This document shows, piece after piece, positions 1-57,171 of a stretch of 57,171 bases of DNA. A program made the position numbers and the translations under genes. Source of the DNA: a candidate division WWE3 bacterium RIFOXYD1_FULL_43_17. Lineage in GTDB: Bacteria; Patescibacteriota; WWE3; UBA101185; UBA10185. Each line of letters starts with the position of its first letter. Positions within the stretch are counted from its first letter, which is position 1. The stretch lies in NCBI GenBank assembly GCA_001773385.1, contig MEWJ01000020.1, positions 1 to 57,171 on the forward strand. Reading direction: 5' to 3'. The notes beneath the pieces are model-generated. The model searched no databases. It had not been told where the DNA came from and saw only the letters and a list, made by a program, of their open reading frames with translations.

Positions 1-52
1 AACTTTATCTACTAATTTTAAATTAGTGCGGTGTATTTGGATAAAGTTTATG

Positions 53-61
53 TGCTAGAAT
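53..61 (+). promoter_or_regulatory. Extended -10 element 7 nt upstream of ATG 69
   Basis: TGcTAGAAT. No SD between it and the start codon. Confidence 0.3.
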
Positions 62-68
62 TTATGAT

Positions 69-1088
69 ATGAAGAAAATATCAATGATCATAGTAAATTA
101 CTGCACTAAGGGACTAATCGAGAAAAACATCAACACTCTTCTCGAAGCCTATGAAAACTGTGAGATAATTTTTGTAGACAACGACTCTCCGGATGGCTCG
201 GCTGAGCTTGTCGAAGAAAAATTTGGAAACAATCCAAAAGTTACTCTAATAAAAACTAAAAATAACGGCTTGGCGGCCGGTTATAATCTTGGACTTGAAA
301 AAGCTACGGGGGATTATATTTTATATCTAGGGACTGACGCATTTCCTACAAAAGAAGTCATGGACGGTCTGGTTGAGTATATGGATACTAATCATGACGT
401 AGGAGTGGCTACGGCCAGGTTATATACCAGAGACGGTAGCATAGACATAGACGCCCACAGAAGTTTTCCGACTCCTTGGATTGCAATTACGCACCTCTTG
501 ACTCTGGATAGGCTGTTTCCAAAATCAAAACTGTTTAACAAGTATTCAATGGGTTACGAGGATTTTAATACTATTCATGAGGTCGACGCGTGTATTTCCC
601 ACTTCATGTTTGTCAGACCCGAGGTGCACACACAAGTAAAGCGTTGGGATGAAGACTATTGGTTGTATGGGGAGGATATAGATTTTTGTTATAGAGTCAA
701 AAAAGCCGGTTTCAAAATAATGTATATGGGAAATCTAAGAGTTCTTCACTACAAGGGAGCGGCCGTAGGAAGAGATACGTCAAAAGACATAGATAACGCC
801 ATGAATACCGATTTTGACAGCCTGACCTTTAAAGATGAAAAAATCGAAAAAATTAAAACCGACGAACCCGCCACAACAAACGATAAAACCCAAAAAGTCA
901 GAGTTCCGAGCACCAAACTTTGGATGAAAATTAAGGTTTCAAAAGAATCCACAAAAGCCATGAGAACCTTCTACCGAAAACACTACATGAATAAATACCC
1001 GTTTGTTATAACTTGGCTGGTACTTGTCGGAATTTGGGTAAACGAAAAAATTAAGGTAACAAAGATCTGGCTGAATAACTACTTATAG
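69..1088 (+). CDS. GT2-family glycosyltransferase (rhamnosyltransferase-like) with hydrophobic C-terminal segment
   Basis: 339 aa. GT-A signatures MIIVNYCT and VDNDSPDGS, a DxD-like GTDAF, and the GEDIDFCYR motif typical of rhamnosyltransferase-type GT2. C-terminal FVITWLVLVGIWV helix. No SD upstream. Confidence 0.8.
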   Translation: MKKISMIIVNYCTKGLIEKNINTLLEAYENCEIIFVDNDSPDGSAELVEEKFGNNPKVTLIKTKNNGLAAGYNLGLEKATGDYILYLGTDAFPTKEVMDGLVEYMDTNHDVGVATARLYTRDGSIDIDAHRSFPTPWIAITHLLTLDRLFPKSKLFNKYSMGYEDFNTIHEVDACISHFMFVRPEVHTQVKRWDEDYWLYGEDIDFCYRVKKAGFKIMYMGNLRVLHYKGAAVGRDTSKDIDNAMNTDFDSLTFKDEKIEKIKTDEPATTNDKTQKVRVPSTKLWMKIKVSKESTKAMRTFYRKHYMNKYPFVITWLVLVGIWVNEKIKVTKIWLNNYL

Positions 1089-1096
1089 TTTACTAA

Positions 1097-2089
1097 CTAT
1101 TTATAGTAGGCTTTTTCCCAGTAAGACTTCAAATCTGATAGCTTGGTTTTCATCCAGTCCAGATTATCCAAGTACCATTCAACTGTATTTTTCATACCAA
1201 TTTCAAATGTAATTTCCGGTTCCCATCCAAGTTCCCTCTTTATTTTTTCCACGCTCAGTGAATATCTGAAGTCGTGTCCGGGTCTGTCTTTCACAAACTC
1301 TATTAAAGATTCTGGTTTATTCATCAAAGAAAGAATTGCTTTTACCGTATCGATATTTCTTTTTTCTTCGCCGCTTCCAATATTGTATACTTCGCCAGGT
1401 TGTCCTTTTTCAATCACGGCAAACACCGCGCCAGCACAATCCTTTACATGAAGCCATTCTCTTACATTCTGTCCTTTTCCGTAAACAGGGAGATTCTCAC
1501 CCATGTGTGCTTTAAAAATCATCACAGGTACTAGTTTTTCCGGATACTGCCAAGGTCCATAATTATTTGAAGGTCTTACTGTAATTACAGGTAGGTTGAA
1601 TGTATGAAAATACGCCCTGCCAAGCATGTCCGCGGCTGCTTTGCTCACTGAATAAGGAGAGTGCGGGTTCAAAGGGGTATTTTCCGTAAACTGACCGTCC
1701 TCACCCAACGCACCATAAACTTCATCCGTTGAGAAATTTATGAATTTACTAACACCCACTTCCTTTGCTGCGTCCAAGACAACTTGTGTCCCTCCTACGT
1801 TTGTTTCTATAAAAATCGCGGGATCTTTGATACTTCTGTCAACGTGAGTTTCTGCAGCTGTGTGGACGACAACATCCGGCTTTACCTCCAGCAATATTTT
1901 TGATATTCCTTCTCTGTTCGTAATATCCTCTTTGTAAAAAGAATATTTTTTCTCGTAACCGCGTAGCCTCTCCAGATCTCCCGCGTATGTAACTTTATCA
2001 ACAACAATTGTCTCAAAGCCTTTTTCGATAGACTGTCTTGCAATCTCACTACCTATAAACCCAAGACCTCCTGTTATTAATAGTTTCAT
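1097..2089 (-). CDS. rmlB: dTDP-glucose 4,6-dehydratase
   Basis: Frame of ORF 1097..2134. Start moved to ATG 2089 (MKLLITGGLGFIGS Rossmann loop), which removes the overlap with the rmlD stop. STDEVYG, catalytic YSVSKAAAD (YxxxK) and PGHDFRYS motifs are classic RmlB. Confidence 0.85.
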   Translation of the reverse strand: MKLLITGGLGFIGSEIARQSIEKGFETIVVDKVTYAGDLERLRGYEKKYSFYKEDITNREGISKILLEVKPDVVVHTAAETHVDRSIKDPAIFIETNVGGTQVVLDAAKEVGVSKFINFSTDEVYGALGEDGQFTENTPLNPHSPYSVSKAAADMLGRAYFHTFNLPVITVRPSNNYGPWQYPEKLVPVMIFKAHMGENLPVYGKGQNVREWLHVKDCAGAVFAVIEKGQPGEVYNIGSGEEKRNIDTVKAILSLMNKPESLIEFVKDRPGHDFRYSLSVEKIKRELGWEPEITFEIGMKNTVEWYLDNLDWMKTKLSDLKSYWEKAYYK

Positions 2090-2102
2090 ATTTTGAATTT
2101 TA

Positions 2103-2975
2103 TCACAGCTTAAAATCGAGATAGGCCTGGTCACTAATAAAGTTGCTCAGTTCATCTTCCCAACGAGGTATCTCAATTCCCAAGTCCTTTGAAATCTTTT
2201 TATTGGAAAGCGTAGAATCTTTCGGTAGCTTCGCTGTTAGCTTAAAATAACCAACCTCCACTTTTTTTACTTGCCTGTTTTCGCCGACAGCATTCAATAT
2301 CTCATTTGCCCAATCCCATCTGGAAGCTGTCCCGGAATTTACTGCGTGATACAAACCTTTTAGATTTTTCTCCAGACATTGAATAGTCAAGTCGACCAGC
2401 AATCGAGTAGAAGTGGGTGTTGCAAATTCGTCCACAACCCCAACTAGCTCCTGCCCTTCGTGACACCTTTTCAAGAACTTGTATATAAAATTCTGATTTC
2501 CTTCTCCGTAAAGCCAGGATGTTCTCAAAATAAGGTGGTTAAGCGGTAGCTTCTCTTTCACTAAATACTCCCCCGCCAACTTACTTTTTGCGTACTCGTT
2601 CAGAGGATTTGTCTTGTCTTCTTCGACATAAGGCAGCCCCTTAGTGCCGTTGAAAACATGGTTTGTCCCATAGTGGACCAGAAAACTTCCGTGTTTTTTG
2701 CACATCTCCGCGACATTTCCTACACCGTCTCTATTTACCTTATAAGCTGGTTCGGGTTCCTTTTCGGCGTTCTCAACAAGGTTATAGGCTGCACAGTTTA
2801 TTACTATCTGCGGGGGTTCTTCATCGAATACTTTACTTACTGACTGCATGTCAGTTACATCCATCTCTTCAGCATCTACGCCTTTATACTCAGCACCAAC
2901 CTCACCGAAATATTTTTCAAAGCTACGCCCCAGCTGACCTTTATTTCCTATAAGTAAATATTTTATAATCCTCAT
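2103..2975 (-). CDS. rmlD: dTDP-4-dehydrorhamnose reductase
   Basis: 290 aa. LIGNKGQLG nucleotide-binding loop, YAKSKLAGE (YxxxK) and RTSWLYG motif characteristic of RmlD. Lies immediately upstream of rmlB on the same strand. Confidence 0.8.
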   Translation of the reverse strand: MRIIKYLLIGNKGQLGRSFEKYFGEVGAEYKGVDAEEMDVTDMQSVSKVFDEEPPQIVINCAAYNLVENAEKEPEPAYKVNRDGVGNVAEMCKKHGSFLVHYGTNHVFNGTKGLPYVEEDKTNPLNEYAKSKLAGEYLVKEKLPLNHLILRTSWLYGEGNQNFIYKFLKRCHEGQELVGVVDEFATPTSTRLLVDLTIQCLEKNLKGLYHAVNSGTASRWDWANEILNAVGENRQVKKVEVGYFKLTAKLPKDSTLSNKKISKDLGIEIPRWEDELSNFISDQAYLDFKL

Positions 2976-3016
2976 TATACATCAGAAACGACGCTGTAAT
3001 TCTACTAACCTATAGT

Positions 3017-3045
3017 TTGACTAACCGGTTATTTACTGGTATTAT
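3017..3045 (+). promoter_or_regulatory. Sigma70-like promoter for the HD-domain gene
   Basis: TTGACT (3017-3022), 17-nt spacer, TATTAT (3040-3045). Gives a ~24-nt leader containing AGGAGA. Confidence 0.45.
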
Positions 3046-3075
3046 CAACGAAATCAATAAGAATAGGAGAGAATA

Positions 3076-4368
3076 ATGAGCAGTGTAAGTGTCTCGGGTA
3101 CCGGCATACTGGAGTTAAAGGCTTATGTTAACAGCCCTAACGGACAGAACACCGTCAATCAATTCATTGAATGTCTGAGAGATGAGCTAGGCAGTAGAGA
3201 AAAATATGAGTCTGTCTGCCAAAAGGCTGAACTCTCTACAGAAACCTTCAATGAAATCAATTTCAGAGAGTTTATGGAAAACCTTGTACCGTTTATGCGG
3301 GAGCTCCCGCCAGGACACGATTCAGGTCATCTTTACAGAGACTTCCTTGGATCGGCAGCATTGTTTACAGGAGACCCCGGCATCAACAAGGCGAAATACA
3401 AAAGCGACAGCATTGCCGGCCTATTTGGATTCGCACATGATATTGGAAATTCTTTAATCCATAGGTATGCCGACAAAAACATGATCGCGGGACACGCTGA
3501 GATTGGTGCCTGGGTTGTATTTAACCTTATGAGAGATCTATTCGGTCGGGAAATTTCCATGATTGCAGCTTACGGAATTGCAGCTCATGGTCACCTTACT
3601 AAAGATCTACTCACACCGGGCGGGTTTGTCAGGAAACTGTATTGGGCAGAACTTTTTGACAACAACGGCCTTGTAGGATTCGCTGCCAAAATCATGGCAC
3701 GCGGTTGCGATCGTTTGGACACCGGTGGTGGAGTCAGCCAGCTTGTCCGCGACCTTTTAGCCTCAGCCGATGCTCTTGAGCAAGGTATAAAAGGTTACGA
3801 CATAAAAGGCGGCAGCCAGGATATGGAATACTTCGAGGTCAATCGGGAATCTTTGATTACAAAATTAAAGATTGAGATCAGGCCTCAGGATGCCCGTATC
3901 GGTGGACCGACGATTCTGGAACATCTTGACGGATATGCGAACACACAAATTCAGCAGAATCCTTCAAGTGTATATAACCAGGACGACGATAAGGTTCCAT
4001 TGCTTGCTTTGTTGATAAAAGACAGAGTTGAAAGACAGTGGTTCCTAAAAAACAGAATGCTGGGGATGATGAAATCTTTGTACGCATTAGAACCCGGTGT
4101 TCCCAGTTATGTTGCGTCGTGGTTGAAATTTAAGTCGTTAGCCAGGCAAATCAGCCATGCAGATCCCTGGAAACTGGACCGAACGTTCTCCGTGCTTGAA
4201 AGAGCTTGGCAGGAACAGAATCCGGTTACTTTGGCCGCTTGGGCAGATTCTATCCCGACGATCGGAGAACTGTACAAAGCTGAGGTAGAAAGCTACGCCG
4301 CTATAATTCAGAAATCCGGAACCTTCCTTTCTGATATATCGGCAGACATCCTCAAACGTATTATTTAA
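3076..4368 (+). CDS. HD/HDIG-domain putative metal-dependent phosphohydrolase with a large unassigned C-terminal region
   Basis: 430 aa. FAHDIGNSL, GHAEIGA, AAHGH and CDRLD are spaced like the H..HD..H..D ligands of HD-superfamily enzymes. AGGAGA SD lies 6 nt upstream. Flanked by promoter 3017..3045 and terminator 4377..4421. Confidence 0.5.
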   Translation: MSSVSVSGTGILELKAYVNSPNGQNTVNQFIECLRDELGSREKYESVCQKAELSTETFNEINFREFMENLVPFMRELPPGHDSGHLYRDFLGSAALFTGDPGINKAKYKSDSIAGLFGFAHDIGNSLIHRYADKNMIAGHAEIGAWVVFNLMRDLFGREISMIAAYGIAAHGHLTKDLLTPGGFVRKLYWAELFDNNGLVGFAAKIMARGCDRLDTGGGVSQLVRDLLASADALEQGIKGYDIKGGSQDMEYFEVNRESLITKLKIEIRPQDARIGGPTILEHLDGYANTQIQQNPSSVYNQDDDKVPLLALLIKDRVERQWFLKNRMLGMMKSLYALEPGVPSYVASWLKFKSLARQISHADPWKLDRTFSVLERAWQEQNPVTLAAWADSIPTIGELYKAEVESYAAIIQKSGTFLSDISADILKRII

Positions 4369-4376
4369 TACGACTA

Positions 4377-4421
4377 GAACCGCAGACTTCTATGCAAATA
4401 GAAACTGCGGTTCATTTTTTT
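4377..4421 (+). terminator. Rho-independent terminator after the HD-domain gene
   Basis: GAACCGCAG (4377-4385) pairs with CTGCGGTTC (4405-4413). An inner TTCTAT/ATAGAA stem carries a GCAA loop, followed by ATTTTTTT. Confidence 0.7.
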
Positions 4422-4448
4422 GCTTATATTCCCCACTTTGATTAATAT
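4420..4448 (+). promoter_or_regulatory. Sigma70-like promoter placing the TSS at or next to ATG 4455
   Basis: TTGCTT (4420-4425), 17-nt spacer, TAATAT (4443-4448). 6 nt to the ATG, with no SD. Confidence 0.4.
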
Positions 4449-4454
4449 ATAAAA

Positions 4455-5615
4455 ATGGATAAGCCTAAAGTAGTTGGAATAGACGCGCGTTTCTATGGAA
4501 AAGCAGGTCCAGGCCGATACACAAAAAACATCATCAAATATCTGGAACAGATAGACAAAAAAAATAACTACATTATTTTTCTCAGAAAAGACTCGTTCGA
4601 AGATTACCTGCCTCAAAATCCAAATTTTAAAAAAGTGCTGGCTGAATACGTATGGTATTCGTGGGATGAGCAAATCAGGTTTTTGTTCAAAATTTTTCAG
4701 CAACGTTTGGACCTTTTCTATGTTCCTCACTTCAATGTACCTGTCTTGTACCCCGCGAGAATCGTTACCGCCATCCCTGATATCATAATGCATACTTTCA
4801 GCACAGAAGCCGGGACAACGTTGTGGAAACCGTATTTTAAGTTTAAAAAAATTATTTATAAAATAGTATTTTGGTGGGCGGTTAGAAGATCTTTTAAAGT
4901 CATTGTTCCTACAAAAGAGGTATTCCGTGATTTTAAGTCAATCTATCCAAGCGTTCCCGATGATAAATTTGTGGTAGCAACGGAAGGTATTGATCCCGAT
5001 CTGACATCGGCTAGAATGGATGACACACCCGCGGTTTTGAACAAATACGGGATAAAAAAGCCATTTTTGTTATACCTGAGCAGCATGTACGAACACAAAA
5101 ACGTCCCCAGGCTTTTGGAAGCTTTCAAGATCTTAACTGAGAAATACAACTTTGCCGGCTCTCTTGTTTTGGTTGGCAAAAAGGATAAATTTTCAGAACG
5201 AATTCGAGAACTTGTAAAAGAGATGAATCTTGAAGGAAGAGTCCTCATGCCCGGTATGCAAGGCTTTGTTACTGACGAAGAAACTATAGCCTTAAGAAAA
5301 GAGGCGCTAGCTTACGTTTTCCCTGCCCTAAAAGAAGGTTTCAGCCTGACCCCGCTTGAGGCACAATACTACGGTCTTCCGTGTGCGGTTTCCGACATTC
5401 CTTGTCACCGTGAGGTATACGGTGATTCGGTCTCATATTTCGATCCGCTTGATGTAAAAGATATGGCAGAAAAAATCAACCGGGTCCTAATAGACGATAG
5501 CATTAGGCAGGAACTTATAACCAAAGGGTACGAAAGAACAAAACTTTATAGCTGGCTGCATACCGCAGAAGTCACGCTAAGTGTGTTCAATAAAGCTCTG
5601 GGTGTCAAAGACTAG
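4455..5615 (+). CDS. GT4-family (GT-B, group 1) glycosyltransferase
   Basis: 386 aa. C-terminal KEGFSLTPLEAQYYGLPCAVSDIP matches the GT4 E-x7-E donor-binding motif. No SD upstream. Confidence 0.8.
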   Translation: MDKPKVVGIDARFYGKAGPGRYTKNIIKYLEQIDKKNNYIIFLRKDSFEDYLPQNPNFKKVLAEYVWYSWDEQIRFLFKIFQQRLDLFYVPHFNVPVLYPARIVTAIPDIIMHTFSTEAGTTLWKPYFKFKKIIYKIVFWWAVRRSFKVIVPTKEVFRDFKSIYPSVPDDKFVVATEGIDPDLTSARMDDTPAVLNKYGIKKPFLLYLSSMYEHKNVPRLLEAFKILTEKYNFAGSLVLVGKKDKFSERIRELVKEMNLEGRVLMPGMQGFVTDEETIALRKEALAYVFPALKEGFSLTPLEAQYYGLPCAVSDIPCHREVYGDSVSYFDPLDVKDMAEKINRVLIDDSIRQELITKGYERTKLYSWLHTAEVTLSVFNKALGVKD

Positions 5616-5648
5616 GGGATACCTCGCATTCCACTATTAAAACGAAAC

Positions 5649-5657
5649 TGATAGAAT
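5649..5657 (+). promoter_or_regulatory. Extended -10 element 6 nt upstream of GTG 5664 (flippase)
   Basis: TGaTAGAAT. No SD. Confidence 0.3.
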
Positions 5658-5663
5658 TGGCCT

Positions 5664-6908
5664 GTGCCAGCTAAATCACTGAAAAAAATCTCATTTGTAG
5701 GACTTGGAAATATATTTAACGCCGGGTTTGGGTTCTTCTTTCTGGCCGCCGTGGCGCGCACCCTTGATCTGGAAACTTTCGGCAAGTATGCCCTGTTATC
5801 TACGCTTCTTCTCACCATTTCAAAAATTGTGGATTTCGGCGCAAATTCGGTTTACGTTGCGAGGTCGATAAAGGAACAAAATAGCAAGTTATCCAGTACG
5901 TTGTTTACCCTCAAGGTTCTGCAATTTTTAATCTCGGTTCCCATTTCCTTAGTCAGCTTAAAATTACTAAATATTTTTGACGGGACAACCGCCTTAATAT
6001 TCATTCTCGGGATTCTTGCCTACACAATGAACTATCTTTTCTACGCATACTTTCAGCGTGCGGAAAAATATGCAGAGATGGTTCTTTTGAATACAATCCC
6101 TCAATTAATTAAAGGTGTTTTTGCTTTACTTTTTTTCACAGCAATTGTTACACCCAGCTTAAATTTAGCTTTCGGAGTTTTTTCGCTAACTATTTTCGCC
6201 GGAATAGTTTTATATTTCTTTTTGCCGGAAGAGAACAAAAAGTTCATATTCAATTTCCACGGAGTCGTAGAGCTTTTCAAAGAATCCTCACCGGCAGGTA
6301 TTTCTCAAATAGTTTACGAAAGTTGGGGAACCCTTAATAACGCAATCGCAAAATTTACAAAAGGTTTCGGCGACGTGGGAATTCTCTCGCTAGCCAATAA
6401 AATCTCAAATCTATTCTCTTTAGCTTCACTTTCAGTTTTTGCCGTTCTTCTACCAAAAAATGCTACGCGCAAATTAGCGGGCAAAAAATATGATTACCAG
6501 GAAACAGCATTAATAGCGGGAGCGATTATTGCCTTGGCAGCCCTAGCTATTACAGGCTCCGAGCTTTTTATTACAACTATTTTCGGTGAAAAATTCTCAG
6601 GTTCTGTAAGGCTCCTCGATATTTTAATTCTTGCAGCAGCAGTGTCAGCCATACACACGTTTATTGAAAATCTTTTCTTTGTTGAAAGTAAAACAGGGTA
6701 TATTATCGCCGCAACTGTAGTAAAACTTTCCACTTACGGATTAACCGCCGTAATTCTAGTACCGAAATTGTCTTTGTATGGAATTGCCTGGTCCAACCTG
6801 GTTTCAGCAATAGCGGGGTTAATCACAGCCCTCTATTTTGTTTCACGCTTTAGGGATTTACCGCAGCCGGAACTGCGACCTGAGCATCGTATTCCTTCTG
6901 AGATATAA
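5664..6908 (+). CDS. MOP/Wzx-type polysaccharide (lipid-linked oligosaccharide) flippase
   Basis: 414 aa with a GTG start. About 12 hydrophobic helices. N-terminus GLGNIFNAGFGFFFLAAVARTLDLETFGKYAL resembles polysaccharide-biosynthesis (MOP) proteins. Confidence 0.65.
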   Translation: MPAKSLKKISFVGLGNIFNAGFGFFFLAAVARTLDLETFGKYALLSTLLLTISKIVDFGANSVYVARSIKEQNSKLSSTLFTLKVLQFLISVPISLVSLKLLNIFDGTTALIFILGILAYTMNYLFYAYFQRAEKYAEMVLLNTIPQLIKGVFALLFFTAIVTPSLNLAFGVFSLTIFAGIVLYFFLPEENKKFIFNFHGVVELFKESSPAGISQIVYESWGTLNNAIAKFTKGFGDVGILSLANKISNLFSLASLSVFAVLLPKNATRKLAGKKYDYQETALIAGAIIALAALAITGSELFITTIFGEKFSGSVRLLDILILAAAVSAIHTFIENLFFVESKTGYIIAATVVKLSTYGLTAVILVPKLSLYGIAWSNLVSAIAGLITALYFVSRFRDLPQPELRPEHRIPSEI

Positions 6909-9711
6909 AGTACCAAAGTATCCAATCGCCGCGCTCCTCAATAACAATCGGCTTGTAATTAAACCCGACAACATTTTCACTGAACCTTCCCTTTTTTGTC
7001 AGAAGTATTGTCTGCTGAACGTACACCGGTATAGGAACACGGTCGTATCTATCAGCTCTAAAGTCCAGTACCTCAAACGGACCGTCGGTGTAGTACATCG
7101 CAAGTGGAATATCCATGCGGTCGATATAAACTTTAGTACTTACCCCGAAAGTCTTGTCTTTTAATACCAAAAGTTCGGACTCAGCCCCGGTAAGATCCGA
7201 AGTGTAAACCATACCACGGTAGTAAAAAAGATACGCCAGAGAAACGGCCACAATTAAAAAGATAGCTGACAGTTTGAACCAGAGCTTATCAAATTTCCTG
7301 AACCGTCCCATAAAATAATTAAGGAATTTGTCGATGAAGGAACCGACAATCAACGCGAGTGGGGGATACATCGGAATTACGTACCAGACAAGTTTGGATT
7401 TGGCAGCAGAGAAGAATAAAAATATAAACAAAGCCCAGACGAGTAGAAATACGTAAACCCTTCTTTTTTTGAATACTTTATAAATTGCTCCGGGTAGGGC
7501 AGCAAGCAAAACGATAAACCACAGACGCATGCTGACTTTCAAAACTATCAGGTACCAGAAGAAAGGTCTTCCCTTATCTTCAATGGAATTTACTGCCCTG
7601 TCCCAAACGTGATAGCCGAGATATTGGTTCAAAAATGCCATCCCGAACATTTTGTATGTGTAAATATGCCACGGCAAAGCTATCAGAGCCCAGCCTAATA
7701 ACATAAATAGAAACGGTTTAAGTGCTTTTACCGACAACTGCGTTTGTTTTGCTATTAAAAGGTACAGCTCGCACAAAATTATCACCGGAAATGGAATAAG
7801 CCCCACGACACCTTTCGTCATTACCGCAAACCCTGCAAATATCCCCGGGATTAGCCAAAGAAAATTCTGTTTCTTTCCCCTGACAAAAATGTAGGAAAAG
7901 AGGGAAGCCGAGATGAAAAAAGTTGCGGTCACGTCCGTCATGGCAGAGCGTGAATAGTATAAGTATTGTGTGGTTGTTAATAGAACGAGGGCGGATAAAA
8001 AGCCGGCCGTCTTGTTAAACATTTTTTTACCGGCGAAATAAACCATCATTACGGTCAAAAACCCCATAATTGCGCTTGGAAGTCTTGCGGCCAAAGGAAT
8101 TACACCCATCACCGACATGAACCCGGACATCATCCACATATATAAAGGAGGTTTCTCGTACCACACTGCCAGAGGTTTCCATTCCTGAACCAGATATTCT
8201 CCGGAACTCACCATGTTCTTGGCAATTTTGGCGTATATTGCTTCATCGTAAGGAATAAGGTGATTCTTACCGAGTCCCTGAAACATAAGTACTAGTGCCA
8301 AAACACCCAAAACCAAAGGAACGATTTTCTCTGATCTGAAAAAGTATGAAAAGACAATATTCCGGCCGAATTTTTCGTAAATTGTTCCCGCACCCCACGC
8401 GGCAATAAAAGAAAATATGAGCCAGAAAAATTCCGAATTATACGAATAAAAAATTCCCGCAGTAAGCCATCCGATAATTGTTGAAAAGAATACCGTGCTA
8501 ATTAAAAATTCTTTCTTTTTTTCTAATTTCAAAGCTCCGTAAAGTAATGCGGCAAGTATGGAGAAGGCGAATATGGTGAATGTCGTTAATCCTAAGAGGC
8601 CTGTTTCAGCCATAAGCTCGCCCCAGATAGTATGCGCCGGAACTCTTGTGTTTAAAGCGGCGGGGTCGCGGCTAAAATACGTAGGAGCTATTTTCGTGCT
8701 GCTAAAATGCTCAAAAAACGACCCATACCCTCCCCCGAGCAAAGGGTACTTCTCAAATATCTGCGTTGCTCCGGTCAAAAGCATAAAGTGCGAGTCAAAG
8801 GAATCCATTCTGTAATGGAAATATTGCTTGATACGGGCTCTGAAAGGGCTTGATTTGATGCTGTATTCCCTTAAAAAAGGCACCGAGAGCACCGCAAGTG
8901 CTATAAAAAGGTATAAAACGCCCTTTGACCCAATCTTCCTGAAAAGAAGCGTAGAAATGAAGACCAGGAAGGTAATCCCTGCCATAATCCACGCCGTGCG
9001 GCTGTTGGTAAGTAAAAGCGCCGCGAGCATTGAGATAAACATCAGAACATCAACTGCCCTACACTTTAGACTTTTGCCGGTAATTATTAAAACTCCTAAT
9101 AAAGGCAGCAAAGCCGACAATAAAGCTCCGTAATGATTCACATCCCAAAAAGTTGCGCCGACACGTGGCAAGTTTCCCGGAATGTTCCACAACGCCCCGA
9201 TTATTACACCTTTAGTTTGATACAGCCAAAACTGGAACCAGCCGAAACAAGTCAGTACGAACGCTGTGTAAATATAAAAACGCAAGTATTTAATTATCTG
9301 GTGGGGACGATTCTTGTAAGTAAAGTAAACCAGCAGGAAAGCCGCGACCGACGTCGTAAAAAATCCCAGCAAAAAAATGGAGGATTGGATATTTTTCGAG
9401 TTTATAATTGAAATCAGGCGTACTACCCAAAGAAGGACGATTGAAATTACAACCGGATCTTTCACTTTTTGGAACAATGCGGAAAAGTTTCTTTCTTTTA
9501 TTAGCCACATTACAGAACGTGTTAAAACTGCGGCAAGAAGGGCGAGCATGAACGCGCGGATTGGCATCAAGTCCCATCTATAAAAGCTAAAAAGTTCTTT
9601 GTGAAGAAGAACGGACAGTAGGATAAGCACGTACACTGCAAAATCCAGGTTACGGAGTATAAGTACGTATGAAAGAATACAAATTGTTGCTATTACTGCG
9701 ATTTCTGCCAT
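6850..9711 (-). CDS. Fusion membrane protein: N-terminal O-antigen-ligase/Wzy_C-like domain plus C-terminal ArnT/PMT_2 (GT39-like GT-C) domain
   Basis: 953 aa. Residues ~1-460 carry RVGATFWDVNHYGALL, LLTNSRTAWIMAG, YPLLGGGYGSF and PAHTIWGELMAETGLLG, the Wzy_C/WaaL-type motifs. Residues ~480-953 carry PYDEAIYAKIAKNM, WYEKPPLYMW and ARLPSAIMGFLTVMMVYF, the ArnT/PMT_2 motifs. Confidence 0.7.
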   Translation of the reverse strand: MAEIAVIATICILSYVLILRNLDFAVYVLILLSVLLHKELFSFYRWDLMPIRAFMLALLAAVLTRSVMWLIKERNFSALFQKVKDPVVISIVLLWVVRLISIINSKNIQSSIFLLGFFTTSVAAFLLVYFTYKNRPHQIIKYLRFYIYTAFVLTCFGWFQFWLYQTKGVIIGALWNIPGNLPRVGATFWDVNHYGALLSALLPLLGVLIITGKSLKCRAVDVLMFISMLAALLLTNSRTAWIMAGITFLVFISTLLFRKIGSKGVLYLFIALAVLSVPFLREYSIKSSPFRARIKQYFHYRMDSFDSHFMLLTGATQIFEKYPLLGGGYGSFFEHFSSTKIAPTYFSRDPAALNTRVPAHTIWGELMAETGLLGLTTFTIFAFSILAALLYGALKLEKKKEFLISTVFFSTIIGWLTAGIFYSYNSEFFWLIFSFIAAWGAGTIYEKFGRNIVFSYFFRSEKIVPLVLGVLALVLMFQGLGKNHLIPYDEAIYAKIAKNMVSSGEYLVQEWKPLAVWYEKPPLYMWMMSGFMSVMGVIPLAARLPSAIMGFLTVMMVYFAGKKMFNKTAGFLSALVLLTTTQYLYYSRSAMTDVTATFFISASLFSYIFVRGKKQNFLWLIPGIFAGFAVMTKGVVGLIPFPVIILCELYLLIAKQTQLSVKALKPFLFMLLGWALIALPWHIYTYKMFGMAFLNQYLGYHVWDRAVNSIEDKGRPFFWYLIVLKVSMRLWFIVLLAALPGAIYKVFKKRRVYVFLLVWALFIFLFFSAAKSKLVWYVIPMYPPLALIVGSFIDKFLNYFMGRFRKFDKLWFKLSAIFLIVAVSLAYLFYYRGMVYTSDLTGAESELLVLKDKTFGVSTKVYIDRMDIPLAMYYTDGPFEVLDFRADRYDRVPIPVYVQQTILLTKKGRFSENVVGFNYKPIVIEERGDWILWYFISQKEYDAQVAVPAAVNP

Positions 9712-10844
9712 TTGTTTAGGACTTCCTGATAAACCTCAAGCGTTTTAGCCGCGGCTTTTTCCCAAGTATATTCTTTCCTCATTTGCACTTCAATTTGAGG
9801 CCTCGGAGCCTTTAGCTGAGCTTTTACCGCTCCGGCTATAGAGTCAACACTGCCCGGGTCGCAATACGAAGCATACTCTTTAAGGTATTCTTTGGCCCTT
9901 TCACCTGCGGCCACTGCGTTCGCCCCGCAAAAAAGTGCTTCCAGACTGGTCAAACCTGTCGTTTCGAACCAGCTCGCGCTCACACCTACCTTGGCGTTTC
10001 TGTAATAATCCGGCATCTCCTGATAAGGTACTTTCTCTACATGATGGATCCACGGACATGCAGCTTTTTTGTCGTTAAACATTTTTCCATACTCGAAATG
10101 TTTTAATCCGGTCGAAACGCCTATAAGAACTAACTGTAAATCTTCACCAGTCTCGTTACGCAGTTTCTCGACGGCAGAAATTACATTCAATTGATTTTTT
10201 CTGGGTTCAATACGGCCCACGCAAATAATGTAATCACTCAGGTTGAGAGGATTTCTTTTTTGAGCCCCGGCGTCCTGTTCAATAAAATTTCTGCTTACAC
10301 CATTCGGGACTTTTACCGCATCAATTTTCACTCCGAATGTTTCTTCCAGATCTTTTGTCTCCAGGTCCGTCTGCACCAAAACCTTTTCTGACATTTCCAA
10401 AACTTCTTTCTGCATTTTTTGAAATCCGTGAGTAATACTCACAAGTGTAGGTTTAATTTTTTTAGGGTCGGTTAATGATCTGTAAACATTTTTAAAAGTG
10501 TCGCGGTGAAACTGATTGCTGAAAAGAATCTTGGAGAGTCTGCGGAAGTCGAACACGTATTCGTCGTCGAATCTTTTCACTTCCTTTATGCTGTGGTGAA
10601 TAGGCGACAAGATTATGGGTTTTTCAGCCTCATGAGCTTTTTGGGCATATAAATATGTTTCCGGTGTCCAGTCCAGTTGAAATAAGTGGATAATGTCGTA
10701 GTTCCGGGGAATAAAGTCCTCGTCGGTTTTGATTTCAACGTCTGCACCGAGAGCTCTCAACTCACGCGCCGTGTTTTCAATCTGAACTTTGTCTCCCCCA
10801 CCATGTTCCATTAAGTGATACCTTCCAAGCATTAATATTTTCAT
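9693..10844 (-). CDS. GT4-family glycosyltransferase
   Basis: 383 aa. WFETTGLTSLEALFCGANAVA is a GT-B group-1 motif. Overlaps both neighbours at stop/start. Confidence 0.75.
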   Translation of the reverse strand: MKILMLGRYHLMEHGGGDKVQIENTARELRALGADVEIKTDEDFIPRNYDIIHLFQLDWTPETYLYAQKAHEAEKPIILSPIHHSIKEVKRFDDEYVFDFRRLSKILFSNQFHRDTFKNVYRSLTDPKKIKPTLVSITHGFQKMQKEVLEMSEKVLVQTDLETKDLEETFGVKIDAVKVPNGVSRNFIEQDAGAQKRNPLNLSDYIICVGRIEPRKNQLNVISAVEKLRNETGEDLQLVLIGVSTGLKHFEYGKMFNDKKAACPWIHHVEKVPYQEMPDYYRNAKVGVSASWFETTGLTSLEALFCGANAVAAGERAKEYLKEYASYCDPGSVDSIAGAVKAQLKAPRPQIEVQMRKEYTWEKAAAKTLEVYQEVLNKWQKSQ

Positions 10845-11989
10845 TTTTTCTTCATCAGCCCTTCATAAAGTGAAACATAGCTGTCTGTAAACGACTCAAT
10901 GCTAAACATTTCGGAAACTCTTTTATTCCCCTGCAGGTGAGGACCCTGTTCGTTGTTAACATATTTTTCGTACGCTTCAATCATTTTTTCCGAAAGATCG
11001 GAAGAATCCCCGGCGCGAAAATATGTGACCGTATCGGCGGCCACTTCTTTTAACACTTCAAGATCAGAACAAATAACAGGAAGACCTGAATACATAGCTT
11101 CAATTAATACCAGCCCGAAACCTTCGGCCAGTGTCGGAAATACAAAAAAATCAAAAGCTGAGTAAAATTTCACTTTATCTTCATCTGCAAATTCCCCGGT
11201 GAATATAACTTTGTCTGAAACACCCTTTGTTACTGCCAATTGCCTGATTTCACTTTCAAGCTCCCCTCCTCCGGCAATAAACAAGACAAAATCTTTGGAA
11301 TGATACATGTCGGTTCCGAGAAATTTCTTGTAAGCCTCGAGCAGAACATCATGGCCTTTTTCCCGTGATATTCTTCCGACATTTCCGAATACAAATGCGT
11401 TCATATTTATCCCGTACTTCTTTCGTATCTCCTCTTCGTAACCGCTTTTTGTTATTGGCGAGATGGTTAGCTTGGCCGTATCCAGGCCGTTAGGTATCAC
11501 TACTATCTTGTCCTTATTAATACCTTCTTTGACTTTCACGTTCTTTTTCGACGGGGTAAGGGCGATCTCTGCGTCCGAGAAACGGTTAACGATAAAACTA
11601 TAAAAAAGGGCGTCGACCTTACGTTTGGTGGGGTTTATCTTCCACTCTGAAATCGGCGTGTGCACGTGTGTAATTTTTACCGGAGTATGAGCGGCTCTTG
11701 CAGCGGTAAGCGCGTTGGCCACGGCTTTTAGTTCGTGCGCGTGAACAACATCTATCTCTTTTTCTTTTAAAAATGCGGTGAGTTCCTCGATATAAGCGCG
11801 GTCAAAATCTGAAGAAATACTTTTTCTAAAAACCCGGGCTCCTGCTTCTTCATAAATATCAGCGGGTATTCCGACAGGGCACCAGACAAAAACTTCATTT
11901 CCTACACTTAACATTCCTTTAATAAGGTCTAAAACGTGCTGCTCCATGCCTCCCTGTTTTGATGAGTTGTGTATGTATAGAATTTTCAT
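10841..11989 (-). CDS. GT4-family glycosyltransferase
   Basis: 382 aa. PTLAEGFGLVLIEAMYSGLPVICSDL is the canonical E-x7-E motif. ATGA overlaps at both ends. Confidence 0.8.
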   Translation of the reverse strand: MKILYIHNSSKQGGMEQHVLDLIKGMLSVGNEVFVWCPVGIPADIYEEAGARVFRKSISSDFDRAYIEELTAFLKEKEIDVVHAHELKAVANALTAARAAHTPVKITHVHTPISEWKINPTKRKVDALFYSFIVNRFSDAEIALTPSKKNVKVKEGINKDKIVVIPNGLDTAKLTISPITKSGYEEEIRKKYGINMNAFVFGNVGRISREKGHDVLLEAYKKFLGTDMYHSKDFVLFIAGGGELESEIRQLAVTKGVSDKVIFTGEFADEDKVKFYSAFDFFVFPTLAEGFGLVLIEAMYSGLPVICSDLEVLKEVAADTVTYFRAGDSSDLSEKMIEAYEKYVNNEQGPHLQGNKRVSEMFSIESFTDSYVSLYEGLMKKK

Positions 11990-13203
11990 TTTTTGAGTAA
12001 GTCGCCTATGATCCTCAGCATTCTTTCGACCTTTCCATCCCAGTCGTTACTTTTTGCAACTTTTTGTCTGGCCATTCTTCTTTCAAGGCTGTCGTCTTCC
12101 AGAGCTTTTCTCACAAACTGAGAAAATTCGTTGTAGCTTTTTGCAATGTAACAAACATCCGCGAACGGGGCGTACGCCGGAAGATCGGTAACAATCGTCG
12201 GAAGTCCTGCGGCTAGCCCCTCATGAAATTTTACGGGGAAACACCCGCCAACCGTGTAATCATTAAGTCTGTAAGGGATTATGGTCGCGTCAAAAGCGGC
12301 AACGTAATTATGTATTTCGGAAAACGGCTTGGTGCCTAGATAGTGGAGGTTCGGCAGTCCGCCTAATCCCAACTCCTCCAAAGAACCTTCTCTGTCCTTC
12401 AAAGCAATCGGTCCGATAATTACAAAAGAATATTTCGGGTAGTCCGTCACAATCTTTTTCATAAGCTCCCTGTCGAACTTATAATTATCGACCGCCCCGT
12501 AAAATCCTACGATCGGGTGCGGAATGGATTTTATGTCTTCGGGATAGTTTCTTATGCGTGCTTTAATATCAAAAAACTTAGGGTAGTCACCGACGTTGGG
12601 CGTGAAATAAACATTAGAATTAAATTTCTTAAGTTTTTCGACTAGTCCCGGCGCTGTTGAAAACACAACATTGGCTCTCATCGCAAGACCCTGTTCTTTT
12701 TTATTTATCGCATCTTTTTTCTCCGGAGTGCTGTATTTGGGGAAACCCGCGTAATTGTCCACGCAATCGTAAACTAAAAAGTCATGTTCAATGTATTTTA
12801 GATATTGGTCAAGTCCTGCGATCTCAACGTGATAGATCCAAAGAATTGTGTTGCGGTCGGGGTTAAAAAATTTCTTCGTAGCATTTTGAATAGCTTTTGC
12901 ATGAAGCTCGGCATGTTTTTCATGAGCGGGAGAAAAATCCAAAGGAGAAAATACGAGTACGTTTCCCATCTTCTGTGTTTTCGTAAGAAGTTTCAGCGGG
13001 CTCCATTTTCCCTGTAAAATCTGGCGCATAAACAAGCGTCCGGTGTTAATAGGAGGGTCGACAAACAATACATTGTGTCCCAGCTTCTCGAGCCTTGTCA
13101 TGACATGCTTTTTATTCGTCCAAAGTGGATAGTCCCAAAGTTGGTTCGAAAGACAGATTATGTTGTATTTTTCACCTTGCAGATGCATATCCGGATTCCG
13201 CAC
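11986..13203 (-). CDS. GT-B glycosyltransferase, TuaH-like/GT4-like
   Basis: 405 aa. N-terminus IICLSNQLWDYPLWTNKKHVMTRL resembles TuaH-type enzymes. C-terminal FHEGLAAGLPTIVTDL. The track start is GTG 13203; ATG 13188 (MHLQGEKYN) is more likely. Confidence 0.6.
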   Translation of the reverse strand: MRNPDMHLQGEKYNIICLSNQLWDYPLWTNKKHVMTRLEKLGHNVLFVDPPINTGRLFMRQILQGKWSPLKLLTKTQKMGNVLVFSPLDFSPAHEKHAELHAKAIQNATKKFFNPDRNTILWIYHVEIAGLDQYLKYIEHDFLVYDCVDNYAGFPKYSTPEKKDAINKKEQGLAMRANVVFSTAPGLVEKLKKFNSNVYFTPNVGDYPKFFDIKARIRNYPEDIKSIPHPIVGFYGAVDNYKFDRELMKKIVTDYPKYSFVIIGPIALKDREGSLEELGLGGLPNLHYLGTKPFSEIHNYVAAFDATIIPYRLNDYTVGGCFPVKFHEGLAAGLPTIVTDLPAYAPFADVCYIAKSYNEFSQFVRKALEDDSLERRMARQKVAKSNDWDGKVERMLRIIGDLLKK

Positions 13204-13272
13204 AATATCCTATCATTATTAGATAATTCAGTCTAACGGGCGTTGAAGTCATTTTATCCTCTTTTGTTCCGA

Positions 13273-14646
13273 CTATAAACACTTTGGACACGCCGAAACC
13301 AGTAAACCAAGTTTTACCAGCACCCGCCTGACATCAAATAAAAACTGGGAGTCCTTAATTGACCATAACCACGAGGTATTTTCGTAACCGAGGTCGTAAG
13401 CGGCGTGCCAGATTCCGTCAAAAAAGAAAAGTCCGTAAATCTCTATGAAAACCGACAGTCCGAAAAGAATGAAAAATATTTTCTTGGTCTTTTCAAAGGC
13501 CGCAGAATTAATGTAGGGGATTAATAAAAATATAAAATATGGGAGAACATCGCTCGACATTCTGTACCCGAACGACCAGCCTCCATACCAATGCTTCCAT
13601 AAACTTATAACAAGTGTGTGCAGGAGGATGATAACTGCAAATATCTTATATAACCCGGCCTTTTCAATTTTACCTTTTACTGCCAGATACAAACCGTAGA
13701 AAGAAAAGATTAGGACCGGAGAGAAAATTAGTATTCCTTTACTCGGCGAAAGCCAAACTCCCAAAAAGCTTATTGGAAACGGCGAAAGCCACGAACGGAA
13801 CAGCTGGTCCGAGTATCCCTGGTTTTGAATATCGTAATAGTAAACGGAGTTGTACCAGAGGAAGAACGAAGCAGCTATAACCAAACCCGAAGTAAAGGTA
13901 ACAGCCGACTTAAACAAATTGTCGGTTTTATGAAGATTAGTAAAAACTAAATAAAGTTCAATTAATAAAATGGGAAGGCCGGCGGTTGGTCTGGATAAAA
14001 ACGCGAACCCGAAAAAGAGACCTGACAGTAACATATTTAAATAAGCACTTTGGTTCTTCTGGTGCTTGAGGAAAAAGTAGATTCCCAAAATAGAAAGCAG
14101 CTGTAAGGTACCGTGCTGCCACATCGCCTGAGAAAGCATCGCAAAGTTAACGGTGGCGAATAAATAAACCGCCGTGAGAATTGTGGACTTTTTTTCTTCC
14201 AGTCCGAATCCTTCGCGCAGAGTTTTGAATAGAAACAATCCGGCCAAGGCCATGACCAGAGCACCTGATAAATGATTTAACAACGCAAGGTTATCCCAAG
14301 TTATAGGCATGTTGAAAATCAGGGGCAACACAAAAACCGGAACCGACAGGATAGAAGTAATAATTGGAAACGCCGTAATATAATGCCCGCCAACTTTTCT
14401 TAAATAAAAGGGCGTCAAATCTTTTTGAAAATCCTTATCGTCCGGGTGAGGATAACGGTCACGCATCATCACATAATATTTATCCAGGTAAAGCGTGCGG
14501 TCTTTAATAATTGAAACAGTTGTGAAAATAGAAGGCACCGTATCTTCGCTTTGAATGATCAGAGAATTAATGTTACGGAAGCCGGGGATTATAAATGGAA
14601 CAAAAAATACCGCGAGAGAAATTAAAAATACTTTAAGCTGAGACAT
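13273..14646 (-). CDS. Polytopic membrane protein, possible GT-C-type glycosyltransferase
   Basis: 457 aa with at least 10 hydrophobic helices. Acidic early loops (QSEDTVPS, PHPDDKDF) as in GT-C enzymes. No motif-level family assignment; the function is inference. Confidence 0.45.
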   Translation of the reverse strand: MSQLKVFLISLAVFFVPFIIPGFRNINSLIIQSEDTVPSIFTTVSIIKDRTLYLDKYYVMMRDRYPHPDDKDFQKDLTPFYLRKVGGHYITAFPIITSILSVPVFVLPLIFNMPITWDNLALLNHLSGALVMALAGLFLFKTLREGFGLEEKKSTILTAVYLFATVNFAMLSQAMWQHGTLQLLSILGIYFFLKHQKNQSAYLNMLLSGLFFGFAFLSRPTAGLPILLIELYLVFTNLHKTDNLFKSAVTFTSGLVIAASFFLWYNSVYYYDIQNQGYSDQLFRSWLSPFPISFLGVWLSPSKGILIFSPVLIFSFYGLYLAVKGKIEKAGLYKIFAVIILLHTLVISLWKHWYGGWSFGYRMSSDVLPYFIFLLIPYINSAAFEKTKKIFFILFGLSVFIEIYGLFFFDGIWHAAYDLGYENTSWLWSIKDSQFLFDVRRVLVKLGLLVSACPKCL

Positions 14647-14655
14647 CGTAGTCTT

Positions 14656-14666
14656 ATTATATAGCA
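14656..14666 (-). promoter_or_regulatory. Extended -10 element 9 nt upstream of ATG 14646
   Basis: The minus strand reads TGCTATATAAT. Lies just downstream of hairpin 14685..14716. No SD. Confidence 0.3.
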
Positions 14667-14684
14667 GGAAAATAGTAAAGATAT

Positions 14685-14716
14685 GGGGCTAAAAGAATGG
14701 ATAAACTTTTAGCCCC
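14685..14716 (-). terminator. Putative terminator after the small Zn-finger-like gene
   Basis: 11-bp stem GGGGCTAAAAG/CTTTTAGCCCC with a 10-nt loop. On the minus strand it is followed by AUAUCUUUAC, only moderately U-rich. Confidence 0.4.
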
Positions 14717-14766
14717 TGGTGCCGAGGAAAGGAAATATAGGGAGGAACCCCGGCGAAGAAAGCAAA

Positions 14767-14940
14767 CTAAAATCCGGGAAGTTTTGGTTGTACTTTCCGC
14801 TGGTTCTGCTGCTTCTTAAAATTCGCTTTGGTAATGCAGTGACCATCCAAGTGCCGGCGGAGTTCCTGAAGTGAAAGAGTTCCCGGAAGTCTTTCACGAC
14901 AATTAGGACAAAATTCTACTACTACTCCGTATTCGTCCAT
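14767..14940 (-). CDS. Small (57 aa) CxxC...HxxxH zinc-finger-like protein with basic tail
   Basis: Sub-ORF of 14767..14982, starting at ATG 14940, which is preceded by GGAGAG 6 nt upstream. Sequence FCPNCRERLPGTLSLQELRRHLDGHC followed by KANFKKQQNQRKVQPK. Has its own promoter-like and terminator-like elements. Confidence 0.4.
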   Translation of the reverse strand: MDEYGVVVEFCPNCRERLPGTLSLQELRRHLDGHCITKANFKKQQNQRKVQPKLPGF

Positions 14941-14972
14941 TTCTTTCTCTCCAGTCTGATTAGGATATTTGA

Positions 14973-15001
14973 ATAGTATCACAACGCCTTGCGCTGTTCA
15001 A
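14973..15001 (-). promoter_or_regulatory. Sigma70-like promoter for the small Zn-finger-like gene
   Basis: The minus strand reads TTGAAC (15001-14996), 17-nt spacer, TACTAT (14978-14973). Gives a ~26-nt leader with GGAGAG. Confidence 0.4.
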
Positions 15002-15002
15002 A

Positions 15003-16166
15003 CTATGGGTTTGTGCCCAGAATAAGGGATAATTCGGTGTCCGCAATCTTATCCCAACTGTACTTTTTGACAAATTCTTTGGCTTTTTGGGCCATTTTTG
15101 CCCTTTCAGCGTCGTTTTCCAGTAGGCGGGTAACTTTGTCCAATAAGTCCTTTTTATCGCCTGTTTTGGCGTATATCACGTTGTCTTCCCAAACTGCCAT
15201 TAATTCCTTCAAATCGTAACAAACAACCGGAATACCCACAGCCATAGCCTCGCCGATAACAATCGCCCAATTCTCCTCATATGAAGGTAATATGAAGATT
15301 TTGGACTGCGCTAGGAGCTTGAATTTTCTGGCCGGGTCGTAAATAACGCCCGCGAGCTCGATATTACGCTCTAAACCCATCTCTGAAGTCATTTTGCGTG
15401 CCTCTCCCCCGTCTATTCCTTCCCCGATAATTAGTAAGTTAGCTTCAGGCTTACTTTTAACAAGCTCCGCCCACATTTCTACCAGGTCAAAAATTCCTTT
15501 AGTCCGTTGTAACCGTTTCATAAACACAGCGTCATATTTCTTTTCACCGCTGCCCGATACAGAAGAATTTATTTCTTCAAGATTGACGCCGCACAAAACA
15601 AAATGCGCCGGGCGTCTGTTAAATATAGACCGTCTAAGATCCTGCAAAGTATCCTCGGAAACAGGAAGTAAGACATCGGCGTTTATATTTGCGAAAAATA
15701 AACCGAGTCTCTCGCTGATTAAAAACATAAGAGAGTAAAGAAAGTTAGAGTTTCTTCTTTGCCAAAAAAGTATGGGAGGCAACCAGTGAGTAGCCACTCC
15801 AAATCTTATTTTCGACGGGTGGAATAGTTTTAGAAAAAATCCGGGCAAAACATCGTAAACCTGTTCGCTGCCCGAGTACACAATTCCTTCTTTAAAAGAA
15901 GATAGAAGTCCGGATAAGTGGAAAAGCATTTTGAAAAACCTTAACGTTATTTCCAACCTACCGACACCGGTACCATTGGAAATGTTATGTAAAATTACCG
16001 GCAAGCCCATCCTCTCACACAATATTTTTCCGCCCTTCCCCGACATCAGGTGTATTTCATATCCTTTTTTCCTCCAACATTTCGCAAGTTCAATAAATCT
16101 GCTTTCTCCTCCGGTAACTCCGGGCTCATCTCCGACTATAGAATTTGCAACGATAAGTATTTTCAT
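15003..16166 (-). CDS. GT4-family glycosyltransferase
   Basis: 387 aa. PSYEENWAIVIGEAMAVGIPVVCYDL E-x7-E motif. Confidence 0.8.
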   Translation of the reverse strand: MKILIVANSIVGDEPGVTGGESRFIELAKCWRKKGYEIHLMSGKGGKILCERMGLPVILHNISNGTGVGRLEITLRFFKMLFHLSGLLSSFKEGIVYSGSEQVYDVLPGFFLKLFHPSKIRFGVATHWLPPILFWQRRNSNFLYSLMFLISERLGLFFANINADVLLPVSEDTLQDLRRSIFNRRPAHFVLCGVNLEEINSSVSGSGEKKYDAVFMKRLQRTKGIFDLVEMWAELVKSKPEANLLIIGEGIDGGEARKMTSEMGLERNIELAGVIYDPARKFKLLAQSKIFILPSYEENWAIVIGEAMAVGIPVVCYDLKELMAVWEDNVIYAKTGDKKDLLDKVTRLLENDAERAKMAQKAKEFVKKYSWDKIADTELSLILGTNP

Positions 16167-16840
16167 TTTTCGACAACTGCTTTCAGAATAAGCGATCTTC
16201 CCAGTGCCGGAAACAGTCTTGCAAGAAACGAGGAGGAAATGGAACCGGAAAAATTCACAACATCAGACGTTCTTACAGAAATACTAAATCCGTGCAGCTT
16301 TAAAAAATCCCGCAGCAGGTCATAAGTAAAATACCTCAGATGTCCCGCAGCAACTTCTCCGGGGTGTGTGTACGATGCTTCGAAAAACGGATTTCTTCCC
16401 AGGAATAATAACGCTCTCCTGGCTAACGATGCTGTGTTGGGGGTAGTAAGAACCAAAAAACCGTCCTTTTTTAAAATTCTTTTGAGCTCTTCGATAAAAC
16501 CATCGGTATTCACAAGGTGCTCTATAACCTCTCCGGCGAATACAACATCAAACATACTATCTACGTAAGGTAACTTTTCTTCGATGTTTACTTTTGCAAA
16601 TTGAATTCCTGCTCCGGTAAATTCACCTGCAAATGCGTCTGTTGCATCAGCTGCCCAAACTTCGTTTCCCAACTCTTTTATTTTTTTACTTATTTTTCCG
16701 TTATAGGCTCCGATGTCCAATACTTTTTTATTTTTGCCGATCAGTTCTAAGGCTGTAGCAATTCTTATATTTTCGGGTTTTGAAATTCCCGCCCAACGCG
16801 CATCGGAATATTTCATTTCGGAAAAAGTTCCTGAGTTCAT
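16163..16840 (-). CDS. Class I SAM-dependent methyltransferase
   Basis: 225 aa. VLDIGAYNGKIS (motif I) and FDVVFAGEVIEHL, then LKKDGFLVLTTPN. Confidence 0.8.
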   Translation of the reverse strand: MNSGTFSEMKYSDARWAGISKPENIRIATALELIGKNKKVLDIGAYNGKISKKIKELGNEVWAADATDAFAGEFTGAGIQFAKVNIEEKLPYVDSMFDVVFAGEVIEHLVNTDGFIEELKRILKKDGFLVLTTPNTASLARRALLFLGRNPFFEASYTHPGEVAAGHLRYFTYDLLRDFLKLHGFSISVRTSDVVNFSGSISSSFLARLFPALGRSLILKAVVEK

Positions 16841-17706
16841 TTTTTTACTCCTTTTAATGCCACGGCCATTGTTGATTTAGTCAATGCAAATTTTTTGTCG
16901 TTAAAACTGTCTACCCTCTTTAGAAAGTTGAACCCTGTATTTAGTATAAAAGAAGAAAGGCTTCGGTGTTTTTCAGGCTCTCCTCTCCACTCGAATTTTT
17001 CCATCGCTCTTTTAACGTCTTCGGGAACGGGTAGTTTTGTGTACAGGTTTTTACCCAGCCAAAGAATTAAATGATTAAAGGGGACGCCGAAGTGAGTTAA
17101 AACCCTCAAATCTTCCGTTAAAAAACCCGCGTTTTCAGCCAAACCCCGCAACTCCGAAGGAAGGTACAGGCGCTTGTGGTCCTTTGCCCAAATCCCGCCC
17201 CAAAAACCGCTCATGGGGCTGAAGTGCCCCAATCCAAGGCTTTCGCGGACCTTATTCAGCGGATCCCATAATAAAGGATAGTTTTTGTTGGGCACTGTTA
17301 TAGCAATGACGCCGCCCGGCTTTAAAACACGGTAAAGTTCTTTTATTGCGGTCTTATCATCATCTATGTGCTCCAATACTTCGGTACAAACAATTTTATC
17401 GAAAGAGCTATCGGGAAACCTTAATTTTGTTATGTCCCCCTGCTCGAGAGTGACATTGCTTCTTCCGTCCAGCCATTTGTGGGCGAGGGCAAGAATTTCC
17501 GGATCAAAGTCGACAGCAGTGATTTTGCAATCGTACAAATTGTCTAAAACCATAGAATAAAATCCTTCTCCGCACCCCATATCCAGAATGTTATCTCCCG
17601 GCTGTATGTCTGAATAATCAAGCATGGTTATAACACGGCGTTTAAAATTTAAATCTCCGGTCTTTGATAAAATCTTCTGAAGTTTAGTGTCTATTTCTTT
17701 ATTCAT
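16837..17706 (-). CDS. Class I SAM-dependent methyltransferase
   Basis: 289 aa. ILDMGCGEGFYS, FDKIVCTEVLEHIDD and LKPGGVIAITVPN. Confidence 0.8.
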   Translation of the reverse strand: MNKEIDTKLQKILSKTGDLNFKRRVITMLDYSDIQPGDNILDMGCGEGFYSMVLDNLYDCKITAVDFDPEILALAHKWLDGRSNVTLEQGDITKLRFPDSSFDKIVCTEVLEHIDDDKTAIKELYRVLKPGGVIAITVPNKNYPLLWDPLNKVRESLGLGHFSPMSGFWGGIWAKDHKRLYLPSELRGLAENAGFLTEDLRVLTHFGVPFNHLILWLGKNLYTKLPVPEDVKRAMEKFEWRGEPEKHRSLSSFILNTGFNFLKRVDSFNDKKFALTKSTMAVALKGVKK

Positions 17707-18892
17707 CTTCTTTGTAGGCGTCAGTTATTATTTTGGCATTAGAAAATCCAAGATATTTCAACGCGTACTCTCTACAATTCTTAATACTATCTTCATCTTT
17801 AGGATGGGAAAGTAAACCCTGCAAAGTATTTATTAAAATTTCTTCATTTATAACTGCAGGCATGTAATGAGCTACCTCTTTAGTTAAAAAAGTCGGAGGC
17901 GAACCGCGCTCGGGTATTACAGGCACAGTACCTGACGCAACGGATTCACAAAGAGTTATTGAGTAACCCTCGTCGTACAAGTAAGGTGAAACGAAGTAAT
18001 CTGCGAGGGAATAGAGGTCCAGCATGGTTGAGCACTGTTTGGGGTCACTTTGGTTCAATATTCCCATATACTCTACATTTGCACTTTTTGAAACTAGAGA
18101 ATCTACTTCATGCTGAAGCTGACCCGCCCCTACCAGATAAAAATTCGCCTCTTTTATTTTTTCAGCAGCCTTTAAATATAGAAGGACACCTTTTTTCTCT
18201 ATAAATCTTGAAATCATTAAGAAATTTATTTTCTTGTCCGAAGTTATAGAAAGTTTTTGACGGTCGCGTGGTTTGAATACATCGGTGTCTACCCAATTTC
18301 TGAATGCCTCAATCTTTCTTGCGGGCAACCCGATTTTAATTAACTCCTGCTTAGAAACCTCAGACACCGCGAGAATTTTGTCGTAAAAAAATAATATCCC
18401 CGCCACTAATAATTTCAGTAAACGTTTTCTGTTCTCAAACGAATATATGGCGTGCGTGCTTACAACCATTCTTTTGTTGACGAATAATTTACAAAACAAT
18501 CCGATAGTCGCGGCAACCAATCCGTGGGCGTGAATAACATCTATGTGCTTATGATTTACCATATAAAAAAGCATGGATTTGATAAAAAGGCCGGGGAATA
18601 CATAGGTGAATACCAAAGGAAATTTTGTCTCAAGCTGCTCGAATAAACCAGTGCCAAACCACTGCAAACGGTGAACTTCGAAATTTTCGCCATATTCTCT
18701 TCTTGCACCCTTTGTTTTTGACGCAAGAGGCTGATAAGTGAGCACAATGGAGTAATAATCATTCTTCCCCAGGTATTCTATTAAACGGTCAAGATGGGTT
18801 TCAACTCCTCCGATATTAGGTCTAAAAAACGGACAGATTATAAGTACGTTTTTTTTCTTCTTTTTAAGCGTTTCTTTTTGCTCCGGTTCCAC
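17699..18892 (-). CDS. GT4-family glycosyltransferase
   Basis: 397 aa with a GTG start. LIICPFFRPNIGGVETH N-terminus and YDEGYSITLCESVASGTVPVI C-terminal motif. Confidence 0.75.
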   Translation of the reverse strand: MEPEQKETLKKKKKNVLIICPFFRPNIGGVETHLDRLIEYLGKNDYYSIVLTYQPLASKTKGARREYGENFEVHRLQWFGTGLFEQLETKFPLVFTYVFPGLFIKSMLFYMVNHKHIDVIHAHGLVAATIGLFCKLFVNKRMVVSTHAIYSFENRKRLLKLLVAGILFFYDKILAVSEVSKQELIKIGLPARKIEAFRNWVDTDVFKPRDRQKLSITSDKKINFLMISRFIEKKGVLLYLKAAEKIKEANFYLVGAGQLQHEVDSLVSKSANVEYMGILNQSDPKQCSTMLDLYSLADYFVSPYLYDEGYSITLCESVASGTVPVIPERGSPPTFLTKEVAHYMPAVINEEILINTLQGLLSHPKDEDSIKNCREYALKYLGFSNAKIITDAYKEDE

Positions 18893-18899
18893 TGAGGAA

Positions 18900-18905
18900 A
18901 TTATA
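18900..18905 (-). promoter_or_regulatory. Perfect -10 hexamer 7 nt upstream of GTG 18892
   Basis: The minus strand reads TATAAT then TTCCTCA then GTG. No SD. Confidence 0.3.
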
Positions 18906-18939
18906 CATTAGGGCGCAATGGGTGATTTTTAAACACCCG

Positions 18940-18948
18940 TGATATATT
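18940..18948 (+). promoter_or_regulatory. Extended -10 element 9 nt upstream of ATG 18958
   Basis: TGaTATATT. No SD. Back-to-back with the 18900 element in a 65-nt divergent spacer. Confidence 0.3.
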
Positions 18949-18957
18949 TTAAACACG

Positions 18958-19791
18958 ATGATAAATTTCAGCGATGGCGTGGAAGCCAAAATCGAAAATT
19001 ATTTAAAGGACGCATACAAAAATGTGGCAGCCGGAGAAAAGCAGTTTGAAAGTTTTGTAAAATCAGCGCTTTCCGAAAATAACTCGGTTACGCAGATAAA
19101 ATGGTTGAGGGACAACGTGGGTTTAAAGAAGGAGCACGCTGTGCTTGACTACGGATCGGGAACGGCAAATCTGGTTGTTACCGGGAATATTGATGGCTAC
19201 AAGTTCCGGGGATTCGAAGTAGATGAAAGACTTTACGATATCGGAAGAACGCTTTGTGCTGGTAACGGTGTGGACCCGGACTCTATTTCATTTGAAACCC
19301 ACGGGATGCTGCCTTACGAAGATAATACTTTCGACTTAGTATCTTCGTTTTTTGTGTATGAACATGTGATGGATACTAGAACATATTTGGAACAGGGAGT
19401 TAGAGTGTTAAAAAAAGGCGGAAAGTTTGTAATCTTCACATGCAATTATCAACTGATGTATGAATTCCATTACGGCTTGTTTCTTCCCTTGTTCAGCAAA
19501 GTATTCACTAAATTTATTCTGAGAGTATTGGGAAGAAACCCGGAGTTTATTGACGGGATAAATATGGTTACTCCGGATAAGTTTTTAAAAAATATTGGAG
19601 AATTACACGGAGTGGATATTAAAACCGACAATATCGGAATAAGAGAGTATGTTCCGAATCTTACTAATAAAGAGCAACACGGGGGTTTATTTATTAGAGT
19701 TGCCTCCGTTTTGCAAACGCTCGGGTTGCTGAGTTTTTTAGCCAAACTGGGATTTTATAACCCGCTGATTTACGTTATTACGAAAAACTAG
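18958..19791 (+). CDS. Class I SAM-dependent methyltransferase
   Basis: 277 aa. VLDYGSGTANL, FDLVSSFFVYEHV and LKKGGKFVIFT. Confidence 0.7.
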   Translation: MINFSDGVEAKIENYLKDAYKNVAAGEKQFESFVKSALSENNSVTQIKWLRDNVGLKKEHAVLDYGSGTANLVVTGNIDGYKFRGFEVDERLYDIGRTLCAGNGVDPDSISFETHGMLPYEDNTFDLVSSFFVYEHVMDTRTYLEQGVRVLKKGGKFVIFTCNYQLMYEFHYGLFLPLFSKVFTKFILRVLGRNPEFIDGINMVTPDKFLKNIGELHGVDIKTDNIGIREYVPNLTNKEQHGGLFIRVASVLQTLGLLSFLAKLGFYNPLIYVITKN

Positions 19792-19793
19792 AG

Positions 19794-21980
19794 TTACCTC
19801 TGTATCACTTCTATTCCCTGATCGGTCCAGATTATGAAGGGATTGTTAAGAACGCCCATTTTCATGAGCTCGTTGATAGGGGCGCTTAGATCAAAACCTT
19901 CTTCGGTTGTTTTTACGTCGATGGGAAATTCTTTTTCTACATCGGCTGAGTATGAGGTGATAAATTTTGCAGTTCCGGGTGTTTGATACAGGATTGAGTA
20001 TTTATTTTCGTTTAGTATGTCTTTGTTGAGGAATGTTAGGGGGATTTCGGTGTCTCCGGTCACCAACTTTACCTCTAAAAAAATACTAGGTTCTGTACCC
20101 ACAACCCTCGCAATAACAAAATTTTCATGCAGCGGAGGCATACCTAAAGGTACTTCGAATATTTTTGTACCGTCACTACTTGAACAGCCGGGGAATTTAA
20201 GAATCTCGATCGATTCCGTAATTATTGCATTTTGTTCAGCCTCGTCACGTCCCAAACTGTAGATTTCCAAATTTATTGTTGCGGGTTCTGGGTTCGCGGT
20301 ACAGATTATTGCCAACTCTATTCTCGGCGCCTGCTGGCCTGCAAAGTCTGCAAAACTGAATATTGTAGAGAACGAGTTACTCTGGATGAGGGGTAGTATT
20401 CCTGGATTTCTTAACAAAATTTCAATCGTAGGCTCGATTTTGCCAGAAATAATAGCGAAATTTCCACTATCTTCGAACGCACTTAATGGACGATTGATAA
20501 TCTTCTGAGCCCCCTGATTATACGTCAAGTAACCGTCGGCAAATACTTTAGAAATACCATTGTAAAAATGAGGGCGAAATAGAACGTTTTTCCCCCATTT
20601 CTTGCTATATGGAAATAGTACTATCTCCTTATTTAGCCCTATCAAAGGTTCATGAGAATATTTTATCGGCGTACCGTTTAAATAAATCGGGTAAGTAATG
20701 TTAAGGGTAAGGGTTAAAACCATAGACGCAATTATTATGCTTCCTTCTTTTTTGTTGAACAACGTGACAAGAACTATTTTTCTATTTCTCATATATACCA
20801 GAGAAAGCATTAAGAAAGACAAGCTCCCTATCAAAAAACTGATCATGTTTTCAACCTCCACGAAGGCTAGCAGGGCGGTGGTAACCCACATTACTGCAAC
20901 CACTGCCCACTTGATAAAATCATTTTTTAGACTAAATGCCCTAAATTTATTAACGGAATTTCCGATAATTGAAATAAAACTCGGAAGAGTTACTAAAACT
21001 GCAAATATCCCTAAAATATAGTTGTAACCCAGAAAACCTAGCTTAAAGATATTCTTCGACATTACAACTTGAGGAAAATTTGTCGGGTTTAGTGTGTTTA
21101 ATATATAGCTAGCTGCATACCCAGAGTCACCCATTAATGCCCCCCTTACGCCCAATGCGTAGATAATAGGTATATAAAGTGTCGAGATAATAAAAAATAT
21201 AAAAATAATAACGTCAAAGTTTTTTCTAATAAAATTAAGGGGGCGGCGGTACACCACTACGAAGAGTTCTTTTGTAAAATTGCTTCTCGATCTTGAACCT
21301 AAAAGAACTAACAACCTCCCAGCTAGAAGCACAACAGTTAATAATGCAAACGCATAAATAGAACCCTCTAGTATTGAAGAATTTCTAAGTTTGTCTACAG
21401 TATCAAATACTGGCGTTTTTGATAAAGCGCCGCCACGCTCCAGAGTTACTTTATCCGCATCAGCCAATGCTTTAAAATAATTACCAAGTTTTAAGCGGTA
21501 CTCTGGAGTGACAAGAAGAATCTCCGGAACAACATAATAAGTAACTCCTCCGACAACAACCGGCCTAATTACCTCACCCAATATATTGGATGTAATAGAT
21601 TCATCGGGCTTTAACAAAGAAAAATTTATGTCTCTCAACGTGGTATAAGTGCATGGCGCAGGTAGCGCGGAGTTTAACAAATCGTCAGTGTCACATATTA
21701 ATATGATATTGCGATATGAGAACCCCGGAGAAAGTTTTTGCGAAGATAGCAGAAGAAGATAGCTGTCAGCACCAATAGTATTAACATTCTCTGGGGGCTC
21801 TACAACATAATTAATCCCGGCAGTATCTTCCTGAGTCTCAATTGTATCGATGGTAAGATTCCAAGACCTGAACAGCTCTTTGTAGTAGTCTACGGAGTTG
21901 CTTGCCATTGTACCGGAACTCAAAAATGCAATTCCCAAAAGAGCAAAAAATAGTGTAAATTTCGTAATACTTTTATTCAT
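19794..21980 (-). CDS. Large membrane protein of unknown function (signal-like N-terminus, central multi-TM block, soluble C-terminal domain)
   Basis: 728 aa. FTLFFALLGIAFLSSG signal-like segment, then ~200 aa soluble, ~8 helices and a ~270-aa soluble C-terminus. No recognisable motif. Confidence 0.5.
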   Translation of the reverse strand: MNKSITKFTLFFALLGIAFLSSGTMASNSVDYYKELFRSWNLTIDTIETQEDTAGINYVVEPPENVNTIGADSYLLLLSSQKLSPGFSYRNIILICDTDDLLNSALPAPCTYTTLRDINFSLLKPDESITSNILGEVIRPVVVGGVTYYVVPEILLVTPEYRLKLGNYFKALADADKVTLERGGALSKTPVFDTVDKLRNSSILEGSIYAFALLTVVLLAGRLLVLLGSRSRSNFTKELFVVVYRRPLNFIRKNFDVIIFIFFIISTLYIPIIYALGVRGALMGDSGYAASYILNTLNPTNFPQVVMSKNIFKLGFLGYNYILGIFAVLVTLPSFISIIGNSVNKFRAFSLKNDFIKWAVVAVMWVTTALLAFVEVENMISFLIGSLSFLMLSLVYMRNRKIVLVTLFNKKEGSIIIASMVLTLTLNITYPIYLNGTPIKYSHEPLIGLNKEIVLFPYSKKWGKNVLFRPHFYNGISKVFADGYLTYNQGAQKIINRPLSAFEDSGNFAIISGKIEPTIEILLRNPGILPLIQSNSFSTIFSFADFAGQQAPRIELAIICTANPEPATINLEIYSLGRDEAEQNAIITESIEILKFPGCSSSDGTKIFEVPLGMPPLHENFVIARVVGTEPSIFLEVKLVTGDTEIPLTFLNKDILNENKYSILYQTPGTAKFITSYSADVEKEFPIDVKTTEEGFDLSAPINELMKMGVLNNPFIIWTDQGIEVIQR

Positions 21981-22380
21981 CTACAATCCTATCGTAAAAC
22001 ACATCTTTAAACGCTCCTAGAGCTAAGCATAGGTACACGAGCGTGGCAAAAAACTCAGCAATTTTATTAATTCCGAGAACGTGAAATAAAATGCAAGAAA
22101 CAAATAAAATTATGGCAAGAATATAAATGTGTTTTCGCTGAGACAGGAACCCATAAAAAAAAGCCCACAAACCTGCGAACGTCAGTGCTGCATATATAAC
22201 ACCAATAATACCGGATTTAATCATTACAAGTAAAAAAATTACTATTAATAAAAGGGGCGGTAATGTGGTACTAAACTTTTTCGCGCCAACGACACGCACA
22301 AAGAAAGTATCTATCGGAAGAAACAGTAAGATAAAGAAGACTAAATAAAGTATGTAAATAAGCGCGTTAAACGACATCAT
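21973..22380 (-). CDS. Small 4-helix membrane protein, unknown function
   Basis: 135 aa, almost entirely hydrophobic. 8-nt overlap with the start of the downstream gene. Confidence 0.5.
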   Translation of the reverse strand: MMSFNALIYILYLVFFILLFLPIDTFFVRVVGAKKFSTTLPPLLLIVIFLLVMIKSGIIGVIYAALTFAGLWAFFYGFLSQRKHIYILAIILFVSCILFHVLGINKIAEFFATLVYLCLALGAFKDVFYDRIVDE

Positions 22381-22413
22381 AGGTATGTTATCACAAGTTG
22401 AAGACGCCTCTGG

Positions 22414-24099
22414 TCATTCAACTTCCGTTCCAAATATTATTACACCGCCCTGAGAATACAAAGGGACACCTAAATGAGCGATAAAGAATCTGTATATATC
22501 CTCCCTCGAACTGATCCCCGGGTTTATCTCCTTAATACTTTCTAAAGAATCGTCGGAAATTTTATTAGAATAATAAATAAGATACTTTGGTCTGTTATTT
22601 AAAAACTCCTTTAGCCCTTCGTCTGAAATCAGACCACGTGAAAAGACATTGGTTTCGAAACCTGTCTCAAAATTTACTAAGTCCACTGGATTCATCAATA
22701 TATCCTCGTGGGATAATATCCAAAATATCGAGTAGAAGTCACCTTTAGGATACACCGCATAAGAAACACTGGTGGGAAATTTTTCCTTCACAAACGCAAT
22801 TTCGCTGGGCGGTTTATTTATATTTATAACTGGAATTTTTACCGTGAAAATAACAAAGTTTATAGCTATAAACAAGACAATGAAGAGAGTCTTTTGCCAT
22901 GTTTTTCCCGCCAAACTATATAAGTCCTGGACTAAGAATGAGTTGACTACCAGAATACAAAGGTATATTAATACCGACCACCTAACCAGTGTCCTGAACA
23001 CCGGTACTAAGTAATATAAGATATACGTAGGCGTGTAAATTTCTACACCGTTTACCGTAAACGATGGAGGTCCGGATATTAAAAGTATGCAAAGGATTAA
23101 AAAAAGACTGCGATAGATTGTAACCCTGTTAGCATAAACAGAATTGAATAATCCAAATTCCTTGTGTTTAAATTTTCTCATCAGTAAAAGCCACACAACT
23201 AGTGCGGCTCCGAAAATAAAATGCCAACCTAAGTAACTTCCAGCCATCTCTTGCTCTGTATAGTCGTCTGCAAGATAATATTTCGTGATTTCGATTTTCT
23301 TATGTACGTCTTCAGACAACTTTCCAAAAAATAGGGACTCCTTAGGGGGAATAAAGAAATACCACGGTCTAAAAGACAGGTTATACCAGTCTTCTACAGG
23401 CCTGAACACAACTTGCTTTTTTACAACAATCTCAGCATTCTGTACATCTTCGTAGTTTCCAAACAATGGAGTATTTACAAGGAACTGTTTCCCATAGACC
23501 GCTAAAAGCAAAGTCAAGATTGGGAGAACCAAGCAGATGGAATTGATGATAAATGATCTTACTGCGCGTTTGTATTCAACCCCAGCCAACATAATATTGA
23601 AGGCATTTAATAGAAGCGACACTATTAATGCAAAGAAACCGTAGTAATTGCTTATCATGAAAGAGGTGGCTACGAACAACCCGATCACAAGGGGTTTTGT
23701 GGCGCGCATGTAGAGAAAAAATGTAGCAGGAATAATAAATGTCATGTATAAAGCTGGCGTAACGGACTCTACCCTGTATATAAAATATATTGATGCGGAG
23801 TACAGCAAAGAAAATATTACTTGTAGGCTTCGGTGAATATTAAGTTTTCTGAACAACAAGTAACAAGCCGCAAAAGCTAAGAAGAATGCAACAATTACCA
23901 ACATATTATTTATGCAAACCGGATGCATGTATCTGTGCAAGAGACTGAATATAGTTTGAATTACAAAATCCGCATTTTTATCGGAAAGGTATATGTCGTC
24001 AGCGGGTCTAATTAAATTTGAGAAATACTTAAAATGGTATGCCAGAGTGTGGGCACTGTCGTTATACTGAAAGATAATGAACTGACAAACTTTATACAT
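22414..24099 (-). CDS. Polytopic membrane protein, GT-C/YfhO-like architecture, unassigned
   Basis: 561 aa. About 10 helices followed by a ~130-aa soluble C-terminus. The call rests on architecture only. Confidence 0.45.
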   Translation of the reverse strand: MYKVCQFIIFQYNDSAHTLAYHFKYFSNLIRPADDIYLSDKNADFVIQTIFSLLHRYMHPVCINNMLVIVAFFLAFAACYLLFRKLNIHRSLQVIFSLLYSASIYFIYRVESVTPALYMTFIIPATFFLYMRATKPLVIGLFVATSFMISNYYGFFALIVSLLLNAFNIMLAGVEYKRAVRSFIINSICLVLPILTLLLAVYGKQFLVNTPLFGNYEDVQNAEIVVKKQVVFRPVEDWYNLSFRPWYFFIPPKESLFFGKLSEDVHKKIEITKYYLADDYTEQEMAGSYLGWHFIFGAALVVWLLLMRKFKHKEFGLFNSVYANRVTIYRSLFLILCILLISGPPSFTVNGVEIYTPTYILYYLVPVFRTLVRWSVLIYLCILVVNSFLVQDLYSLAGKTWQKTLFIVLFIAINFVIFTVKIPVININKPPSEIAFVKEKFPTSVSYAVYPKGDFYSIFWILSHEDILMNPVDLVNFETGFETNVFSRGLISDEGLKEFLNNRPKYLIYYSNKISDDSLESIKEINPGISSREDIYRFFIAHLGVPLYSQGGVIIFGTEVE

Positions 24100-24115
24100 T
24101 TGGTATTTTTGCGTT

Positions 24116-26392
24116 TTATCCTTTTTTTAATAATTTTCCTTGAACAAGCTTTTCTCTAATAGAATATGAAATTAAAGCTATGAAAACGCCCGCCCAGACT
24201 ACTAAACCCACGTAAAGATATGACTGAGATCTATAGTAAAGTATAAGGTTAATATCGGTTCCCCCACTTTCATTGGTACTAATACAATCCTGGCACGTAT
24301 CTTTTAATTGTAGAGGGTCAATTATCCACCCGTTAGCATACTCATTCGCCACGAAGTGAGTATCGTTGAGAGTAGGTTTAGTGAACGCATACGTTAAATC
24401 GCGGGCATCAAAAAAATCGTTTGTAGAAATTGTGCCACTGTCGTAAGACTTTTTATCAGGAAATAAGAGCCAATCCTTGTCGTAATTTTTCAAAAAAACA
24501 AGTTCGGACTCATAATTCAGATTTTTTATTTGTATTTTGTATTTCAATGGTCCGATTTTATGAAATTCAATTACACCAAAATTTAAATATAGTAACGGCT
24601 TGGTACATTCTTCACGTAAGCTGTATAAAGATATAGCCCCGTTCTCAGTCTCAAAAGTATGAGCCTCCGAGATATCGTAATTTCTACTCAGTAAATCCTT
24701 GTATAACGAAGTAGGGATATCAGATTCTACATCTTCCCTTACAGCTATGTGGGTAACGCCCAAATCCCGCGCGTCACTGCAAATAGACGTTCCAGAGGTT
24801 ATGATGTCCTTATACAAATTTTCTCCAATACCACGGTAAGGAAGATTCGGTCCAATACCTTTTCTTAACGGCGACAATATGGAGTATCCCCAAACATTAG
24901 GTAAAAAGTCAGTTCCCAAATAATTGTTCAGTGCTGCATTAAACTTGTATTTACTCCCATTATTGGGAGCAGGGATCATAAAAATATTGCCTACGGTATC
25001 CCCATCTAAATAAGCTTTAGACTCAAAATAGTATTTTGGTATGTTTAAACCTTCCCATAACGGTCTGTACATAACAAAAGAGTAAGCTGAAAGTACTAAC
25101 GCAAAAAGGTAAATCATGTTCGTGGCCAAGCTAAATAGTCTGCTTTTACTTGACATAATTAGTGCGCCCAAGTAACTCAGAGTCACGGTGCTAAAAACAA
25201 AAACACCATAATACTTAGAAATAGGTCTTCTAAAAACTTTAAACCCAAAAACGTTATCATAAAACCAGTTAAACATTGCCGGAAGTGGGTAATTGGTACC
25301 TTTAGAAATGTATATGGAAATTATTAAAAGGGATAAAAATAAAATTAAATATTTACCTCGTTTTGCAATTAAGCCAATTAATGAAAAAATTATTAAGATT
25401 GGAAAAATTGTTAGATACGCAAATGAAACATAGTTTCGTGACTCCCCCACAGAATTGATTTGTCCTGACAAAATACTCAAGATAGACGCATTTTTCGACG
25501 CCACCTCTAACCCGGAAGTAAGGCTAGTCAAATCGTTCAAGTTGGCATAAATGGGTAGTATTGGCAAAAACGATAATATCCACCAACTGTTGGATAAAAA
25601 AAGTAGCAAAAAAACTAAAAACATTTTACTCACAAACTGTCGTATATCTTTTCTAAAAATTGCTGAGAATATTATCCCATATAGAAAAATTGTTATTAGG
25701 TTAACGTAGAAAACTCCCACATTAGAAAAAGATGGTGATGTTAGCGTAAAAATGCAAAACAACGCAAAAACATCTTTATACACAACCTTTCTGTCTTCTA
25801 AAACCTTATCGACTAACATAATAATTGCTGGTAACAAAGAGTAATTTATCAAGGCGTCAACGTGACCAGGAGAAATTAGCGACAAAAAAAATGGGGATGT
25901 GGCATAAAGTACGCAGCTTCCTACTAATATAAAACTATCGCCGGAACTTCTTTTGTTAAGTTTGAATCCTAGGTATCTTAACAGTGAGAACAAGCTAATC
26001 TGTGAAACAAATACAAGGATTGAAATATAAATGGCCGCACTCAAAGGACCATTAAGTCCTACTGCACTAAATGCAAGAAAAAGTAGACCTTTAGGAAATA
26101 AGGATGCTACCGAGAAAGATGAGTACCACCCATTATAAGTATTTATATCGTATACAGAAAATTGAGAGAAAAATGATCGCTTGACGTCGAAGAATGTTAC
26201 AAAGTCCCCCCTACCCACAATATCGTACTTCAGTTGACTTTGAAACCAGAGTAGGGGCGCTAATGCAACAACTAAAAATATCGTATACCTGATTATTAAA
26301 CTTTTGTTTCTGCGGCAAAATAACAATAACATTTTTTGATAATGACCTATCATATCCCCGCTGCTACTTTCTACATGTAATATACAGACCAC
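24116..26392 (-). CDS. Polytopic membrane protein with large extracytoplasmic domain, GT-C-like architecture, unassigned
   Basis: 758 aa. About 14 helices, a ~280-aa soluble region and a terminal anchor YVGLVVWAGVFIALISY. The track GTG start overlaps the upstream stop by 29 nt; ATG 26353 (MIGHYQK) is an alternative. Confidence 0.45.
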   Translation of the reverse strand: MVCILHVESSSGDMIGHYQKMLLLFCRRNKSLIIRYTIFLVVALAPLLWFQSQLKYDIVGRGDFVTFFDVKRSFFSQFSVYDINTYNGWYSSFSVASLFPKGLLFLAFSAVGLNGPLSAAIYISILVFVSQISLFSLLRYLGFKLNKRSSGDSFILVGSCVLYATSPFFLSLISPGHVDALINYSLLPAIIMLVDKVLEDRKVVYKDVFALFCIFTLTSPSFSNVGVFYVNLITIFLYGIIFSAIFRKDIRQFVSKMFLVFLLLFLSNSWWILSFLPILPIYANLNDLTSLTSGLEVASKNASILSILSGQINSVGESRNYVSFAYLTIFPILIIFSLIGLIAKRGKYLILFLSLLIISIYISKGTNYPLPAMFNWFYDNVFGFKVFRRPISKYYGVFVFSTVTLSYLGALIMSSKSRLFSLATNMIYLFALVLSAYSFVMYRPLWEGLNIPKYYFESKAYLDGDTVGNIFMIPAPNNGSKYKFNAALNNYLGTDFLPNVWGYSILSPLRKGIGPNLPYRGIGENLYKDIITSGTSICSDARDLGVTHIAVREDVESDIPTSLYKDLLSRNYDISEAHTFETENGAISLYSLREECTKPLLYLNFGVIEFHKIGPLKYKIQIKNLNYESELVFLKNYDKDWLLFPDKKSYDSGTISTNDFFDARDLTYAFTKPTLNDTHFVANEYANGWIIDPLQLKDTCQDCISTNESGGTDINLILYYRSQSYLYVGLVVWAGVFIALISYSIREKLVQGKLLKKG

Positions 26393-27089
26393 GAGAGAAT
26401 GCGGGGCCTAGCAACCGGTAAAGTACCTCTTCGAGCACCACATAGAGTCTAAGAAGCTTCTCGTTACTAGTCACGTAATACATAATATCTGGCATTTTGA
26501 AGCCCCTTTCTATATGTACGTCTCTAAAACCCAGGTCTTTCAAAACTGATCTTATACCCTTAATAGTGGTACCGTGCATTGGTAGTTTCCCTCTAGAAAA
26601 ATAGTTTAGTGAGCACCTGTTAGGAAGGGTAAATACTAACGTACCGTCTTTGCTTAACACTCTGTATATATCCCCCAGTATCCATTTCCAATTGCTATTA
26701 TACTTAAGCACTCTTATGCAGCTTATAAAATCAAATTTATCTGCCTCATATTCTATACCCTTCGAGATATCGTTGGTTTTAACTTCTCTAAAGCCGGGGT
26801 ATCCCGTGAGACTTTCTTTTACTACCGACACCATAGTGTCCGCTATGTCGACTCCATAATAACTAACGGAATCAAAAGAAATTAAGTTTTTCGAAATTCT
26901 TCCCGAACCCACACCAATATCTAACACACACACCTTGTTAGGATGCATCTCTTCAACAACTCCCTCTAACGTTTTTCTTACAAACGTTTCCTCGAAGTTG
27001 CTGATAACCTTCATTCCAGGGTTAACCCAGCCTTTTGAGTATTCCCCTCCAAGCTCATTATAAAATTTCTTTATAGAACTATTATTCAT
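26364..27089 (-). CDS. Class I SAM-dependent methyltransferase
   Basis: 241 aa. VLDIGVGSGRIS, FDFISCIRVLKY and LSKDGTLVFTLPN. Confidence 0.75.
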   Translation of the reverse strand: MNNSSIKKFYNELGGEYSKGWVNPGMKVISNFEETFVRKTLEGVVEEMHPNKVCVLDIGVGSGRISKNLISFDSVSYYGVDIADTMVSVVKESLTGYPGFREVKTNDISKGIEYEADKFDFISCIRVLKYNSNWKWILGDIYRVLSKDGTLVFTLPNRCSLNYFSRGKLPMHGTTIKGIRSVLKDLGFRDVHIERGFKMPDIMYYVTSNEKLLRLYVVLEEVLYRLLGPAFSRGLYITCRK

Positions 27090-28047
27090 AAGTGACTCCT
27101 GCTAAATTATTTACATACCTTAGGAGCTGATCAACATGCGTAAACTGAACTTTTCCAAAACTACCTACTTTATTTAGATTAAGACTGCTGTACCAATCAG
27201 ACACAGAATTAGAGTTTTCTAGTAGCTGGAGCGCATTTAGTGCCCAGCCGTTTCCTAAAAAATTTAAAACATTGTATAAATTCAGGTAATTATTTATTTC
27301 ATCTTCCTGTAAATTTTTTGTCTCCAGATAACAATCTCCCAATGTAGCAAAGATGACATGGTCAATACGACTTTCCGTTTCTGGCTTAAAAGGCAACTTT
27401 ACATCGTTGTTAAAAGGAGGCACAAAAAATGAGGTACAACTCCTTATTACTACCTTGTCTCCTGATATGTAAAAACCTCCGTATTTTAAGACACTATTTA
27501 ACAAGGGCGTTTTAAAATTACCGCCGGGTGCAAATATGCAAAAGGTCTTATTATTTACTTTGAATGAAATTCCATGAAAAATGCCAAAACCCTGCTTTTG
27601 CAAATCGTACGTAATAAAATTTGATAGTATTTTTCCTGTAGGCCAAATATTACCAATTTCAAATCTAATCAGTAAATGGTAGAAAAAGTTTACTAACATT
27701 TTTCTGGTTTTATAGTTATATTGAAGTTTGAGAGGTATGCCTAAAAATTTCCTAAAATAGTAGACGCAACAATTGTCTACAAGAAACCATCTGTATTTTA
27801 TTTTAAAACTATTAGGAATAATAATTTTATTAGAGACCTCGTAGGTATACTTACTTTGCATTGAATGCGTATTACGAGCAACGTCGTCGTAATTAGCGAT
27901 GCTATCTTTATCGACATCGAAAAAATAAAAACCGTTAATTCGCCCAGATTTTGTGCTCAATTCGAATAGATTTGGTGCAAAAAAGTTCATATATATTTTT
28001 TTGGTACGCCCAAATAATAGAATACGCAAAGTATAACCTAATAGCAA
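27082..28047 (-). CDS. Hypothetical protein with HPr-kinase-like core and degenerate P-loop
   Basis: 321 aa with a TTG start in the track; ATG 27990 (MNFFAPN) is likelier. FHGISFKVNNKTFCIFAPGGNFKTPLLNSVLKYGGFYISGDKVVI aligns by eye with the HprK catalytic segment HG..V.....L..G.SG.GKS..AL.L...G..L..DD.V.I. Confidence 0.35.
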   Translation of the reverse strand: MLLGYTLRILLFGRTKKIYMNFFAPNLFELSTKSGRINGFYFFDVDKDSIANYDDVARNTHSMQSKYTYEVSNKIIIPNSFKIKYRWFLVDNCCVYYFRKFLGIPLKLQYNYKTRKMLVNFFYHLLIRFEIGNIWPTGKILSNFITYDLQKQGFGIFHGISFKVNNKTFCIFAPGGNFKTPLLNSVLKYGGFYISGDKVVIRSCTSFFVPPFNNDVKLPFKPETESRIDHVIFATLGDCYLETKNLQEDEINNYLNLYNVLNFLGNGWALNALQLLENSNSVSDWYSSLNLNKVGSFGKVQFTHVDQLLRYVNNLAGVTYE

Positions 28048-28113
28048 ACAAATATGGCTATATTGTCAGCTAGACAAAATTATCCTGATTACGTAACCAG
28101 TTAGCTGTTGTAA

Positions 28114-29103
28114 TTATTTTTTTGAAAAGACGTCGAGCACGAACTTAGAAAACAACAGCTTTATTAAATACAAGATCTTCTTAAGGAACACCCCAATGCT
28201 ATTTAAAATCGAATAGTCCTGCTTGTACCTGTTAAGAAAAGAAAGCACTTCTTCCGGCTTTATTACGGAAATGCTAACAGCGTTATTCTGTCTACGGGGA
28301 TCCTTAGATACCACAAAGCATAGAAAGTCTGAGTCTGAGTACGCCACTACACTGCAGCCACACTTTTCAATCAACAGTTTTAAAGTATGTGCCGAAAAAT
28401 TTTGCAAATGTTCGTAATACAAGAAATTAGTAAGACTGAACCCTCCGGATGGTTTAAGTATGTTAGGAACCTCAATATAAAAAAGGCCGTTCTCGCCTAA
28501 TAATTTAATCGCCTTATTAATAAAAACTACCGGGTCCGCCACATGTTCTAATACGTGGCTACAAATAATAACATCATATTTAACACCCCTGTCACTAAAC
28601 GCTTCCAGGCTAGTATTGATAATATCAATACCGAACATCTTTTTTCCAAGTGACGATGCCTCTTTTGAAGGTTCCAGTCCGTATACGTCACACTTATAAA
28701 GCTCTCTCAATACGTATAAATTTTCACCATACCCACATCCAATATCTATAACTCTCTTGCCGAAAATGTCGATATTAAGTTTGGAAAGTATCTTATTAAT
28801 ATGCGCTCTTCCAAGACTGCGAAACATCGACCTGCTAACAAATCTACTTCTTGCAGAAAGGTTTGGAGATTTCTTGAAGTACCCGTCTTTCATATAGTAG
28901 TTCTCTAAATAGTTATTACCTCTTGGTATGAAAACAAGACCGCATTTGTTACACAAATAATTGTGGGTGCTGCAAAATTTAGGAAATAATTGAGAAAAAT
29001 CCGATTCGTTTCCGCATAAGAAACAGGTGGGGTTTTTAAAACTTTTCACGCTCGTGTACCTCCTTGAACTGTCTGCAAGTAGCGCGCACCCACCCATCTT
29101 CAA
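28114..29103 (-). CDS. SAM-dependent methyltransferase with N-terminal four-Cys zinc ribbon
   Basis: 329 aa. CFLCGN...CNKCGLVF ribbon, then VIDIGCGYGENL and YDVIICSHVLEHV. The track start overlaps the upstream gene by 68 nt; GTG 29049 is an alternative. Confidence 0.75.
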   Translation of the reverse strand: MKMGGCALLADSSRRYTSVKSFKNPTCFLCGNESDFSQLFPKFCSTHNYLCNKCGLVFIPRGNNYLENYYMKDGYFKKSPNLSARSRFVSRSMFRSLGRAHINKILSKLNIDIFGKRVIDIGCGYGENLYVLRELYKCDVYGLEPSKEASSLGKKMFGIDIINTSLEAFSDRGVKYDVIICSHVLEHVADPVVFINKAIKLLGENGLFYIEVPNILKPSGGFSLTNFLYYEHLQNFSAHTLKLLIEKCGCSVVAYSDSDFLCFVVSKDPRRQNNAVSISVIKPEEVLSFLNRYKQDYSILNSIGVFLKKILYLIKLLFSKFVLDVFSKK

Positions 29104-30073
29104 ACCAGTTGCTAAGAAAATTTTGATTGTCTAACAGCCTATCAATGCTGTCTAAATACTTATTATAAGTTTCCTCGTCAATTGAATTTAAAAAACTGAT
29201 CAAGCCTTCTAGGCTTTTAAATTTCCGATAATCAATGAAGCAGGTGGACGGAATAAAATTCTCTACGTTAGTAGCACCATAATATATTGGAACACAACGT
29301 GCCTTGAGGCAATCGAATATCTTCTCACTGATGTAGCCATCCAAATCCGTCGAATTTTCAAAGCACAGACAAAACTTAAATTTTGATAACAAATCGAGCT
29401 TATCATGCACTTCTCCCCTGTAACACTTGTATATCTTAAAACCAAAAATAGACTCTTTTAGCGAATATTTCTTTACTTTGTTCCATCCTTTACCCCAAAG
29501 TTCAAAAAGATTTAAAAGGTTTTTTTCAAAATAATCTATTGCACGAATTCTTTCAGAATATATTTCTTTTCCCATAGTAGATAATAAGGTAAAAGGCAAG
29601 AAAGGAAGTTTGTTTCCGTTGATAACACACAAAAACTTTTTATCGGAAAACGCATGTTCTTCTATTTGCTCGACCAAATCGGCTTGCTGGGTGTAAAACT
29701 TGAAATATCTCCTGTTGTCTACGAGTGAATCATCCCATGTAAAAACCGCATCAAAAAAACGGTGGAATATTTTGAAGTAGTTAAATGGGTTAATAATTGG
29801 AGGCTCATATAGATAGAGAATTTTTTTCACTTTAGAAAATATTAATTTTATGAAAAGCATTGGCTCTGTATAGGGAATGTCATGAATAACTATCAAATCG
29901 GTATTTTTTGCGGTACCAACGTCAAGCGTACTTAGCGATACTCCTTCTTTTATTAAGTACTCTCTTAGCTTGGCAAAACACGATAAATTGGGATCAATTG
30001 TTACATTAAACAAACCGTTATTTTTAAGTCGTTTGTCGTTAGACTTGTATATTAGAATATTTTTTATCGGCAC
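29036..30073 (-). CDS. GT10-like glycosyltransferase (alpha-1,3/4-fucosyltransferase family motif)
   Basis: 345 aa. FCLCFENSTDLDGYISEKIFDCLKARCVPIYYG matches the conserved GT10 motif F.L.FENS....Y.TEK.......VP.Y.G. Confidence 0.65.
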   Translation of the reverse strand: MPIKNILIYKSNDKRLKNNGLFNVTIDPNLSCFAKLREYLIKEGVSLSTLDVGTAKNTDLIVIHDIPYTEPMLFIKLIFSKVKKILYLYEPPIINPFNYFKIFHRFFDAVFTWDDSLVDNRRYFKFYTQQADLVEQIEEHAFSDKKFLCVINGNKLPFLPFTLLSTMGKEIYSERIRAIDYFEKNLLNLFELWGKGWNKVKKYSLKESIFGFKIYKCYRGEVHDKLDLLSKFKFCLCFENSTDLDGYISEKIFDCLKARCVPIYYGATNVENFIPSTCFIDYRKFKSLEGLISFLNSIDEETYNKYLDSIDRLLDNQNFLSNWFEDGWVRATCRQFKEVHEREKF

Positions 30074-30954
30074 TATTTTTTAACCCCGGAAACCAAGTAA
30101 AGAGCGGTGGTATATTTGTTACGTTGTAAATACATGTATATTCTACGCAAAATTTTATTCTTAAGTTTTTTACTCGTCGGGGGGATGACAAACGGAGTCA
30201 CTTTAATTTCTGAAAACCCAGAGTTTGCGTGCAGATTTCTTAAGAATTTTGGTGTAAAACTCAGCTCGTAACCAAAAAACTTATTCAAAACAACACTTTT
30301 AAGCAACTTCAAATGAACATACTCAAATATCTTCTTAAGAATTGGTAAAGACGGTATGTTTCTGAAAGAATTTAGAATCCACCAGAATGTGAAAGCCGGA
30401 ACAGTATTTAAAGATACTCCACCACGCTTTAGAATCCTATAAGATTCCCGGACAACCTCACCTGTGTCGGGTAGGTGTTCTATAACTCCTCCCCCGTATA
30501 TGAAATCCACTGTGTTGCTTAATAATGGTATGCTGCGGATATCACCGTGTATAAGAATATAGTTTTTTACACCATTTGAATCAAAGTATTCCTTAAGGAC
30601 CTGTAACATTGGGTAATTTATATCTATACCTACAAAGCTGCATTTATACTTGCTAACTATGTGATTACCTACAAATGACGGACCGCAGCCTATCTCCAAA
30701 TACACAGTGTCAGCAGAAAACTTATATGCTTGATCAAGGTAAAACATGTGCGATTGGAGTTTTTCTTCTTCAAATTCTTTAAGACTATTAGTTAAGTCGG
30801 AAAATGAATAGTTATAAATACTGCCCCATACTTTCACCGAGTCTCTACTTTTCATGTCATCAACGTTATCAACATTTAATAAGTGGTATATTCCGTCTTT
30901 TCCAAGCACTGTTTTAGAGAAATCGATTATTTTAGTTAAGTCAGATATCGTCAT
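30073..30954 (-). CDS. Class I SAM-dependent methyltransferase
   Basis: 293 aa. YLEIGCGPSFVG, VDFIYGGGVIEHL and LKRGGVSLNTVP. Confidence 0.7.
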   Translation of the reverse strand: MTISDLTKIIDFSKTVLGKDGIYHLLNVDNVDDMKSRDSVKVWGSIYNYSFSDLTNSLKEFEEEKLQSHMFYLDQAYKFSADTVYLEIGCGPSFVGNHIVSKYKCSFVGIDINYPMLQVLKEYFDSNGVKNYILIHGDIRSIPLLSNTVDFIYGGGVIEHLPDTGEVVRESYRILKRGGVSLNTVPAFTFWWILNSFRNIPSLPILKKIFEYVHLKLLKSVVLNKFFGYELSFTPKFLRNLHANSGFSEIKVTPFVIPPTSKKLKNKILRRIYMYLQRNKYTTALYLVSGVKK

Positions 30955-32084
30955 AAGTTCAGTTCCGCAAAAATTGTGTTGTAGTCAAATGACTTTGAGA
31001 ATTCAACACAGTTATTTCTATAATCCGAGTTTATTGCGGCACTCATAAGAAAAAGTAGCTCCTTCACAAAATCTTTGTAATTTATAATTACACCGCACCT
31101 TCGTTCAGAGATAATTTGGGCATTCCAAGGTACATCCGTTACTAGCACCGGTACACCGCAGGCAATATACTTCTTTAGCTTCCCTGGATCTGCATAATAA
31201 GTCCAAGTATCGAGCTCTCTAATATAAGGAGCTATGGCGACACACGATTTTGCGATTTCATTCTCAAGGTCAACGTCGTTCTCTATCTTCCCTGTGAAAG
31301 TGCAATACTCAAACACATTTAATTTCTTAGCCAGATTGACAAGCTCTTGCTTGTAACTACCATCTCCTATTATCTTAAAATTAAAATTTGGGATAGCATT
31401 ACGCAGTTTCGAAATCATGCTAATCACATACTGAACACCTTGCTTTTCAAGTAGATGCCCCATGAACACTAACGTGTATTTTTCACAATCACCGTAGTTG
31501 AACCTTGTAATCCTCTCAGCCCAAACCCCATACGGTACTACTTTATGGCTCTTGTACTCGCTTTCATGAATACCTAGATACGCTTCTCGCGCCTGAGCCA
31601 TTCTTGGCGACAAATCCCACATTTCATCGGCATTTTTGTAGCCTATTTTATTTACAAAATGATAGAAATAATTTTTAAAGATACTTTTGAATCTGCTTTT
31701 AGGCACAAAATCTACGGCCCAGTAGACGGTTCGGTCTACTTTATGTAACAGTCTAAAAAATAGACAAAAAATATTGCACAAGCCATCCATAGATATTGAA
31801 ACTGTCCAACTAGTTTTAGATTTAATCACCCAATAAGCTGTAAATATAAATTCTTTAACGTATAAGAAAAATTCCGGAAACTTGCTGTAATCACGAGAGC
31901 TGTACTCCTGGTATAAAACTCCTAATTTATACCACCTACAAGAACTTGTCCTTGTGGGAGCATCAGAAAAATCGTGAATGATGTGCATCACGTTATCAAA
32001 CTTTTCCCTGTTTAAGTAAATTACTAAGTCGTCGTCTGGTTGTGTCAAAAACTTATGAGCTACTATTAATATATTTTTTGCCAT
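30951..32084 (-). CDS. GT-B (GT4-like) glycosyltransferase, divergent N-terminal half
   Basis: 377 aa. VFMGHLLEKQGVQYVI, FKIIGDGSYKQEL and KKYIACGVPVLVTDV. Confidence 0.6.
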   Translation of the reverse strand: MAKNILIVAHKFLTQPDDDLVIYLNREKFDNVMHIIHDFSDAPTRTSSCRWYKLGVLYQEYSSRDYSKFPEFFLYVKEFIFTAYWVIKSKTSWTVSISMDGLCNIFCLFFRLLHKVDRTVYWAVDFVPKSRFKSIFKNYFYHFVNKIGYKNADEMWDLSPRMAQAREAYLGIHESEYKSHKVVPYGVWAERITRFNYGDCEKYTLVFMGHLLEKQGVQYVISMISKLRNAIPNFNFKIIGDGSYKQELVNLAKKLNVFEYCTFTGKIENDVDLENEIAKSCVAIAPYIRELDTWTYYADPGKLKKYIACGVPVLVTDVPWNAQIISERRCGVIINYKDFVKELLFLMSAAINSDYRNNCVEFSKSFDYNTIFAELNL

Positions 32085-32135
32085 ACCAAAAAGTTACCTA
32101 TTAGTGCAATAAACAAAATTAACACATCCAAAAAC

Positions 32136-32966
32136 CTATATAATTTTACGGTTTCTCAGAAAATTGAACAATCTAACTCTAGTTGAAGAATTCATCAGGT
32201 GCATAGATAAAAACTGTAAAATATTATAAACAACATCAACCGGACCTACACTGTAGCCCAACTTAGCTACCGCGTTCAGCCGCATCTTAAAAGTAAGCAG
32301 CTCTACCCTCCTTAAACTTTTGTTGCTCGTAGAATTCAAAAAAACTCTATATTTCAATAATCCCTTAGGTATGGACTTAAAATCATATTTCATCCCTAAT
32401 CTAAACCACATGTCTACATCTTCAGAAGGCGATTTAGTCTTGTCATAGTCCCCAACCTCTTTTATACACGCTGCTCTAATCAATACTGTCGGGTGAGCAA
32501 ACGGGCTGTATCTAAAAATTACTCTTTTTAGTGATTTTGAATCTGTGGGGTAGTGCCTATAGCCAATAACAACGCCGCTCTCATTAATAAGTTGAATGTC
32601 ATTTCCAACAACCGCCACTTGAGGATTTTCGCTCATAACTTTGGCCTGCATTTCCAGCCTTTCCGGGAGAGCAATGTCGTCAGCATCCATACGCGCTATA
32701 AACGTACCTTTCGCAACAGATATTCCTCTATTCAAAGAGCCGGCGATATTTAAGTTATTTTCGTTAACTAAGACTACAATCCTGCTATCTTTTTCTGCAT
32801 AAGATTTTATTATGTTGCCTGTGGAGTCCGTTGAGGCATCGTTTACTATGATCAATTCAAAATCTTTTAGAGTTTGATTCAAAATACTATCAATCGCCTC
32901 ACCGATATACTTTTCAGCATTATAAGCGGGCATTATTACAGAAATTAACGGTGCTTTGTCTGTCAT
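32136..32966 (-). CDS. GT2-family glycosyltransferase
   Basis: 276 aa. ISVIMPAYNAEKYIGEAIDSILNQT, IVNDASTDST and MDADDIALPERL. Confidence 0.8.
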   Translation of the reverse strand: MTDKAPLISVIMPAYNAEKYIGEAIDSILNQTLKDFELIIVNDASTDSTGNIIKSYAEKDSRIVVLVNENNLNIAGSLNRGISVAKGTFIARMDADDIALPERLEMQAKVMSENPQVAVVGNDIQLINESGVVIGYRHYPTDSKSLKRVIFRYSPFAHPTVLIRAACIKEVGDYDKTKSPSEDVDMWFRLGMKYDFKSIPKGLLKYRVFLNSTSNKSLRRVELLTFKMRLNAVAKLGYSVGPVDVVYNILQFLSMHLMNSSTRVRLFNFLRNRKII

Positions 32967-33006
32967 AATAGTGTCCGGTTTATTTTACCACCGGAAAAAG
33001 AAATCA

Positions 33007-34068
33007 TTACTGCCCCCATCCATCCCTACTCAACTCCGCTGCATTAAAAAGTCCTCCAACGACCCTGCCCCACCCATACACCCACAACGTAATCCAACAA
33101 GCTACAGGATGAAAAAACCACGCAACATCATTCTTTTTTAAAAACCCGGCAAAACTCTGCACCACCACCGGCACAATCAAAACAGTAAACACCACAAACT
33201 TCACCATCCCCCACGGCTTCTTTCCACCCAAATCCAAATCGCCCCATCCGAACTCCCTGTCGCGACTTTTCAAATGAAACAGATAGTCTTTCACACGCCT
33301 TCTCTGTTTTCTCGCAAACTTTCCCACGTCACTTCCGCAAAAAGTATGGATAATTCCATTTTTAACTTTAATAAACTTCACGGAACCTTTTTCCTTAATT
33401 TCCTTAGCCAATATATCTATGTCGAACAAGTAATCGCCTTTAACCCTGCTTTTTAAAAATTCTGTTCTGAACACAGTTCCGTTTGCGCCGATTGTAGGTA
33501 CTCCTCTTTTGTCCAAACCCAGCAACAAATAATCTCCGAAATCTTTCTCATCGTGTTCAACCCCGGTCCATTTACCGGTTAACAAATTAACTCTGTCGTA
33601 ATTACCCAAAAACATCACAAGCGGATCGTTCATTCCGATTAGAGCGCAGTATCTGTCTATAAATCCGTCTTCTTTTCTCCAAACATATTTCCAGGGTTCG
33701 CTGCCCGCAGCTTCAGTATGTTTCAACAAAGGTCCCACCATCTGCCACAACCAACCACTATCGGGCAAAATATTATCCGAGTCAATAAGCGCAACAAATT
33801 CTCCGTGCGCAACACTTAGAGCAACGGCCTTTCCGGCCTCTCCCGTTTTTAATTTATTCTCAACAACAACTGCCTCATACTTTTTTGCAATTTCTAACGT
33901 TCCGTCTGTAGAGCCACCGTCAGCTACAATAATTTCAATTTTTTCTTTGGGATAGTTTTGCATTTTCACTGATTCCAGACAGTTTTTTAAAACTGAAGAT
34001 GCATTTAGAGTCGGTATTAATATGGATATTGTGGGGGTTCCGGACGTTTCTTCAGACTTGATTTCCAT
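33007..34068 (-). CDS. GT2-family glycosyltransferase with C-terminal helices
   Basis: 353 aa. ISILIPTLNAS, VADGGSTDGT and IDSDNILP. Hydrophobic C-terminus. Confidence 0.8.
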   Translation of the reverse strand: MEIKSEETSGTPTISILIPTLNASSVLKNCLESVKMQNYPKEKIEIIVADGGSTDGTLEIAKKYEAVVVENKLKTGEAGKAVALSVAHGEFVALIDSDNILPDSGWLWQMVGPLLKHTEAAGSEPWKYVWRKEDGFIDRYCALIGMNDPLVMFLGNYDRVNLLTGKWTGVEHDEKDFGDYLLLGLDKRGVPTIGANGTVFRTEFLKSRVKGDYLFDIDILAKEIKEKGSVKFIKVKNGIIHTFCGSDVGKFARKQRRRVKDYLFHLKSRDREFGWGDLDLGGKKPWGMVKFVVFTVLIVPVVVQSFAGFLKKNDVAWFFHPVACWITLWVYGWGRVVGGLFNAAELSRDGWGQ

Positions 34069-34072
34069 TTTT

Positions 34073-34732
34073 TTATTGTACTACAACGGTGGGCTTTTCA
34101 GCCTTTGCCACAAGAGTTTGGCTTAAAAAGGAAATAAAGTGGGGCGGTTGGGCAATTCTGTATTTAACCGTCACCGGATGGTAAAGACCTAACCAAAAAC
34201 CTTTTACCTGAGCTTTGGAAAATCCGGATTTACTAAAAAGCGTTTCGATAGACCGCTTTGTGTACTCCCTTAAATGAATACAGTCACCGAGAAGTTCATC
34301 TTTTCCAAGTAACATGGGAAACTCCGGAAATTTTCCGGTAGCCAAAGTCCGCAGCCATCTTCCTATCCTGAATAAATTGGGCGTAAAGACGTAGGCTGTA
34401 CCCCCGGGCTTTAATACGCGGTACATTTCGTTTACAAAGGTTAGGTCGTCCTCAACATGTTCCAGCACGTCAAAATTTATAACAATGTCAAAGGAGTTAT
34501 CAGGAAAACTTAAATTGTCCTTTTTCGTAATGTTAAAAGAAAATGAATTTTTGTTTCCGGGCTTTCTTCCGTCAATGATGTCGCAGGCCGAAACCTTTGC
34601 TCCGCGTTTTACCAACTCCGAAGTGGTATCTCCGCTGCCGCATCCTATATCTAAAACATTTTTGTTCTTGAAATCTATTTTGTCTAAAAATTTGAGAAAA
34701 TCCAGATAGTAGTAATCGGTCTTCATTTCCAT
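34073..34732 (-). CDS. Class I SAM-dependent methyltransferase
   Basis: 219 aa. VLDIGCGSGDTT, FDIVINFDVLEHV and LKPGGTAYVFTPN. First gene of the 34732-to-19794 minus-strand run. Confidence 0.8.
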   Translation of the reverse strand: MEMKTDYYYLDFLKFLDKIDFKNKNVLDIGCGSGDTTSELVKRGAKVSACDIIDGRKPGNKNSFSFNITKKDNLSFPDNSFDIVINFDVLEHVEDDLTFVNEMYRVLKPGGTAYVFTPNLFRIGRWLRTLATGKFPEFPMLLGKDELLGDCIHLREYTKRSIETLFSKSGFSKAQVKGFWLGLYHPVTVKYRIAQPPHFISFLSQTLVAKAEKPTVVVQ

Positions 34733-34738
34733 TTTTCC

Positions 34739-34744
34739 ATTGTA
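34739..34744 (-). promoter_or_regulatory. -10-like hexamer 6 nt upstream of ATG 34732
   Basis: The minus strand reads TACAAT then GGAAAA then ATG. The -35 is poor. Overlaps the plus-strand -35 of the island promoter. Confidence 0.25.
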
Positions 34745-34769
34745 CTACCGTACCCGCTTTTGCTATACT
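34740..34769 (+). promoter_or_regulatory. Sigma70-like promoter for the first island unit
   Basis: TTGTAC (34740-34745), 18-nt spacer, TATACT (34764-34769). Gives a ~28-nt leader to ATG 34804. Confidence 0.3.
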
Positions 34770-34803
34770 ACAGGCATAAAAATCGGAATGAAAGGGAGGG
34801 CGA

Positions 34804-35049
34804 ATGTACGATTTTTTCTTCTTTACGTTAGAGGCATTTTGTATAGCACTGGAACGACTGCGCAAGAGCGACCGGAGTTGGTACCACTGCTCCGAAAAGC
34901 TCATTATCAGCTTTCACGAGGGCTGTGACGCCGATTTCCTGATAGGCGAGCTTGCATTATCGGGAGTATCGGGTTGCTCTTACAGACTTGAACGTCCGGA
35001 CAGGAAGAAGGGAGGAACTGAATTCAAGGGTCACGTACGGATCGAGTAA
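34804..35049 (+). CDS. Hypothetical 81-aa protein (island ORF A); the region could instead be a non-coding leader
   Basis: ATG preceded by AAGGGAGGG 3 nt upstream. No recognisable motif. Overlaps the upstream TTG-start extension (34952..35098) of the 35099 reading frame. Confidence 0.3.
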   Translation: MYDFFFFTLEAFCIALERLRKSDRSWYHCSEKLIISFHEGCDADFLIGELALSGVSGCSYRLERPDRKKGGTEFKGHVRIE

Positions 35050-35098
35050 TGCATCTCCTTTTTCAGGCACTTTACTGCACAGAAAGGCAAGGGAGGAA

Positions 35099-35320
35099 AT
35101 GTATTTATATTTTGGTTCGCCCGATGATTTGCGCAGAGCAATGAAAGTCGGGGAAAAGGTGCACGTGTTTGAAAGTCAGCACTACACCGTAGACGCGGAA
35201 AAAAACCGGATAACTTTTGACTGTGATTATCCGGAAAAAGTCCGCGCCTTTATAGCAGCTCTGAAGCACGTTAACTCCTGCCCTGACAGGCAGCCCATCT
35301 GCTTTAACCCGGCTCACTAG
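35099..35320 (+). CDS. Hypothetical 73-aa protein (island ORF B)
   Basis: Internal ATG of ORF 34952..35320, directly preceded by AAGGGAGGAA. Followed by strong terminator 35345..35381. No recognisable motif. Confidence 0.45.
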   Translation: MYLYFGSPDDLRRAMKVGEKVHVFESQHYTVDAEKNRITFDCDYPEKVRAFIAALKHVNSCPDRQPICFNPAH

Positions 35321-35344
35321 TAATATTTTATTAATTGAGCGTAA

Positions 35345-35381
35345 GCCCGTTGTTTTTACCAAAATACAACGGGCCTTTTTT
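35345..35381 (+). terminator. Rho-independent terminator ending the first island transcription unit
   Basis: GCCCGTTGT (35345-35353) pairs with ACAACGGGC (35366-35374), followed by CTTTTTT. Confidence 0.7.
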
Positions 35382-35402
35382 GTCCGCACGGATCCGTATG
35401 AT

Positions 35403-35431
35403 TTGAAAATACCCCACCATGCTGTTAGAAT
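35403..35431 (+). promoter_or_regulatory. Near-consensus sigma70-like promoter for the second island unit
   Basis: TTGAAA (35403-35408), 17-nt spacer ending in TGt, TAGAAT (35426-35431). Gives a ~33-nt leader with an SD before ATG 35471. Confidence 0.5.
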
Positions 35432-35470
35432 CCCATGAAGAAAGATAATCCACAAAAAGGAGAGAAAAAT

Positions 35471-35779
35471 ATGGACGGTGTAATCAGGCTGTTGAGAGAC
35501 GGCGAGTTCGGCTATATCCGCGGACAAGAAATCTGTAAAAGCAGCGACTGTGAGTTTTATGTAAACAGAACCACAGTATGTTACCAAAACCAAACTGATA
35601 CCCACAATATTATGGTTAAACGGTGCGGAGAGTATCTTCACGCAGCGACATCCGATATCGACGATGCTGCTTGTGCCGAAGTGACGCCGGAACAACTCTT
35701 AACCAGGGACTATATTCCGGTAATAAAGGACGACGGATATCTATCCAAAGGGTTCGAACCATACATAACAAGGGGGTGA
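35471..35779 (+). CDS. Hypothetical 102-aa Cys-containing protein (island ORF C)
   Basis: Internal ATG of ORF 35435..35779, preceded by AAGGAGAG 6 nt upstream. Lies downstream of the predicted promoter 35403..35431, so ATG 35435 would fall upstream of the TSS. N-terminus GVIRLLRDGEFGYIRG. Confidence 0.5.
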   Translation: MDGVIRLLRDGEFGYIRGQEICKSSDCEFYVNRTTVCYQNQTDTHNIMVKRCGEYLHAATSDIDDAACAEVTPEQLLTRDYIPVIKDDGYLSKGFEPYITRG

Positions 35780-35780
35780 C

Positions 35781-36023
35781 ATGAAACACTTTTTGTCCCG
35801 CGATAATGCGCTGACTGCCAAAGAGCATGTTCTTAAACTACTCAGAACTGAAGGATACAAAACAGAGTGTCTGGAAATCACTATTATTAAGGACAGGCAG
35901 GGGTTCTTCATCGAAGCATTGTCTGAAACAGACCCGCAAATGGTGAACCGCTTCAGGCACCTGTTCCGTGAATACATAAGAACGCTCAGGTCACGGATAA
36001 CAGTTCAGGTCGACGAAGGATGA
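35781..36023 (+). CDS. Hypothetical 80-aa protein (island ORF D)
   Basis: ATG lies 1 nt after the ORF C stop, with GGGGG 4 nt upstream. No recognisable motif. Confidence 0.55.
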   Translation: MKHFLSRDNALTAKEHVLKLLRTEGYKTECLEITIIKDRQGFFIEALSETDPQMVNRFRHLFREYIRTLRSRITVQVDEG

Positions 36024-36026
36024 GCC

Positions 36027-36320
36027 ATGAAATACAAGCTGAAGGACCTTCCCAGGAATACTGTGGCGTTCGCTTCTCCCAAAGCGTTGCTGGTCTACAA
36101 AGGTGGCTTGTACATAAACGTTAAAGCGGAAGTGACCCTGACATGTAACCCGGCAACCGGAAAAACAATGCGGGTAAGAGTTATGGACAAGAAAGCGATA
36201 ATCGCCAGCTGCACCATACCTCACGACCTTGAGGTTCCGGTACTCGATAACTGGGTCATAGTAGGCATGAGTTTCTGTCCGGCTGAGATAGAAAAAAGCG
36301 ATGTCGGATATTCAAACTAG
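36027..36320 (+). CDS. Hypothetical 97-aa protein (island ORF E), paralog of ORF F
   Basis: ATG lies 3 nt after the ORF D stop, with a GAAGGA SD. Shares LP.N...F.SP.......G.L.IN and V.VG..F.P.AE blocks with 36337..36645. Confidence 0.55.
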   Translation: MKYKLKDLPRNTVAFASPKALLVYKGGLYINVKAEVTLTCNPATGKTMRVRVMDKKAIIASCTIPHDLEVPVLDNWVIVGMSFCPAEIEKSDVGYSN

Positions 36321-36336
36321 GGGAAAGGAGGAAAAA

Positions 36337-36645
36337 ATGACGGACAGGCCAAGTGTTAGGATGTCTCTATTAGAGCTACCTACAAATTGGAGGGTTTTCG
36401 TTTCACCGGGGTCGTTTTATAAGAGTGGTGGCAGATTGTTTATAAATCCCAACTCTCAAATAAACGTTAAACCTGATCGAAACTGCGTTGTTCAAGTTAC
36501 CCGCCTGGAACAAGGTTTTTTGGTAAATATGAGCACATTGCCAAGGAATCTGAGGTACATGGAAGTCACCGAAAAAGTCACCGTCGGAAATAACTTCATA
36601 CCGCTGGCTGAAGAGGGGTTATTTAAGATTGTCGACTCCTTGTGA
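36337..36645 (+). CDS. Hypothetical 102-aa protein (island ORF F), paralog of ORF E
   Basis: Internal ATG of ORF 36301..36645, with a perfect AGGAGG 5 nt upstream and no overlap with the ORF E stop. Followed by hairpin 36655..36689 and a T-tract. Confidence 0.55.
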   Translation: MTDRPSVRMSLLELPTNWRVFVSPGSFYKSGGRLFINPNSQINVKPDRNCVVQVTRLEQGFLVNMSTLPRNLRYMEVTEKVTVGNNFIPLAEEGLFKIVDSL

Positions 36646-36654
36646 AAATGCTCA

Positions 36655-36696
36655 GAGCCGCGACGTTTAATAAAATAAACCCGCGGCTTACTTTTT
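36655..36696 (+). terminator. Putative terminator ending the second island transcription unit
   Basis: GAGCCGCG (36655-36662) pairs with CGCGGCTT (36682-36689, terminal G-U). The 19-nt A/T-rich loop is long. Followed by ACTTTTT. Confidence 0.45.
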
Positions 36697-36699
36697 ACT

Positions 36700-36792
36700 A
36701 AATGCGTATTCTACTTTTGTACTCAAATGCGTACTCTACTTTTGTACTCAAATGAGCACCACTTTTTCTAAATGAGTGCTCTACTCTTTTTT
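36700..36792. repeat. Four head-to-tail 20-25-nt direct repeats in the convergent intergenic region
   Basis: Units: AAATGCGTATTCTACTTTTGTACTC (36700-36724), AAATGCGTACTCTACTTTTGTACTC (36725-36749, 1 mismatch), AAATGAGCACCACTTTTTCT (36750-36769), AAATGAGTGCTCTACTCTTTTTT (36770-36792). The last unit overlaps the radical SAM stop codon. GAGCAC (36754) and GTGCTC (36776) form an inverted pair. Confidence 0.6.
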
Positions 36793-38391
36793 AGCAGCAG
36801 CACTTCCGAACATACTCTTGATTGCGTTTCCCCAAAACTTCGGAGAGATCCAATTAACGCGTGTTTGTTCTTTATCAAAGTCCAGTAAGTGCCCTATTAA
36901 CTTCCACGCAGAATAACCTAAAAATTTGATGTCACTCCAATTTCTTATAGACAATATTTTTCTAAAAATATACTGAGGAGTAAAAAAAGAAGAATACAAA
37001 GATTGGGTCAACTCGTACAACCGTTCGTTTGAAAAAGGTATTTTCATAACCGGAGCTCTCATATCAAACTTCTCGTAGTCCTTCGCACCGACCTGCAACC
37101 AATCATTTTCCAAACACTCTTTGTATAAAGGAGTTCCGGGATAAGGAATCACGATTGTTGCCTGCATGGTATCTACATAGCCTTTTTTAAATAAGTCTTT
37201 CGCCAAATCTATGGTGTTCTGAGCCATTTCTTCGGTTTCCCACGGATACCCAAGCATTACCGTAACATGAGGCTCCAATCCTGCCTTTTTGGCCATTTTG
37301 GCACCTTCTGCAATCTCTTCTACCAGTAAGCCCTTATCCAGCCTATCCAAAGTGACCTGGTTCGCCGACTCCATCCCGTACAAAATAAATCTAAAGTTGG
37401 CTTTGCCCATTAAGTCATAATATTCTGAGGTAAGTGCGTTCAAACGCATATTACATCCGAAAACAACTTTTTTGTTATACCCGGACTCAATTAACAGCTC
37501 GCAGAACTTTTTCAAAGGTGGGCCGATGAATAAAGTTCCCGCGTCATCAAATATTTCTTTTACTCCGTAGTTGTCGACGACATGTTTTACCTCGGCAAAA
37601 AGTCTTTCAGGAGAAAATCTTCTGTAAAATCCTTTGGGATTTAAAGTATGATCCCAAACACAAAATGTACATCTGTTCCACCAACAATCTCTGCCTGAAT
37701 ACATGTAGGTCGCCGGTGTGTATTTATAATTCCCGTTCGCATACGCGTAAAGTTTCCATTTCGTAAGGTCGCGGTCAACAAATGGAAGATCATCGAGGTT
37801 GTGCTGTAACTCCAAAGGACCGCTCTGGAAGTACGCTTCTTCTCCGGTTATTCCGGATTTGTGCAGTTTTAGCCACTTAGGATCTACCGATACTTTCGGG
37901 TCTCCTTTTCTTCCGTAAATTCCTCCGGGTAAGTAGCTATTGTTCTTTATCGCATCGGCCATGTCGCTTAAAAGAAAATCGTAATCACCACCTGTGATTA
38001 TGTAGTCGACCTTACAGGCATCCAGCGTTTCTATGGGGTTCCATGTAACGTGGTCCCCTACCAAAATCACCGCCATCTCCGGAAATTTTTCTTTTAGTTC
38101 GTCGATAATTTTCCAGTGAAACTTCAAAACCGGTGCTTTGGTCTCCATCATCAGATAATCGGGCTTTTCTTTTTCCAGCTCTGACAGCCATTCCGTGTAA
38201 GTTTTCTTCTCGGCTATACCGTCACTCCAGACCACGTCGTATCCGCGTTCTTTGGCCAGAGAGGCCGCGTACGCCGGAACCATGGGGTAAATGTATGTGG
38301 GAGCGTTGAAATACTGAAACTGCCTGTTCTGGGATAATAAAGGAACTCCTTTGTACTGGTCTATTGGAGGATACCCGATAAGAATTTTCAC
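36781..38391 (-). CDS. B12-binding-domain radical SAM enzyme (class B type)
   Basis: 536 aa with a GTG start. N-terminal Rossmann-like cobalamin-binding-type region (DYLMMETK, VILVGDHVTWNP, IITGGDYDF). Cluster motif SGRDCWWNRCTFCVW. Downstream IFDDAGTLF and FILYGMESANQ resemble the radical SAM core. Confidence 0.75.
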   Translation of the reverse strand: MKILIGYPPIDQYKGVPLLSQNRQFQYFNAPTYIYPMVPAYAASLAKERGYDVVWSDGIAEKKTYTEWLSELEKEKPDYLMMETKAPVLKFHWKIIDELKEKFPEMAVILVGDHVTWNPIETLDACKVDYIITGGDYDFLLSDMADAIKNNSYLPGGIYGRKGDPKVSVDPKWLKLHKSGITGEEAYFQSGPLELQHNLDDLPFVDRDLTKWKLYAYANGNYKYTPATYMYSGRDCWWNRCTFCVWDHTLNPKGFYRRFSPERLFAEVKHVVDNYGVKEIFDDAGTLFIGPPLKKFCELLIESGYNKKVVFGCNMRLNALTSEYYDLMGKANFRFILYGMESANQVTLDRLDKGLLVEEIAEGAKMAKKAGLEPHVTVMLGYPWETEEMAQNTIDLAKDLFKKGYVDTMQATIVIPYPGTPLYKECLENDWLQVGAKDYEKFDMRAPVMKIPFSNERLYELTQSLYSSFFTPQYIFRKILSIRNWSDIKFLGYSAWKLIGHLLDFDKEQTRVNWISPKFWGNAIKSMFGSAAAKKE

Positions 38392-38397
38392 CTGTTT

Positions 38398-38403
38398 AGT
38401 ATA
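38398..38403 (-). promoter_or_regulatory. -10-like hexamer 6 nt upstream of GTG 38391 (radical SAM gene)
   Basis: The minus strand reads TATACT then AAACAG then GTG. It sits in a 47-nt gap after the ferredoxin stop. Confidence 0.25.
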
Positions 38404-38438
38404 TATAAAGGGACGCCCAATCTCAAAGTTGAGGTAAA

Positions 38439-38696
38439 TTATTTCTTCTCAGGATAGAGTACGTTGCCTTCCAGATCTTCAACAATTATCGCAGTAGTGG
38501 GACAGGACTTCGCCCCTTTTATAATTTTTTCAGCTTCATCCCACGTACCTTCTTTCGCGTACACAATTCCATCGGAGTCGAGGTCAAAAGTTTCGGGCGC
38601 GTGAATTATGCAGGTCGCCGCACTTATGCACAGCTCATTTATAACTTTAATAATTACTTTCGAGTTTGGATTTTTATATGTAACTACTTCTTTCAT
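38439..38696 (-). CDS. Small single-cluster ferredoxin (3Fe-4S/4Fe-4S type)
   Basis: 85 aa. CISAATCIIHAPETFDLDSDG ... SCPTTAI fits the C-x5-C...CP pattern of small ferredoxins that serve as redox partners. Confidence 0.7.
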   Translation of the reverse strand: MKEVVTYKNPNSKVIIKVINELCISAATCIIHAPETFDLDSDGIVYAKEGTWDEAEKIIKGAKSCPTTAIIVEDLEGNVLYPEKK

Positions 38697-38697
38697 A

Positions 38698-39711
38698 TCA
38701 ACCTCCTAAATAATTTCCCGTAGTTTTATCAACACGTCTAAGTTTCAATTTTGGTTTGTGAGGAAATCCTATAATGAAGTTGCCGCCGTAAACAATATGT
38801 GTGAGGAAAATTCCTACCACAACGTAAGCTGCCCCAAGAATTGTTTTGTCTTTTTTATAAGCTCTGTAACCTTCAGAGATCAAGAATAATAAGTATAAAG
38901 CTAATCCGCCGAAATATAAGTTCCATAAAAACGGAAAGGCTGACGCAAAAATAGGACCGAAGATTAGGCTCACCAGAAATATTGAAGGTACAAAAAAAAT
39001 AGGTAAACGCGAAGTTTCGGGGTAAATACGTGCAAATTGTCCCCTGTGACGTCCGTATCTCGATATTTGCTTTAGATAAGGGATAAACAGCTTCCTTCGG
39101 TGATGGTAGACGACAGGGGACGGGTCGTAATTAAACTTCCTTCCGTGTGATTTTACGAGTTCCAGGCATAGTTTGGTGTCTTCTCCGGGCCAAAATTCTA
39201 TAGGGAACCCCCCTGCCCTTTCAAAAGATGCCTTCCGTACAAACAGGTTAACGGTGGGGTAGTCAGATATTTCCATACTTTTTCCGGGTTTATGCCTGAA
39301 AACTGTTCCCGCACCCGACATCCAAGACTCCAGCACTCTTCCGGACATCTTTTCCAGTAAACCCGCATCTTTGGGGGTAACTGCAGGTCCGCCCAGTGCA
39401 TACACTTCGGTGTTTTCAAAAATTTCAACTGCCCTGTCCAACCAGTCTCTTTCCGGATAAGCGTCGTCGTCCAAAAAGGCGAGAATATCTCCGGTAGATT
39501 TAGCGGCTCCGTAATTTCTTTTTTCTCCCGGACCTATGGGACCCGAATGTATCAAAATAAATCTGGTGTCCTGAAAATCAAACTTTTCTTCCTCGTCGGT
39601 AATAATTATCACTTCAAAATTTTGATAAGTTAGCTCTTTAAGGTGTGTTATATTTTCCTTCAAGAACTCATTTATTTTTCTGACGGGAATAATAATGCTG
39701 AACTTAGTCAT
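38698..39711 (-). CDS. GT2-family glycosyltransferase with C-terminal membrane helices
   Basis: 337 aa. FSIIIPVRKINEF, GPGEKRNYGA and FLDDDAYP, followed by 3-4 helices. Confidence 0.8.
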   Translation of the reverse strand: MTKFSIIIPVRKINEFLKENITHLKELTYQNFEVIIITDEEEKFDFQDTRFILIHSGPIGPGEKRNYGAAKSTGDILAFLDDDAYPERDWLDRAVEIFENTEVYALGGPAVTPKDAGLLEKMSGRVLESWMSGAGTVFRHKPGKSMEISDYPTVNLFVRKASFERAGGFPIEFWPGEDTKLCLELVKSHGRKFNYDPSPVVYHHRRKLFIPYLKQISRYGRHRGQFARIYPETSRLPIFFVPSIFLVSLIFGPIFASAFPFLWNLYFGGLALYLLFLISEGYRAYKKDKTILGAAYVVVGIFLTHIVYGGNFIIGFPHKPKLKLRRVDKTTGNYLGG

Positions 39712-40537
39712 TATTTAGTTCTCCGGTGTTTACCCTCATTTGAAGTTCTTCATCGTAGATCCATTTCCGCTTACTGGAGTCGTCGTAATATTTTAATATC
39801 TTTAATCTGTAAAAAACAGCTAAGGTGTCCATAACCATATTTCTTATGTGTTTATCAAAAAGAAACTTAGGAGAAAACATAGACTTGCCAAACTCAACGG
39901 TTACATAAACGGGAGCTTCATATATTTTTTTGAAACCAAGATAATTAGCAACTGTCAGCAGCTCGATATCAAATGCAAATTTTTTAATAGCTAATCTGGG
40001 TAAAACTTTAACAAGAACTTCTCTTTTCATCACTTTTAGTCCTGTTTGTGTGTCTCCTAATTTAAGCCCGAAAAGCATTCTTACCAAGGTGTGGTACCCC
40101 CAGCTATAAATCTTCCTCACAAAAGGATAATTAACCTTAGACACCGGGTGCTTCTTGCTCCCGACAATAATGTCCGCTCCGTACCACTCCATGTGCTCCA
40201 ACAACATTGAAATCCCGTTTGGATTTATATCCATTCCCGCGTCGATGAAAGAAACATAGTCACCTTCGGCTCTTGCCATTCCGTATCTTATTGCGTAGCC
40301 CTTGCCTTTGTTTGTCTCATACCCGAATACTTTTAGTTTTTTATTTTCCAGAGATTTCGCAATGTCATATGTTTTATCGAGCAAACCGTCGACGACAACA
40401 ATTATTTCAAAATCCCATCTTGTCTGAAGCAACGTGTCCAGAATATTTTCAAGATCTTGTTTGATTGTTTTTTCTTGTTTATAGGCAGGGACAATTATTG
40501 AAACAAGTTTTTCAGATTTCGTTTGCTCTTTTTCCAT
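39704..40537 (-). CDS. GT2-family glycosyltransferase, polyprenyl-phosphate glycosyltransferase-like
   Basis: 277 aa. VSIIVPAYKQEKTI, VVVDGLLDKT, NKGKGYAIRYG and FIDAGMD. Confidence 0.75.
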   Translation of the reverse strand: MEKEQTKSEKLVSIIVPAYKQEKTIKQDLENILDTLLQTRWDFEIIVVVDGLLDKTYDIAKSLENKKLKVFGYETNKGKGYAIRYGMARAEGDYVSFIDAGMDINPNGISMLLEHMEWYGADIIVGSKKHPVSKVNYPFVRKIYSWGYHTLVRMLFGLKLGDTQTGLKVMKREVLVKVLPRLAIKKFAFDIELLTVANYLGFKKIYEAPVYVTVEFGKSMFSPKFLFDKHIRNMVMDTLAVFYRLKILKYYDDSSKRKWIYDEELQMRVNTGELNND

Positions 40538-41789
40538 TGTTACCTACTATAAAGAATACAGTAAGAAGTACTAAGCTGATTATACCAGCATATATGTCCG
40601 CCCTGATTATGTCATACAAGGTTGAGTGATTTGAGGTTATTAGAAAGTACTGAACTGCTAGACCCGGTAGTAACAACAAAAACACGGAGGTTCTGCTGAC
40701 GGCCAAAAAGAAAAGAATGAGAAAGTTTATGACTATATAAAGTCCGATGAAAAGAGAGAACATGGGAAGGTACTCTACCGAATTCATAAACCTAACTCCG
40801 AAAAATAATCTGGTAAGAAAAGAGGGAAAAACGGAAAAGGCTACGAGTCCTCCTGCAACCAATAATAATTGTAAAGATAAAAATTTAAAAAACGCCCGGC
40901 CGTAATTTAAACCGCGCACAGCCAAAGAAGAGATTGTAGGAAACATCACGGTAGTTACAGCACCTGCGCCGAATAAAAAAATCTTTCCCAAGGTTACAGT
41001 TCCTGCGTAATACCCTGCCATCTCAGGATCAAAATATTTCTTCACAAGGATTAGGTCGATATTATTTAAAAACATGAGTCCAAAATTCACAAACATTACC
41101 GGCAAGCTAAACGCAGCCAATCTTTTGTAATCCTGCACCAGGCTAATATTTTCAAAAACGGTGAGGTTTTTGCGTAATATAAAAAACCCGGTAATCATCG
41201 CCAGCACACCGGCAACGAACATTCCTCCGAATGCTCCGGCCAGCTTAAATCCCAAAAAAATAGCAATTGCTGAAAAGGCAAAGCGGTACACACTTGCTAC
41301 TACGTGATAAAACGCGTAAGCACGGTATCTCAATAATCCCTGAAGATATGCAGGAGGAATTGCACCTACAAAAGTTAATCCCATTAAAGTGCCGAATAGT
41401 GCAATAATTCCCGTATCGCTAATCTGCAGCTGCTCTGAAATACGGAATCTTAATATATAAACTGCCAGGGAAATTCCCGCTCCGACTAGAAGGGACAGCA
41501 AAAGTAATTTCCAGTATAGTGCCGTAAGTTTTTTAGAATCCTGCCTCGAAGAAAGTTCCGAAACATATTTTACCAGCGACACGCCGAACACCCCCGCCGG
41601 AACGCCAACCAGATAGGAAAGTGATATTAAAACATTAAACGTTCCAAAGTCTGCTACAGGAAGAGTTCTTCCTAAAACAAACTGGACAAGATACGAAAAA
41701 ACCGCTGCAAAAACACTGCCCGATCCTATGTACACAGTTCCCATTAAATATCTGTTACTCTTCACTTTTTGTATAAACGCACCGATCAT
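40512..41789 (-). CDS. MOP/Wzx-type flippase
   Basis: 425 aa with ~12-14 hydrophobic helices. Composition and length are typical of polysaccharide-biosynthesis (MOP) proteins. Confidence 0.6.
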   Translation of the reverse strand: MIGAFIQKVKSNRYLMGTVYIGSGSVFAAVFSYLVQFVLGRTLPVADFGTFNVLISLSYLVGVPAGVFGVSLVKYVSELSSRQDSKKLTALYWKLLLLSLLVGAGISLAVYILRFRISEQLQISDTGIIALFGTLMGLTFVGAIPPAYLQGLLRYRAYAFYHVVASVYRFAFSAIAIFLGFKLAGAFGGMFVAGVLAMITGFFILRKNLTVFENISLVQDYKRLAAFSLPVMFVNFGLMFLNNIDLILVKKYFDPEMAGYYAGTVTLGKIFLFGAGAVTTVMFPTISSLAVRGLNYGRAFFKFLSLQLLLVAGGLVAFSVFPSFLTRLFFGVRFMNSVEYLPMFSLFIGLYIVINFLILFFLAVSRTSVFLLLLPGLAVQYFLITSNHSTLYDIIRADIYAGIISLVLLTVFFIVGNNGKRANEI

Positions 41790-43381
41790 AAAGAAGTTCT
41801 CTCGTAGACTTTATAAACTTCAACCCCGCGCACAAAAATACTATCCACATATCTGAGACCAAATCTTTTCTCTTCCACCGAGATATCGTCCCAAACAGGA
41901 TATACAAAATACCTTGTTTTCACGGCAAAAGGTGATAAATCCTCGATAACGGCAAATCCTCCTATTTCGCGGAAAAACGGGTGTATCTGGGTATAATATT
42001 TTTCCTGAAACGCGACGGTGAGTGTTTTCTGGTAATCAGTTCCGTTCATAATTTTTTCCAGTGAGGTGTCTCCGTAAACAGGAACCGTCCCGTCCACAAT
42101 CATTTTATTTTTGAAATAACTGAGCACTTCTCTCTCCCCGATTAGCCATTTAGGTTCCAATACATTTATTCCTCTTTTAAGGCCGCCGAACATCTGGTTG
42201 TAATACGACATGTAATCAGGATGAAGATACAGTACCGGTATGGCAGCAACGACTATCAAAGGAATAAATTTGAGAAAACTTCTACCCTTGATTTTTTCCA
42301 ACAGCCAAATCCAAAATAAAGACGTGATTAAAGACAACATCATAATGTTCGGCAAAATGTACCTATCCAGTTTTTTTGTCGGGATTATTAACTGAGCAAA
42401 ATAAAACACTACGAAAAGCAGGGTGTAGCATAAAAATTTGCGGTGTCCCTCACTAAATATTTTTTTCCAGAAGACTGCGGTTCCGATTAAGCCCAAAATT
42501 AACAGGTACGATGACCTTAGGCCCAAAACAACAAAGTAGTAAAAAAAGCCCGGGTCTTCGACCAATTTTCCGAAGTAGAACTGAATATGCTCCCTTTCTA
42601 TTCCTATCTCCGAAACCCCACGGTACAACGCTGCAAGTGCCTGCCCCGGAAATGCCCACATAGCGGGCCATCCGGCCATAAATACGCCCAGAAACACCAG
42701 TAGCCACAGTCCGATTTTGGGTAAAGCAGACACGATGTTTTTACGCGCCTCTATCAATAAGACTAGTCCCGCGTAAGGAAACATAAACAGTGCCGAAGTC
42801 TTGGTTAAAAAGGCCAGACCCGCAAACACGGCAGAAACAACAAGGCGTTTCTTATTACCGGGTTCGAGCGTGTAATAGTAGAGCCACAAGAACGAGGCTA
42901 ACATGAAGGTCGACATCAAACCTTCCAAATGAAACTCACGTGTCAAAGCAATGTAGAACGGTTCCAATGAAAGTAGTGCGGCAACAAGTAAAGCTTTTCT
43001 TGTCCCAAACAATTTTCTGAGCACAAAAAACGATAGTCCTAACGTAACGCCAATCGCTATTACAACAAAAAGTTTCTGCACAAAATGAAGCTGAAAAATC
43101 ATCTCAATACTATTTTCGGCGGGATTACTCTCGGCATAAAAGTTATATACTTTGATTGCAGCAGTACCGAGCCACATCAAAGTAACACCCGGGTGATATT
43201 TTTGAATTGTCTTCTCCAAATCCCAGGTGAAAACGCCGGTTCCAAAATCGTAACTCCGCGCCTTCCATTTCCATACGTCGGTGTTGAATGTATCGTGGCC
43301 CAAATCGGGCAACCGCGACACAATAAATAAAAGGACAAAAAGTATTTCAAATATGTATTTTTTTATAATTTTCAGCATCAA
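41786..43381 (-). CDS. ArnT/PMT_2-like GT-C membrane glycosyltransferase
   Basis: 531 aa with ~11 helices. YHPGVTLMWL, LEPFY, FLTKTSALF and PTKKLDRYILP blocks are shared with 44861..46435. Confidence 0.6.
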   Translation of the reverse strand: MMLKIIKKYIFEILFVLLFIVSRLPDLGHDTFNTDVWKWKARSYDFGTGVFTWDLEKTIQKYHPGVTLMWLGTAAIKVYNFYAESNPAENSIEMIFQLHFVQKLFVVIAIGVTLGLSFFVLRKLFGTRKALLVAALLSLEPFYIALTREFHLEGLMSTFMLASFLWLYYYTLEPGNKKRLVVSAVFAGLAFLTKTSALFMFPYAGLVLLIEARKNIVSALPKIGLWLLVFLGVFMAGWPAMWAFPGQALAALYRGVSEIGIEREHIQFYFGKLVEDPGFFYYFVVLGLRSSYLLILGLIGTAVFWKKIFSEGHRKFLCYTLLFVVFYFAQLIIPTKKLDRYILPNIMMLSLITSLFWIWLLEKIKGRSFLKFIPLIVVAAIPVLYLHPDYMSYYNQMFGGLKRGINVLEPKWLIGEREVLSYFKNKMIVDGTVPVYGDTSLEKIMNGTDYQKTLTVAFQEKYYTQIHPFFREIGGFAVIEDLSPFAVKTRYFVYPVWDDISVEEKRFGLRYVDSIFVRGVEVYKVYERTSL

Positions 43382-44904
43382 CGGATCATCTCCTCGACAG
43401 TGATATACGGGCCTATCCTGCCCTTATTTGAAACTTCAAAAATAGCCCGGCCCGAGGAAACACCTTTGTTTAATTCTATGTAATAATACCTCGTTCCTTT
43501 CGGTAATTTTGTTGGATCCTTTGTCGCGTTATTAAACACGTACTTTGAAACCGACTCCGCGTCCGAACTTCCGTAAACTACTCTCGTGCCTAAAGGAACT
43601 TCCGTTTCTAAGAATTTTTTCAGGTCAAGACGGGTGTCGTTTCTCAAAAATCTTACAGCGTTAAAAACCGAAAAATAGAACGGCGGTAAAAATAGTAAAA
43701 GCGCTATCGGAAAATAAAGAGGCTTCATTCCCAAACTCACTTTGTTCATTGCCCACACGGAAAAGTATCCGAATATTATTGAGACGAACGGATACATGAC
43801 GAAATAGTATTGTGAGCGGCTTTTTTCAAATCCGGAAATATAGTAGATAAGCGCGTACGCCGGAATTATTAAAAACATGAGTGAAACGTCAAATCTCGAG
43901 AATGTCCCTTTCAAAAATCTTATTAGTACAATACCTGATGTTAAAAATAGAGCAGCTAGAATCGTATAACCCAGATCGTCCGCTATTTTAAAACTCATAT
44001 CGGTGAAAAACTTATTTACGTGCTGAGCAAAATCCACGGACCCGACATTGGCAAACTGCCAAAACGCTCCCACTGCAGTGTCTTTCCGGCTGAAAGTTTC
44101 ATAATCCAGCGCCGCGTACGGGGTACCCAATAAAAACCCCAAAAAGGCAAAAATCCCGGATAAAAAGAGGTTCAAAATTGTCTTAAAATAGGGAAAATCC
44201 CCCCTTGTTTCCGATAACCGCATTTTCACCAATACCCAGCGTAAAAACGCGGCCAGAGGCACTGTAACGGCTCCCAGACCCCCATTATATTTGTTCGAGG
44301 CTGCTATTCCTATAAACAGCCCTGACAACATGTAGTCTATGGGGTATCCCTGAGTGATAATACGCGCGGCAAAGTAAATTCCCCAGGACAGGAAAAAAAG
44401 CATCGGCGCATCGGGCAGCGAATAGTGCGAGTGCCAGACATGAAATGGAATCACGGCAAAAGCCAGGGCCGAGAGCAGACCCACCTTTTCGCCGAACAGA
44501 ACCTTTCCTGTTTTGTATATCGGAATGACAGTTAGCGCCCCAAGTACTGCTGCAAAAACGCGCGTAATAAAATAGAAAACGACGGTGTCATCCCACATTA
44601 ACGGAAATATCTTAATCATAAAATTCTGAAAATTGTAATCGATGGCAAGTTCTCGGATCTTAGCGAATGCCAGAAAAACAAAATAGTTAGCGTAAATAAA
44701 AAAGTGGGGCCAATCGAAATGCCCGGGATTCGGTTCAAACCTTACTCCAAGAGCCGATTGAACAATTGTAGATTCGTCCGGGTGAAAAATAAAAGGAAAG
44801 CCGTGACTTATTCCTGCCAGTCTTAATATTAGGGCAAGAAATATTATCAGGTAGATGAGACTACTTGTCTTCCTTGACATATATTCTCCAATATTCCAAT
44901 CCAT
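43378..44904 (-). CDS. GT39-like (ArnT/PMT_2) GT-C membrane glycosyltransferase
   Basis: 508 aa. First-loop HPDESTIV, then YKTGKVLFGEKVGLLSALAFAVIP, typical of GT39. An alternative ATG at 44880 would shorten the overlap. Confidence 0.65.
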   Translation of the reverse strand: MDWNIGEYMSRKTSSLIYLIIFLALILRLAGISHGFPFIFHPDESTIVQSALGVRFEPNPGHFDWPHFFIYANYFVFLAFAKIRELAIDYNFQNFMIKIFPLMWDDTVVFYFITRVFAAVLGALTVIPIYKTGKVLFGEKVGLLSALAFAVIPFHVWHSHYSLPDAPMLFFLSWGIYFAARIITQGYPIDYMLSGLFIGIAASNKYNGGLGAVTVPLAAFLRWVLVKMRLSETRGDFPYFKTILNLFLSGIFAFLGFLLGTPYAALDYETFSRKDTAVGAFWQFANVGSVDFAQHVNKFFTDMSFKIADDLGYTILAALFLTSGIVLIRFLKGTFSRFDVSLMFLIIPAYALIYYISGFEKSRSQYYFVMYPFVSIIFGYFSVWAMNKVSLGMKPLYFPIALLLFLPPFYFSVFNAVRFLRNDTRLDLKKFLETEVPLGTRVVYGSSDAESVSKYVFNNATKDPTKLPKGTRYYYIELNKGVSSGRAIFEVSNKGRIGPYITVEEMIR

Positions 44905-46435
44905 TAACGTAAAGTGAAGAATCTTTTCTGAACCTTGTACCGCTTTCCAGAACTTTTTCCGGAATTTCCTCGTTTATTCCTAATACCAGGAGTTCGTAAT
45001 CGCTTACCCCGTTGACCCTTATATCTGCAACCTTAGAGTTTGAGTAGATGGCTTTCATGGGTTTTGTGTCTATAAAACCAAGTTCCGGCTCGTTGCCGTA
45101 CCTATTGATTATGTAGTCTTTAAGGGCGGGAACTGCTATGCCGAAAGGCTTTTGGGCAATAATAGTGTTGGCCGAGTTAGCCGTACCGAACAAAGGGCTC
45201 GTGTAAGTAAAGTAATAAGGAAAGTCCGTGATGGCAGGCACGATGTAAAAAAGTGTAAACATGAAAAGGGCGACGCTCATAAAAACCTTTTTTGATTTTG
45301 AGGTTTTCAGGAATGAGTAAAATCTTATGATTCCGTACGATGCTAATAGGGTTAAAAATGGATAGAGGGGAAGCATGTACCTGTCGAGTTTTTTAGAAGG
45401 ATAGAACATGATAAAAAAATATCCGAGATAGAACAAAGCGAGATAAATATACGGATTGTGATATTTAGCCTTAATATTTTTCAACACGTTGGAAAAAGAG
45501 TTTACACATCTCATGAGACAAAGAATCAAACCCGCAATAAGAAACGGCGTCGATTTAATAAGTAACACTAATGGATAAAATAATAATCCGGCGTCCTGAG
45601 TTGTTTCTCCGAACACTATTTGCTCGTGTCCTTTTCTTATACCTACTCTTTCGGACTCGGCAAAAATTTCGGACAGGTAGTAAACCGGTCTTACCCACAA
45701 CGCGGGAAAGAGTACGAAGGTTGTTACGATAAATGAGCCGAGTATTGTGAAAAAATAGTTTAGGAGCCCCTTTAAATCTTTTTTATTTGCAAAATAAGCA
45801 GTAGAAAAAAGAAGAACAAAAAAGAGTGCCCCTATTCCAATGCTTTTAGTTAAAAACGAAAGCGATAGAAAAACGCCGGCTAATATCGACTGCTTGTAAC
45901 TAAAACTTTTCAGGTTCAACCAGCTAATCAACAAACCTATAAGTACAAACAAGGCCAATAAGACGTCCATGTGGTAAAGGCGCGAATTTCCCATAAAAAA
46001 AGGCTCGAGAGAGAACAAAAATACCGAAAAGTAGGCAATTTTGAACCCCACGACTTTGGAAAGGTAGTACAAAAGAATAAAGGTCAGAACCAGCTGCGCT
46101 AACACTACCGAATATTTGGCTACGGTATTGAAGGCTATAAAATTGTACTGATCGTAAGTGGTTACACCGGTAATCTGTTTATATATTTCTATGGGCACAC
46201 CGGTAAGCCACATTAAGGTCACGCCCGGATGGTAGTGCTGATAAGTGCGTTCAAAGTCTCCTGATTTTAACCCAACAATAAATTGCTGAGACCTGTAATG
46301 CCAATTAACTCCGTCGGGATTTATCTCATCGGGACCCAACATAATGAAACGAGTCAGACCGAATACGATAATAAAAAAAACGAGAGCTACAGACCTGTTT
46401 TTAAAAAGAGCCGCCAGGCGTTCCAATACTTTCAT
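44861..46435 (-). CDS. ArnT/PMT_2-like GT-C membrane glycosyltransferase (paralog of 41786..43381)
   Basis: 524 aa. YHPGVTLMWL, LEPFF, FLTKSIGIG and PSKKLDRYMLP blocks occur in the same order as in the paralog. Confidence 0.6.
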   Translation of the reverse strand: MKVLERLAALFKNRSVALVFFIIVFGLTRFIMLGPDEINPDGVNWHYRSQQFIVGLKSGDFERTYQHYHPGVTLMWLTGVPIEIYKQITGVTTYDQYNFIAFNTVAKYSVVLAQLVLTFILLYYLSKVVGFKIAYFSVFLFSLEPFFMGNSRLYHMDVLLALFVLIGLLISWLNLKSFSYKQSILAGVFLSLSFLTKSIGIGALFFVLLFSTAYFANKKDLKGLLNYFFTILGSFIVTTFVLFPALWVRPVYYLSEIFAESERVGIRKGHEQIVFGETTQDAGLLFYPLVLLIKSTPFLIAGLILCLMRCVNSFSNVLKNIKAKYHNPYIYLALFYLGYFFIMFYPSKKLDRYMLPLYPFLTLLASYGIIRFYSFLKTSKSKKVFMSVALFMFTLFYIVPAITDFPYYFTYTSPLFGTANSANTIIAQKPFGIAVPALKDYIINRYGNEPELGFIDTKPMKAIYSNSKVADIRVNGVSDYELLVLGINEEIPEKVLESGTRFRKDSSLYVNGLEYWRIYVKEDK

Positions 46436-46436
46436 A

Positions 46437-47906
46437 TTATTTCTTTAAAGCCCTGACAAATTTCTTCGCGTAATTTACACCGCTGATAACTTCACTTTTG
46501 GTCAGATAGCCCGGAATGAAAAATGCCCAGATAAGCATCCCGAATACGACCACGAAAAACGGTATTTTAATATAGAGCGGTAAAAACGAAACCATTGAGA
46601 TTGCGAATGCCTGTCCTAAAATCGCGAGGTGATCGATATTGAAAAAACTGAACTTTAATTTTTTACTTATTGCGATATTTATATATATAAAGGACGCCGT
46701 AGCGCCGAAAGCCATTCCCCAGGCCATCCCGGGAAGTGCTCCGAGTGCGTGGTAACTTGCGAAAAAGAACGCGGCCGTTCCCGCTAAAAGAAGTACGAAA
46801 CTTATGATCATATGCTTGACCATTTTTGCAGGAATAAGGACGCTGGATTTCACAATATTTATAAAGGAGTAAAGAATGAAGGCGAAAATAACCGGCGGAA
46901 TAAGAGTATAGGACTTGTCATATTTATCTCCTCCCACCACCAAACTAACTATTTCCGGTGCCCAGTATGAGGCGAAAGCTGCTGCCGCTATAACACTGAT
47001 GAATATCTTGTCGAAATTCCTGGTGAAAAGTTTTTTGAAGTCGGCAAAGTCTTTAACATATTTTTCTGAAAGGACCGGGAGATTTACGTCGGTCACGGCG
47101 TCCGAAATACTCATTAACTTTTTCGCGTACAAAAGTGCGAATGCAAAAATGGCCACTACCTCAGGAGAGTTGAAGAGTCCCAGTGCATTGCTTCCGAACT
47201 TTTCCCAGTTGGTGTAGATAATCTTCACAAGATAGATAGCCATACTAATAGAAAATATTTCTTTGAACAGCCGCCTGAAGTCTGCGTTGCTCGGCCACTT
47301 CATACTTCCTCTTAAGGGTTTGAAAGCGATATAGGATAATACGACAGAACTTAGTGCGTTAAACATGAAGAACGCGTAGAAGTAACCGTTAACCCTGTAT
47401 GTTAAAACCAGCGGTATAAAAATAACCACGCTAGCTGCGGCAATAGCAATCTGATATAGAAAAAGCTGTTTAAATCTTTTCGTTCCGGAAATCACCGAAT
47501 TCAAAATGCTTTGAACCCCCTGAAAAATTAAAGTCAGGGCATATATTTTAATAGGAAGGACGAGAATTTCGTTTTTATAGATGTCGACCGCAACGTATCT
47601 CGCCGCAAAAAATAGCCCGATAGCAATAGGAATTGTGATGGCGTAACGTATCACTGCCGAAGTTATGAATATTTTGAAAACTTCTTTATCATCTTCCGCC
47701 GAGGAAATTTCCCGCGTACTGGCCGAAGCAAGTCCGAGGTGCTGGTAAATACCCAAGGCGCCTCCTATTGATATTGCCAGTTGTATAACTCCCCACTCCC
47801 CCACACTTAGTACCCGGATTATTACGAACGTCTGTACCAGTCCCAAAAGCATGGCCATAGATCTGGATGCAAAGCTAATTATTTGCCATTTTCCGAGTTC
47901 CTTCAT
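46437..47906 (-). CDS. MOP/Wzx-type flippase
   Basis: 489 aa with ~14 helices. N-terminal SRSMAMLLGLVQTFVIIRVLSVGEWGV resembles the MOP family. Confidence 0.65.
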   Translation of the reverse strand: MKELGKWQIISFASRSMAMLLGLVQTFVIIRVLSVGEWGVIQLAISIGGALGIYQHLGLASASTREISSAEDDKEVFKIFITSAVIRYAITIPIAIGLFFAARYVAVDIYKNEILVLPIKIYALTLIFQGVQSILNSVISGTKRFKQLFLYQIAIAAASVVIFIPLVLTYRVNGYFYAFFMFNALSSVVLSYIAFKPLRGSMKWPSNADFRRLFKEIFSISMAIYLVKIIYTNWEKFGSNALGLFNSPEVVAIFAFALLYAKKLMSISDAVTDVNLPVLSEKYVKDFADFKKLFTRNFDKIFISVIAAAAFASYWAPEIVSLVVGGDKYDKSYTLIPPVIFAFILYSFINIVKSSVLIPAKMVKHMIISFVLLLAGTAAFFFASYHALGALPGMAWGMAFGATASFIYINIAISKKLKFSFFNIDHLAILGQAFAISMVSFLPLYIKIPFFVVVFGMLIWAFFIPGYLTKSEVISGVNYAKKFVRALKK

Positions 47907-47910
47907 ATTT

Positions 47911-50019
47911 CTATTTAATAAGTATATTCCCTAAGTATAAATTTCGGGTCTTCACTTTATTGGACATACCCACGAAAACTCTGTAGTCACCGGGTTCCAA
48001 AAAGGACGGGAAATTAACGTTCAGGTCCTCGACATAATAGCGGTCTGAATCCCAATCGGCCGGTTGTATAAGGGAGAAAGAGGGAAGATTGGCTATTTCA
48101 TATAACTTTCCGGTCTTGTCATTCATAAAGGTCATGTACATAACAAATCCGTTCAGAGAATCGCTTTCTCTTTTGAAAAACACGAGTCTGAAATTTTCTG
48201 CTACACCTCTTGTTGCTTCTTTAGGATAATCAAAATCGGCAATTTCGGTTCCGAATAATATGTCGTACGCGTATTTTGCGGTGTAGCTAAATTTTTCTTG
48301 CATTGGTAATAAGTCGGTTTTTTCATGCACCCCCACTTTTTTGAAAACAAACAAGTTTCCGCACCCGGTCAGCAGTTCATAATCTTTGCTTTTAATAATG
48401 TCGGCGGTGACGTCACGCACCAGACTTGTCTCAACATCTAATATAGTTAGAATTTTGCGGGAGAAAACATCGACTATCACATAATCCGCACTTGTGTAGA
48501 GCGCCGGAAATATCGCGTAAGTTTCTCTTAAAGATAAATGAGCTCCCAGGTAATCCGGTCCGGTGACGGAAGCTCCGTCGGGAATCAACCCAACAATCTT
48601 TTCGGCACACTCGACATCTTTGTTATCCAAATCCGGCAGTTTTACAACATCCCCCACTTTTAGTTTGCTTTTCCACACAGCATCCGGATCCGACTCTGCC
48701 AAAACTCTTTTTCGGACTGCCTGGTCTATCCAAAGGTAAACGGGGTTATTAAAAACGTACGACGTGTGTATACCAGCAATAACCATCGCTAATCCAAAAA
48801 ATATCTGAACGCCTTTTATAACGCGGGGCCGTCTCTTTTTAAAGTTCCCCAAAGTATCCGCGAGCATTCCTATGGCGTAAATAGACGAAATGAAAAGAAC
48901 AGGAATTATCATGGATATTCTGTGGTTTGTTATCTCAGCCGTACCGACACCGTCGGCTGAAGTCAGGTAGTTTATTAAAAAGTCGGGCGCTGCTACTAAC
49001 AATATCTGCGGATATGCTAAAGGCAAAAATAAAACAGGGTCGAAAGTTTTTCTCAAATTATCTATCCTGTCGCCTCCGAAAAATATTCTAATCGCCTTTT
49101 GATGGTCCATAACCATTCCTACAAGAACATCGGTATAGGATTCGCCGAAGGCATCATACCTGCTTAAAAAATAGTTGGGTTTTGACACGTCACGTGTGGT
49201 GTCCCCCGCAATACCTATTTCACGCGCGAATTTGTTGTATCCCGCAACTCTATACTGGGAATAAGCCGGAATAATTATAAAGAATGCGGTTATAAACCAA
49301 ACCGTAGCTACTGCAAACATGGACAGAGCAAGTTTTCCGGTAACTGTCTGATAAAATTTCTTCCCTTCTTCTTTTAGTGGTCTGAAGAAAAGTATAAACA
49401 GCGAATACATCACAACATATAAAGGAAGCTGTTCTTTTCCGGCCATCGTAATGATAAGAAGCACCCAAAATATAATTAAGTTCTTTTTGCTGAAGTTTTT
49501 CTCTTTGTACATTTTCTCGAAAACATAGAATGCTCCGAAAAAGAAAGGAACTGCTGCCGTAACTCCGTGAAAGCCGGTCCATGCATTCAAGTATCCGAGT
49601 GCCGGATATAAAAGGTACGCGACGCCGAGCATCGCTGAAGCCGCTTTGGAGCCCAGTCTCAGATAAGCTATCTTGTAAACCAAAAAGGCTGCCAGGATGA
49701 GGATTACGAACTGCGAGATCACCAGCGTAAGCGGGTGCTGAAATACTGCAAATAAAGGAAGAAACAACAGTAATATAGGGTCGACGTGGCTCATTGCCCA
49801 TCTCGGCAGGTTAGTCCCGAAATAGTCGGTAAGGTACATAAAGTTCCCGTGCATCGTATTCCAAAGCATCTGGGACATGTTCCCGAGGTCAAACTTTCCG
49901 AAATCGAAATTATTGTACCGGAAAACATTAATCCGGATATTTACAGCGATATTTACCGCAACAAACGCGGTTAGTAACAAAATGAATCTATTCTCTCTAA
50001 TAAGCTTTATGATTTTCAT
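47911..50019 (-). CDS. DUF2079-type polytopic membrane protein (GT-C-like) with C-terminal soluble domain
   Basis: 702 aa. FDFGKFDLGNMSQMLWNTMHG ... SHVDPILLLFLPLF matches the DUF2079 N-terminal signature. Confidence 0.6.
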   Translation of the reverse strand: MKIIKLIRENRFILLLTAFVAVNIAVNIRINVFRYNNFDFGKFDLGNMSQMLWNTMHGNFMYLTDYFGTNLPRWAMSHVDPILLLFLPLFAVFQHPLTLVISQFVILILAAFLVYKIAYLRLGSKAASAMLGVAYLLYPALGYLNAWTGFHGVTAAVPFFFGAFYVFEKMYKEKNFSKKNLIIFWVLLIITMAGKEQLPLYVVMYSLFILFFRPLKEEGKKFYQTVTGKLALSMFAVATVWFITAFFIIIPAYSQYRVAGYNKFAREIGIAGDTTRDVSKPNYFLSRYDAFGESYTDVLVGMVMDHQKAIRIFFGGDRIDNLRKTFDPVLFLPLAYPQILLVAAPDFLINYLTSADGVGTAEITNHRISMIIPVLFISSIYAIGMLADTLGNFKKRRPRVIKGVQIFFGLAMVIAGIHTSYVFNNPVYLWIDQAVRKRVLAESDPDAVWKSKLKVGDVVKLPDLDNKDVECAEKIVGLIPDGASVTGPDYLGAHLSLRETYAIFPALYTSADYVIVDVFSRKILTILDVETSLVRDVTADIIKSKDYELLTGCGNLFVFKKVGVHEKTDLLPMQEKFSYTAKYAYDILFGTEIADFDYPKEATRGVAENFRLVFFKRESDSLNGFVMYMTFMNDKTGKLYEIANLPSFSLIQPADWDSDRYYVEDLNVNFPSFLEPGDYRVFVGMSNKVKTRNLYLGNILIK

Positions 50020-50027
50020 TTTTACCG

Positions 50028-50714
50028 TCAGTCGATAAATCTGTATTTTATCAACGTGAACAATGCGTGTATCCCGTCTCTCCAGGTTATTTTTTTACCT
50101 TCGCTGTGGGTGCGGCCTCTGTATGAGATTGGGACTTCTCTTATCTTTAGCCCCGACTTTAGTATTTTTGCCGTTATTTCAGGTTCAAAATCGAATCTTT
50201 CGGATTTTATATTTACATTTCTCACAAAGTCACCAGGCATTAATTTGTAACAGGTTTCCATATCGGTAAGCATTACTCCGAAGAAAACATTCGTAATTAA
50301 TGTCAGTAATTTGTTACCGAAGTAATGCAAAGTAGACATATCCTCGTAACTTCCGGAGAATCTACTTCCATATATAACCTGGGCGTTGTGTTCGTCTAAA
50401 GCGCGTATAAGTTTGTGGTAATCATTGGGGTCATACTCAAGATCGGCGTCCTGAACAATTACATAATCGCCGGTTGTATGCTCAAACCCGAGCTTTAACG
50501 TGTGCCCTTTACCTCTGTTCTTCTCCTTATAATAGAAACTGACGTCGGGGTGCACGGCCTCAAGCCTCTTTAAAATGTCGGTCGTACCGTCGGTAGAGGC
50601 ATCATCCACTACAACAATTTCTTTATCCAAACCTTCAACGGCTTTGATCTCGTCCAAAATTTTCTCAATCGTGTTTTTTTCGTTGTACACGGGAACAACA
50701 ATAGATAGCTTCAT
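50028..50714 (-). CDS. GT2 polyprenyl-phosphate glycosyltransferase (DPM1/ArnC-like)
   Basis: 228 aa. LSIVVPVYNEKNTI, VVVDDASTDGT, NRGKGHTLK and VQDADLEYDP. Confidence 0.8.
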   Translation of the reverse strand: MKLSIVVPVYNEKNTIEKILDEIKAVEGLDKEIVVVDDASTDGTTDILKRLEAVHPDVSFYYKEKNRGKGHTLKLGFEHTTGDYVIVQDADLEYDPNDYHKLIRALDEHNAQVIYGSRFSGSYEDMSTLHYFGNKLLTLITNVFFGVMLTDMETCYKLMPGDFVRNVNIKSERFDFEPEITAKILKSGLKIREVPISYRGRTHSEGKKITWRDGIHALFTLIKYRFID

Positions 50715-50716
50715 GT

Positions 50717-52252
50717 TTAATCCTTCCGTTCAAACCTTACTATTTTAGCAAAAAACTCCGCTCCGTTTACATTATAACTAAAATCTTTCACAGGAGTCAG
50801 GTATGGTCGTGAGTCAAGGTCGAGCTCCATTTCAGTGTTGTGTTCGTTGGTTATAAGAAAGTAGTCGGCTCCGGTCTTCTGAAGGGCTTCGTATGTTAAG
50901 TTTTTCTTGCTTTCAGTATTGTAGTAAAAACCTGAAACCTTGGGAGTATCCAGGACATTTAAGTAAAAGTCGGACACGCTGCTTACGTCGTTGTAAGCAA
51001 CTTTTCCCTCAAGGTTACGCACCGCGTAGTCGGCAGCGTTCTTTACGGAAATGAATATATCCTTATGCAATTTAATTACCGAACCTGACCAGAGAGATGT
51101 GATTACCGCTAAAGTAACAACCGTAGCCCAAAATTTCTTTTTGTATATGAAAAATACTGTTGCGGCTTGTAAAACAAATAACACCCCGAGTAGTGCTTTA
51201 TCCAAAACGAGAAACTGCAGTTTAAGAAAATATTGGGAACCTAAATAGAAGAGTAAAAGTGCCCCCGCAAGAACTAAGATGTTTTTGTTCTCTTTCCCGT
51301 TTTCCCACCATTTTTCCAGACTTAAAGTTAGGATAAGAATTAACAAAGGAACAACTGCCACAAAAAGTCTTGGAATAGCTGCCGGCCACAAGAGTATTAA
51401 TAAAAGTTCCAAAAAAAGAAAAATTGAAACTTGTGCATTATTTTTTAAAAACTTCCAGACGTCCTTTTTAATAAACGCAAATGCCGGGACGGATCCATAA
51501 ATAGCCAGTAAACTCGCAACGTAAATCCAGACCATTTTTAGGTCGTACGCCCTTCCTGCCGGCTCATCGAGGTATTTAGAACCGAGCGGGTTTCTGTACA
51601 AAAACCATGGTAAGACTATAAGCAGGGCGCCTAGCCCAAAATAAATGTAAGGCGTCAGTTTTTTTAAATCCAACTTTTTTCCGTGGTCTATAAATAAAGA
51701 CAGAAATAATGACCCGGCCAATATATATCCTTCAAATCTGGTTAAAATAGAAAGTCCGGACACGATGCCGAGTACGAATAAACGTTTAAAACTCCAACTG
51801 TCCTTCCATAATTTATATAAATAAATCGCGAGAAGAGCTAAAAGCGCGAACGGAACATCCGCCATAACTCTTATCGACCAGTACAAAAAATCCGGATTAA
51901 ACAAAAGGAGGAGCATTCCTAAAAAGACAAAGCGTTCGTCCTTAATATACTGTTTTAAAAACTTTCCGAACAAAAACATTCCGGCCAGACCTGTCACGAG
52001 CATAAAGCCCCTGGCCCAAAGTACGGGGTCCGCTGCCTCCGGTCTTGCGGCTAATACAATAGAGTACAAAGGAGGTCTTTTTTCGTCCTGCGGGTAACTC
52101 CCTTTTCTTATATGTTCCGAAGCTCTTAAAATTCTGTAAGAATCCCCCCACTCTGCCGTATTCACATTCAGCAAAAAAAAGTGTACGAGAATAAACAAAA
52201 CATAGGGTAGGAACTTAAATATAGTTTTTGGTTGCAAAGTCATATATTTCAT
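50717..52252 (-). CDS. ArnT-like GT-C membrane glycosyltransferase
   Basis: 511 aa. Early-loop EWGDSYR and EKRPPLYSIVL (the ArnT eKPPL-type motif). About 11 helices and a soluble C-terminus. 38-nt overlap with the upstream gene. Confidence 0.55.
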   Translation of the reverse strand: MKYMTLQPKTIFKFLPYVLFILVHFFLLNVNTAEWGDSYRILRASEHIRKGSYPQDEKRPPLYSIVLAARPEAADPVLWARGFMLVTGLAGMFLFGKFLKQYIKDERFVFLGMLLLLFNPDFLYWSIRVMADVPFALLALLAIYLYKLWKDSWSFKRLFVLGIVSGLSILTRFEGYILAGSLFLSLFIDHGKKLDLKKLTPYIYFGLGALLIVLPWFLYRNPLGSKYLDEPAGRAYDLKMVWIYVASLLAIYGSVPAFAFIKKDVWKFLKNNAQVSIFLFLELLLILLWPAAIPRLFVAVVPLLILILTLSLEKWWENGKENKNILVLAGALLLFYLGSQYFLKLQFLVLDKALLGVLFVLQAATVFFIYKKKFWATVVTLAVITSLWSGSVIKLHKDIFISVKNAADYAVRNLEGKVAYNDVSSVSDFYLNVLDTPKVSGFYYNTESKKNLTYEALQKTGADYFLITNEHNTEMELDLDSRPYLTPVKDFSYNVNGAEFFAKIVRFERKD

Positions 52253-53408
52253 CTATAGCCTCAATTTTCTTGTTCCACGAATATTTTGATCTGATGAGCT
52301 GAATATCTACATCTCTCGGTTTATCCGTGATCTCAATTATTTTATCCGCTATGGCTTGAGGCTCCAGGTTATCCAGATAGAATACTCCGCGGATATCCTC
52401 GGATATTTTAAATCCGGAAACGAGGCAGGGAATTCCGCACGAGAGTCCCTGCATAACAGCTTTGGGAAGCCCTTCCCAGGATGACGGCAACACAAATAAA
52501 TCCGCTACCTGATACGCTATCGGAACGTGGGGATACGGAGTGTAACCTGTTTTAATAATTCTATGTTCGACTTTTTTTTGTTTCATCTGCTCATTTAATT
52601 TTTCCACATAAGTGGGGTCGCCCGAACCCGATAATAAAAGTTTGAAGTCTTCGGGAAGAAGAGCCAATGCATCAATTAAAATGTGGATGTTTTTTCTCTC
52701 ATTCATTACACCGTGGTTTAGTATAACTTTATCGAATCTGTCGAAACCTATTTCTTTGCGGGATTTTTCCTTTTCCTCTTCGCCGACAGGAACGAACATT
52801 TCGGTGTTCACTCCGGTCTCTATAAGAAAACATTTGTTCGGATTTACTCCGTAATACTCCTGAGCTTCTTTTTTATTCTCTTCGCTTACGAAAATACATG
52901 CAGACGCGGCTTTTACCGCCATCCTGTCCGAAAATACGGCCATGGGCCAACCCAGCATCTTAGACATAGGTTTGATGGGCTTTCCCTGCTTCTCGAACGT
53001 AACCCATCTGCCTTTCGCGGTATTGTGAAAGTGAACCACCAAAGGTATCTTAAGTTCTTTTGCCCAGGGAAAATGTTTTTTCAAAAATACTCTGTAAGCG
53101 TAAAGCCATATAGCAAAATGCCCGTGGCAGTGAATAACGTCCGGCTTATGTGTTTTTCTGTATTTTAAATAGCGGTAAAAAAGCACAACGCTGCTTGTGA
53201 AAAAAATTGTGTCCGGATATGGTTCACGGTCGATTGCATTTATCTCCAAACCATCAAGTTTTACAGGGCCGCCCGAGTTTGGCCACTGTCCGCAGAACAA
53301 TGTTACTTTGTGACCCTGTCTCAGCTGTGCCGCGGTAATTTCGTATGGATGGGGAGCCAGTCCCTGCCAGGGATTAGGCCAGTCGTAGACTATTCTCAAG
53401 ATATTCAT
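52215..53408 (-). CDS. GT4-family glycosyltransferase
   Basis: 397 aa. PSSWEGLPKAVMQGLSCGIPCLVS motif. Confidence 0.75.
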   Translation of the reverse strand: MNILRIVYDWPNPWQGLAPHPYEITAAQLRQGHKVTLFCGQWPNSGGPVKLDGLEINAIDREPYPDTIFFTSSVVLFYRYLKYRKTHKPDVIHCHGHFAIWLYAYRVFLKKHFPWAKELKIPLVVHFHNTAKGRWVTFEKQGKPIKPMSKMLGWPMAVFSDRMAVKAASACIFVSEENKKEAQEYYGVNPNKCFLIETGVNTEMFVPVGEEEKEKSRKEIGFDRFDKVILNHGVMNERKNIHILIDALALLPEDFKLLLSGSGDPTYVEKLNEQMKQKKVEHRIIKTGYTPYPHVPIAYQVADLFVLPSSWEGLPKAVMQGLSCGIPCLVSGFKISEDIRGVFYLDNLEPQAIADKIIEITDKPRDVDIQLIRSKYSWNKKIEAIDEIYDFATKNYI

Positions 53409-54598
53409 GATTTTAATTCCTTAAATATTCCCTCATAAGAGTCTAGCATTTTATCAAGTGTAAATCTCTCCGTTGCCTTATTTAAGGCATTAACGCCCAG
53501 CTTCCTTGCCAACTCCGGATCACTTTTCAGCCCGTTCAGTTTGCTCTTAAATACGAAGAATTTTCCCGGGGTCACAAGATAACCGGTCTCCCCATCGGTT
53601 ACAGCGTCCGATACTCCGCCCAGGTCAAAGGCTACGACAGGAAGTTGACCGAACATCGCCTCAACTAAAACCATGGGAAATCCTTCCAGCCTTGAAGTCG
53701 GAAAAACAAATGCGTCAAATCTTGCGGGATTGTACATGCGTAAAACTTCGGCGTAATCCAATTTTCCCCTCAAAGTTATTCTTCCTTCGCTTTTACCTGA
53801 AATCGCGCCCAACTCTTCTTGCAAATCTCCCGCTCCGACAATATCCAAAGTAAAATCTTTCATGTCTTCTCCGGCAACAATTTCAGCAAGTTTTCCTATG
53901 CCTTTTGAACGGATTAACTGACCAACGTAGAGTAAGCGGAACTTTCCTACAGCACCTCTTTCTCCATCAACAGTTTCAACTTTTAAAGGTTTTATTCCGT
54001 TATTAATAACCCTAACTTTGGCGTCCTCGACAAAGGTTTCATCGATTAATGCTTTTTTTACTGAGTTGGACACCGCTACGACGACATCGGAACCGTGCAC
54101 AAATTCTCTTTGGACCGTAAAGAAATTTTTCAAAACGTGAGGAAGGTCGAGAGCGGCTCTTAATAAACCTTTTATTGATGAGTCACTTTTAAACTTCGTT
54201 TGAAGCTCCCCGATTTTTGTACCGTGTGAAATAGAGACGATAGGCAATCCGAACTCTTCTTTATGTCTGATTACACCTACCGCGCCGGAACTTTGTCCTA
54301 AAATTAATTCGAATTCTTCTGTCTTTTGTAGTTCACGGAAAACCTCGTATGATTTTTCTACCCAGCCGTCTTTTTTTGAAACGGTTACAGAACTGTAGTG
54401 TGCTGTTTTGCAGTCTACAAAAATGTATTTAACACCGTTCTCTACCGCCTGCTCTTTTTCTTTTGCAAATCTAGGGGTAAAAACCGTAACTTTATGACCG
54501 CGTGAAACCAGCCCCTCACACAAAAGTTTATTTTGAGTTTCTAATCCGCCGTAAGAACCACTGAAGGTCGTAGATTTTATAAATACGGCAATTTTCAT
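53405..54598 (-). CDS. GT4-family glycosyltransferase
   Basis: 397 aa. PTSRLEGFPMVLVEAMFGQLPVVAFDLGG motif. Confidence 0.8.
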   Translation of the reverse strand: MKIAVFIKSTTFSGSYGGLETQNKLLCEGLVSRGHKVTVFTPRFAKEKEQAVENGVKYIFVDCKTAHYSSVTVSKKDGWVEKSYEVFRELQKTEEFELILGQSSGAVGVIRHKEEFGLPIVSISHGTKIGELQTKFKSDSSIKGLLRAALDLPHVLKNFFTVQREFVHGSDVVVAVSNSVKKALIDETFVEDAKVRVINNGIKPLKVETVDGERGAVGKFRLLYVGQLIRSKGIGKLAEIVAGEDMKDFTLDIVGAGDLQEELGAISGKSEGRITLRGKLDYAEVLRMYNPARFDAFVFPTSRLEGFPMVLVEAMFGQLPVVAFDLGGVSDAVTDGETGYLVTPGKFFVFKSKLNGLKSDPELARKLGVNALNKATERFTLDKMLDSYEGIFKELKS

Positions 54599-55804
54599 TT
54601 AGAGGGACTCCTTTATAATAAGATCTTCCATCAGGGCAACATTTGTTTCTATATTAAATTCCGCAGAAACTTTCTTGTGTGCTTCTTCCGCTAACCTCCT
54701 TGCAAGTTCTTTATCATTTAAAACACGTTTAAGGCCGTCTGCCAAAGCTAAGGGGTCTTTTTGAGGCACTATTACACCGCTCTCTTCATTTTCCAGAAAC
54801 TCTTTTGTACTTCCTGAGTCCGTGGCAACTATCGGCAAACGTGAGGCAGCGGCTTCAAGCAGAACATTCGCGATACCGTCGGCGTCCCCTTCCTCCGTGT
54901 TGATGCCTGAAAATACGAACACGTTGCTTGTAGAGTAATACTTGCTGGTTTCAGAAAATGGGAGACCGGCACCCTCGCCCAATATTTCAACCTGACCGGA
55001 AAGCCCTAAATCCGAAATCTGTTTGCTAAGTTCTGCATATAAACTTCCGGGACCGATTAACAATAGTTTGAACTGCACACCTTCGTCATAAAGGATTCTT
55101 GCAGCTTCCAACAAATATTTTTGACCTTTTTTTTCTTCAAGACGCCCGATGTTAAGTATTACAGGTACGTCGTACTTCCTTCCGGCATTTCCAAACTTTG
55201 CCAGATCTAGCCCGTGGTATTTTAATAAAATTTTGTGGGAGTAATCACCGTCAACCGTACTAACACAATTTTCATACGCGTGTTTGTTGCAGATCAAAAC
55301 AAAGGCCGCGTTCTCGGATTTTTCTTTCATGCAGTGAGGACTGACCGTTACATCTTTAGCGTGAGCAGATATTGCGTAAGGGACACCGAGCACTATTGAA
55401 GCCACCATTACGATTGTGCTAGATTCAGACATAAAGTGCGCAAGTATAAAGTCCGGTTTGGAGGATGAAAAGATCTGCGCGTAACCCATACCTTTAAGCA
55501 GTGTATAGTACTCATTTTTACACCCCCTAAGGATGCGCAAGGCTTTGGAGATATTTTTTCCTGCGCTGAAGAAAAACCTCAACGACAGAATAAGGTCCGA
55601 AATGGAAAGTCTTTTATATTTAACAAGAGGTTCGAGAACGGAGCTCACCTCACCGGACCCTCTACGCAAAGATAGTATGGAAAGGTCCAGGTTTCCTCTT
55701 TCGGCTATTTTCGCGAGCTCGCGTTCAATAAAAGTCTCCGTCAGCACCGGAAATTCCGGAACGAAGATAATGACTTTCTTTTTAGTGCTGCCCGGTTGAA
55801 CCAT
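54599..55804 (-). CDS. GT4-family glycosyltransferase
   Basis: 401 aa. EEGDADGIANVLLEAAASRLPIVATDSG motif. Confidence 0.75.
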   Translation of the reverse strand: MVQPGSTKKKVIIFVPEFPVLTETFIERELAKIAERGNLDLSILSLRRGSGEVSSVLEPLVKYKRLSISDLILSLRFFFSAGKNISKALRILRGCKNEYYTLLKGMGYAQIFSSSKPDFILAHFMSESSTIVMVASIVLGVPYAISAHAKDVTVSPHCMKEKSENAAFVLICNKHAYENCVSTVDGDYSHKILLKYHGLDLAKFGNAGRKYDVPVILNIGRLEEKKGQKYLLEAARILYDEGVQFKLLLIGPGSLYAELSKQISDLGLSGQVEILGEGAGLPFSETSKYYSTSNVFVFSGINTEEGDADGIANVLLEAAASRLPIVATDSGSTKEFLENEESGVIVPQKDPLALADGLKRVLNDKELARRLAEEAHKKVSAEFNIETNVALMEDLIIKESL

Positions 55805-57167
55805 TGGTGTTAAGTAGTACCGTCTGATACAGATTCCTTGTATCTATTTTAACCATACCGTTAGTCCTTTTACCAACAGCAAAATATGTGAAGCCCATAC
55901 CTTCAACCTTTGAGCGGTCCAACAGATTTCTTCCGTCGAATATAACGGGTGATTTCAACATTGATTTCACTTTATCTAATTCGATTGTCGCGAATTCCTG
56001 CCACTCGGTGAGTACGAACAAAGCATCCGCACCCTGCATGGTTTCGTATTTATCCAAACAATATTCGACGTTTACCGAACCTAAAACCTGTTTGGCGTTG
56101 TACATTGCTTCGGGATCGTAAACTCTCAGTGTTGCTCCCAGTCCGCGCAACTTTTTGCACAGTTCTATTGAGACTGAGTCTCTTATGTCGTCGGTGTTCC
56201 CTTTGAAAGCAAGTCCCAATATAGCAAATGTTCTTCCGGAAAGATTTTTCCCGAAATGTCTGAGTACTTTATTCGCGAAGTTCTCTCTTTGGGCGATGTT
56301 GACTTCCATAACACTTCTTAAAAGCTTGAAATCATAGTCCTGGTCGGTTGATGTTTTGTAAAGTGCGGCAACATCTTTCGGAAAGCAGCTTCCGCCGTAC
56401 CCGATACCTGCATTAAGAAACGCTGCACCGACTCTTTTATCCAATCCCATGCCTTTTGCAACTACTGTAACGTCGGCTCCTGCTCTTTCACAAATCTGAG
56501 CTATTTCATTGATAAATGATATTTTTGCAGCTAAAAATCCGTTTGAAGCGTATTTAATCATTTCTGCTGATCTGAGATCGCATTCAACGATAGGAGTATT
56601 CAGGTGTTCATAAAGTCTTCTCATTACAGAGTGCGCTTTTTCTGTTTCCGCTCCAACAACAGTTCTGTCGGGCTTGGCCATATCTTCAACTGAAGAACCT
56701 TCTCTTAAAAACTCGGGGTTTGATGCGACGTCAAATTCGATCTGCTGGTTAGCAAGATTTTCTTTGATGATCATTTTTACTTTTTCATTAGTTCCTACAG
56801 GAACCGTACTTTTTGTAACAATAACTTTGTATCCGTTCATATTCTTACCGATGTCTTTTGCAACTTCCCACACTTGTGAGAGATCTGCCGCACCTGTGTC
56901 GCTTTGGGGAGTACCGACACAGATAAAAACAATTTCGGCGTCTTTAATACCATCTGCAATTGAAGTTGTGAACGAAAGCCTGTTTTGTGAAATATTTCTT
57001 AAAACGATTTCCGACAGACCGGGTTCGTAAATGGGCATTTCGCCTTTTTGTATTCGCGCGATCTTTTCGGTATCAATGTCGACACCGACTACATCATTGC
57101 CCCAATCTGAAAAAATTGCTGCTCCTACCAAACCTACATAACCTGTACCTATAACGCATAGTTTCAT
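55782..57167 (-). CDS. ugd: UDP-glucose 6-dehydrogenase / nucleotide-sugar dehydrogenase
   Basis: 461 aa. VIGTGYVGLVGAA Rossmann loop, NPEFLREG and catalytic GGSCFPKD motif. Confidence 0.85.
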   Translation of the reverse strand: MKLCVIGTGYVGLVGAAIFSDWGNDVVGVDIDTEKIARIQKGEMPIYEPGLSEIVLRNISQNRLSFTTSIADGIKDAEIVFICVGTPQSDTGAADLSQVWEVAKDIGKNMNGYKVIVTKSTVPVGTNEKVKMIIKENLANQQIEFDVASNPEFLREGSSVEDMAKPDRTVVGAETEKAHSVMRRLYEHLNTPIVECDLRSAEMIKYASNGFLAAKISFINEIAQICERAGADVTVVAKGMGLDKRVGAAFLNAGIGYGGSCFPKDVAALYKTSTDQDYDFKLLRSVMEVNIAQRENFANKVLRHFGKNLSGRTFAILGLAFKGNTDDIRDSVSIELCKKLRGLGATLRVYDPEAMYNAKQVLGSVNVEYCLDKYETMQGADALFVLTEWQEFATIELDKVKSMLKSPVIFDGRNLLDRSKVEGMGFTYFAVGKRTNGMVKIDTRNLYQTVLLNTNGSTGQH

Positions 57168-57171
57168 AGTT

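Follow-up and report, generated by a model that had tools for sequence, protein, structure and literature searches.

Within a 57,171-nucleotide stretch of DNA from a candidate division WWE3 bacterium (RIFOXYD1_FULL_43_17; the window), one gene appears to join two membrane glycosyltransferases of different types, which raises the question of whether such a chain is real and, if so, what its two halves do together. A sequence-only reading had described a single 953-residue polypeptide in which a Wzy_C-like half, of the family that includes O-antigen ligases, precedes an ArnT-like GT-C half. The open reading frame is as proposed, with an ATG start, 953 codons without interruption and a stop codon at 6850-6852, and to this we add the strand (minus), which had not been given. 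All six of the motifs quoted for the two halves are found in its translation (Table 1).

Table 1. Features of the fusion gene, its product and its neighbourhood (nucleotide positions in the window; residues of the fusion protein)
Feature	Residues	Position (nt)	Strand	Remarks
Wzy_C::ArnT-like fusion ORF		6850-9711	minus	953 aa + stop
N module, WaaL/Wzy_C-type	1-448	8368-9711	minus	Pfam, Foldseek, profile match, helix map
Motif LLTNSRTAW	233			
R238 codon, invariant	238	8998-9000	minus	aligned to R191 of Cupriavidus WaaL; outer end of TM7/TM8
Large outward loop of N module	285-361	8629-8859	minus	before last three helices
Motif GGGYGSF	326			
Motif AHTIWGELMAETG	359			
H360 codon	360	8632-8634	minus	aligned to catalytic His313 of Cupriavidus WaaL (profile alignment)
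Cytoplasmic linker	449-462	8326-8367	minus	fixed length, sequence poorly conserved
C module membrane part, ArnT/PMT-type GT-C(A)	463-830	7222-8325	minus	Pfam, phmmer, Foldseek
Motif DEAIYAK	489			
D489-E490, first outward loop, DEAIYAK motif	489-490	8242-8247	minus	equivalent to ArnT D55/E56
Motif YEKPPLYMW	518			
E519-K520	519-520	8152-8157	minus	equivalent to ArnT E84/K85
Motif RLPSA	543			
D593	593	7933-7935	minus	equivalent to ArnT D158
R705	705	7597-7599	minus	equivalent to ArnT R270
Y777	777	7381-7383	minus	equivalent to ArnT Y345
Soluble alpha/beta C-terminal domain	831-953	6853-7221	minus	predicted outside the membrane, as ArnT periplasmic domain
GT4 glycosyltransferase beyond flippase		4455-5615	plus	conserved in 43 related loci
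Wzx-type flippase (Polysacc_synt)		5664-6908	plus	convergent; 3' end overlaps 3' end of fusion gene
Three GT4 genes		9693-13203	minus	directly upstream, abut or overlap fusion gene; 57-64 related loci
457-aa PMT_2-type GT-C (ArnT-like), separate gene		13273-14646	minus	first in conserved block; 48 related loci
Candidate polyprenyl-P-hexose synthase, GT2, AglJ/PpgS-like		50031-50714		40 kb off, beside other PMT_2 genes
UDP-glucose dehydrogenase		55785-57167		

Both domains exceed their Pfam gathering scores: Wzy_C (PF04932) matches residues 224-378 with 44.2 bits against a gathering score of 31.7, PMT_2 matches residues 520-681 with 77.8 bits against 26.1, and PMT (PF02366) matches residues 468-687 with 58.8 bits against 22.7. 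The AlphaFold model of the full chain is confident throughout (pLDDT 87.5, pTM 0.86), and the junction, previously put at about nucleotide 8330, coincides with the 14-residue linker between the two modules. The model's helix map gives 12 predicted transmembrane helices in the N module, with both termini cytoplasmic, and about 11 in the C module (~23 in total), an arrangement which, with a cytoplasmic linker between the modules, would leave both active sites facing outward. Averaged over the family, short loops carry 1.5-4.4 lysines plus arginines where they are cytoplasmic and 0-1.0 where they face out, which likewise places the N module N-in/C-in and both catalytic loops outside, so that the outward orientation expected from sequence is upheld at the level of prediction.

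Since related contigs carry the two domains as split, adjacent genes (L081 and L084, Wzy_C then PMT_2 in unchanged order), and one related assembly (L021) contains a frameshifted copy of the fusion gene, it might be supposed that a missed stop or frameshift had merged two neighbouring genes here. We consider the chance of this negligible and reject it. The same architecture was present in all of the best 120 protein clusters, which were drawn from NCBI, JGI, ENA and Logan assemblies with precomputed domain calls, share 46-96% identity with the fusion protein and measure about 895-1016 residues when complete. It also recurs in 79 loci of species-representative genomes, in 72 of which at least 60% of the protein length is matched, and these include a closed WWE3 chromosome (CP006914.1) with a homologue at 85% identity. 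Moreover, positions 445 and 465 are separated by 19-20 residues in 53/53 homologues, and the length of the junction thus varies by one residue at most. The two-domain architecture and its boundaries are upheld, and the fusion gene is real and is widely conserved in candidate division WWE3 (Patescibacteria). Many WWE3/Patescibacteria genomes already have the protein in databases as 'glycosyltransferase family 39 protein'; literature searches returned no characterised protein of this Wzy_C + ArnT-like type, in line with the earlier view that none has been characterised.

The structural counterpart of the N module is the O-antigen ligase WaaL of Cupriavidus metallidurans (7TPG), which likewise has a GT-C(B)-like fold of 12 transmembrane helices, the last three of them preceded by a large loop on the outer side. 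The two were matched by Foldseek (7tpg_B, E 7e-6, TMt 0.60, 447 aligned columns) and by a profile comparison (E 2e-6); a single-sequence search of the PDB with this half gave no match. Within the outward loop, H308, GGGYG (326-330), R356 and H360 are invariant across 53 homologues sharing 46-86% identity with the fusion protein. In the profile alignment the WaaL-type arginine and catalytic histidine (R191 and H313 in C. metallidurans) have counterparts, R238 and H360, that are both present and invariant. The second loop arginine of WaaL, R265 (R288 in the E. coli enzyme), instead faces a histidine, the invariant H308, in a loop where the alignment is weak; R301, seven residues upstream of H308, is invariant only inside the WWE3 clade. 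The N module differs from WaaL further in being distant in sequence, in being covalently tied to a second GT-C module and in forming a clade of its own, which is small: only 112 representative clusters at E<=1e-10 among 1.84 billion. Patescibacteria are not known to possess a lipid A-core or to synthesise lipid A, so that the canonical acceptor of WaaL would be absent from this host. At the level of the family, a conserved catalytic histidine is also shared with PglL/PilO/TfpO and with the S-layer O-OTases of Firmicutes, whose clusters comprise a priming transferase, glycosyltransferases and a flippase and lack a chain-length regulator; we know of no characterised O-OTase with a second GT-C module. 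Elsewhere, Wzy_C is found joined to unrelated modules such as GT2 and TPR.

The C module most closely resembles ArnT (GT83), the undecaprenyl-phosphate-L-Ara4N:lipid A transferase, both in sequence (5ezm, phmmer E 2e-22 over residues 470-796) and in structure (5f15, the best Foldseek match, E 2e-12, TMt 0.67); Foldseek also matches the model to Pmt1/2/4. ArnT has been assigned to the GT-C(A) class (PMC12041525). With ArnT and the PMT_2/PMT proteins (GT39) the module shares the DE motif of the first loop, EKPP and the D, R and Y positions, and, with ArnT, a soluble C-terminal domain outside the membrane, although ArnT has 13 transmembrane helices and the C module, by our own count, about 11. 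When residues were equated through the 5ezm alignment, corrected for a 3-residue tag offset, the ArnT-type catalytic equivalents D489/E490, E519/K520, D593, R705 and Y777 all proved invariant in the 53 homologues; in ArnT these E-K, D, R and Y positions bind undP and the acceptor. The fusion protein scores 101.6 bits against the NCBIfam ArnT equivalog (NF009784), far below the cut-off of 567; it is therefore not an ArnT orthologue, and the sugar and acceptor specificity of ArnT cannot be transferred to it. Eukaryotic PMTs carry a MIR domain, whereas the fusion protein has no Pfam match to MIR at E<=0.1; as bacterial Pmt enzymes, to our knowledge, also lack MIR, its absence rules out the eukaryotic PMT type only.

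The two modules are embedded in a conserved gene cluster, ordered PMT_2, three GT4 genes, fusion gene, convergent Wzx and a further GT4 (43-64 loci). Where a Wzx gene occurs in a related locus (60 loci), it lies in 57 of them on the strand opposite the fusion gene, as a rule no more than about 350 bp away, and the third upstream GT4 (11989-13203) resembles TuaH (E 2e-23). A priming phosphoglycosyltransferase (Bac_transf) occurs in 50 related loci (most other WWE3 genomes), and none was found in the flanks examined around the window's fusion gene or those of its closest relatives. DUF4012, found in 43 related loci, has a single N-terminal transmembrane helix, and no two-helix Wzz-like co-polymerase was found in the conserved cluster; nor does this contain an identified acceptor protein or, in its core, a polyprenyl-P-sugar synthase or GtrA-like flippase.

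That the two halves serve one pathway, as had been suggested from their coupling in one chain, is supported by several observations: where the genes are split they keep the same order, identity falls in parallel in the N and C halves among homologues, the linker is fixed in length, the architecture recurs in the 120 best clusters and 79 genome loci, and the Wzx-dependent cluster is conserved. The linker is held in length though not in sequence (mean conservation 0.37, against 0.64 and 0.63 for the modules). Its fixed length, the high pTM of the model and the adjacency of the genes when split argue for physical cooperation. We conclude that the fusion protein probably performs two outward-facing steps in one surface-glycan pathway. 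Two consecutive transfers onto one acceptor, as first suggested, may be how it does so, with the Wzy_C module acting as a ligase, an O-oligosaccharyltransferase or a polymerase.

A more specific proposal, to which we give an even chance, is that in WWE3 the protein completes, on the extracytoplasmic side, a conserved Wzx-dependent pathway for a surface glycan, its two catalytically competent outer-face modules carrying out, in either order, an en-bloc transfer and the transfer of a single sugar. Judging from gene content, the cytoplasmic assembly of an undecaprenyl-pyrophosphate-linked oligosaccharide would fall to a small phosphoglycosyltransferase together with some five GT4 enzymes, and the neighbouring Wzx would move the product to the outer face. 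By the chemistry of the families, the N module, with R238 and H360, would then take the glycan en bloc off its pyrophosphate carrier, and we lean slightly towards ligation to a final acceptor over polymerisation as the outcome. On the same grounds the C module, using D489/E490, E519/K520, D593, R705 and Y777, would draw on a polyprenyl-monophosphate donor to attach one sugar to that same acceptor or glycan, either priming the acceptor before ligation or decorating or capping the chain. For the acceptor we consider surface proteins (S-layer proteins or pilins), glycolipids of the membrane and polymers of the wall. Several findings weigh against the proposal: the histidine that faces WaaL R265; the score far below the ArnT cut-off; a conserved core cluster with no polyprenyl-P-sugar synthase or GtrA-like flippase, the only candidate synthase lying 40 kb off; the missing Bac_transf in the flanks examined of the window's gene and of its closest relatives; and a sister clade, described below, that has mostly lost the ArnT-type residues, so that the C module may be mainly a scaffold or binding partner.

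This proposal has parallels in known systems. In the PSP pathway of Lactococcus lactis, Wzx (WpsG), a polymerase (WpsI) and a GT-C ligase that attaches PSP to rhamnan (WpsJ) work in series (PMC9574508). There, as proposed here, Wzx is followed by two lipid-carrier-dependent outer-face membrane transferases acting in turn on one glycan, but these are separate proteins and the glycan is carried on C55-P, not C55-PP. Three-component systems (GtrA/GtrB/Gtr*, GacI-L, Citrobacter ORF12-15) also modify glycans at the outer face with an ArnT-like GT-C and a polyprenyl-P-sugar, and in some of them periplasmic GT-C enzymes act while the glycan is still undPP-linked, ahead of ligation (PMC11127046; PMC9574508). 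In these systems, however, a stand-alone GT-C sits beside its donor synthase and small flippase, whereas here the GT-C is fused to a Wzy_C enzyme and the conserved core cluster includes neither a synthase nor a GtrA-like gene.

The same data could be read with the Wzy_C half as a repeat-unit polymerase of a teichuronic-acid- or capsule-like polymer, and the ArnT-like half as the attachment enzyme, which would transfer to the final acceptor, en bloc, either the completed chain or the first unit of it, the pair working in the manner of WpsI and WpsJ. In B. subtilis the putative polymerase of the tua operon, TuaE, is a Wzy_C protein, and in the window the TuaH-like GT4 and the UDP-glucose dehydrogenase are consistent with such a polymer, as is the position of the N module as the sole Wzy_C-type protein in a Wzx/GT4 cluster that mostly includes a priming transferase. 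WpsG/WpsI/WpsJ show that a polymerase followed by a GT-C ligase is possible (PMC9574508). We nevertheless judge this reading rather unlikely. No two-helix Wzz-like co-polymerase was found, the DUF4012 protein having one helix, Bac_transf yields pyrophosphate-linked intermediates whereas the Lactococcus PSP is C55-P-linked, and none of the ArnT catalytic residues is missing from the C module. ArnT-type enzymes take monophosphate-linked monosaccharides as donors. In addition, a sister clade of ~850 residues, in which the Wzy_C residues are kept and the ArnT-type ones mostly lost (D489, E519/K520, D593, R705, Y777), would be left without an attachment enzyme.

As a sub-case of the pathway that we favour, with a protein as acceptor, the ArnT/PMT-like module, behaving like bacterial Pmt, would place a first sugar on serine or threonine of a pilin or S-layer protein, and the Wzy_C module would then add the undPP-linked oligosaccharide, after the model of PglL/PilO or WaaL. 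Protein-directed members exist in both families, the PMT score and the Pmt1/2/4 structural matches point the same way, and general O-glycosylation loci have a composition similar to that seen here, with a priming transferase, glycosyltransferases, Wzx, one Wzy_C enzyme and no chain-length regulator. Against this, the conserved cluster is without an identified acceptor protein, MIR is absent, the closest matches in sequence and structure are to ArnT rather than PMT, and the present data fit a protein, lipid or glycan acceptor alike; we judge this version unlikely. It is improbable, too, that the two halves act independently and the fusion serves co-expression alone, or that the C module is a non-catalytic structural or carrier-lipid-binding partner. 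The ~850-residue clade does imply that C-module catalysis is not always required, and that the module may be mainly a scaffold or binding partner; a second sister group, of ~700 residues, has it shortened to about five transmembrane helices, and the joining of Wzy_C to GT2 and TPR modules would also fit a looser association. In the window's own clade, however, none of the ArnT-type catalytic residues varies among 53 sequences, even at 46% identity, and this speaks in favour of catalysis having been kept; the signs of physical cooperation given above also count against an uncoupled fusion.

Returning to the two-step outer-face pathway, we tentatively raise a stronger version, which we think possible though doubtful: that the protein is a self-contained machine, either 'prime-and-ligate' or 'polymerise-and-finish', in which a GT-C(B) en-bloc transferase and a GT-C(A) monosaccharide transferase are obligatory partners. 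Were that so, this Wzy_C clade would always be accompanied by a GT-C partner, whether fused, adjacent or reduced to a degenerate pseudo-enzyme scaffold. In either form, the two outward-facing sites would pass a single acceptor between them, and their product would be a surface glycoconjugate specific to the Patescibacteria.

The fusion gene is an uninterrupted reading frame of 953 codons that begins with ATG and lies on the minus strand; translation of the plus strand gave many stops. All six motifs that had been picked out from the sequence alone were recovered from the product, at residues 233, 326, 359, 489, 518 and 543, and a Pfam scan matched both of the domains that had been proposed to share one chain: Wzy_C at residues 224-378 (44.2 bits, against a gathering score of 31.7), together with PMT_2 at residues 520-681 (77.8 bits) and PMT at residues 468-687 (58.8 bits) in the C-terminal, ArnT/GT39-like half. 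Matches to NCBIfam were all sub-threshold, the best being to the ArnT equivalog model over residues 470-837, which scored 101.6 bits where the cut-off is 567.

The sequence-only reading had raised the concern that a missed stop or a frameshift at about 8330 might have created the fusion artificially. We searched 5.8 billion protein clusters and obtained 308 relatives; among the best 120 of these, which share 46-96% identity with the query and are ~895-1016 aa long when complete, every one (120/120) has the Wzy_C plus PMT_2 architecture. Where a source organism is named among these 120, it is candidate division WWE3 or Patescibacteria; where a product name is given, it is ‘glycosyltransferase family 39 protein’. 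Scanning one genome per GTDB species revealed 79 loci with relatives of the fusion, including a copy with 85% identity on the closed chromosome of WWE3 RAAC2_WWE3_1 (CP006914.1) and one in RIFOXYB1_FULL_43_24 that matches at 90%. In 72 of the 79 loci the match spans 60% or more of the protein length, and the gene was single-copy wherever the genome scan located it. It is among the better conserved genes of its glycan cluster, with ~50% identity across the class. Across an alignment of 53 homologues, conservation is the same in both modules (mean column conservation 0.64 versus 0.63) and the 14-residue linker between them (residues 449-462) is poorly conserved in sequence and varies in length by at most one residue. 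Since the architecture is shared across clusters and loci and the length of the linker is nearly constant, these comparisons exclude, for practical purposes, a missed stop or frameshift as the source of the fusion.

A few database records deserve separate comment. The copy in L021, a locus from the MAG KatS3mg101, is frameshifted inside the N module and has 21 stops in the expected frame, probably through an assembly error, and the match in L071, another related locus, exceeds the expected span by ~400 nt, suggesting an insertion or a split. In the series of loci L007-L080, many species-representative MAGs with this WWE3-type gene bear the record title ‘uncultured Candidatus Saccharibacteria bacterium’, and one bears the name Nomurabacteria; the submitters' labels are probably coarse or wrong here, not signs of a truly wider distribution.

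We also searched 1.84 billion representative proteins with the N module alone, using HMMER. This yielded only 468 matches at E<=1e-3, of which 112 reach E<=1e-10 and 72 reach E<=1e-30. The strictest set of 72 comprises 30 proteins of 900 aa or more, 21 of 680-899 aa and a remainder of shorter sequences that are mostly fragments. In ~34 representative clusters the C module could be aligned to that of the query over most of its length, and the identities of the C and N modules fall in step (49% with 47% in one instance, 33% with 33% in another). Three stand-alone relatives of the N module were followed into their contigs, and in all three a PMT or PMT_2 gene comes directly after them on the same strand. 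In L081 a 460-aa Wzy_C gene ends in a stop and, after a 55-bp spacer, is followed by a 497-aa PMT_2 gene, the product of which has 36% identity to the query C module (E 1e-73); six contigs carry this identical 460-aa protein. In L084 a 431-aa gene and a 483-aa gene are separated by 9 bp, while in L083 the PMT pieces after the stand-alone relative are fragmented and overlapping. Wzy_C and PMT_2 are one gene pair, fused or adjacent, in a Rosetta-stone relationship. Two genes beyond the split pair, L081 also harbours a second Wzy_C paralogue (P0138, 428 aa), which adjoins a Wzx flippase; both paralogues are equally close to the query N module, at 37-38% identity. Elsewhere, Wzy_C is joined to unrelated modules such as GT2 or TPR repeats.

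Other relatives carry altered C-terminal halves. A sister clade of ~850-aa proteins from Patescibacteria/WWE3 (P0271, P0275, P0161, P0172, P0284 and others, all encoded outside the window) keeps the N-module residues R238, H308 and H360 and the GYG motif; most of the ArnT-type residues (D489, E519/K520, D593, R705 and Y777) have been lost, with E490 often kept. In a group of ~700-aa proteins only about five TM helices follow the Wzy_C module. The sister groups may represent a GT-C domain decaying into a pseudo-enzyme.

An AlphaFold2 model, built from the 53-sequence alignment, was confident over the whole chain (mean pLDDT 87.5, pTM 0.86), from which we infer that the two modules are predicted to have a defined mutual arrangement. 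The top Foldseek match in the PDB was ArnT (5f15; E 2e-12, TMt 0.67), followed by other GT-C(A) enzymes, namely ALG12, AglB, PglB, STT3 and Pmt4, with the WaaL ligase 7tpg_B in fifth place (E 7e-6, TMt 0.60, 447 columns). Sequence alignment to ArnT 5ezm (E 2e-22) placed D489, E519/K520, D593, R705 and Y777 opposite ArnT D55, E84/K85, D158, R270 and Y345, numbered after correction for the 3-residue tag offset of the PDB chain. A single-sequence PDB search with the fusion returned ArnT only, and the link to WaaL emerged only with profile and fold searches: WaaL was the sole PDB match of an N-module profile (E 2e-6), with R238 aligned to WaaL R191, H360 to WaaL H313, and an invariant H308 at the position of WaaL R265. 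The aligned catalytic-type residues of both modules are invariant in the 53-sequence alignment.

Topology was read from the helices of the AlphaFold model combined with family-averaged positive-inside counts, a crude Kyte-Doolittle scan being too noisy. The short loops assigned to the cytoplasm carry 1.5-4.4 K+R on average, versus 0-1.0 for those assigned to the outer face. The N module is predicted to cross the membrane with 12 TM helices, beginning and ending in the cytoplasm, and the short linker is likewise predicted to be cytoplasmic. The C module would begin as ArnT does, with TM1 running from inside to outside and the first loop, bearing D489/E490, outside; it would have ~11 TM helices and an external soluble domain (residues 831-953). 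The helix map and the K+R counts thus bear out the earlier expectation that both catalytic loops face outward.

The fusion lies within a conserved core cluster. This block opens with the 457-aa PMT_2 gene (48 related loci) and continues with three GT4 genes that abut the fusion on its own strand (57-64 related loci), the fusion itself, a convergent Wzx (on the opposite strand in 57 of 60 loci, mostly within ~350 bp) and a further GT4 (43 related loci). In most other WWE3 genomes the block goes on with another GT4, a Bac_transf phosphoglycosyltransferase (211 aa, 50 related loci) and a DUF4012 protein (43 related loci) whose single N-terminal TM helix precedes a ~610-aa external part, as in L001; neither of the latter two was found in the window or in the 8-kb flanks of the closest relatives, L002-L006.

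Coordinates of features in the window and in related loci
Locus	Position	Strand	Feature	Remarks
Window	69-1085		GT2	
Window	3076-4368	+	430-aa ORF	soluble
Window	5664-6908		Wzx-type flippase	
Window	6850-9711	-	Fusion gene	stop codon 6850-6852
Window	11989-13203		GT4	TuaH-like, E 2e-23
Window	13273-14646		PMT_2-type GT-C	457 aa
Window	19794-26392	-	Four consecutive ORFs	728 aa (~7 TM helices); 135 aa (4); 561 aa (~7); 758 aa (~12)
Window	29036-30073		GT10 fucosyltransferase-like	
Window	34900-36780		~1.9 kb between gene blocks	short overlapping ORFs only, 110-196 aa, both strands
Window	36781-38391		B12-binding radical-SAM enzyme	
Window	40512-41789		Wzx-type flippase	
Window	41786-43381		PMT_2-type GT-C	
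Window	43378-44904		PMT_2-type GT-C	
Window	44861-46435		PMT_2-type GT-C	
Window	46437-47906		Wzx-type flippase	
Window	47911-50019		DUF2079 membrane protein	
Window	50028-50714	-	228-aa GT2	between the DUF2079 gene and a PMT_2 gene
Window	50717-52252		PMT_2-type GT-C	
Window	55782-57167		UDP-glucose dehydrogenase	
L001	16590-19221		Bac_transf and DUF4012	after the cluster
L021	8001-9380		Frameshifted copy of the fusion	
L071	1517-4781		Overlong match to the fusion	
L081	12221-13507		Second Wzy_C paralogue (P0138)	

The whole window (1-57171) is one glycan-biosynthesis island. More than a dozen of its genes are of the GT4/GT2 type, and it also encodes at least eight SAM methyltransferases, five PMT_2-type GT-C enzymes besides the fusion, three Wzx-type flippases and RmlB- and RmlD-like enzymes. 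Polyprenyl-phosphate hexose synthases are the relatives suggested for the 228-aa GT2 by its matches (AglJ, E 1e-33; dolichyl-P hexose transferase; PpgS), and it is a candidate source of lipid-monophosphate sugar donors for the many GT-C enzymes of the island. The GT2 near the start of the window was considered as the polyprenyl-P-sugar synthase as well, a role for which it has no support: it is without TM helices, gave generic GT2 matches only and occurs in only 15 loci. The four consecutive membrane ORFs matched no Pfam family at E<=0.001; the 135-aa one is GtrA-like in size and shape without an HMM match, the 758-aa one gave a faint GT-C_AftD match (E 0.006), and all four could be GT-C enzymes, polymerases or flippases that went unrecognised. 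The 430-aa ORF, which has the conserved GT4 on one side and the rhamnose-pathway genes on the other, matched nothing in Pfam or NCBIfam and is without a counterpart in any of the ~80 related loci. In the ~1.9-kb interval between gene blocks, two ORFs tested gave no significant Pfam match and there was no Rfam or tRNA match; Rfam and tRNA scans of the whole window likewise found nothing.

Enzymes of the Wzy_C family transfer glycans en bloc from undecaprenyl pyrophosphate, and ArnT/PMT-type enzymes use polyprenyl monophosphates as donors of single sugars. Taken with the outward topology, this family chemistry leads to a working model in which the N module would ligate or polymerise a flipped oligosaccharide and the C module would prime, decorate or cap the same acceptor or chain. 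In the Wzx-dependent pathway that the cluster encodes, the N module is the only WaaL/Wzy-type enzyme. As to which reaction the N module performs, we lean slightly towards a ligase over a polymerase, because a co-polymerase is absent and the Arg/His pattern is WaaL-like. A role of DUF4012 as a Wzz-like co-polymerase is not supported, since it has one TM helix and not two, and the 430-aa ORF was rejected as a separate Wzy polymerase, being soluble and not conserved in related loci. The acceptor may be a protein, a glycolipid or a wall polymer, and either module's step could come first. The C module may also, or even chiefly, be structural, a caution raised by the sister clade in which this module is degenerate. 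The working model has precedents in separate proteins: a periplasmic GT-C decorates undPP-linked O-antigen before WaaL ligation (PMC11127046), whereas in WWE3 the two activities would be fused, and the WpsG/WpsI/WpsJ series of Lactococcus (PMC9574508) likewise consists of separate proteins where WWE3 has one chain.

Both modules come from families already known, and public databases list the protein under generic names; our literature search found nothing relevant on the fusion, or on O-antigen ligases, in CPR/WWE3. We take WaaL to be a GT-C(B) enzyme. ArnT has been classed as GT-C(A) (PMC12041525). The fusion is a conserved, lineage-specific and uncharacterised protein in which an en-bloc transferase is coupled to a GT-C(A) monosaccharide transferase. 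It is a solid finding, and a suggestive one for CPR envelope biology and for enzyme cooperation, though not categorically new. That a WaaL/Wzy-type enzyme occurs naturally fused to one of ArnT type is a Rosetta-stone argument that both transferase classes cooperate physically, an idea that could extend to separate-protein systems such as O-antigen decoration before ligation, or a polymerase plus a GT-C ligase in Gram-positive wall polysaccharides. For structural studies of substrate hand-off the fusion would make a compact target, with the degenerate sister clade as a built-in natural control, and it could serve glyco-engineering. To our knowledge, there has been almost no biochemical study of the envelopes of Patescibacteria (candidate phyla radiation) cells. 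The surfaces of these cells mediate attachment, on which their symbiotic lifestyle depends, and the conservation of the fusion within a glycan cluster marks a conserved surface glycoconjugate.

Follow-up and report, generated by a model that had tools for sequence, protein, structure and literature searches.

A clade-specific island of small orphan genes on the opposite strand of a WWE3 surface-glycan locus

Introduction

In Bacteroides the small cytoplasmic proteins UpxY and UpxZ are encoded at the edge of a strain-variable surface-polysaccharide operon. Orphan immunity arrays of polymorphic toxins are made up of small, soluble alpha/beta or beta proteins that evolve fast, and have a strain-variable gene content. 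CPR bacteria form a large uncultured share of bacterial diversity, and surface glycans are believed to play a central part in their attached, host-dependent way of life.

The window analysed here is a whole stretch of 57,171 nucleotides (57 kb) of a contig from the WWE3 bacterium RIFOXYD1_FULL_43_17. It contains a plus-strand island of ∼2 kb, with six small genes (O1 to O6), which was compared with described systems. The island shares with UpxY/UpxZ-type regulators small proteins that border a strain-variable polysaccharide operon, but its genes lie on the opposite strand and are not the first ones of the operon, it has six or seven families instead of two and gave no Pfam match at E values up to 1, a search that covers the NusG/KOW and UpxZ models if these are in the library. 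Orphan immunity arrays resemble it in their small, soluble, fast-evolving proteins and variable gene content; unlike them, the island has no toxin gene, toxin-tip fragment or known immunity family, and its families are confined to one clade and site and are not spread by transfer. Phage morons and ORFan early-gene cassettes share with the island short, tight ORFs with strong Shine-Dalgarno (SD) sites, an autonomous promoter and terminator, distinct composition, insertion within an existing operon and rapid turnover; the predicted fold of O6 bears a marginal resemblance to uncharacterised phage ORFans only. The island differs from these in that no phage genes, att sites or integrase lie nearby, no sequence relatives were found in IMG/VR, PHROGs or GenBank phages, and it is fixed at one chromosomal site and vertical through a whole clade. 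Clusters of RiPP precursors with class-B radical SAM enzymes likewise place small ORFs beside a B12-binding radical SAM enzyme, but here the genes are convergent, the enzyme is widespread alone and the products, of 73-102 aa, are folded domains.

WWE3 genomes are ∼0.88 Mb and glycosyltransferase-rich, and 39-53% of CPR proteins are without any family (PMC3812714). The island is a well-delimited test case, with seven new small-protein families, a clear operon structure, conserved control DNA and signs of selection, and its insertion, which split a glycan operon, is datable. The families appear new only in the sense that they could not be related to any described family or system; no mechanism is implied. 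If the island acts in glycan regulation or adaptation, or in phage conflict, it would show how lineage-specific small proteins join core pathways in streamlined genomes, a significance limited by the families being found in one narrow WWE3 clade.

Results

Layout of the island and its flanks

The island lies between a class I methyltransferase gene on the left (34073-34732, minus strand) and a B12-binding radical SAM (rSAM) gene on the right (36781-38391, minus strand). The methyltransferase gene is the first gene of a variable glycan operon and is divergent from O1; its place is taken by a 136-146-aa membrane protein or a GT2 in other lineages. The rSAM enzyme is HpnJ-like, scoring under the curated cut-off, and its gene, which ends a conserved glycan operon, is the island's constant neighbour.

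The original prediction described six plus-strand ORFs of 73-102 aa, and their coordinates were reproduced exactly. Unit 1 consists of O1 (34804-35049; 81 aa, soluble, SD AAGGGAGG, a family without known relatives) and O2 (35099-35320; 73 aa, ferredoxin-like beta-alpha-beta-beta-alpha-beta). Unit 2 consists of O3 (35471-35779; 102 aa, acidic), O4 (35781-36023; 80 aa, mostly basic), O5 (36027-36320; 97 aa, beta-rich) and O6 (36337-36645; 102 aa, beta-rich), the last being the final island gene in all cases and convergent with the rSAM gene. The gaps of 1, 3 and 16 nt given for unit 2 were correct, and the SD strings quoted for the ORFs, including GGGGG, GAAGGA and AGGAGG, were all found. The maximum 19-residue Kyte-Doolittle mean was ≤1.2 in the window's proteins and no family motif was found in the six products, in agreement with the claim that they have neither a TM helix nor an assignable motif.

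The surroundings were also as described, with glycan genes alone as neighbours. ORFs of at least 120 aa in 19794-57167 are on the minus strand, with a long-start version of O2 as the sole exception, and the large ORFs scanned against Pfam were glycan-pathway genes or had no match. For Pfam, the contig was covered by the window ORFs over 0-26 kb and by the tags of a near-identical locus, L001, over ∼26-45 kb. An antisense ORF of 196 aa (35105-35695) lies opposite the plus-strand ORFs. No tRNA genes were present in the window, and no Rfam model matched anywhere in it at the gathering score.

Promoters and terminators

Two sigma70-like promoters and two hairpin-plus-T-tract terminators had been predicted. 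Both promoter motifs are present at the predicted sites. A consensus scan by itself yielded 4 promoter sites where 5.3 were expected, which is no more than chance would give; P1 and P2 are considered credible because their -10 regions are near-invariant in lineages with saturated synonymous sites. P1, of unit 1 (34740-34769, plus strand), reads TTGTAC-18-TATACT with an upstream TG (extended -10) and is divergent from the methyltransferase gene, which starts at 34732 on the minus strand. Its -10 region (TTTG-N-TA-N-ACT) and ∼45 nt upstream are kept in L009, L013, L014 and L018, irrespective of the gene on the left. Relative to L013, the window carries a 31-nt deletion just upstream of P1. P2 (35403-35431, plus strand) reads TTGAAA-17-TAGAAT with an extended -10 TG, a 10/12 match, and together with the conserved 5' UTR and SD of unit 2 spans 35403-35470. 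The string TGCTGTTAGAATCCCA of the P2 region is identical in 19 loci, including L013 and L025, in which O3 is lost.

The intrinsic terminator of unit 1, T1 (35345-35382, plus strand), is a hairpin GCCCGUUG...CAACGGGC followed by U6. The hairpin (35345-35374) has a folding energy of -16.0 kcal/mol (z -4.1) and its stem is invariant in 5 lineages. In the clade whose rSAM identity is at least 88%, the T1 motif occurs once after each O2 copy and twice in loci with a duplicated O1-X74-O2 unit (X74 being a further island family); it occurs nowhere else among 104 loci. An integron-like cassette array was considered and rejected: no integrase was found in the Pfam-covered part of the contig, and the T1 hairpin after O2 copies is the only repeat. 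The intrinsic terminator of unit 2, T2 (36655-36698, plus strand), is a hairpin AGCCGCG...CGCGGCU followed by a U-tract; the hairpin (36655-36689, then U5) has a folding energy of -16.7 kcal/mol (z -4.2), is invariant in 7 lineages, the distant L022 among them, and shows covariation in the form of a compensatory G:C to A:U stem change in L013. Read on the minus strand, the T2 hairpin is not followed by a U-tract. P1, T1, P2 and T2 are all more conserved than the island coding DNA, and the description of the island as a self-contained module with its own promoters and terminators is upheld.

Selection, turnover and paralogy

dN/dS was 0.10-0.33 for all six ORFs in their plus-strand frames, and orthologues with reading frames and SD sites kept were found in at least eight diverged lineages. 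Judged by these comparisons, the six ORFs are real genes under purifying selection. The island proteins evolve at 3-10 times the rate of the flanking enzymes, and duplication, loss, fusion and pseudogenisation were all seen among them; rSAM itself evolves ∼10 times more slowly than they do, with 90-93% amino acid identity among island-bearing lineages and a dN of ∼0.05.

Orthologues of O1 (dN/dS 0.11-0.23) are 30-73% identical in 7 lineages, with an extra paralogue in L016/L027. O2 (dN/dS 0.10-0.32) is present in every island variant seen, contains the near-invariant motif QHYTVDAE and is fused to family X74 in L022. O3 (dN/dS 0.13-0.31) is lost in L013/L025. O4 is the most conserved island protein (53-68% identity) and occurs only in the clade whose rSAM identity is at least 88%; it carries a nonsense mutation in L018, is intact in L019 and has an 8-aa in-frame deletion in L003. 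O5 is absent in L009/L056. O3 occurs without O4 in L018, L022 and L028, and O4 without O3 in L013/L025.

O3, O5 and O6 are paralogues, O3 being distant from the other two. O5 and O6 were matched by BLASTP (E 1e-8) and by hhalign (probability 99.3%, E 1.5e-20), and O3 and O6 by hhalign over the full length (probability 94%, E 1.5e-7). The pI is 4.7 for O3 and 8.9 for O4, and ranges from 4.4 to 10.1 among O5/O6 orthologues.

Homology and fold searches

No match for the island proteins was found in Pfam, NCBIfam, PHROGs, PADLOC or PDB sequences, and the products are orphans as described. PHROGs gave no match for any of the six and PADLOC 0 families for the six and X74. Scans of IMG/VR with O6, O4 and O2 profiles detected no relative, and 50,697 phage records searched by tblastn with O6 yielded nothing below E 0.6. 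No integrase, transposase or phage genes were found by Pfam in 0-26 kb of the window or among the L001 tags for ∼26-45 kb. The island proteins lacked enzyme motifs in every library searched and showed neither a DNA-binding nor a known regulatory domain. The O5/O6 family had 10 true matches in an exhaustive HMMER search of 1.84 billion representative proteins, and among 5.8 billion proteins there were 13 clusters for O6 and only 9 for O2.

The AF2 model of O2 (pLDDT 90.3, pTM 0.78; DSSP E-H-E-E-H-E) has the topology of a ferredoxin-like alpha/beta sandwich, a predicted likeness at the level of fold only and not of family membership. Its best Foldseek match in the PDB was the 61-aa chain of the lanthipeptide protease entry 4zoq (TM 0.60/0.70, rmsd 2.4 Å, E 0.027), which we take to be the prodomain. 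HMA, RRM and PII domains came next (TM 0.35-0.57), so the fold is generic. The closest described domains are thus small ferredoxin-like ones (subtilase I9-type prodomain, HMA, RRM, PII/ACT), but sequence identity is 10-20%, no CxxC metal site or RNP motifs were seen on inspection and Pfam gave no match. From residue patterns judged by eye, O1 and O4 may be similar to the O2 fold. The O6 model was of moderate quality (pLDDT 71 overall, 81-87 for residues 11-70) and had no fold match in the PDB. In BFVD it matched only three uncharacterised actinophage ORFans, all marginally (E 1.1e-3 to 1.5e-2, TM 0.44-0.61; best match E 1.1e-3, TM 0.61).

Distribution and insertion into the glycan operon

Relatives of rSAM numbered 304 in GTDB genomes. 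The island family HMMs matched 6 of 80 rSAM-bearing species, namely L025-L028, L030 and L056, whose rSAM is at least 80% identical to that of the window; in the other 74 species-level loci rSAM and, where annotated, its ferredoxin occur without island families. In most of the island-free loci read, same-strand glycan genes continue after rSAM. L031 has a 149-aa membrane-protein gene 2 nt after rSAM, and in island genomes that gene lies beyond the island. Since the glycan operon is uninterrupted outside the clade, the island is an old clade-specific insertion and not a recent transfer; outgroups run the same operon without it, so it is not required for the pathway, and the rSAM enzyme is independent of it.

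All O5/O6-family members with readable context adjoin rSAM in convergent orientation. The left flank has been exchanged repeatedly, and the rSAM side stays attached while synonymous sites are saturated. The low-GC 20-33 kb block beside the island is replaced between strains. In L022 the island genes overlap or abut, with no T1 or P2, and in L029 and L035 the island's site holds unrelated ORFans. Of the horizontal acquisition proposed originally, insertion and atypical composition stood; recent transfer did not, because the island occupies the same site throughout a WWE3 subclade with saturated synonymous sites and its raised GC3 is not fading.

Origin and possible role of the island

We put at about 0.9 the probability that the island is a vertically inherited accessory module of one narrow WWE3 clade, which was inserted, grew and split. 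On this account, the ancestor of a narrow WWE3 (Katanobacteria) subclade gained a short operon of roughly O1, X74-O2, O3 and O6, which entered an unbroken surface-glycan operon in opposite orientation, between its B12-radical-SAM gene and the gene that came next. That the ancestor was a single operon is suggested by L022. Tandem duplication, from O3 to O6 to O5 and, in some strains, of the O1-X74-O2 unit, then enlarged the island, as did the gain of O4. An internal terminator and promoter divided it, in the clade of the window, into two units, P1-O1-O2-T1 and P2-O3-O4-O5-O6-T2, which would be expressed from two extended -10 sigma-70-type promoters with strong SD sites and ended by two intrinsic terminators. 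The products would be soluble single-domain proteins of 70-100 aa with no catalytic motifs, O2 ferredoxin-like and O3, O5 and O6 a triplicated beta-rich domain.

For function, it is tentatively suggested that these proteins are non-enzymatic binders (regulators, adaptors or inhibitors) targeting the surrounding glycan machinery or its expression, and that the insertion rewired the locus. Binder-type products are suggested by the generic ferredoxin-like fold of O2 and the lack of enzyme motifs and TM segments; the link to glycans is guilt by association, its sole basis being position on a glycan-biosynthesis contig. The conserved operon unit would now face convergent transcription from P2, the variable unit would start back-to-back with P1, and the recombining low-GC variable genes would be uncoupled from the conserved core. 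Against regulators or binders count the lack of any DNA-binding or known regulatory domain and the individual dispensability of O3, O4 and O5, each missing or broken in some strains; the pI spread of O5/O6 argues against a conserved nucleic-acid-binding surface, and the ORFans of L029/L035 could mean that the site merely tolerates insertions. A bolder and rather improbable form is a CPR-specific small-protein system in which ferredoxin-like and triplicated beta-domain binders choose the glycan or protect against glycan-using phages. Control would run through protein-protein contacts and convergent/divergent transcription at the conserved/variable junction, which may be a birthplace or landing site of new genes, as the L029/L035 ORFan sets suggest.

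Among other explanations, domesticated phage or mobile-element cargo (a moron or early-gene cassette) at a hotspot beside hypervariable surface-glycan (receptor) genes is somewhat unlikely. Its products would serve in phage-host conflict, for example in superinfection exclusion or as anti-phage or anti-defence binders. Small packed ORFs with their own promoters and terminators, atypical composition, fast protein evolution with gain, loss and duplication, the actinophage matches of O6, the unrelated ORFan sets at the same site and the swapping of the adjacent 20-33 kb block would all suit such cargo. The O6 fold match is, however, marginal and to proteins themselves uncharacterised; no relative was found in IMG/VR (three families), PHROGs, PADLOC or, for O6, GenBank phages, nor any integrase, transposase or phage gene in the Pfam-covered part of the contig; and inheritance has long been vertical at one site, with a GC3 excess maintained and not decaying. 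It is unlikely that the genes are hitchhikers, ORFans whose cytoplasmic role has nothing to do with glycans or phages, at an insertion-tolerant site where synteny reflects only a narrow clade. The different ORFans of L029 and L035, the dispensability of individual genes and the large share of CPR proteins without a family (39-53%, PMC3812714) fit it, but it sits poorly with retention on the rSAM side despite repeated left-flank exchange and synonymous saturation, with purifying selection on all six genes, with very strongly conserved control DNA and with streamlined 0.88-Mb genomes.

The earlier suggestion that the proteins are substrates or partners of the convergent B12-radical-SAM enzyme, RiPP-like or carrier-protein, is disfavoured and very unlikely. 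Adjacency is constant and rSAM is weakly similar to RiPP maturases among many class-B rSAMs (ApyD E 2e-16, far below cut-off), but the enzyme lacks island families in 74/80 loci, evolves ∼10 times more slowly and lies in convergent orientation, O2 folds compactly (pLDDT 90) and is no leader-core peptide, and the alignments show no conserved Cys, C-terminal core or leader/core pattern. Toxin/antitoxin, defence or phage cargo had also been proposed, and searches of PADLOC, PHROGs, Pfam, NCBIfam, IMG/VR and GenBank phages gave such proposals no match. Type II toxin-antitoxin pairs, for example acidic O3 (pI 4.7) and basic O4 (pI 8.9) with a 1-nt gap, would account for small adjacent genes with 1-3-nt gaps; they are highly improbable, as O3 and O4 are not always together (L022, L028 and L018 against L013/L025), neither Pfam, NCBIfam nor PADLOC yielded a toxin-antitoxin family at E up to 1, and the island families occupy one site in one clade, unlike mobile toxin-antitoxin loci. 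Least credible and likewise disfavoured are non-functional ORFs, whether chance, a decaying remnant or the antisense of a minus-strand gene at 35105-35695. The long antisense ORF and the in-frame deletions or nonsense mutation in some strains are outweighed by dN/dS of 0.1-0.33 in plus-strand frames, by SD sites and frames kept across lineages and by the highly confident O2 model; the antisense ORF has no Pfam match, spans the conserved terminator and promoter and has counterparts of only 125 aa (L013) and 85 aa (L009). None of the grounds on which the original prediction could have failed (known families, lack of homologues, lack of purifying selection or ordinary composition) was borne out when tested.

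Base composition

The GC content of the island is 45.5% (CDS 46.3%), while the contig averages 40.3%; the island GC3 of 52.7% compares with 30-47.5% for genes of the contig. No other 2-kb stretch of the contig is as rich in GC (99.8th percentile), and the tetranucleotide distance of the island lies at the 95.5th percentile. Hand counts had correctly indicated a raised GC content but overestimated its value (48-52%), and the 18-37% given for the 20-32 kb block was too low, its genes having 32-39% GC. Strong SD sites and raised GC3 may be taken as signs of high expression. The GC3 excess over the flanks was about 11 points (8-14) in all seven lineages checked.

Island ORFs and genomic setting

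All six plus-strand ORFs of the original prediction (O1-O6, 73-102 aa, 34804-36645) were confirmed in the sequence, together with their SD strings and the gaps of 1, 3 and 16 nt. The block is an opposite-strand island, as from 19.8 to 57.2 kb all other ORFs of 120 aa or more are on the minus strand. The surroundings were also correctly read as glycan genes: every large contig ORF that matched Pfam belongs to a glycan pathway (GT1, GT2, GT4, PMT_2, Wzy_C, flippases, methyltransferases and dTDP-sugar enzymes). Integrase, transposase and phage genes were not found on the contig, and the window gave no tRNA gene and no Rfam match. An antisense ORF of 196 aa (35105-35695 (-)), lying over O2, terminator T1, promoter P2 and part of O3, was rejected as almost certainly spurious; it has no Pfam match, and antisense ORFs over O2 reach only 125 aa in L013 and 85 aa in L009 (L numbers denote compared loci in other genomes). 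Elsewhere in the window, a 183-aa ORF (49250-49801 (-)) is nested on the same strand inside a 702-aa ORF (47911-50019).

Homology searches and protein families

The six products are present in databases as hypothetical proteins, all from WWE3 bacterium RIFOXYD1_FULL_43_17 or sister genomes. Pfam, PHROGs, PADLOC and NCBIfam returned only sub-threshold noise for all six, and no TM-like segment was found in the window proteins, in agreement with the earlier statement that they carry no assignable motif or TM helix. Profile searches of PDB sequences with O1, O2, O3, O4, O5/O6 and an O3/O5/O6 superfamily had no match below E 0.02. A single concatenated profile of the six proteins gave no match in an index of 5.8 billion proteins; this null is a failure of the method, since the exact proteins are present in that collection. 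The O5/O6-family profile recovered 13 clusters among the 5.8 billion proteins, and the O2-family profile recovered 9. An exhaustive HMMER search of 1.84 billion representatives with the O5/O6 family gave 11 matches, one of which (P0067, a 2208-aa repeat protein, E 1e-5) was discarded as a low-complexity repeat artefact on reading its sequence. Relatives were found neither in IMG/VR viral contigs, using profiles of the O2, O4 and O6 families, nor in GenBank phage genomes by tblastn of O6.

On these searches the six products are orphans. The island was rated unrelated to any known kind because all membership tests against known systems failed; this distance reflects absent detectable similarity and is no demonstration of a new mechanism. 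ORFan clusters are frequent in CPR genomes. A literature search for WWE3 radical SAM enzymes with glycosyltransferases found only an unrelated phage paper. The WWE3 genome paper describes abundant glycosyltransferases and makes no mention of the island genes (PMC3812714).

O5 is a paralogue of O6 (BLASTP E 1e-8; hhalign probability 99%), and O3 joins them over its full length once distant members are added (hhalign probability 94%, E 1.5e-7). O1, O2, O4 and X74, a seventh island family of 74 aa, are mutually unrelated by hhalign (probability at most 10%), though their beta-alpha starts look alike. Gene content varies: O5 is missing from L009 and L056, O3 is missing from L013 and L025, and L016, L017 and L027 carry an additional O1-X74-O2 unit complete with its terminator. 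X74 and the O2 paralogue are distinct overlapping genes in these three loci (L016, 4931-5370) and are fused into a single 145-aa ORF in L022 (7250-7687), a hint that the two act jointly.

Promoters and terminators

Both predicted hairpin and T-tract terminators, T1 behind O1-O2 and T2 behind O3-O6, held up: each folds at about -16 kcal/mol (z about -4), with its U-tract on the plus strand. A consensus scan recovered the second of the two predicted promoters (P1 for O1-O2, P2 for O3-O6), but promoter-like sites were no commoner than in shuffled sequence, and the promoters are credible through conservation only. Across lineages with saturated synonymous sites, the T1 and T2 hairpins, the P1 -10 region, and the -35 and extended -10 of P2 (TGCTGTTAGAATCCCA) with its 5' UTR and SD are invariant or nearly so. 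In T2 of L013 a G:C pair is replaced by A:U, a compensatory change. The T1 motif was found in 22 of 104 loci and the P2 motif in 19, at the expected positions only, and P2 is kept even in loci without O3.

T2 has no U-tract on the minus strand, which leaves the radical SAM operon without an obvious intrinsic terminator and meeting convergent transcription. Immediately before P1 (34733-34770), the window lacks 31 nt that L013 has (9347-9487 (-)); this deletion created the TTGTAC -35 box of P1, where other lineages have TTTACT. A 25-bp tandem repeat of 2.7 copies (TACTTTTGTACTCAAATGCGTACTC) lies between T2 and the radical SAM stop codon (36689-36754) and is a window-specific expansion, as other lineages have about one copy.

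Selection and evolutionary rate

Orthologues of all six ORFs are present in diverged WWE3 genomes. The complete genome RAAC2_WWE3_1 (CP006914.1) has the island at about 101,391-103,425. Wherever dS was computable (NG86), dN/dS of the island genes was 0.10-0.33. Values of dN were 0.11-0.68 for the island proteins and 0.05-0.18 for the flanking enzymes, for which almost every comparison gave a dS of 1.2-3.9 or saturation. These rates place the island under purifying selection, with proteins evolving several-fold faster than the flanks. DNA identity is about 80-85% along the radical SAM gene and drops into a valley of 45-70% over the island. The pI of O5/O6 orthologues ranges from 4.4 to 10.1.

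Near-identical strains also differ within the island. O4 carries a nonsense mutation in L018 (about 6402-6690) and is intact in its near-identical groundwater counterpart L019 (4838-5077), and there are in-frame deletions of 6 aa in O1 (L001) and 8 aa in O4 (L003). These changes represent standing variation of island genes within populations.

Radical SAM loci and origin of the island

The gene convergent with O6 (36781-38391 (-), in the region 36781-38696) encodes a B12-binding, HpnJ-like radical SAM enzyme. It is widespread and highly conserved in glycan operons of WWE3, Roizmanbacteria and Microgenomates, and annotated WWE3 loci have an 85-aa ferredoxin gene ahead of it. When an alignment of this enzyme was scanned against one genome per GTDB species, 304 relatives emerged. 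The best 80 of the 304 loci (WWE3, Roizmanbacteria, Microgenomates) have identities from 91% to 62%. Only 6 of these 80 were matched by HMMs of the seven island families, each with a radical SAM protein at least 80% identical. Most of the remainder have more glycan genes after the radical SAM gene on the same strand. L031 (77% identity) has a 149-aa membrane-protein gene 2 nt downstream of it, and in island-bearing genomes this gene lies beyond the far side of the island. The uninterrupted outgroup operons and the displaced membrane-protein gene indicate that the island entered a continuous operon in an ancestor shared by one subclade, with vertical inheritance from then on.

Two more basal variants, L022 (O1, X74-O2, O3 and O6, with genes overlapping or abutting) and L028 (O2, O3 and O6), have no internal terminator or promoter, so the ancestral island was probably a single short operon, to which O4, O5 and the T1/P2 split were added later.

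All O5/O6-family members with readable context are directly beside the radical SAM gene and convergent with it. The left neighbour of the island varies (methyltransferase, membrane protein or GT2). At the same junction, past the end of the radical SAM gene, WWE3 loci L029 (7670-10570) and L035 (7769-10786) have unrelated ORFans; the L035 set includes two duplicated pairs (129/128 and 167/169 aa) that share the strand of the glycan genes. Pfam gave nothing for the junction ORFans of L029, L030 and L035, and PHROGs gave nothing meaningful, the strongest match being a 74-aa ORF of L030 to phrog_37532 (unknown function, E 0.008). Lineage-specific genes seem to have a hotspot at this junction.

Composition

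The hand-counted GC of 48-52% was too high, but the island, at 45.5% GC (CDS 46.3%, GC3 52.7%) versus 40.3% for the contig, is the most GC-rich 2-kb stretch of the contig (99.8th percentile; tetranucleotide distance at the 95.5th percentile). GC3 is about 8-14 points above the flanks in all seven lineages compared (window, L009, L013, L014, L016, L018 and L022). As synonymous sites are saturated between lineages, this excess is a maintained property, possibly caused by codon choice linked to expression or by a local bias, and is not an un-ameliorated transfer scar. The compared loci support an insertion into the operon; a recent horizontal acquisition is not supported, given the maintained GC3 and the vertical inheritance at one site.

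The low-GC block (19794-33000) has genes of 32-39% GC versus about 41% elsewhere and makes up the half of the glycan locus that varies between strains. Four of its large ORFs, at 19794-21980, 21973-22380, 22414-24099 and 24116-26392, had no Pfam match at E 1e-5.

Predicted structures

The O2 model (9-sequence alignment) had pLDDT 90.3, pTM 0.78 and a beta-alpha-beta-beta-alpha-beta topology. Its best PDB match was a 61-aa chain of the lanthipeptide protease entry 4zoq, which we take to be the prodomain (TM 0.60/0.70, rmsd 2.4 Å, E 0.027), followed by HMA, RRM and PII domains. O2 is predicted to adopt a generic ferredoxin-like fold, with no family implied. The O6 model (13 sequences) shows six short strands and one helix, at pLDDT 71 overall and 81-87 over residues 11-70. 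Foldseek found no meaningful match to it in the PDB and only three in BFVD. All three are uncharacterised and the two named ones come from actinobacteriophages: Rhodococcus phage Weasels2 (E 1.1e-3, TM 0.61) and Clavibacter phage CN1A (TM 0.59/0.62).

Interpretation

The island is a real module, self-contained, under selection and specific to one narrow clade; it encodes new small-protein families, and its insertion divided a glycan operon in two. Its products may be binders without enzymatic activity (regulators or adaptors) that are linked to the glycan machinery around them or to the transcription of that machinery. We give this reading a probability of about 0.35, on the constant place in an all-glycan supercluster of a streamlined genome, the binder-type folds and the divergent/convergent promoter geometry.

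A phage origin as conflict cargo would fit the moron-like architecture, the fast turnover of island genes, the hotspot behaviour of the junction and the marginal fold match to phage ORFans, but every sequence search against viral data came up empty, and we consider it somewhat unlikely. That the module is a hitchhiker unrelated to its neighbours is improbable. Direct tests went against two of the functional suggestions made earlier, substrates or partners of the radical SAM enzyme and toxin-antitoxin pairs, and both are disfavoured; so, likewise by direct tests, is the reading of the ORFs as non-genes.

Among the compared loci, many TPA metagenome bins with a CPR-type locus (L029, L033, L068, L076 and others) are titled 'uncultured Gammaproteobacteria', 'Saccharibacteria' or 'Bdellovibrionales'. 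Such titles are probably mislabelling.

Follow-up and report, generated by a model that had tools for sequence, protein, structure and literature searches.

Small paralogous genes lying beside the gene of a B12-binding radical SAM (rSAM) enzyme are known from RiPP precursor arrays, such as those of the proteusin/polytheonamide type that are served by a B12-rSAM C-methyltransferase (TIGR03975-type). Lineage-specific orphan families of small proteins are common in the genomes of CPR bacteria, and CRISPR and classical defence systems are rare in ultra-small episymbiotic bacteria. In the window that we analysed (57,171 nucleotides, positions 1–57,171 of contig MEWJ01000020.1 from the candidate division WWE3 bacterium RIFOXYD1_FULL_43_17), a block of small plus-strand genes breaks approximately 50 kb of minus-strand glycosyltransferase, methyltransferase, flippase and PMT_2 genes. 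An initial annotation of this DNA had singled out the last two genes of the block (herein referred to as E and F) as tandem paralogues that recall a RiPP precursor array and that might each contain an internal half-repeat. We find that E and F belong with a third paralogue, C, to a family that is restricted to WWE3, and we favour, with moderate confidence, the reading that the members of this family are small proteins that act by binding, as subunits of an accessory module that evolves fast and is possibly phage-related.

The six-gene cassette and its control signals

The plus-strand block comprises six genes, A–F; both this cassette and the third paralogue had been overlooked earlier. Its first two members are orphan families. 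Gene A (34804–35049, plus strand, 81 aa, 'MYDFFFFT...') has orthologues in the same position at five other WWE3 loci (24–79% identity, dN/dS = 0.15–0.21) and is without a match in Pfam, PHROG, PADLOC, NCBIfam and the PDB. Gene B (35099–35320, plus strand, 73 aa from the ATG at 35099, 'FGSPDDLRRAM...') has orthologues at all loci examined, including the divergent loci L020 and L042 (dN/dS = 0.10–0.26), and is likewise without a match in Pfam, PHROGs, PADLOC, NCBIfam and a PDB profile search. Profile comparison of A, B and D gave a weak hint of a resemblance between A and B (E = 0.007 over 36 columns), on which we base no claim of relationship. The remaining four genes, also on the plus strand, are C (35471–35779, 102 aa), a distant third paralogue of E and F; D (35781–36023, 80 aa), which encodes a small alpha/beta orphan protein with orthologues at 56–67% identity, for which profile comparison found no relationship to C, E or F and searches of the databases and the PDB returned no match; E (36027–36320, 97 aa), a younger duplicate of F that is confined to a WWE3 subclade; and F (36337–36645, 102 aa), the universal member of the family, which is present at all loci and closes the cassette. 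The window holds no copies of the C/E/F family beyond these three, and an Rfam scan of the window found no RNA families.

Both E and F lie on the plus strand, as the initial annotation had it, but its start for F has to be revised. ORF F was first listed as 36301–36645; a GGAGG ribosome-binding site (AAAGGAGGAAAAA) precedes the ATG at 36337, public gene calls carry the 102-aa form of the protein, and the true start is most likely at 36337 rather than at 36301. With this start E and F are free of overlap, and the spacers C–D, D–E and E–F measure 1, 3 and 16 nt, respectively.

The putative control signals of the cassette are conserved between species. Downstream of B, a hairpin (GCCCGTTGT...ACAACGGGC) followed by the T-run CTTTTTT (35345–35381, plus strand) resembles an intrinsic terminator that would close an A–B unit; it is kept in six species and was read directly from the sequence, a consensus scan having missed it because its loop is 12 nt. 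Upstream of C lies a promoter-like TTGAAA-17-TAGAAT sequence with a TG extension (35403–35431, plus strand), of which the −35 element and the TGTTAGAAT element, together with the downstream AAGGAGAG ribosome-binding site, are kept in six species; at the locus L023 this promoter has been retained although C itself has been lost. Finally, a hairpin with a T-run (GAGCCGCG...CGCGGCTT, 36655–36696, assigned to neither strand) separates F from the convergent rSAM gene, and its GC-rich 8-bp stem is kept in eight species with one compensatory G-C to A-U change; it is probably a two-way terminator. The conserved promoter, the terminators and the tight spacing indicate that C–D–E–F is one predicted transcription unit insulated from the rSAM operon, and the cassette as a whole reads as A–B, putative terminator, putative promoter, C–D–E–F, putative terminator.

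The proteins of the cassette diverge far more quickly than those of its neighbours. Between the same genome pairs, rSAM is 82–91% identical (dN = 0.05–0.12) and the adjacent ferredoxin 84–93% identical (dN = 0.03–0.10), whereas proteins A–F are 31–79% identical (dN = 0.11–0.85), with E and F at 31–55% identity between species. The initial annotation had proposed a dN/dS value for the pair E and F; we took dN/dS from orthologue pairs because E and F, at 25% identity, are far beyond saturation when compared directly. Where dS can be estimated, it being mostly saturated, dN/dS is approximately 0.10–0.46 across the cassette and 0.15–0.25 for E. Judged by these substitution patterns, A–F are genuine coding genes that are under purifying selection and evolve approximately 4–15 times faster than the flanking genes.

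These data also bear on the trivial explanation that E and F are non-functional, having arisen as ORFs by chance or being left over from decaying genes in intergenic or antisense DNA. Such an explanation would account for genes that are small, match nothing in the databases, change rapidly and have disappeared from some lineages; however, intact orthologues persist across species with saturated synonymous sites (dN/dS = 0.12–0.46), conservation extends to the ribosome-binding sites, the promoter and the terminators, the paralogy of E and F is significant and the AlphaFold2 (AF2) models are confident. On the evidence of selection and of the conserved signals we reject the view that the genes are non-coding or artefactual, which we consider extremely improbable.

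The C/E/F family and its confinement to WWE3

The paralogy of E and F, which had first been seen by eye, is confirmed by formal comparison. BLASTP aligns the two proteins at 25% identity over 85 residues (E = 1e-8), their Smith-Waterman score of 80 is reached by none of 2000 shuffled controls (24.1 ± 4.3, z = 13), and hhalign of the two orthologue profiles returns a probability of 98.8% (E = 9e-17). The motifs quoted in support of the original alignment (L..LP.N...F.SP.......G.L.IN, (T/S)(I/L)P..(D/N)L and V.VG..F.P) are present in the sequence. The accompanying suggestion that each protein arose by an internal duplication fails on every line of evidence that we considered: alignment of the N-terminal half to the C-terminal half scores no higher than the shuffle mean in E or in F; profiles of the halves align with a probability of 0.5% (E = 0.12) over 12 columns only, which cover the LP.N/T.P motif; orthologues of E, divergent F proteins and C have not kept the first LP.N motif; and the two halves differ in predicted secondary structure. 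The similarity of half to half is not significant, and an internal tandem duplication giving two homologous half-domains is not supported.

C is related to the pair more distantly. hhalign of C with F gives a probability of 81.8% (E = 1.1e-5, 83 columns), C and the F-like protein of the divergent locus L042 are matched by BLASTP (E = 5e-9), and in the AF2 models of C and F the strands and helices follow one another in an identical order. C, E and F thus form one family of soluble, beta-rich, single-domain proteins of approximately 100 residues, whose homology is collinear over their full length. In a neighbour-joining tree, the E clade is sister to the F clade and the F-like proteins of L020 and L042 branch outside both, which indicates that the split of C and F is old and that the duplication that gave E and F is younger. 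Gene content varies between loci, with copies both gained and lost. The full set A–F occurs in the window and at L022 and L024, with extra A', X and B' copies at L022; L036 has A, B, C, E and F, D not being called with an ATG start there; L023 has lost C; L011 is without E; L020 has B, C and F only; and L042 has an A-like gene, X, B, C and an F-like gene, so that D is absent at both of the divergent loci. E is accordingly found in the window and at L022, L023, L024 and L036 and is absent at L011, L020 and L042; in the L011 lineage it was subsequently lost.

The family is remarkably narrow in its distribution. An exhaustive HMM search of 1.84e9 representative proteins recovered only eight family representatives, a word-indexed search had the two proteins of the window, E and F, as its sole matches, and a second profile search recovered 13 proteins (at 90% clustering), of which those that are named come from WWE3 MAGs or from the 'Patescibacteria' MAG KatS3mg101. 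Among 185,579 GTDB species genomes, the family turned up in four WWE3 species, the complete genome RAAC2_WWE3_1 included, and a scan of metagenomes found 14 loci, with an identical layout in those that were read and the same gene order wherever the contig was long enough. Identical proteins occur in GCA_000997025.1 (LCBF01000006) and in many Rifle groundwater assemblies; ten assemblies with an identical F (L001–L010) are approximately 100% identical to the window, represent one clonal population and carry no signal for comparison. All organism-labelled loci are from WWE3 except one MAG that is labelled merely Patescibacteria. In every readable context the C/E/F family is restricted to candidate division WWE3 (Katanobacteria, CPR), and the loci that we compare all come from this one narrow clade.

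The family is new in that nothing described matches it. Searches of A–F and of all 15 E/F members against Pfam, PHROGs, PADLOC and NCBIfam gave nothing consistent, and sequence-profile searches of the PDB with A, B, C, D and E/F gave no match, so that E and F fall into no common known domain family in any of these resources. We found no known domain in C, E or F and nothing indicative of catalysis, a signal peptide or membrane insertion; the E/F sequences likewise show no apparent hydrophobic segment. The isoelectric points of E/F orthologues span 4.4–10.1, which argues against a conserved charged or nucleic-acid-binding surface. It is one of many lineage-specific orphan families of CPR bacteria; what is now delimited is a family of three paralogues within a six-gene cassette that has conserved control signals and a fixed site in a glycan locus.

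The radical SAM neighbour and the glycan locus

F is always the last gene of the cassette and is convergent to a B12-binding rSAM gene of 533–537 aa, beyond which lie an 85-aa ferredoxin gene, two GT2 genes, a flippase gene and PMT_2 genes. At every locus that is long enough, the cassette is convergent to this rSAM-ferredoxin-GT2-GT2-flippase-PMT_2 block, and it occupies, in antisense, a fixed place in a large cell-surface glycan locus. The rSAM gene is co-oriented with the ferredoxin, GT2, flippase and PMT_2 genes. Its product has the Radical_SAM and B12-binding domains only (by Pfam), and its best NCBIfam match is HpnJ-like (E = 7.5e-45); matches to the NCBIfam families of RiPP C-methyltransferases are weak (E = 1e-12 to 1e-16) and far under their cut-offs. 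The resemblance of the enzyme to HpnJ, and the orientation of its gene along with those for the glycosyltransferases, the flippase and PMT_2, point to a sugar or a lipid as the substrate.

It is in this neighbourhood that the parallel with RiPP precursors has to be weighed, according to which E, F and perhaps C would be substrates of the B12-rSAM enzyme, that is, precursors, whether RiPP-like or proteins, which the enzyme methylates or modifies in some other way and which are then possibly processed. The constant adjacency of F to B12-binding rSAM and ferredoxin genes is what one would expect of such a system, as are the multiple small paralogous genes that look like a precursor array, the Ser-Pro and Thr-x-Pro positions that are invariant or nearly so, and the weak similarity of the enzyme to RiPP C-methyltransferases. 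In RiPP arrays, however, one would not expect the arrangement seen here, in which the rSAM gene is on the opposite strand and convergent, with a terminator conserved in eight species in between, and in which the HpnJ-like enzyme belongs to a glycan operon. Nor is there a leader/core pattern: conserved positions extend across all approximately 95 aligned columns and the AF2 model is compact, in agreement with the preference of the initial annotation for folded domains (of approximately 100 aa) over a leader with a variable core. Pfam and the neighbouring genes, which are glycosyltransferases and methyltransferases, revealed no RRE, SPASM domain, protease or exporter beside E/F, and an enzyme that is approximately 90% conserved would have to act on supposed substrates that are 31–55% identical. 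The convergent genes, the globular proteins, the HpnJ-like enzyme and the lack of RRE, protease and exporter lead us to reject the precursor interpretation, to which we assign a very low probability; the adjacency to a radical SAM gene at this locus is no evidence for a RiPP cluster.

A second interpretation takes the glycan locus itself as the key: the cassette would be dedicated to the glycan pathway in an accessory or regulatory capacity, C, E and F would be subunits resembling adaptors or chaperones that bind the conserved rSAM, the glycosyltransferases or the flippase, and phages would have no part in it. The cassette does adjoin this conserved block in every lineage, the divergent L020 and L042 among them, it is situated at the junction of the variable and the conserved parts of the glycan locus, and WWE3 genomes are rich in glycosyltransferases (PMC3812714). 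Yet partners that are approximately 90% conserved should constrain the proteins that bind them, whereas C, E and F evolve approximately 4–15 times faster; the cassette is oppositely oriented and has a promoter and terminators of its own; and some of its members are dispensable in some lineages. Because the compared loci are from one clade, the cassette may lie next to the glycan block through common descent of the gene order and not because the two work together. We regard a purely glycan-dedicated module as unlikely.

Predicted fold and resemblance to actinophage proteins

The AF2 models are of fair quality. That of F (pLDDT 79.8, pTM 0.70) consists of eight strands and one helix, which agrees with the beta-rich character anticipated by the initial annotation, and that of C, predicted from database proteins, is of similar quality (pLDDT 83.1, pTM 0.73). 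Foldseek searches of the PDB with both models found no neighbour (best E of 0.6, TM < 0.3); the fold is without a solved relative. When the model of F was compared with predicted viral structures (BFVD), four uncharacterised phage proteins were matched, the best being A0A1I9SAK7 of Rhodococcus phage Weasels2 (E = 2.4e-4, TM 0.63) and U5PXJ5 of Clavibacter phage CN1A (E = 0.12, TM 0.62/0.65, rmsd 3.2), both sides of each comparison being predicted structures. From length and motifs, A0A1I9SAK7 is probably Weasels2 gp235 (one of two 131-aa CDSs) and U5PXJ5 is probably CN1A gp69 (the sole 95-aa CDS in the genome).

Sequence comparison gives graded results for these two proteins. hhalign of the family reaches E = 1.4e-4 against gp235 and a marginal E = 0.069 against CN1A gp69. 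Scored with the family HMM, gp235 beats 1000 of 1000 composition-preserving shuffles and CN1A gp69 beats 997–1000 of 1000, while the control, Weasels2 gp69 (the other 131-aa protein), scores like its own shuffles; the family motifs carried by gp235 are visible by eye. HMM searches seeded by the WWE3 family did not retrieve gp235 or CN1A gp69, and tblastn of F against phage genomes gave one chance match only (Rhodococcus phage Trina gp028, E = 0.6). gp235 is an ORFan without a PHROG; CN1A gp69 belongs to phrog_34264, against which the 15 E/F members gave 0 matches. No relatives of F, D or B were found among the viral contigs of IMG/VR, and the PADLOC defence-protein HMMs had no match to A–F at E ≤ 1. 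A remote relationship between the WWE3 family and the actinophage proteins is, on these models and scores, plausible but unproven.

We also considered whether the cassette is itself a mobile element. No integrase, tRNA or flanking repeats were found around it and its position is constant in all species, and this reading was rejected. With the caveat that dS is saturated, the cassette appears to have descended vertically at a single site, which speaks against a recent mobile or phage origin.

We hypothesize that C, E and F are neither enzymes nor peptide precursors and probably act by binding. Most probably they would form assemblies among themselves, as is common for paralogous subunits that are tightly coupled within an operon, and would take in the small alpha/beta proteins A, B and D as partners. 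A–F may in this way form a fast-evolving accessory module with a role either in the surface-glycan locus or in phage–host conflict, for instance as a domesticated phage-type module. The fast evolution may simply reflect weak constraint on small proteins. A bolder version, which is speculative and which we think quite improbable, would make C/E/F an undescribed fold and superfamily shared by CPR bacteria and actinophages; the WWE3 cassette would be a domesticated phage accessory module whose hetero-oligomers modulate the glycan machinery or block phage infection, with its paralogues diversifying under an arms race. Several results weigh against a role in phage biology or defence: defence models gave no match, viral contigs gave no relatives, hallmarks of mobile elements are missing, and inheritance at the one site appears to be stable and vertical. 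The phage link itself draws on ORFan structures that are predictions and on sequence scores that are marginal. Were the phage link real, together with a role in glycan control or phage resistance, the family would offer a handle on how ultra-small episymbionts cope with phages and would add a new small-protein fold.

Two groups of described proteins remain to be set beside the family. Cold-shock and OB-like beta-barrels are also small and beta-rich, and a 'G(F/Y)I'-type N-terminal strand motif can be recognized by eye in C; they differ in that no member of the family has a Pfam CSD/S1 match above threshold (one has an E-value of 0.14 to the CvfB S1-like domain), that Foldseek finds no OB/CSD match in the PDB and that the isoelectric point is not conserved. 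The actinophage proteins come closer. They are encoded by phages of Actinobacteria and are single-copy, whereas the WWE3 proteins are chromosomal, occur as three paralogues and belong to CPR bacteria. Like C, E and F, gp235 and CN1A gp69 are small and soluble, and they lie amid runs of small hypothetical, non-structural genes; their predicted fold resembles that of the WWE3 family (TM 0.62–0.65), and they show in common with it the motifs L.(E/N)LP...(Y/F).(V/S)P...G..(F/Y)(I/L).P, V...(T/R)R.E.GF.V and (Y/F)IP(V/L).

Composition of the glycan locus and the left flank of the cassette

The window (1-57171) is almost entirely a single minus-strand gene run, which encodes glycosyltransferases of families GT1, GT2 and GT10, many SAM methyltransferases, Polysacc_synt flippases and PMT_2 (GT-C) enzymes. 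G+C content is 0.33-0.38 between positions 20 and 33 kb of the window versus approximately 0.42 in the remainder, and this drop suggests a variable or acquired sub-block within the surface-glycan locus.

In several species, the cassette of small orphan genes (A-F) is adjoined on its left by a conserved membrane protein of 143-146 aa (L011 4364-4804, L017 3199-3630 and L020 4923-5354) with His- and Asp-containing motifs (DLDHLLDYFIH, HSWE, HL.WD). This protein is not encoded in the window; there, and in the comparison locus L023, a methyltransferase occupies the position instead. Because the left neighbor differs between species, the cassette lies at the junction of the variable and conserved parts of the locus.

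One methyltransferase gene of the window (34073-34732, minus strand) and the consecutive GT2 gene (33007-34068, minus strand) resemble each other at their 5' ends and in the 17 nt upstream; positions 34052-34084 and 34716-34748 share 85% identity across 33 nt (minus-strand reading GTAGTACAAT..AAAAATGGAAAT). The translation-start region common to both genes includes a TACAAT box a few bases 5' of the ATG.

Variation in cassette gene content

Some species carry additional cassette genes 5' of A, namely second A-like and B-like genes along with members of a further small family, X (L022 4699-5361 in WWE3 RIFOXYB1_FULL_43_24; upstream of A at L042 5535-5765 and L043 5528-5755). The second A-like and B-like genes indicate that A and B have been duplicated too. 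Family X proteins are 74-76 aa long and share the motif '...EGY(I/L)(I/V)D...G(S/T)(E/D)(R/K)DT..FK..L...GIP(F/Y)G'.

Gene E is called at just 66 aa in one assembly of the same population as the window (L010 2160-2450, ERZ28563735 scaffold_3367; corresponding to about 36027-36320 of the window). When aligned to the window, this region shows 10 mismatches upstream, loses continuity at approximately window position 36200-36275 and contains a 52-nt inverted segment. These differences reflect either an error of assembly or a variant within the population in which E is disrupted.

The right flank: tandem repeat and radical SAM enzyme

A 25-nt unit, TACTTTTGTACTCAAATGCGTACTC, is repeated 2.7 times in tandem at 36689-36754, in the interval that separates the terminator of F from the stop codon of the radical SAM gene. 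This is the top-scoring tandem repeat of the window and is followed by further, more degenerate copies. Two assemblies of the same population are shorter here: approximately 31 nt are missing in L001, and in L003 the missing stretch is approximately 21 nt and takes in part of the terminator hairpin. The repeat is absent from the other species compared.

The B12-binding radical SAM enzyme (536 aa, 36781-38391, minus strand) is encoded inside the glycosylation operon and paired with a single-cluster ferredoxin (85 aa, 38439-38696, minus strand). Both are unusually highly conserved, at 82-93% identity between WWE3 species. The top NCBIfam match of the radical SAM enzyme is HpnJ (E=7.5e-45), although it falls far below the cut-off. 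The substrate of the enzyme is presumably a sugar or lipid-linked glycan.

Follow-up and report, generated by a model that had tools for sequence, protein, structure and literature searches.

The radical SAM gene and its neighbourhood

Within the window (the whole stretch of DNA analysed, 57,171 nt), a radical SAM gene, here called rSAM, occupies positions 36781..38391 of the minus strand and encodes a protein of 536 aa from a GTG start. No canonical in-frame start is present between the upstream TGA and this GTG, and the protein's own start matches the N-terminus shared by its homologues, MKI(A/L)IGYPP. The gene for a three-cysteine single-cluster ferredoxin (38439..38696, minus strand; 85 aa) lies 47 nt upstream. 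It is preceded by GT2a (38698..39711, minus strand), a GT2 glycosyltransferase with a membrane part at its C-terminus; the GT2a stop codon is 1 nt before the ferredoxin ATG. GT2a in turn overlaps by 8 nt with GT2b (39704..40537, minus strand), a DPM1/GtrB/PgfS-like GT2 and probably a polyprenyl-phosphate sugar synthase. Next upstream is a Wzx-type flippase (Polysacc_synt; 40512..41789, minus strand), which holds the same position in 39 of 80 related loci. Upstream of this cassette are three PMT_2 (GT-C) glycosyltransferases (41786..46435, minus strand), in an order shared by WWE3-type loci. On the other side of rSAM, a GT2 with a membrane tail, GT2c, is found at 33007..34068 (minus strand).

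The gene order Wzx-GT2b-GT2a-(Fd)-rSAM-GT2c recurs across 80 species-level loci, with GT2b preceding GT2a in most of them. Among 401 sampled Patescibacteria genomes, 41 carry rSAM, and GT2a occurs in all 41, plus one genome with a fragment only. The two genes are also close to each other: where 1.5 kb or more of sequence is available upstream (63 loci), GT2a ends no more than 450 nt upstream of rSAM in 41 and no more than 3 kb upstream in 52. GT2a is an obligate partner of rSAM. GT2c was considered for the same role and rejected; it occurs in 28/401 genomes, comprising 23 of the 41 carriers and 5 non-carriers.

The pair of GT2a and rSAM also recurs in archaeal glycosylation loci. There, the gene immediately before the rSAM homologue encodes a GT2a homologue that matches over its full length (34% identity, E ~1e-67). 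Two of the archaeal pairs come after STT3/AglB and Glycos_transf_4 (AglH-like) genes, and three further loci in this cross-domain context carry GT-C, LPG_synthase_TM and GT2 genes. The original prediction had placed rSAM with glycan genes, and the recurrent cassette order together with the archaeal loci makes that link a strong one. The obligate GT2a partner had not been part of that prediction.

Domains, cluster motif and ferredoxin

rSAM is laid out as a B12-type Rossmann domain (residues ~1-160), a linker, a radical SAM barrel (~230-430) and C-terminal helices. The Pfam Radical_SAM profile (PF04055) matches at 64.8 bits, above its cut-off of 29.5. The B12-binding profile (PF02310) scores 24.7-27.1 bits on rSAM, below its cut-off of 32.1, and 34-40 bits on its homologues, above it. 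The N-terminal B12-binding-like domain (37912..38391, minus strand) contains LSQNRQFQYFN at residues 19-29. This loop is invariant among rSAM homologues, and a QNR loop is common to the wider clade; we take the QNRQF loop, which follows strand 1, to be the one that faces the corrin in solved B12-rSAM structures. EIFDDAGT is likewise invariant and aligns to (F)FDDDTF of relatives, the GGE-type SAM-binding motif. The AF2 model of rSAM has a pLDDT of 77, falling below 50 in the cluster loop. In this model, residues 260-430 are predicted to alternate between beta and alpha elements, and Foldseek gives matches to rSAM barrels. The B12-type rSAM enzymes TsrM, OxsB, TokK and CysS, and the non-cobalamin enzyme AprD4, were each retrieved as fold matches with probability 1.0.

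rSAM, which has no transmembrane segment, is an intact, soluble two-domain enzyme that belongs, within the B12-domain radical SAM class, to the HpnJ-like branch. The B12-type radical SAM architecture first proposed for it is supported by the Radical_SAM match, the B12-like domain, itself below the Pfam cut-off, and the fold matches. The enzyme class is a known one, but rSAM itself is uncharacterised; literature searches for the family in CPR bacteria and for the family with AglB returned no paper on it.

The cysteines of rSAM are located at residues 126, 236, 241, 244, 297, 313 and 426. C236, C241 and C244 form the motif CWWNRCTFC (translated from nucleotides 37660..37686, minus strand), with the spacing CX4CX2C. 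The sequence of rSAM contains no CX3CX2C, no C-terminal Cys cluster and no SPASM domain. CX4CX2C is kept in 120/120 of the closest homologues and in 77/119 archaeal relatives; among the archaeal sisters, CX3 is confined to the P0128 sub-branch and most have CX4. The motif aligns column for column with the CX3CX2C triad of distant relatives. In addition, several homologues carry homing inteins within the motif, between CTF and the last C, and such an insertion point is a sign of a critical site. The conservation in both sets of sequences and the inteins inside the motif therefore argue that the longer spacing is not an alignment artefact. C236, C241 and C244 almost certainly ligate the [4Fe-4S] cluster, judging from these alignments, by a motif one residue longer than usual. 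The original prediction had picked out C-WWNR-C-TF-C as the sole plausible cluster motif and had seen no SPASM-like C-terminal Cys cluster; both statements hold, as homologues keep CX4CX2C and rSAM offers no alternative CX3CX2C triad. An auxiliary cluster formed by C297, C313 and C426 was rejected, since only two of these residues, C297 and C313, are widely conserved, and position 426 is mostly Ala.

The spacing by itself is not novel. The radical SAM superfamily tolerates variant Cys spacings (PMC9477430), and OxsB alone among structurally characterised B12-type rSAM enzymes is known to have CX4CX2C (PMC9204698). OxsB (PDB 5UL2-5UL4; cobalamin-dependent, of oxetanocin biosynthesis) is a non-methylase, as rSAM would be on our tentative first choice, and it is among the fold matches of probability 1.0. 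It differs, however, in having no significant sequence match to rSAM, a length of ~730 residues, an extra N-terminal domain and a nucleotide substrate. CPR and archaeal CX4 sequences are united in a clade with 99% SH-aLRT in a quick version of the family tree, which we use for this one well-supported clade only.

The ferredoxin upstream of rSAM has exactly three Cys, in the arrangement CxxAxxC...CP. It matches Fer4_13/19/15, the Fer4_13/Fer4_15-type profile scoring 36.3 bits against a cut-off of 24.5. With Ala, a non-ligand, at the middle position, its cluster is predicted to be of the 3Fe-4S type. From its three cysteines, too, the ferredoxin would be expected to carry a [3Fe-4S] cluster, the potential of which may be too high for reduction of a radical SAM cluster. 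The C-x5-C...CP ferredoxin described earlier at this position is confirmed and is a recurrent neighbour, present in 44/75 related loci with CxxAxxC...CP kept, and adjacent on the same strand in 32. The suggestion that it is a dedicated reductant is not supported, and an obligate partnership was rejected: the family is found in 98/401 genomes, is not restricted to rSAM carriers, has three copies in the genome studied here and is missing from several carrier lineages. The adjacent ferredoxin is a likely electron donor of rSAM, as a frequent but optional partner.

Related enzymes and the type of reaction

The best curated model for rSAM is HpnJ (TIGR03471), which gives 153.7 bits where its cut-off is 577.6. 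BchE, also a non-methylase model, is second at 88 bits, whereas methylase models all score no more than 58 bits (PhpK 57.5, MJ_0865 45, HpnR 36.6). The cut-off of the HpnJ model is reached by none of the 10 relatives tested, the top score being 368, and the relatives nearest to this model carry CX3CX2C. HpnJ and rSAM share the two-domain layout. HpnJ acts on a lipid-bound sugar, downstream of the membrane glycosyltransferase HpnI, and other members of its class also use lipid-bound substrates (PMC13459092). The HpnJ setting comprises the glycosyltransferase HpnI and the deacetylase HpnK, and in one archaeal locus a polysaccharide deacetylase adjoins the GT2a-rSAM pair. The differences are a score far under the cut-off, CX4CX2C in place of the CX3CX2C of the relatives nearest to HpnJ, and a context of polyprenyl-linked glycan or protein glycosylation rather than hopanoids. 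GT2a has no match to the HpnI model, and the parallel with HpnI-HpnJ is therefore restricted to architecture. rSAM is not HpnJ, and a hopanoid function was rejected, as a search of the genome for squalene-hopene cyclase (SQHop_cyclase_C) gave no match and rSAM reaches just a quarter of the HpnJ cut-off.

In archaea, the radical SAM enzyme Cds (calditol synthase, Saci_1489) of Sulfolobus acidocaldarius is proposed to contract the ring of a lipid-bound hexose, giving a cyclopentyl head group (PMC13459092). Cds is an archaeal analogue of the chemistry that we propose for rSAM, likened by the described reaction and not by sequence. To our knowledge, calditol lipids are known from Sulfolobales only.

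With these relatives in view, our tentative first choice for the chemistry of rSAM is a non-methylating rearrangement, such as a ring contraction of the HpnJ/Cds type. The expectation that class B enzymes methylate, which accompanied the original prediction, is too general for this protein: the best models are those of non-methylases. Methylation is nevertheless a possible, if somewhat unlikely, outcome. In that case, rSAM would be a cobalamin-dependent C-methylase in which SAM-derived methylcobalamin methylates a sugar carbon radical on the product of GT2a. Methylases form the majority of characterised B12-rSAM enzymes, MoeK5 and GenK/GenD1 are parallels that act on sugars, and methyltransferases are abundant at the locus. 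At stringent SSN thresholds, HpnJ itself falls into one cluster with the methylases Fom3 and MoeK5 (PMC9204698). The genome studied here also uses cobalamin, as genes for the B12-dependent reductase NrdJ and for a PduO-type adenosyltransferase are present. Against this, the PhpK, MJ_0865 and HpnR scores are far under those of HpnJ and BchE, and the B12-binding score of rSAM is under the Pfam cut-off. In addition, NrdJ and a PduO-type adenosyltransferase are both missing from 17/40 carrier genomes, of which 15 are high-quality. We treat this profile of cobalamin markers as a caution and not as a decision. Other chemistry, such as dehydration, oxidation or epimerisation, takes up the remaining odds.

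A B12-type domain alone is no proof of cobalamin use, because AprD4 and ArsL have such a domain without binding cobalamin (PMC12931638). rSAM could accordingly be imagined as an AprD4-type, cobalamin-independent sugar dehydratase or oxidase, its Rossmann domain being purely structural or substrate-binding. AprD4 (PDB 6FD2; a 1,2-diol dehydratase) is the best fold match to rSAM (E 5e-17, TM 0.72 on target), has a B12-like Rossmann domain and an aminoglycoside-sugar substrate, and gives a weak sequence match; single-protein and profile searches of the PDB matched 6FD2 and 9CCB alone. The many carrier genomes lacking NrdJ and PduO would fit an enzyme of this kind. However, the AprD4 family model (NF033070) scores merely 38.5 bits on rSAM against a cut-off of 500, no conserved AprD3-like reductase gene adjoins rSAM, and the QNRQF loop, presumably corrin-facing, is invariant. 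We consider this an improbable reading. The other PDB match, 9CCB, is MgmA/QCMT, the methyl-coenzyme M reductase glutamine C-methyltransferase. It is the best sequence match in the PDB (E 7e-9, over the barrel), but has the canonical CPGNCTFC and a protein substrate, and the corresponding model, TIGR04014, gives 45 bits on rSAM against a cut-off of 360.

The original prediction had also listed the neighbouring small proteins as potential substrates, which would make rSAM a RiPP or protein maturase. The small ORFs do adjoin rSAM, and RiPP-type models give weak matches (ApyD 59.5 bits, rSAM_ocin_1 45 bits), far under their cut-offs of 750 and 282 bits. Homologues of these ORFs are found in just 0-1 of 80 related loci, and no conserved short ORF was found beside rSAM elsewhere. 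The island of small ORFs is a lineage-specific insertion and its ORFs are not substrates. With the ORFs missing from 79-80 of the 80 loci, and with neither SPASM nor an auxiliary Cys cluster in rSAM, this maturase function is effectively refuted.

A proposed radical step in glycan assembly

We propose that rSAM and the membrane glycosyltransferase GT2a act as a fixed pair that edits a glycan, and assign this role and mechanism as a whole a probability of about 0.6. First, GT2a would attach a sugar, at the cytoplasmic face, to a glycan carried on polyprenyl-(di)phosphate or to some other acceptor in the membrane. The sugar added by GT2a would then be edited by rSAM. To this end, rSAM would reductively cleave SAM to a 5'-deoxyadenosyl radical, using in this lineage an electron from the adjacent three-cysteine ferredoxin, and the radical would take a hydrogen from the sugar. 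The intermediate could subsequently be exported by the Wzx flippase and transferred to surface targets by GT-C (PMT_2) enzymes in CPR bacteria and by AglB in archaea. That rSAM, coupled to GT2a, tailors a sugar of a glycan pathway by some radical reaction is, taken on its own, quite likely, and a membrane-linked surface sugar is its most likely substrate.

The strict pairing with GT2a would be equally explained if rSAM acted before GT2a, converting a soluble nucleotide sugar into an unusual donor that GT2a alone can transfer. Nucleotide-sugar enzymes are present in related loci (4,6-dehydratase, DegT, acetyltransferase, C-methyltransferase), and the lack of a transmembrane segment in rSAM would suit a soluble substrate. 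The orders GT2a-(Fd)-rSAM and, in archaea, AglH-like-GT2a-rSAM instead fit sequential steps on a lipid carrier, as does the use of lipid-bound substrates by HpnJ and further enzymes of its class (PMC13459092). The C-terminal helices of rSAM are in addition aromatic-rich and amphipathic, a weak sign in the same direction. We therefore regard action on the nucleotide sugar as unlikely and favour editing after GT2a.

By analogy with HpnJ and Cds, the pair might add a hexose or hexosamine to a glycan linked to the membrane and then contract or rearrange its ring, yielding a carbocyclic pseudo-sugar. This specific outcome is speculative and has low odds. If it were true, CPR bacteria as well as DPANN and other archaea would have a glycosidase-resistant pseudo-sugar in their surface glycans or glycoproteins. 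We know of no description of a carbocyclic ring-contracted sugar in protein-glycosylation pathways. Both CPR bacteria and DPANN archaea have very small cells that depend on a host, and attachment is probably mediated by the glycans on their surface.

rSAM is unusually well conserved, with 60-91% identity between classes of the Patescibacteria, a fast-evolving phylum, and is tied to GT2a in bacteria and archaea alike; together these observations suggest that it marks an undescribed radical step, which would belong to lipid-linked glycan assembly. The identity of the product would add a reaction to the biochemistry of glycans and N-glycosylation, and would give a function to several thousand sequence clusters of the B12-type radical SAM class.

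Two minor features of the locus had been noted before. TATACT, suggested as an own -10 element of rSAM, does end 6 nt before the GTG, as part of a promoter-like TTGAGA-17-TATACT (38398..38426, minus strand; 10/12 match), but the region has 9 such matches where 8.2 are expected by chance, so the site carries no statistical weight. The terminal position of rSAM, converging on the small-ORF island, holds for this window only. In relatives, GT2c usually follows directly after rSAM, and its separation from rSAM in the window is due to the inserted island.

The radical SAM protein and its cluster motif

The radical SAM protein under study (rSAM; 36781-38391, minus strand) is encoded by an intact open reading frame of 536 aa with a GTG start. 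There is no canonical start codon between the upstream in-frame TGA and this GTG, and rSAM homologues share the start site MKI(A/L)IGYPP. Pfam Radical_SAM matches residues 234-397 with 64.8 bits (cut-off 29.5). The AF2 model (pLDDT 77.4, pTM 0.79; cluster loop below 50) runs from a Rossmann domain through a linker and a barrel to C-terminal helices, and matches AprD4, MgmA, TsrM, OxsB, CysS, and TokK at probability 1.0. That its fold and motifs are those of a radical SAM enzyme is established, or nearly so. The Rossmann domain agrees with the N-terminal cobalamin-binding-type domain of the original prediction, but the Pfam B12-binding match (residues 34-134, 24.7 bits) stays under its 32.1 cut-off.

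As predicted, C236-WWNR-C241-TF-C244 (CX4CX2C; 37660-37686, minus strand) is the only cluster-type motif, and the sequence contains neither CX3CX2C nor a Cys-rich, SPASM-like C-terminal domain. All 120 closest homologues (71-100% identity) keep CX4CX2C, mostly as an identical CWWNRCTFC, and no canonical CX3CX2C triad competes with it in any of them. Aligned with distant cluster representatives, the three Cys occupy the columns of the canonical triad (e.g., CPYRCTFC), the rSAM family having one additional residue after the first Cys. The seven cysteines of rSAM are at 126, 236, 241, 244, 297, 313, and 426. An auxiliary cluster formed by C297, C313, and C426 was considered and rejected; although C297 and C313 are widely conserved in the larger family, C426 is mostly replaced by Ala, so no such cluster is indicated.

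In a quick maximum-likelihood tree, the Patescibacteria (CPR) family, the archaeal CX4 sequences, and the loop-length variants form one clade (SH-aLRT 99), with CX3 sequences falling outside it. The clade includes CX4 (CWWGKC, CPWHKC), CX7 (CWWRKDGGC), and CX10-19 loops, and CX3 in one sub-branch, which we read as a reversion. The 119 relatives of the homologue representative P0128, among which the few names given by the source are mostly archaeal, comprise 77 CX4, 16 CX3, and 14 CX7 sequences. Inteins typically lie at functionally critical sites. Inteins with LAGLIDADG endonucleases interrupt the homologues P0122, P0123, P0125, P0149, and P0247; the P0125 alignment places its junction exactly after CTF and before the last Cys, which is the +1 residue, the other four being placed less precisely. 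Four full-length clade members (P0143, P0145, P0147, and P0154) have lost all three cluster Cys (e.g., RDSDWGQSSL) and are possibly non-catalytic paralogues. The spacing itself is already known in the B12-domain radical SAM class: OxsB, a cobalamin-dependent enzyme of solved structure, has CX4CX2C (PMC9204698), resembling rSAM in both motif and fold, and RadicalSAM.org lists several motif-spacing variants (PMC9477430).

Family placement and cofactor supply

The nearest named homologues of rSAM belong to candidate division WWE3 and the Patescibacteria group. HpnJ is its best NCBIfam model, yet at 153.7 bits is far under the 577.6 cut-off; BchE is second (88 bits), AprD4 scores 38.5 bits, and all methylase models reach 58 bits or less (PhpK 57.5, MJ_0865 45, HpnR 36.6). 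HpnJ is also the best model for ten more distant relatives, none of which passes the cut-off (top score 368 bits). PDB sequence searches returned MgmA (9CCB) and AprD4 (6FD2) alone, both weakly. Because of the sub-cut-off score, and because no squalene-hopene cyclase was found in its own genome, rSAM is not HpnJ itself; it falls within the HpnJ-like part of the class as an uncharacterised member.

The own genome (863 kb in 59 contigs, 93.6% complete) handles cobalamin, since it encodes the B12-dependent ribonucleotide reductase NrdJ (644 bits) beside a PduO-type cob(I)alamin adenosyltransferase (contig C59:15276-18224). Strand 1 of rSAM is followed by an invariant loop, LSQNRQFQYFN, whose QNR core is common to the whole clade and which may face the corrin. 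Against cobalamin dependence, NrdJ and PduO are both absent from 17 of 40 other rSAM carriers (15 of the 17 are high-quality genomes, some of them closed), the B12 domain scores below threshold, and AprD4 and ArsL are Rossmann-domain radical SAM enzymes that do not bind cobalamin (PMC12931638). We put the odds that rSAM depends on cobalamin at about even. No SAM synthetase, whether the bacterial MetK (TIGR01034) or the archaeal form (PF01941), was detected in the own genome, although it encodes four radical SAM proteins and numerous SAM methyltransferases; the cell may import SAM.

The GT2a partnership, substrate, and chemistry

Four proteins were searched across the same 401 sampled Patescibacteria genomes, which are related and non-independent, so no P-value is given. 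rSAM is patchily distributed (41 genomes; 8 of 12 in its own family, elsewhere scattered). The glycosyltransferase GT2a (38698-39711, minus strand) is found in 42, namely all 41 rSAM carriers and one genome with a 107-residue fragment only. GT2c (33007-34068, minus strand) is found in 28, of which 23 are carriers and 5 are not. The ferredoxin (38439-38696, minus strand; 85 aa; Fer4_13, 36.3 bits) has exactly three Cys (CxxAxxC...CP) and, as predicted, ends 47 nt before the rSAM GTG. However, its family occurs in 98 of the genomes, is present three times in the own genome, and is missing from whole carrier lineages, which argues against the dedicated reductant once proposed. Thus, GT2a is an obligate partner of rSAM, and the ferredoxin a frequent yet optional one.

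Scanning one genome per GTDB species gave at least 394 stretches encoding rSAM relatives, and the best 80, all at least 60% identical, were taken. The genes of these loci follow a strikingly constant order: (PMT_2 GT-C genes)-Wzx-GT2b-GT2a-(ferredoxin)-rSAM-GT2c. Upstream sequence reaches at least 1.5 kb in 63 loci; in these, GT2a ends on the same strand within 450 nt upstream of rSAM in 41 and within 3 kb in 52. The anticipated neighbourhood with GT2 genes and ferredoxin is thus borne out, tblastn finding the latter in 44 of 75 loci (32 directly adjacent) with C(I/V)(S/G)A(A/G)xC...SCP kept; that with the plus-strand small ORFs (34.9-36.6 kb) is not, as their homologues occur in just 0-1 of 80 loci. 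This all but rules out the neighbouring small proteins as rSAM substrates, and the small ORFs are a lineage-specific insertion between rSAM and GT2c.

Beyond the CPR family, the nearest relatives (~43-55% identity) are named as archaea (Ca. Hecatella orcuttiae, Hodarchaeota, Pacearchaeota, 'archaeon'), with one labelled Omnitrophota. In three archaeal loci, the gene immediately upstream of the rSAM homologue encodes a GT2 of 318-323 aa, whose 34% identity to GT2a extends across the whole protein, membrane part included (E 5e-67, 8e-69, and 8e-58). In two of them STT3/AglB, Glycos_transf_4 (AglH-like), other genes, GT2a, and rSAM follow in order, which makes them N-glycosylation clusters; one STT3/AglB locus additionally contains a polysaccharide deacetylase. 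In three further loci rSAM lies with Glycos_transf_4, PMT or AftD-type GT-C, LPG_synthase_TM, GT2, and phosphodiesterase genes. Because the pair recurs in archaeal glycosylation loci, GT2a-rSAM is probably a module that the lipid-linked glycan pathways of both domains share.

C236, C241, and C244 would hold a [4Fe-4S] cluster, and SAM would be cleaved to the 5'-deoxyadenosyl radical with an electron from the ferredoxin where one is present. Synteny and co-occurrence suggest that the substrate is tied to GT2a. rSAM could act on the donor sugar that GT2a will use; we prefer that it acts on the sugar directly after GT2a has attached it to a membrane-linked acceptor, since the archaeal order of initiating transferase, GT2a, and rSAM fits, and the characterised class members HpnJ, Grs, and Cds use lipid-bound substrates (PMC13459092). 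The amphipathic, aromatic-rich C-terminal helices of rSAM point weakly the same way. Methylation, expected earlier from class B membership, accords with most enzymes of the class, and similarity networks co-cluster HpnJ with the methylases Fom3 and MoeK5 (PMC9204698). The low methylase scores, the place of HpnJ and BchE as the closest models, and a glycosyltransferase pairing resembling HpnI-HpnJ instead tilt the odds slightly towards a rearrangement without methylation, for example ring contraction. The GT2a-rSAM pair is an unusually strict glycosyltransferase partnership in an otherwise ordinary-looking member of a known enzyme class, and would gain interest if the product is a rearranged sugar.

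Other features of the loci

The entire 57-kb window is a glycan locus, with at least nine GT1/GT4, six GT2, and six PMT_2 (GT-C) genes, three flippases, and nucleotide-sugar enzymes. GT2b (39704-40537, minus strand) overlaps GT2a by 8 nt and also overlaps the Wzx-type flippase (40512-41789, minus strand); the ferredoxin ATG lies 1 nt past the GT2a stop, with GGAGG within the GT2a 3' end. The TATACT 6 nt before the rSAM GTG, once proposed as a possible -10 element of its own, belongs to a TTGAGA-17-TATACT match, which means little because promoter-like matches number 9 in the region where chance predicts 8.2. The stretch from the terminator of the small-ORF island to the stop codon of rSAM contains a tandem 25-nt repeat (2.7 copies, 93% matches; 36689-36754). 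In an AT-richer part (19794-26392), three large ORFs (728, 561, and 758 aa) have no Pfam match at E ≤ 1e-5.

Further recurrent neighbours in the CPR loci are GT-C/TPR proteins, DegT aminotransferase, hexapeptide acyltransferase, NAD epimerase/dehydratases, and sugar C-methyltransferase. Some WWE3-type loci encode a ~310-aa protein with a CYC..RC motif and no Pfam match between ferredoxin and rSAM (L008:6993-7925, L010:5103-6035, L016:7206-7973). In 14 of 80 CPR loci rSAM is followed by a membrane protein of 143-170 aa that carries DLDH and H..WE motifs (L005:10571-11002, L031:10639-11109, L034:2402-2896, L035:5510-6022), one CPR representative of which has no Pfam match. The archaeal Hecatella locus has a YdjM (PF04307) gene (L089:3526-4029). 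In these archaeal loci the glycan cluster also contains a second, different B12-domain radical SAM gene (L089:9484-11025, L091:2784-4178).
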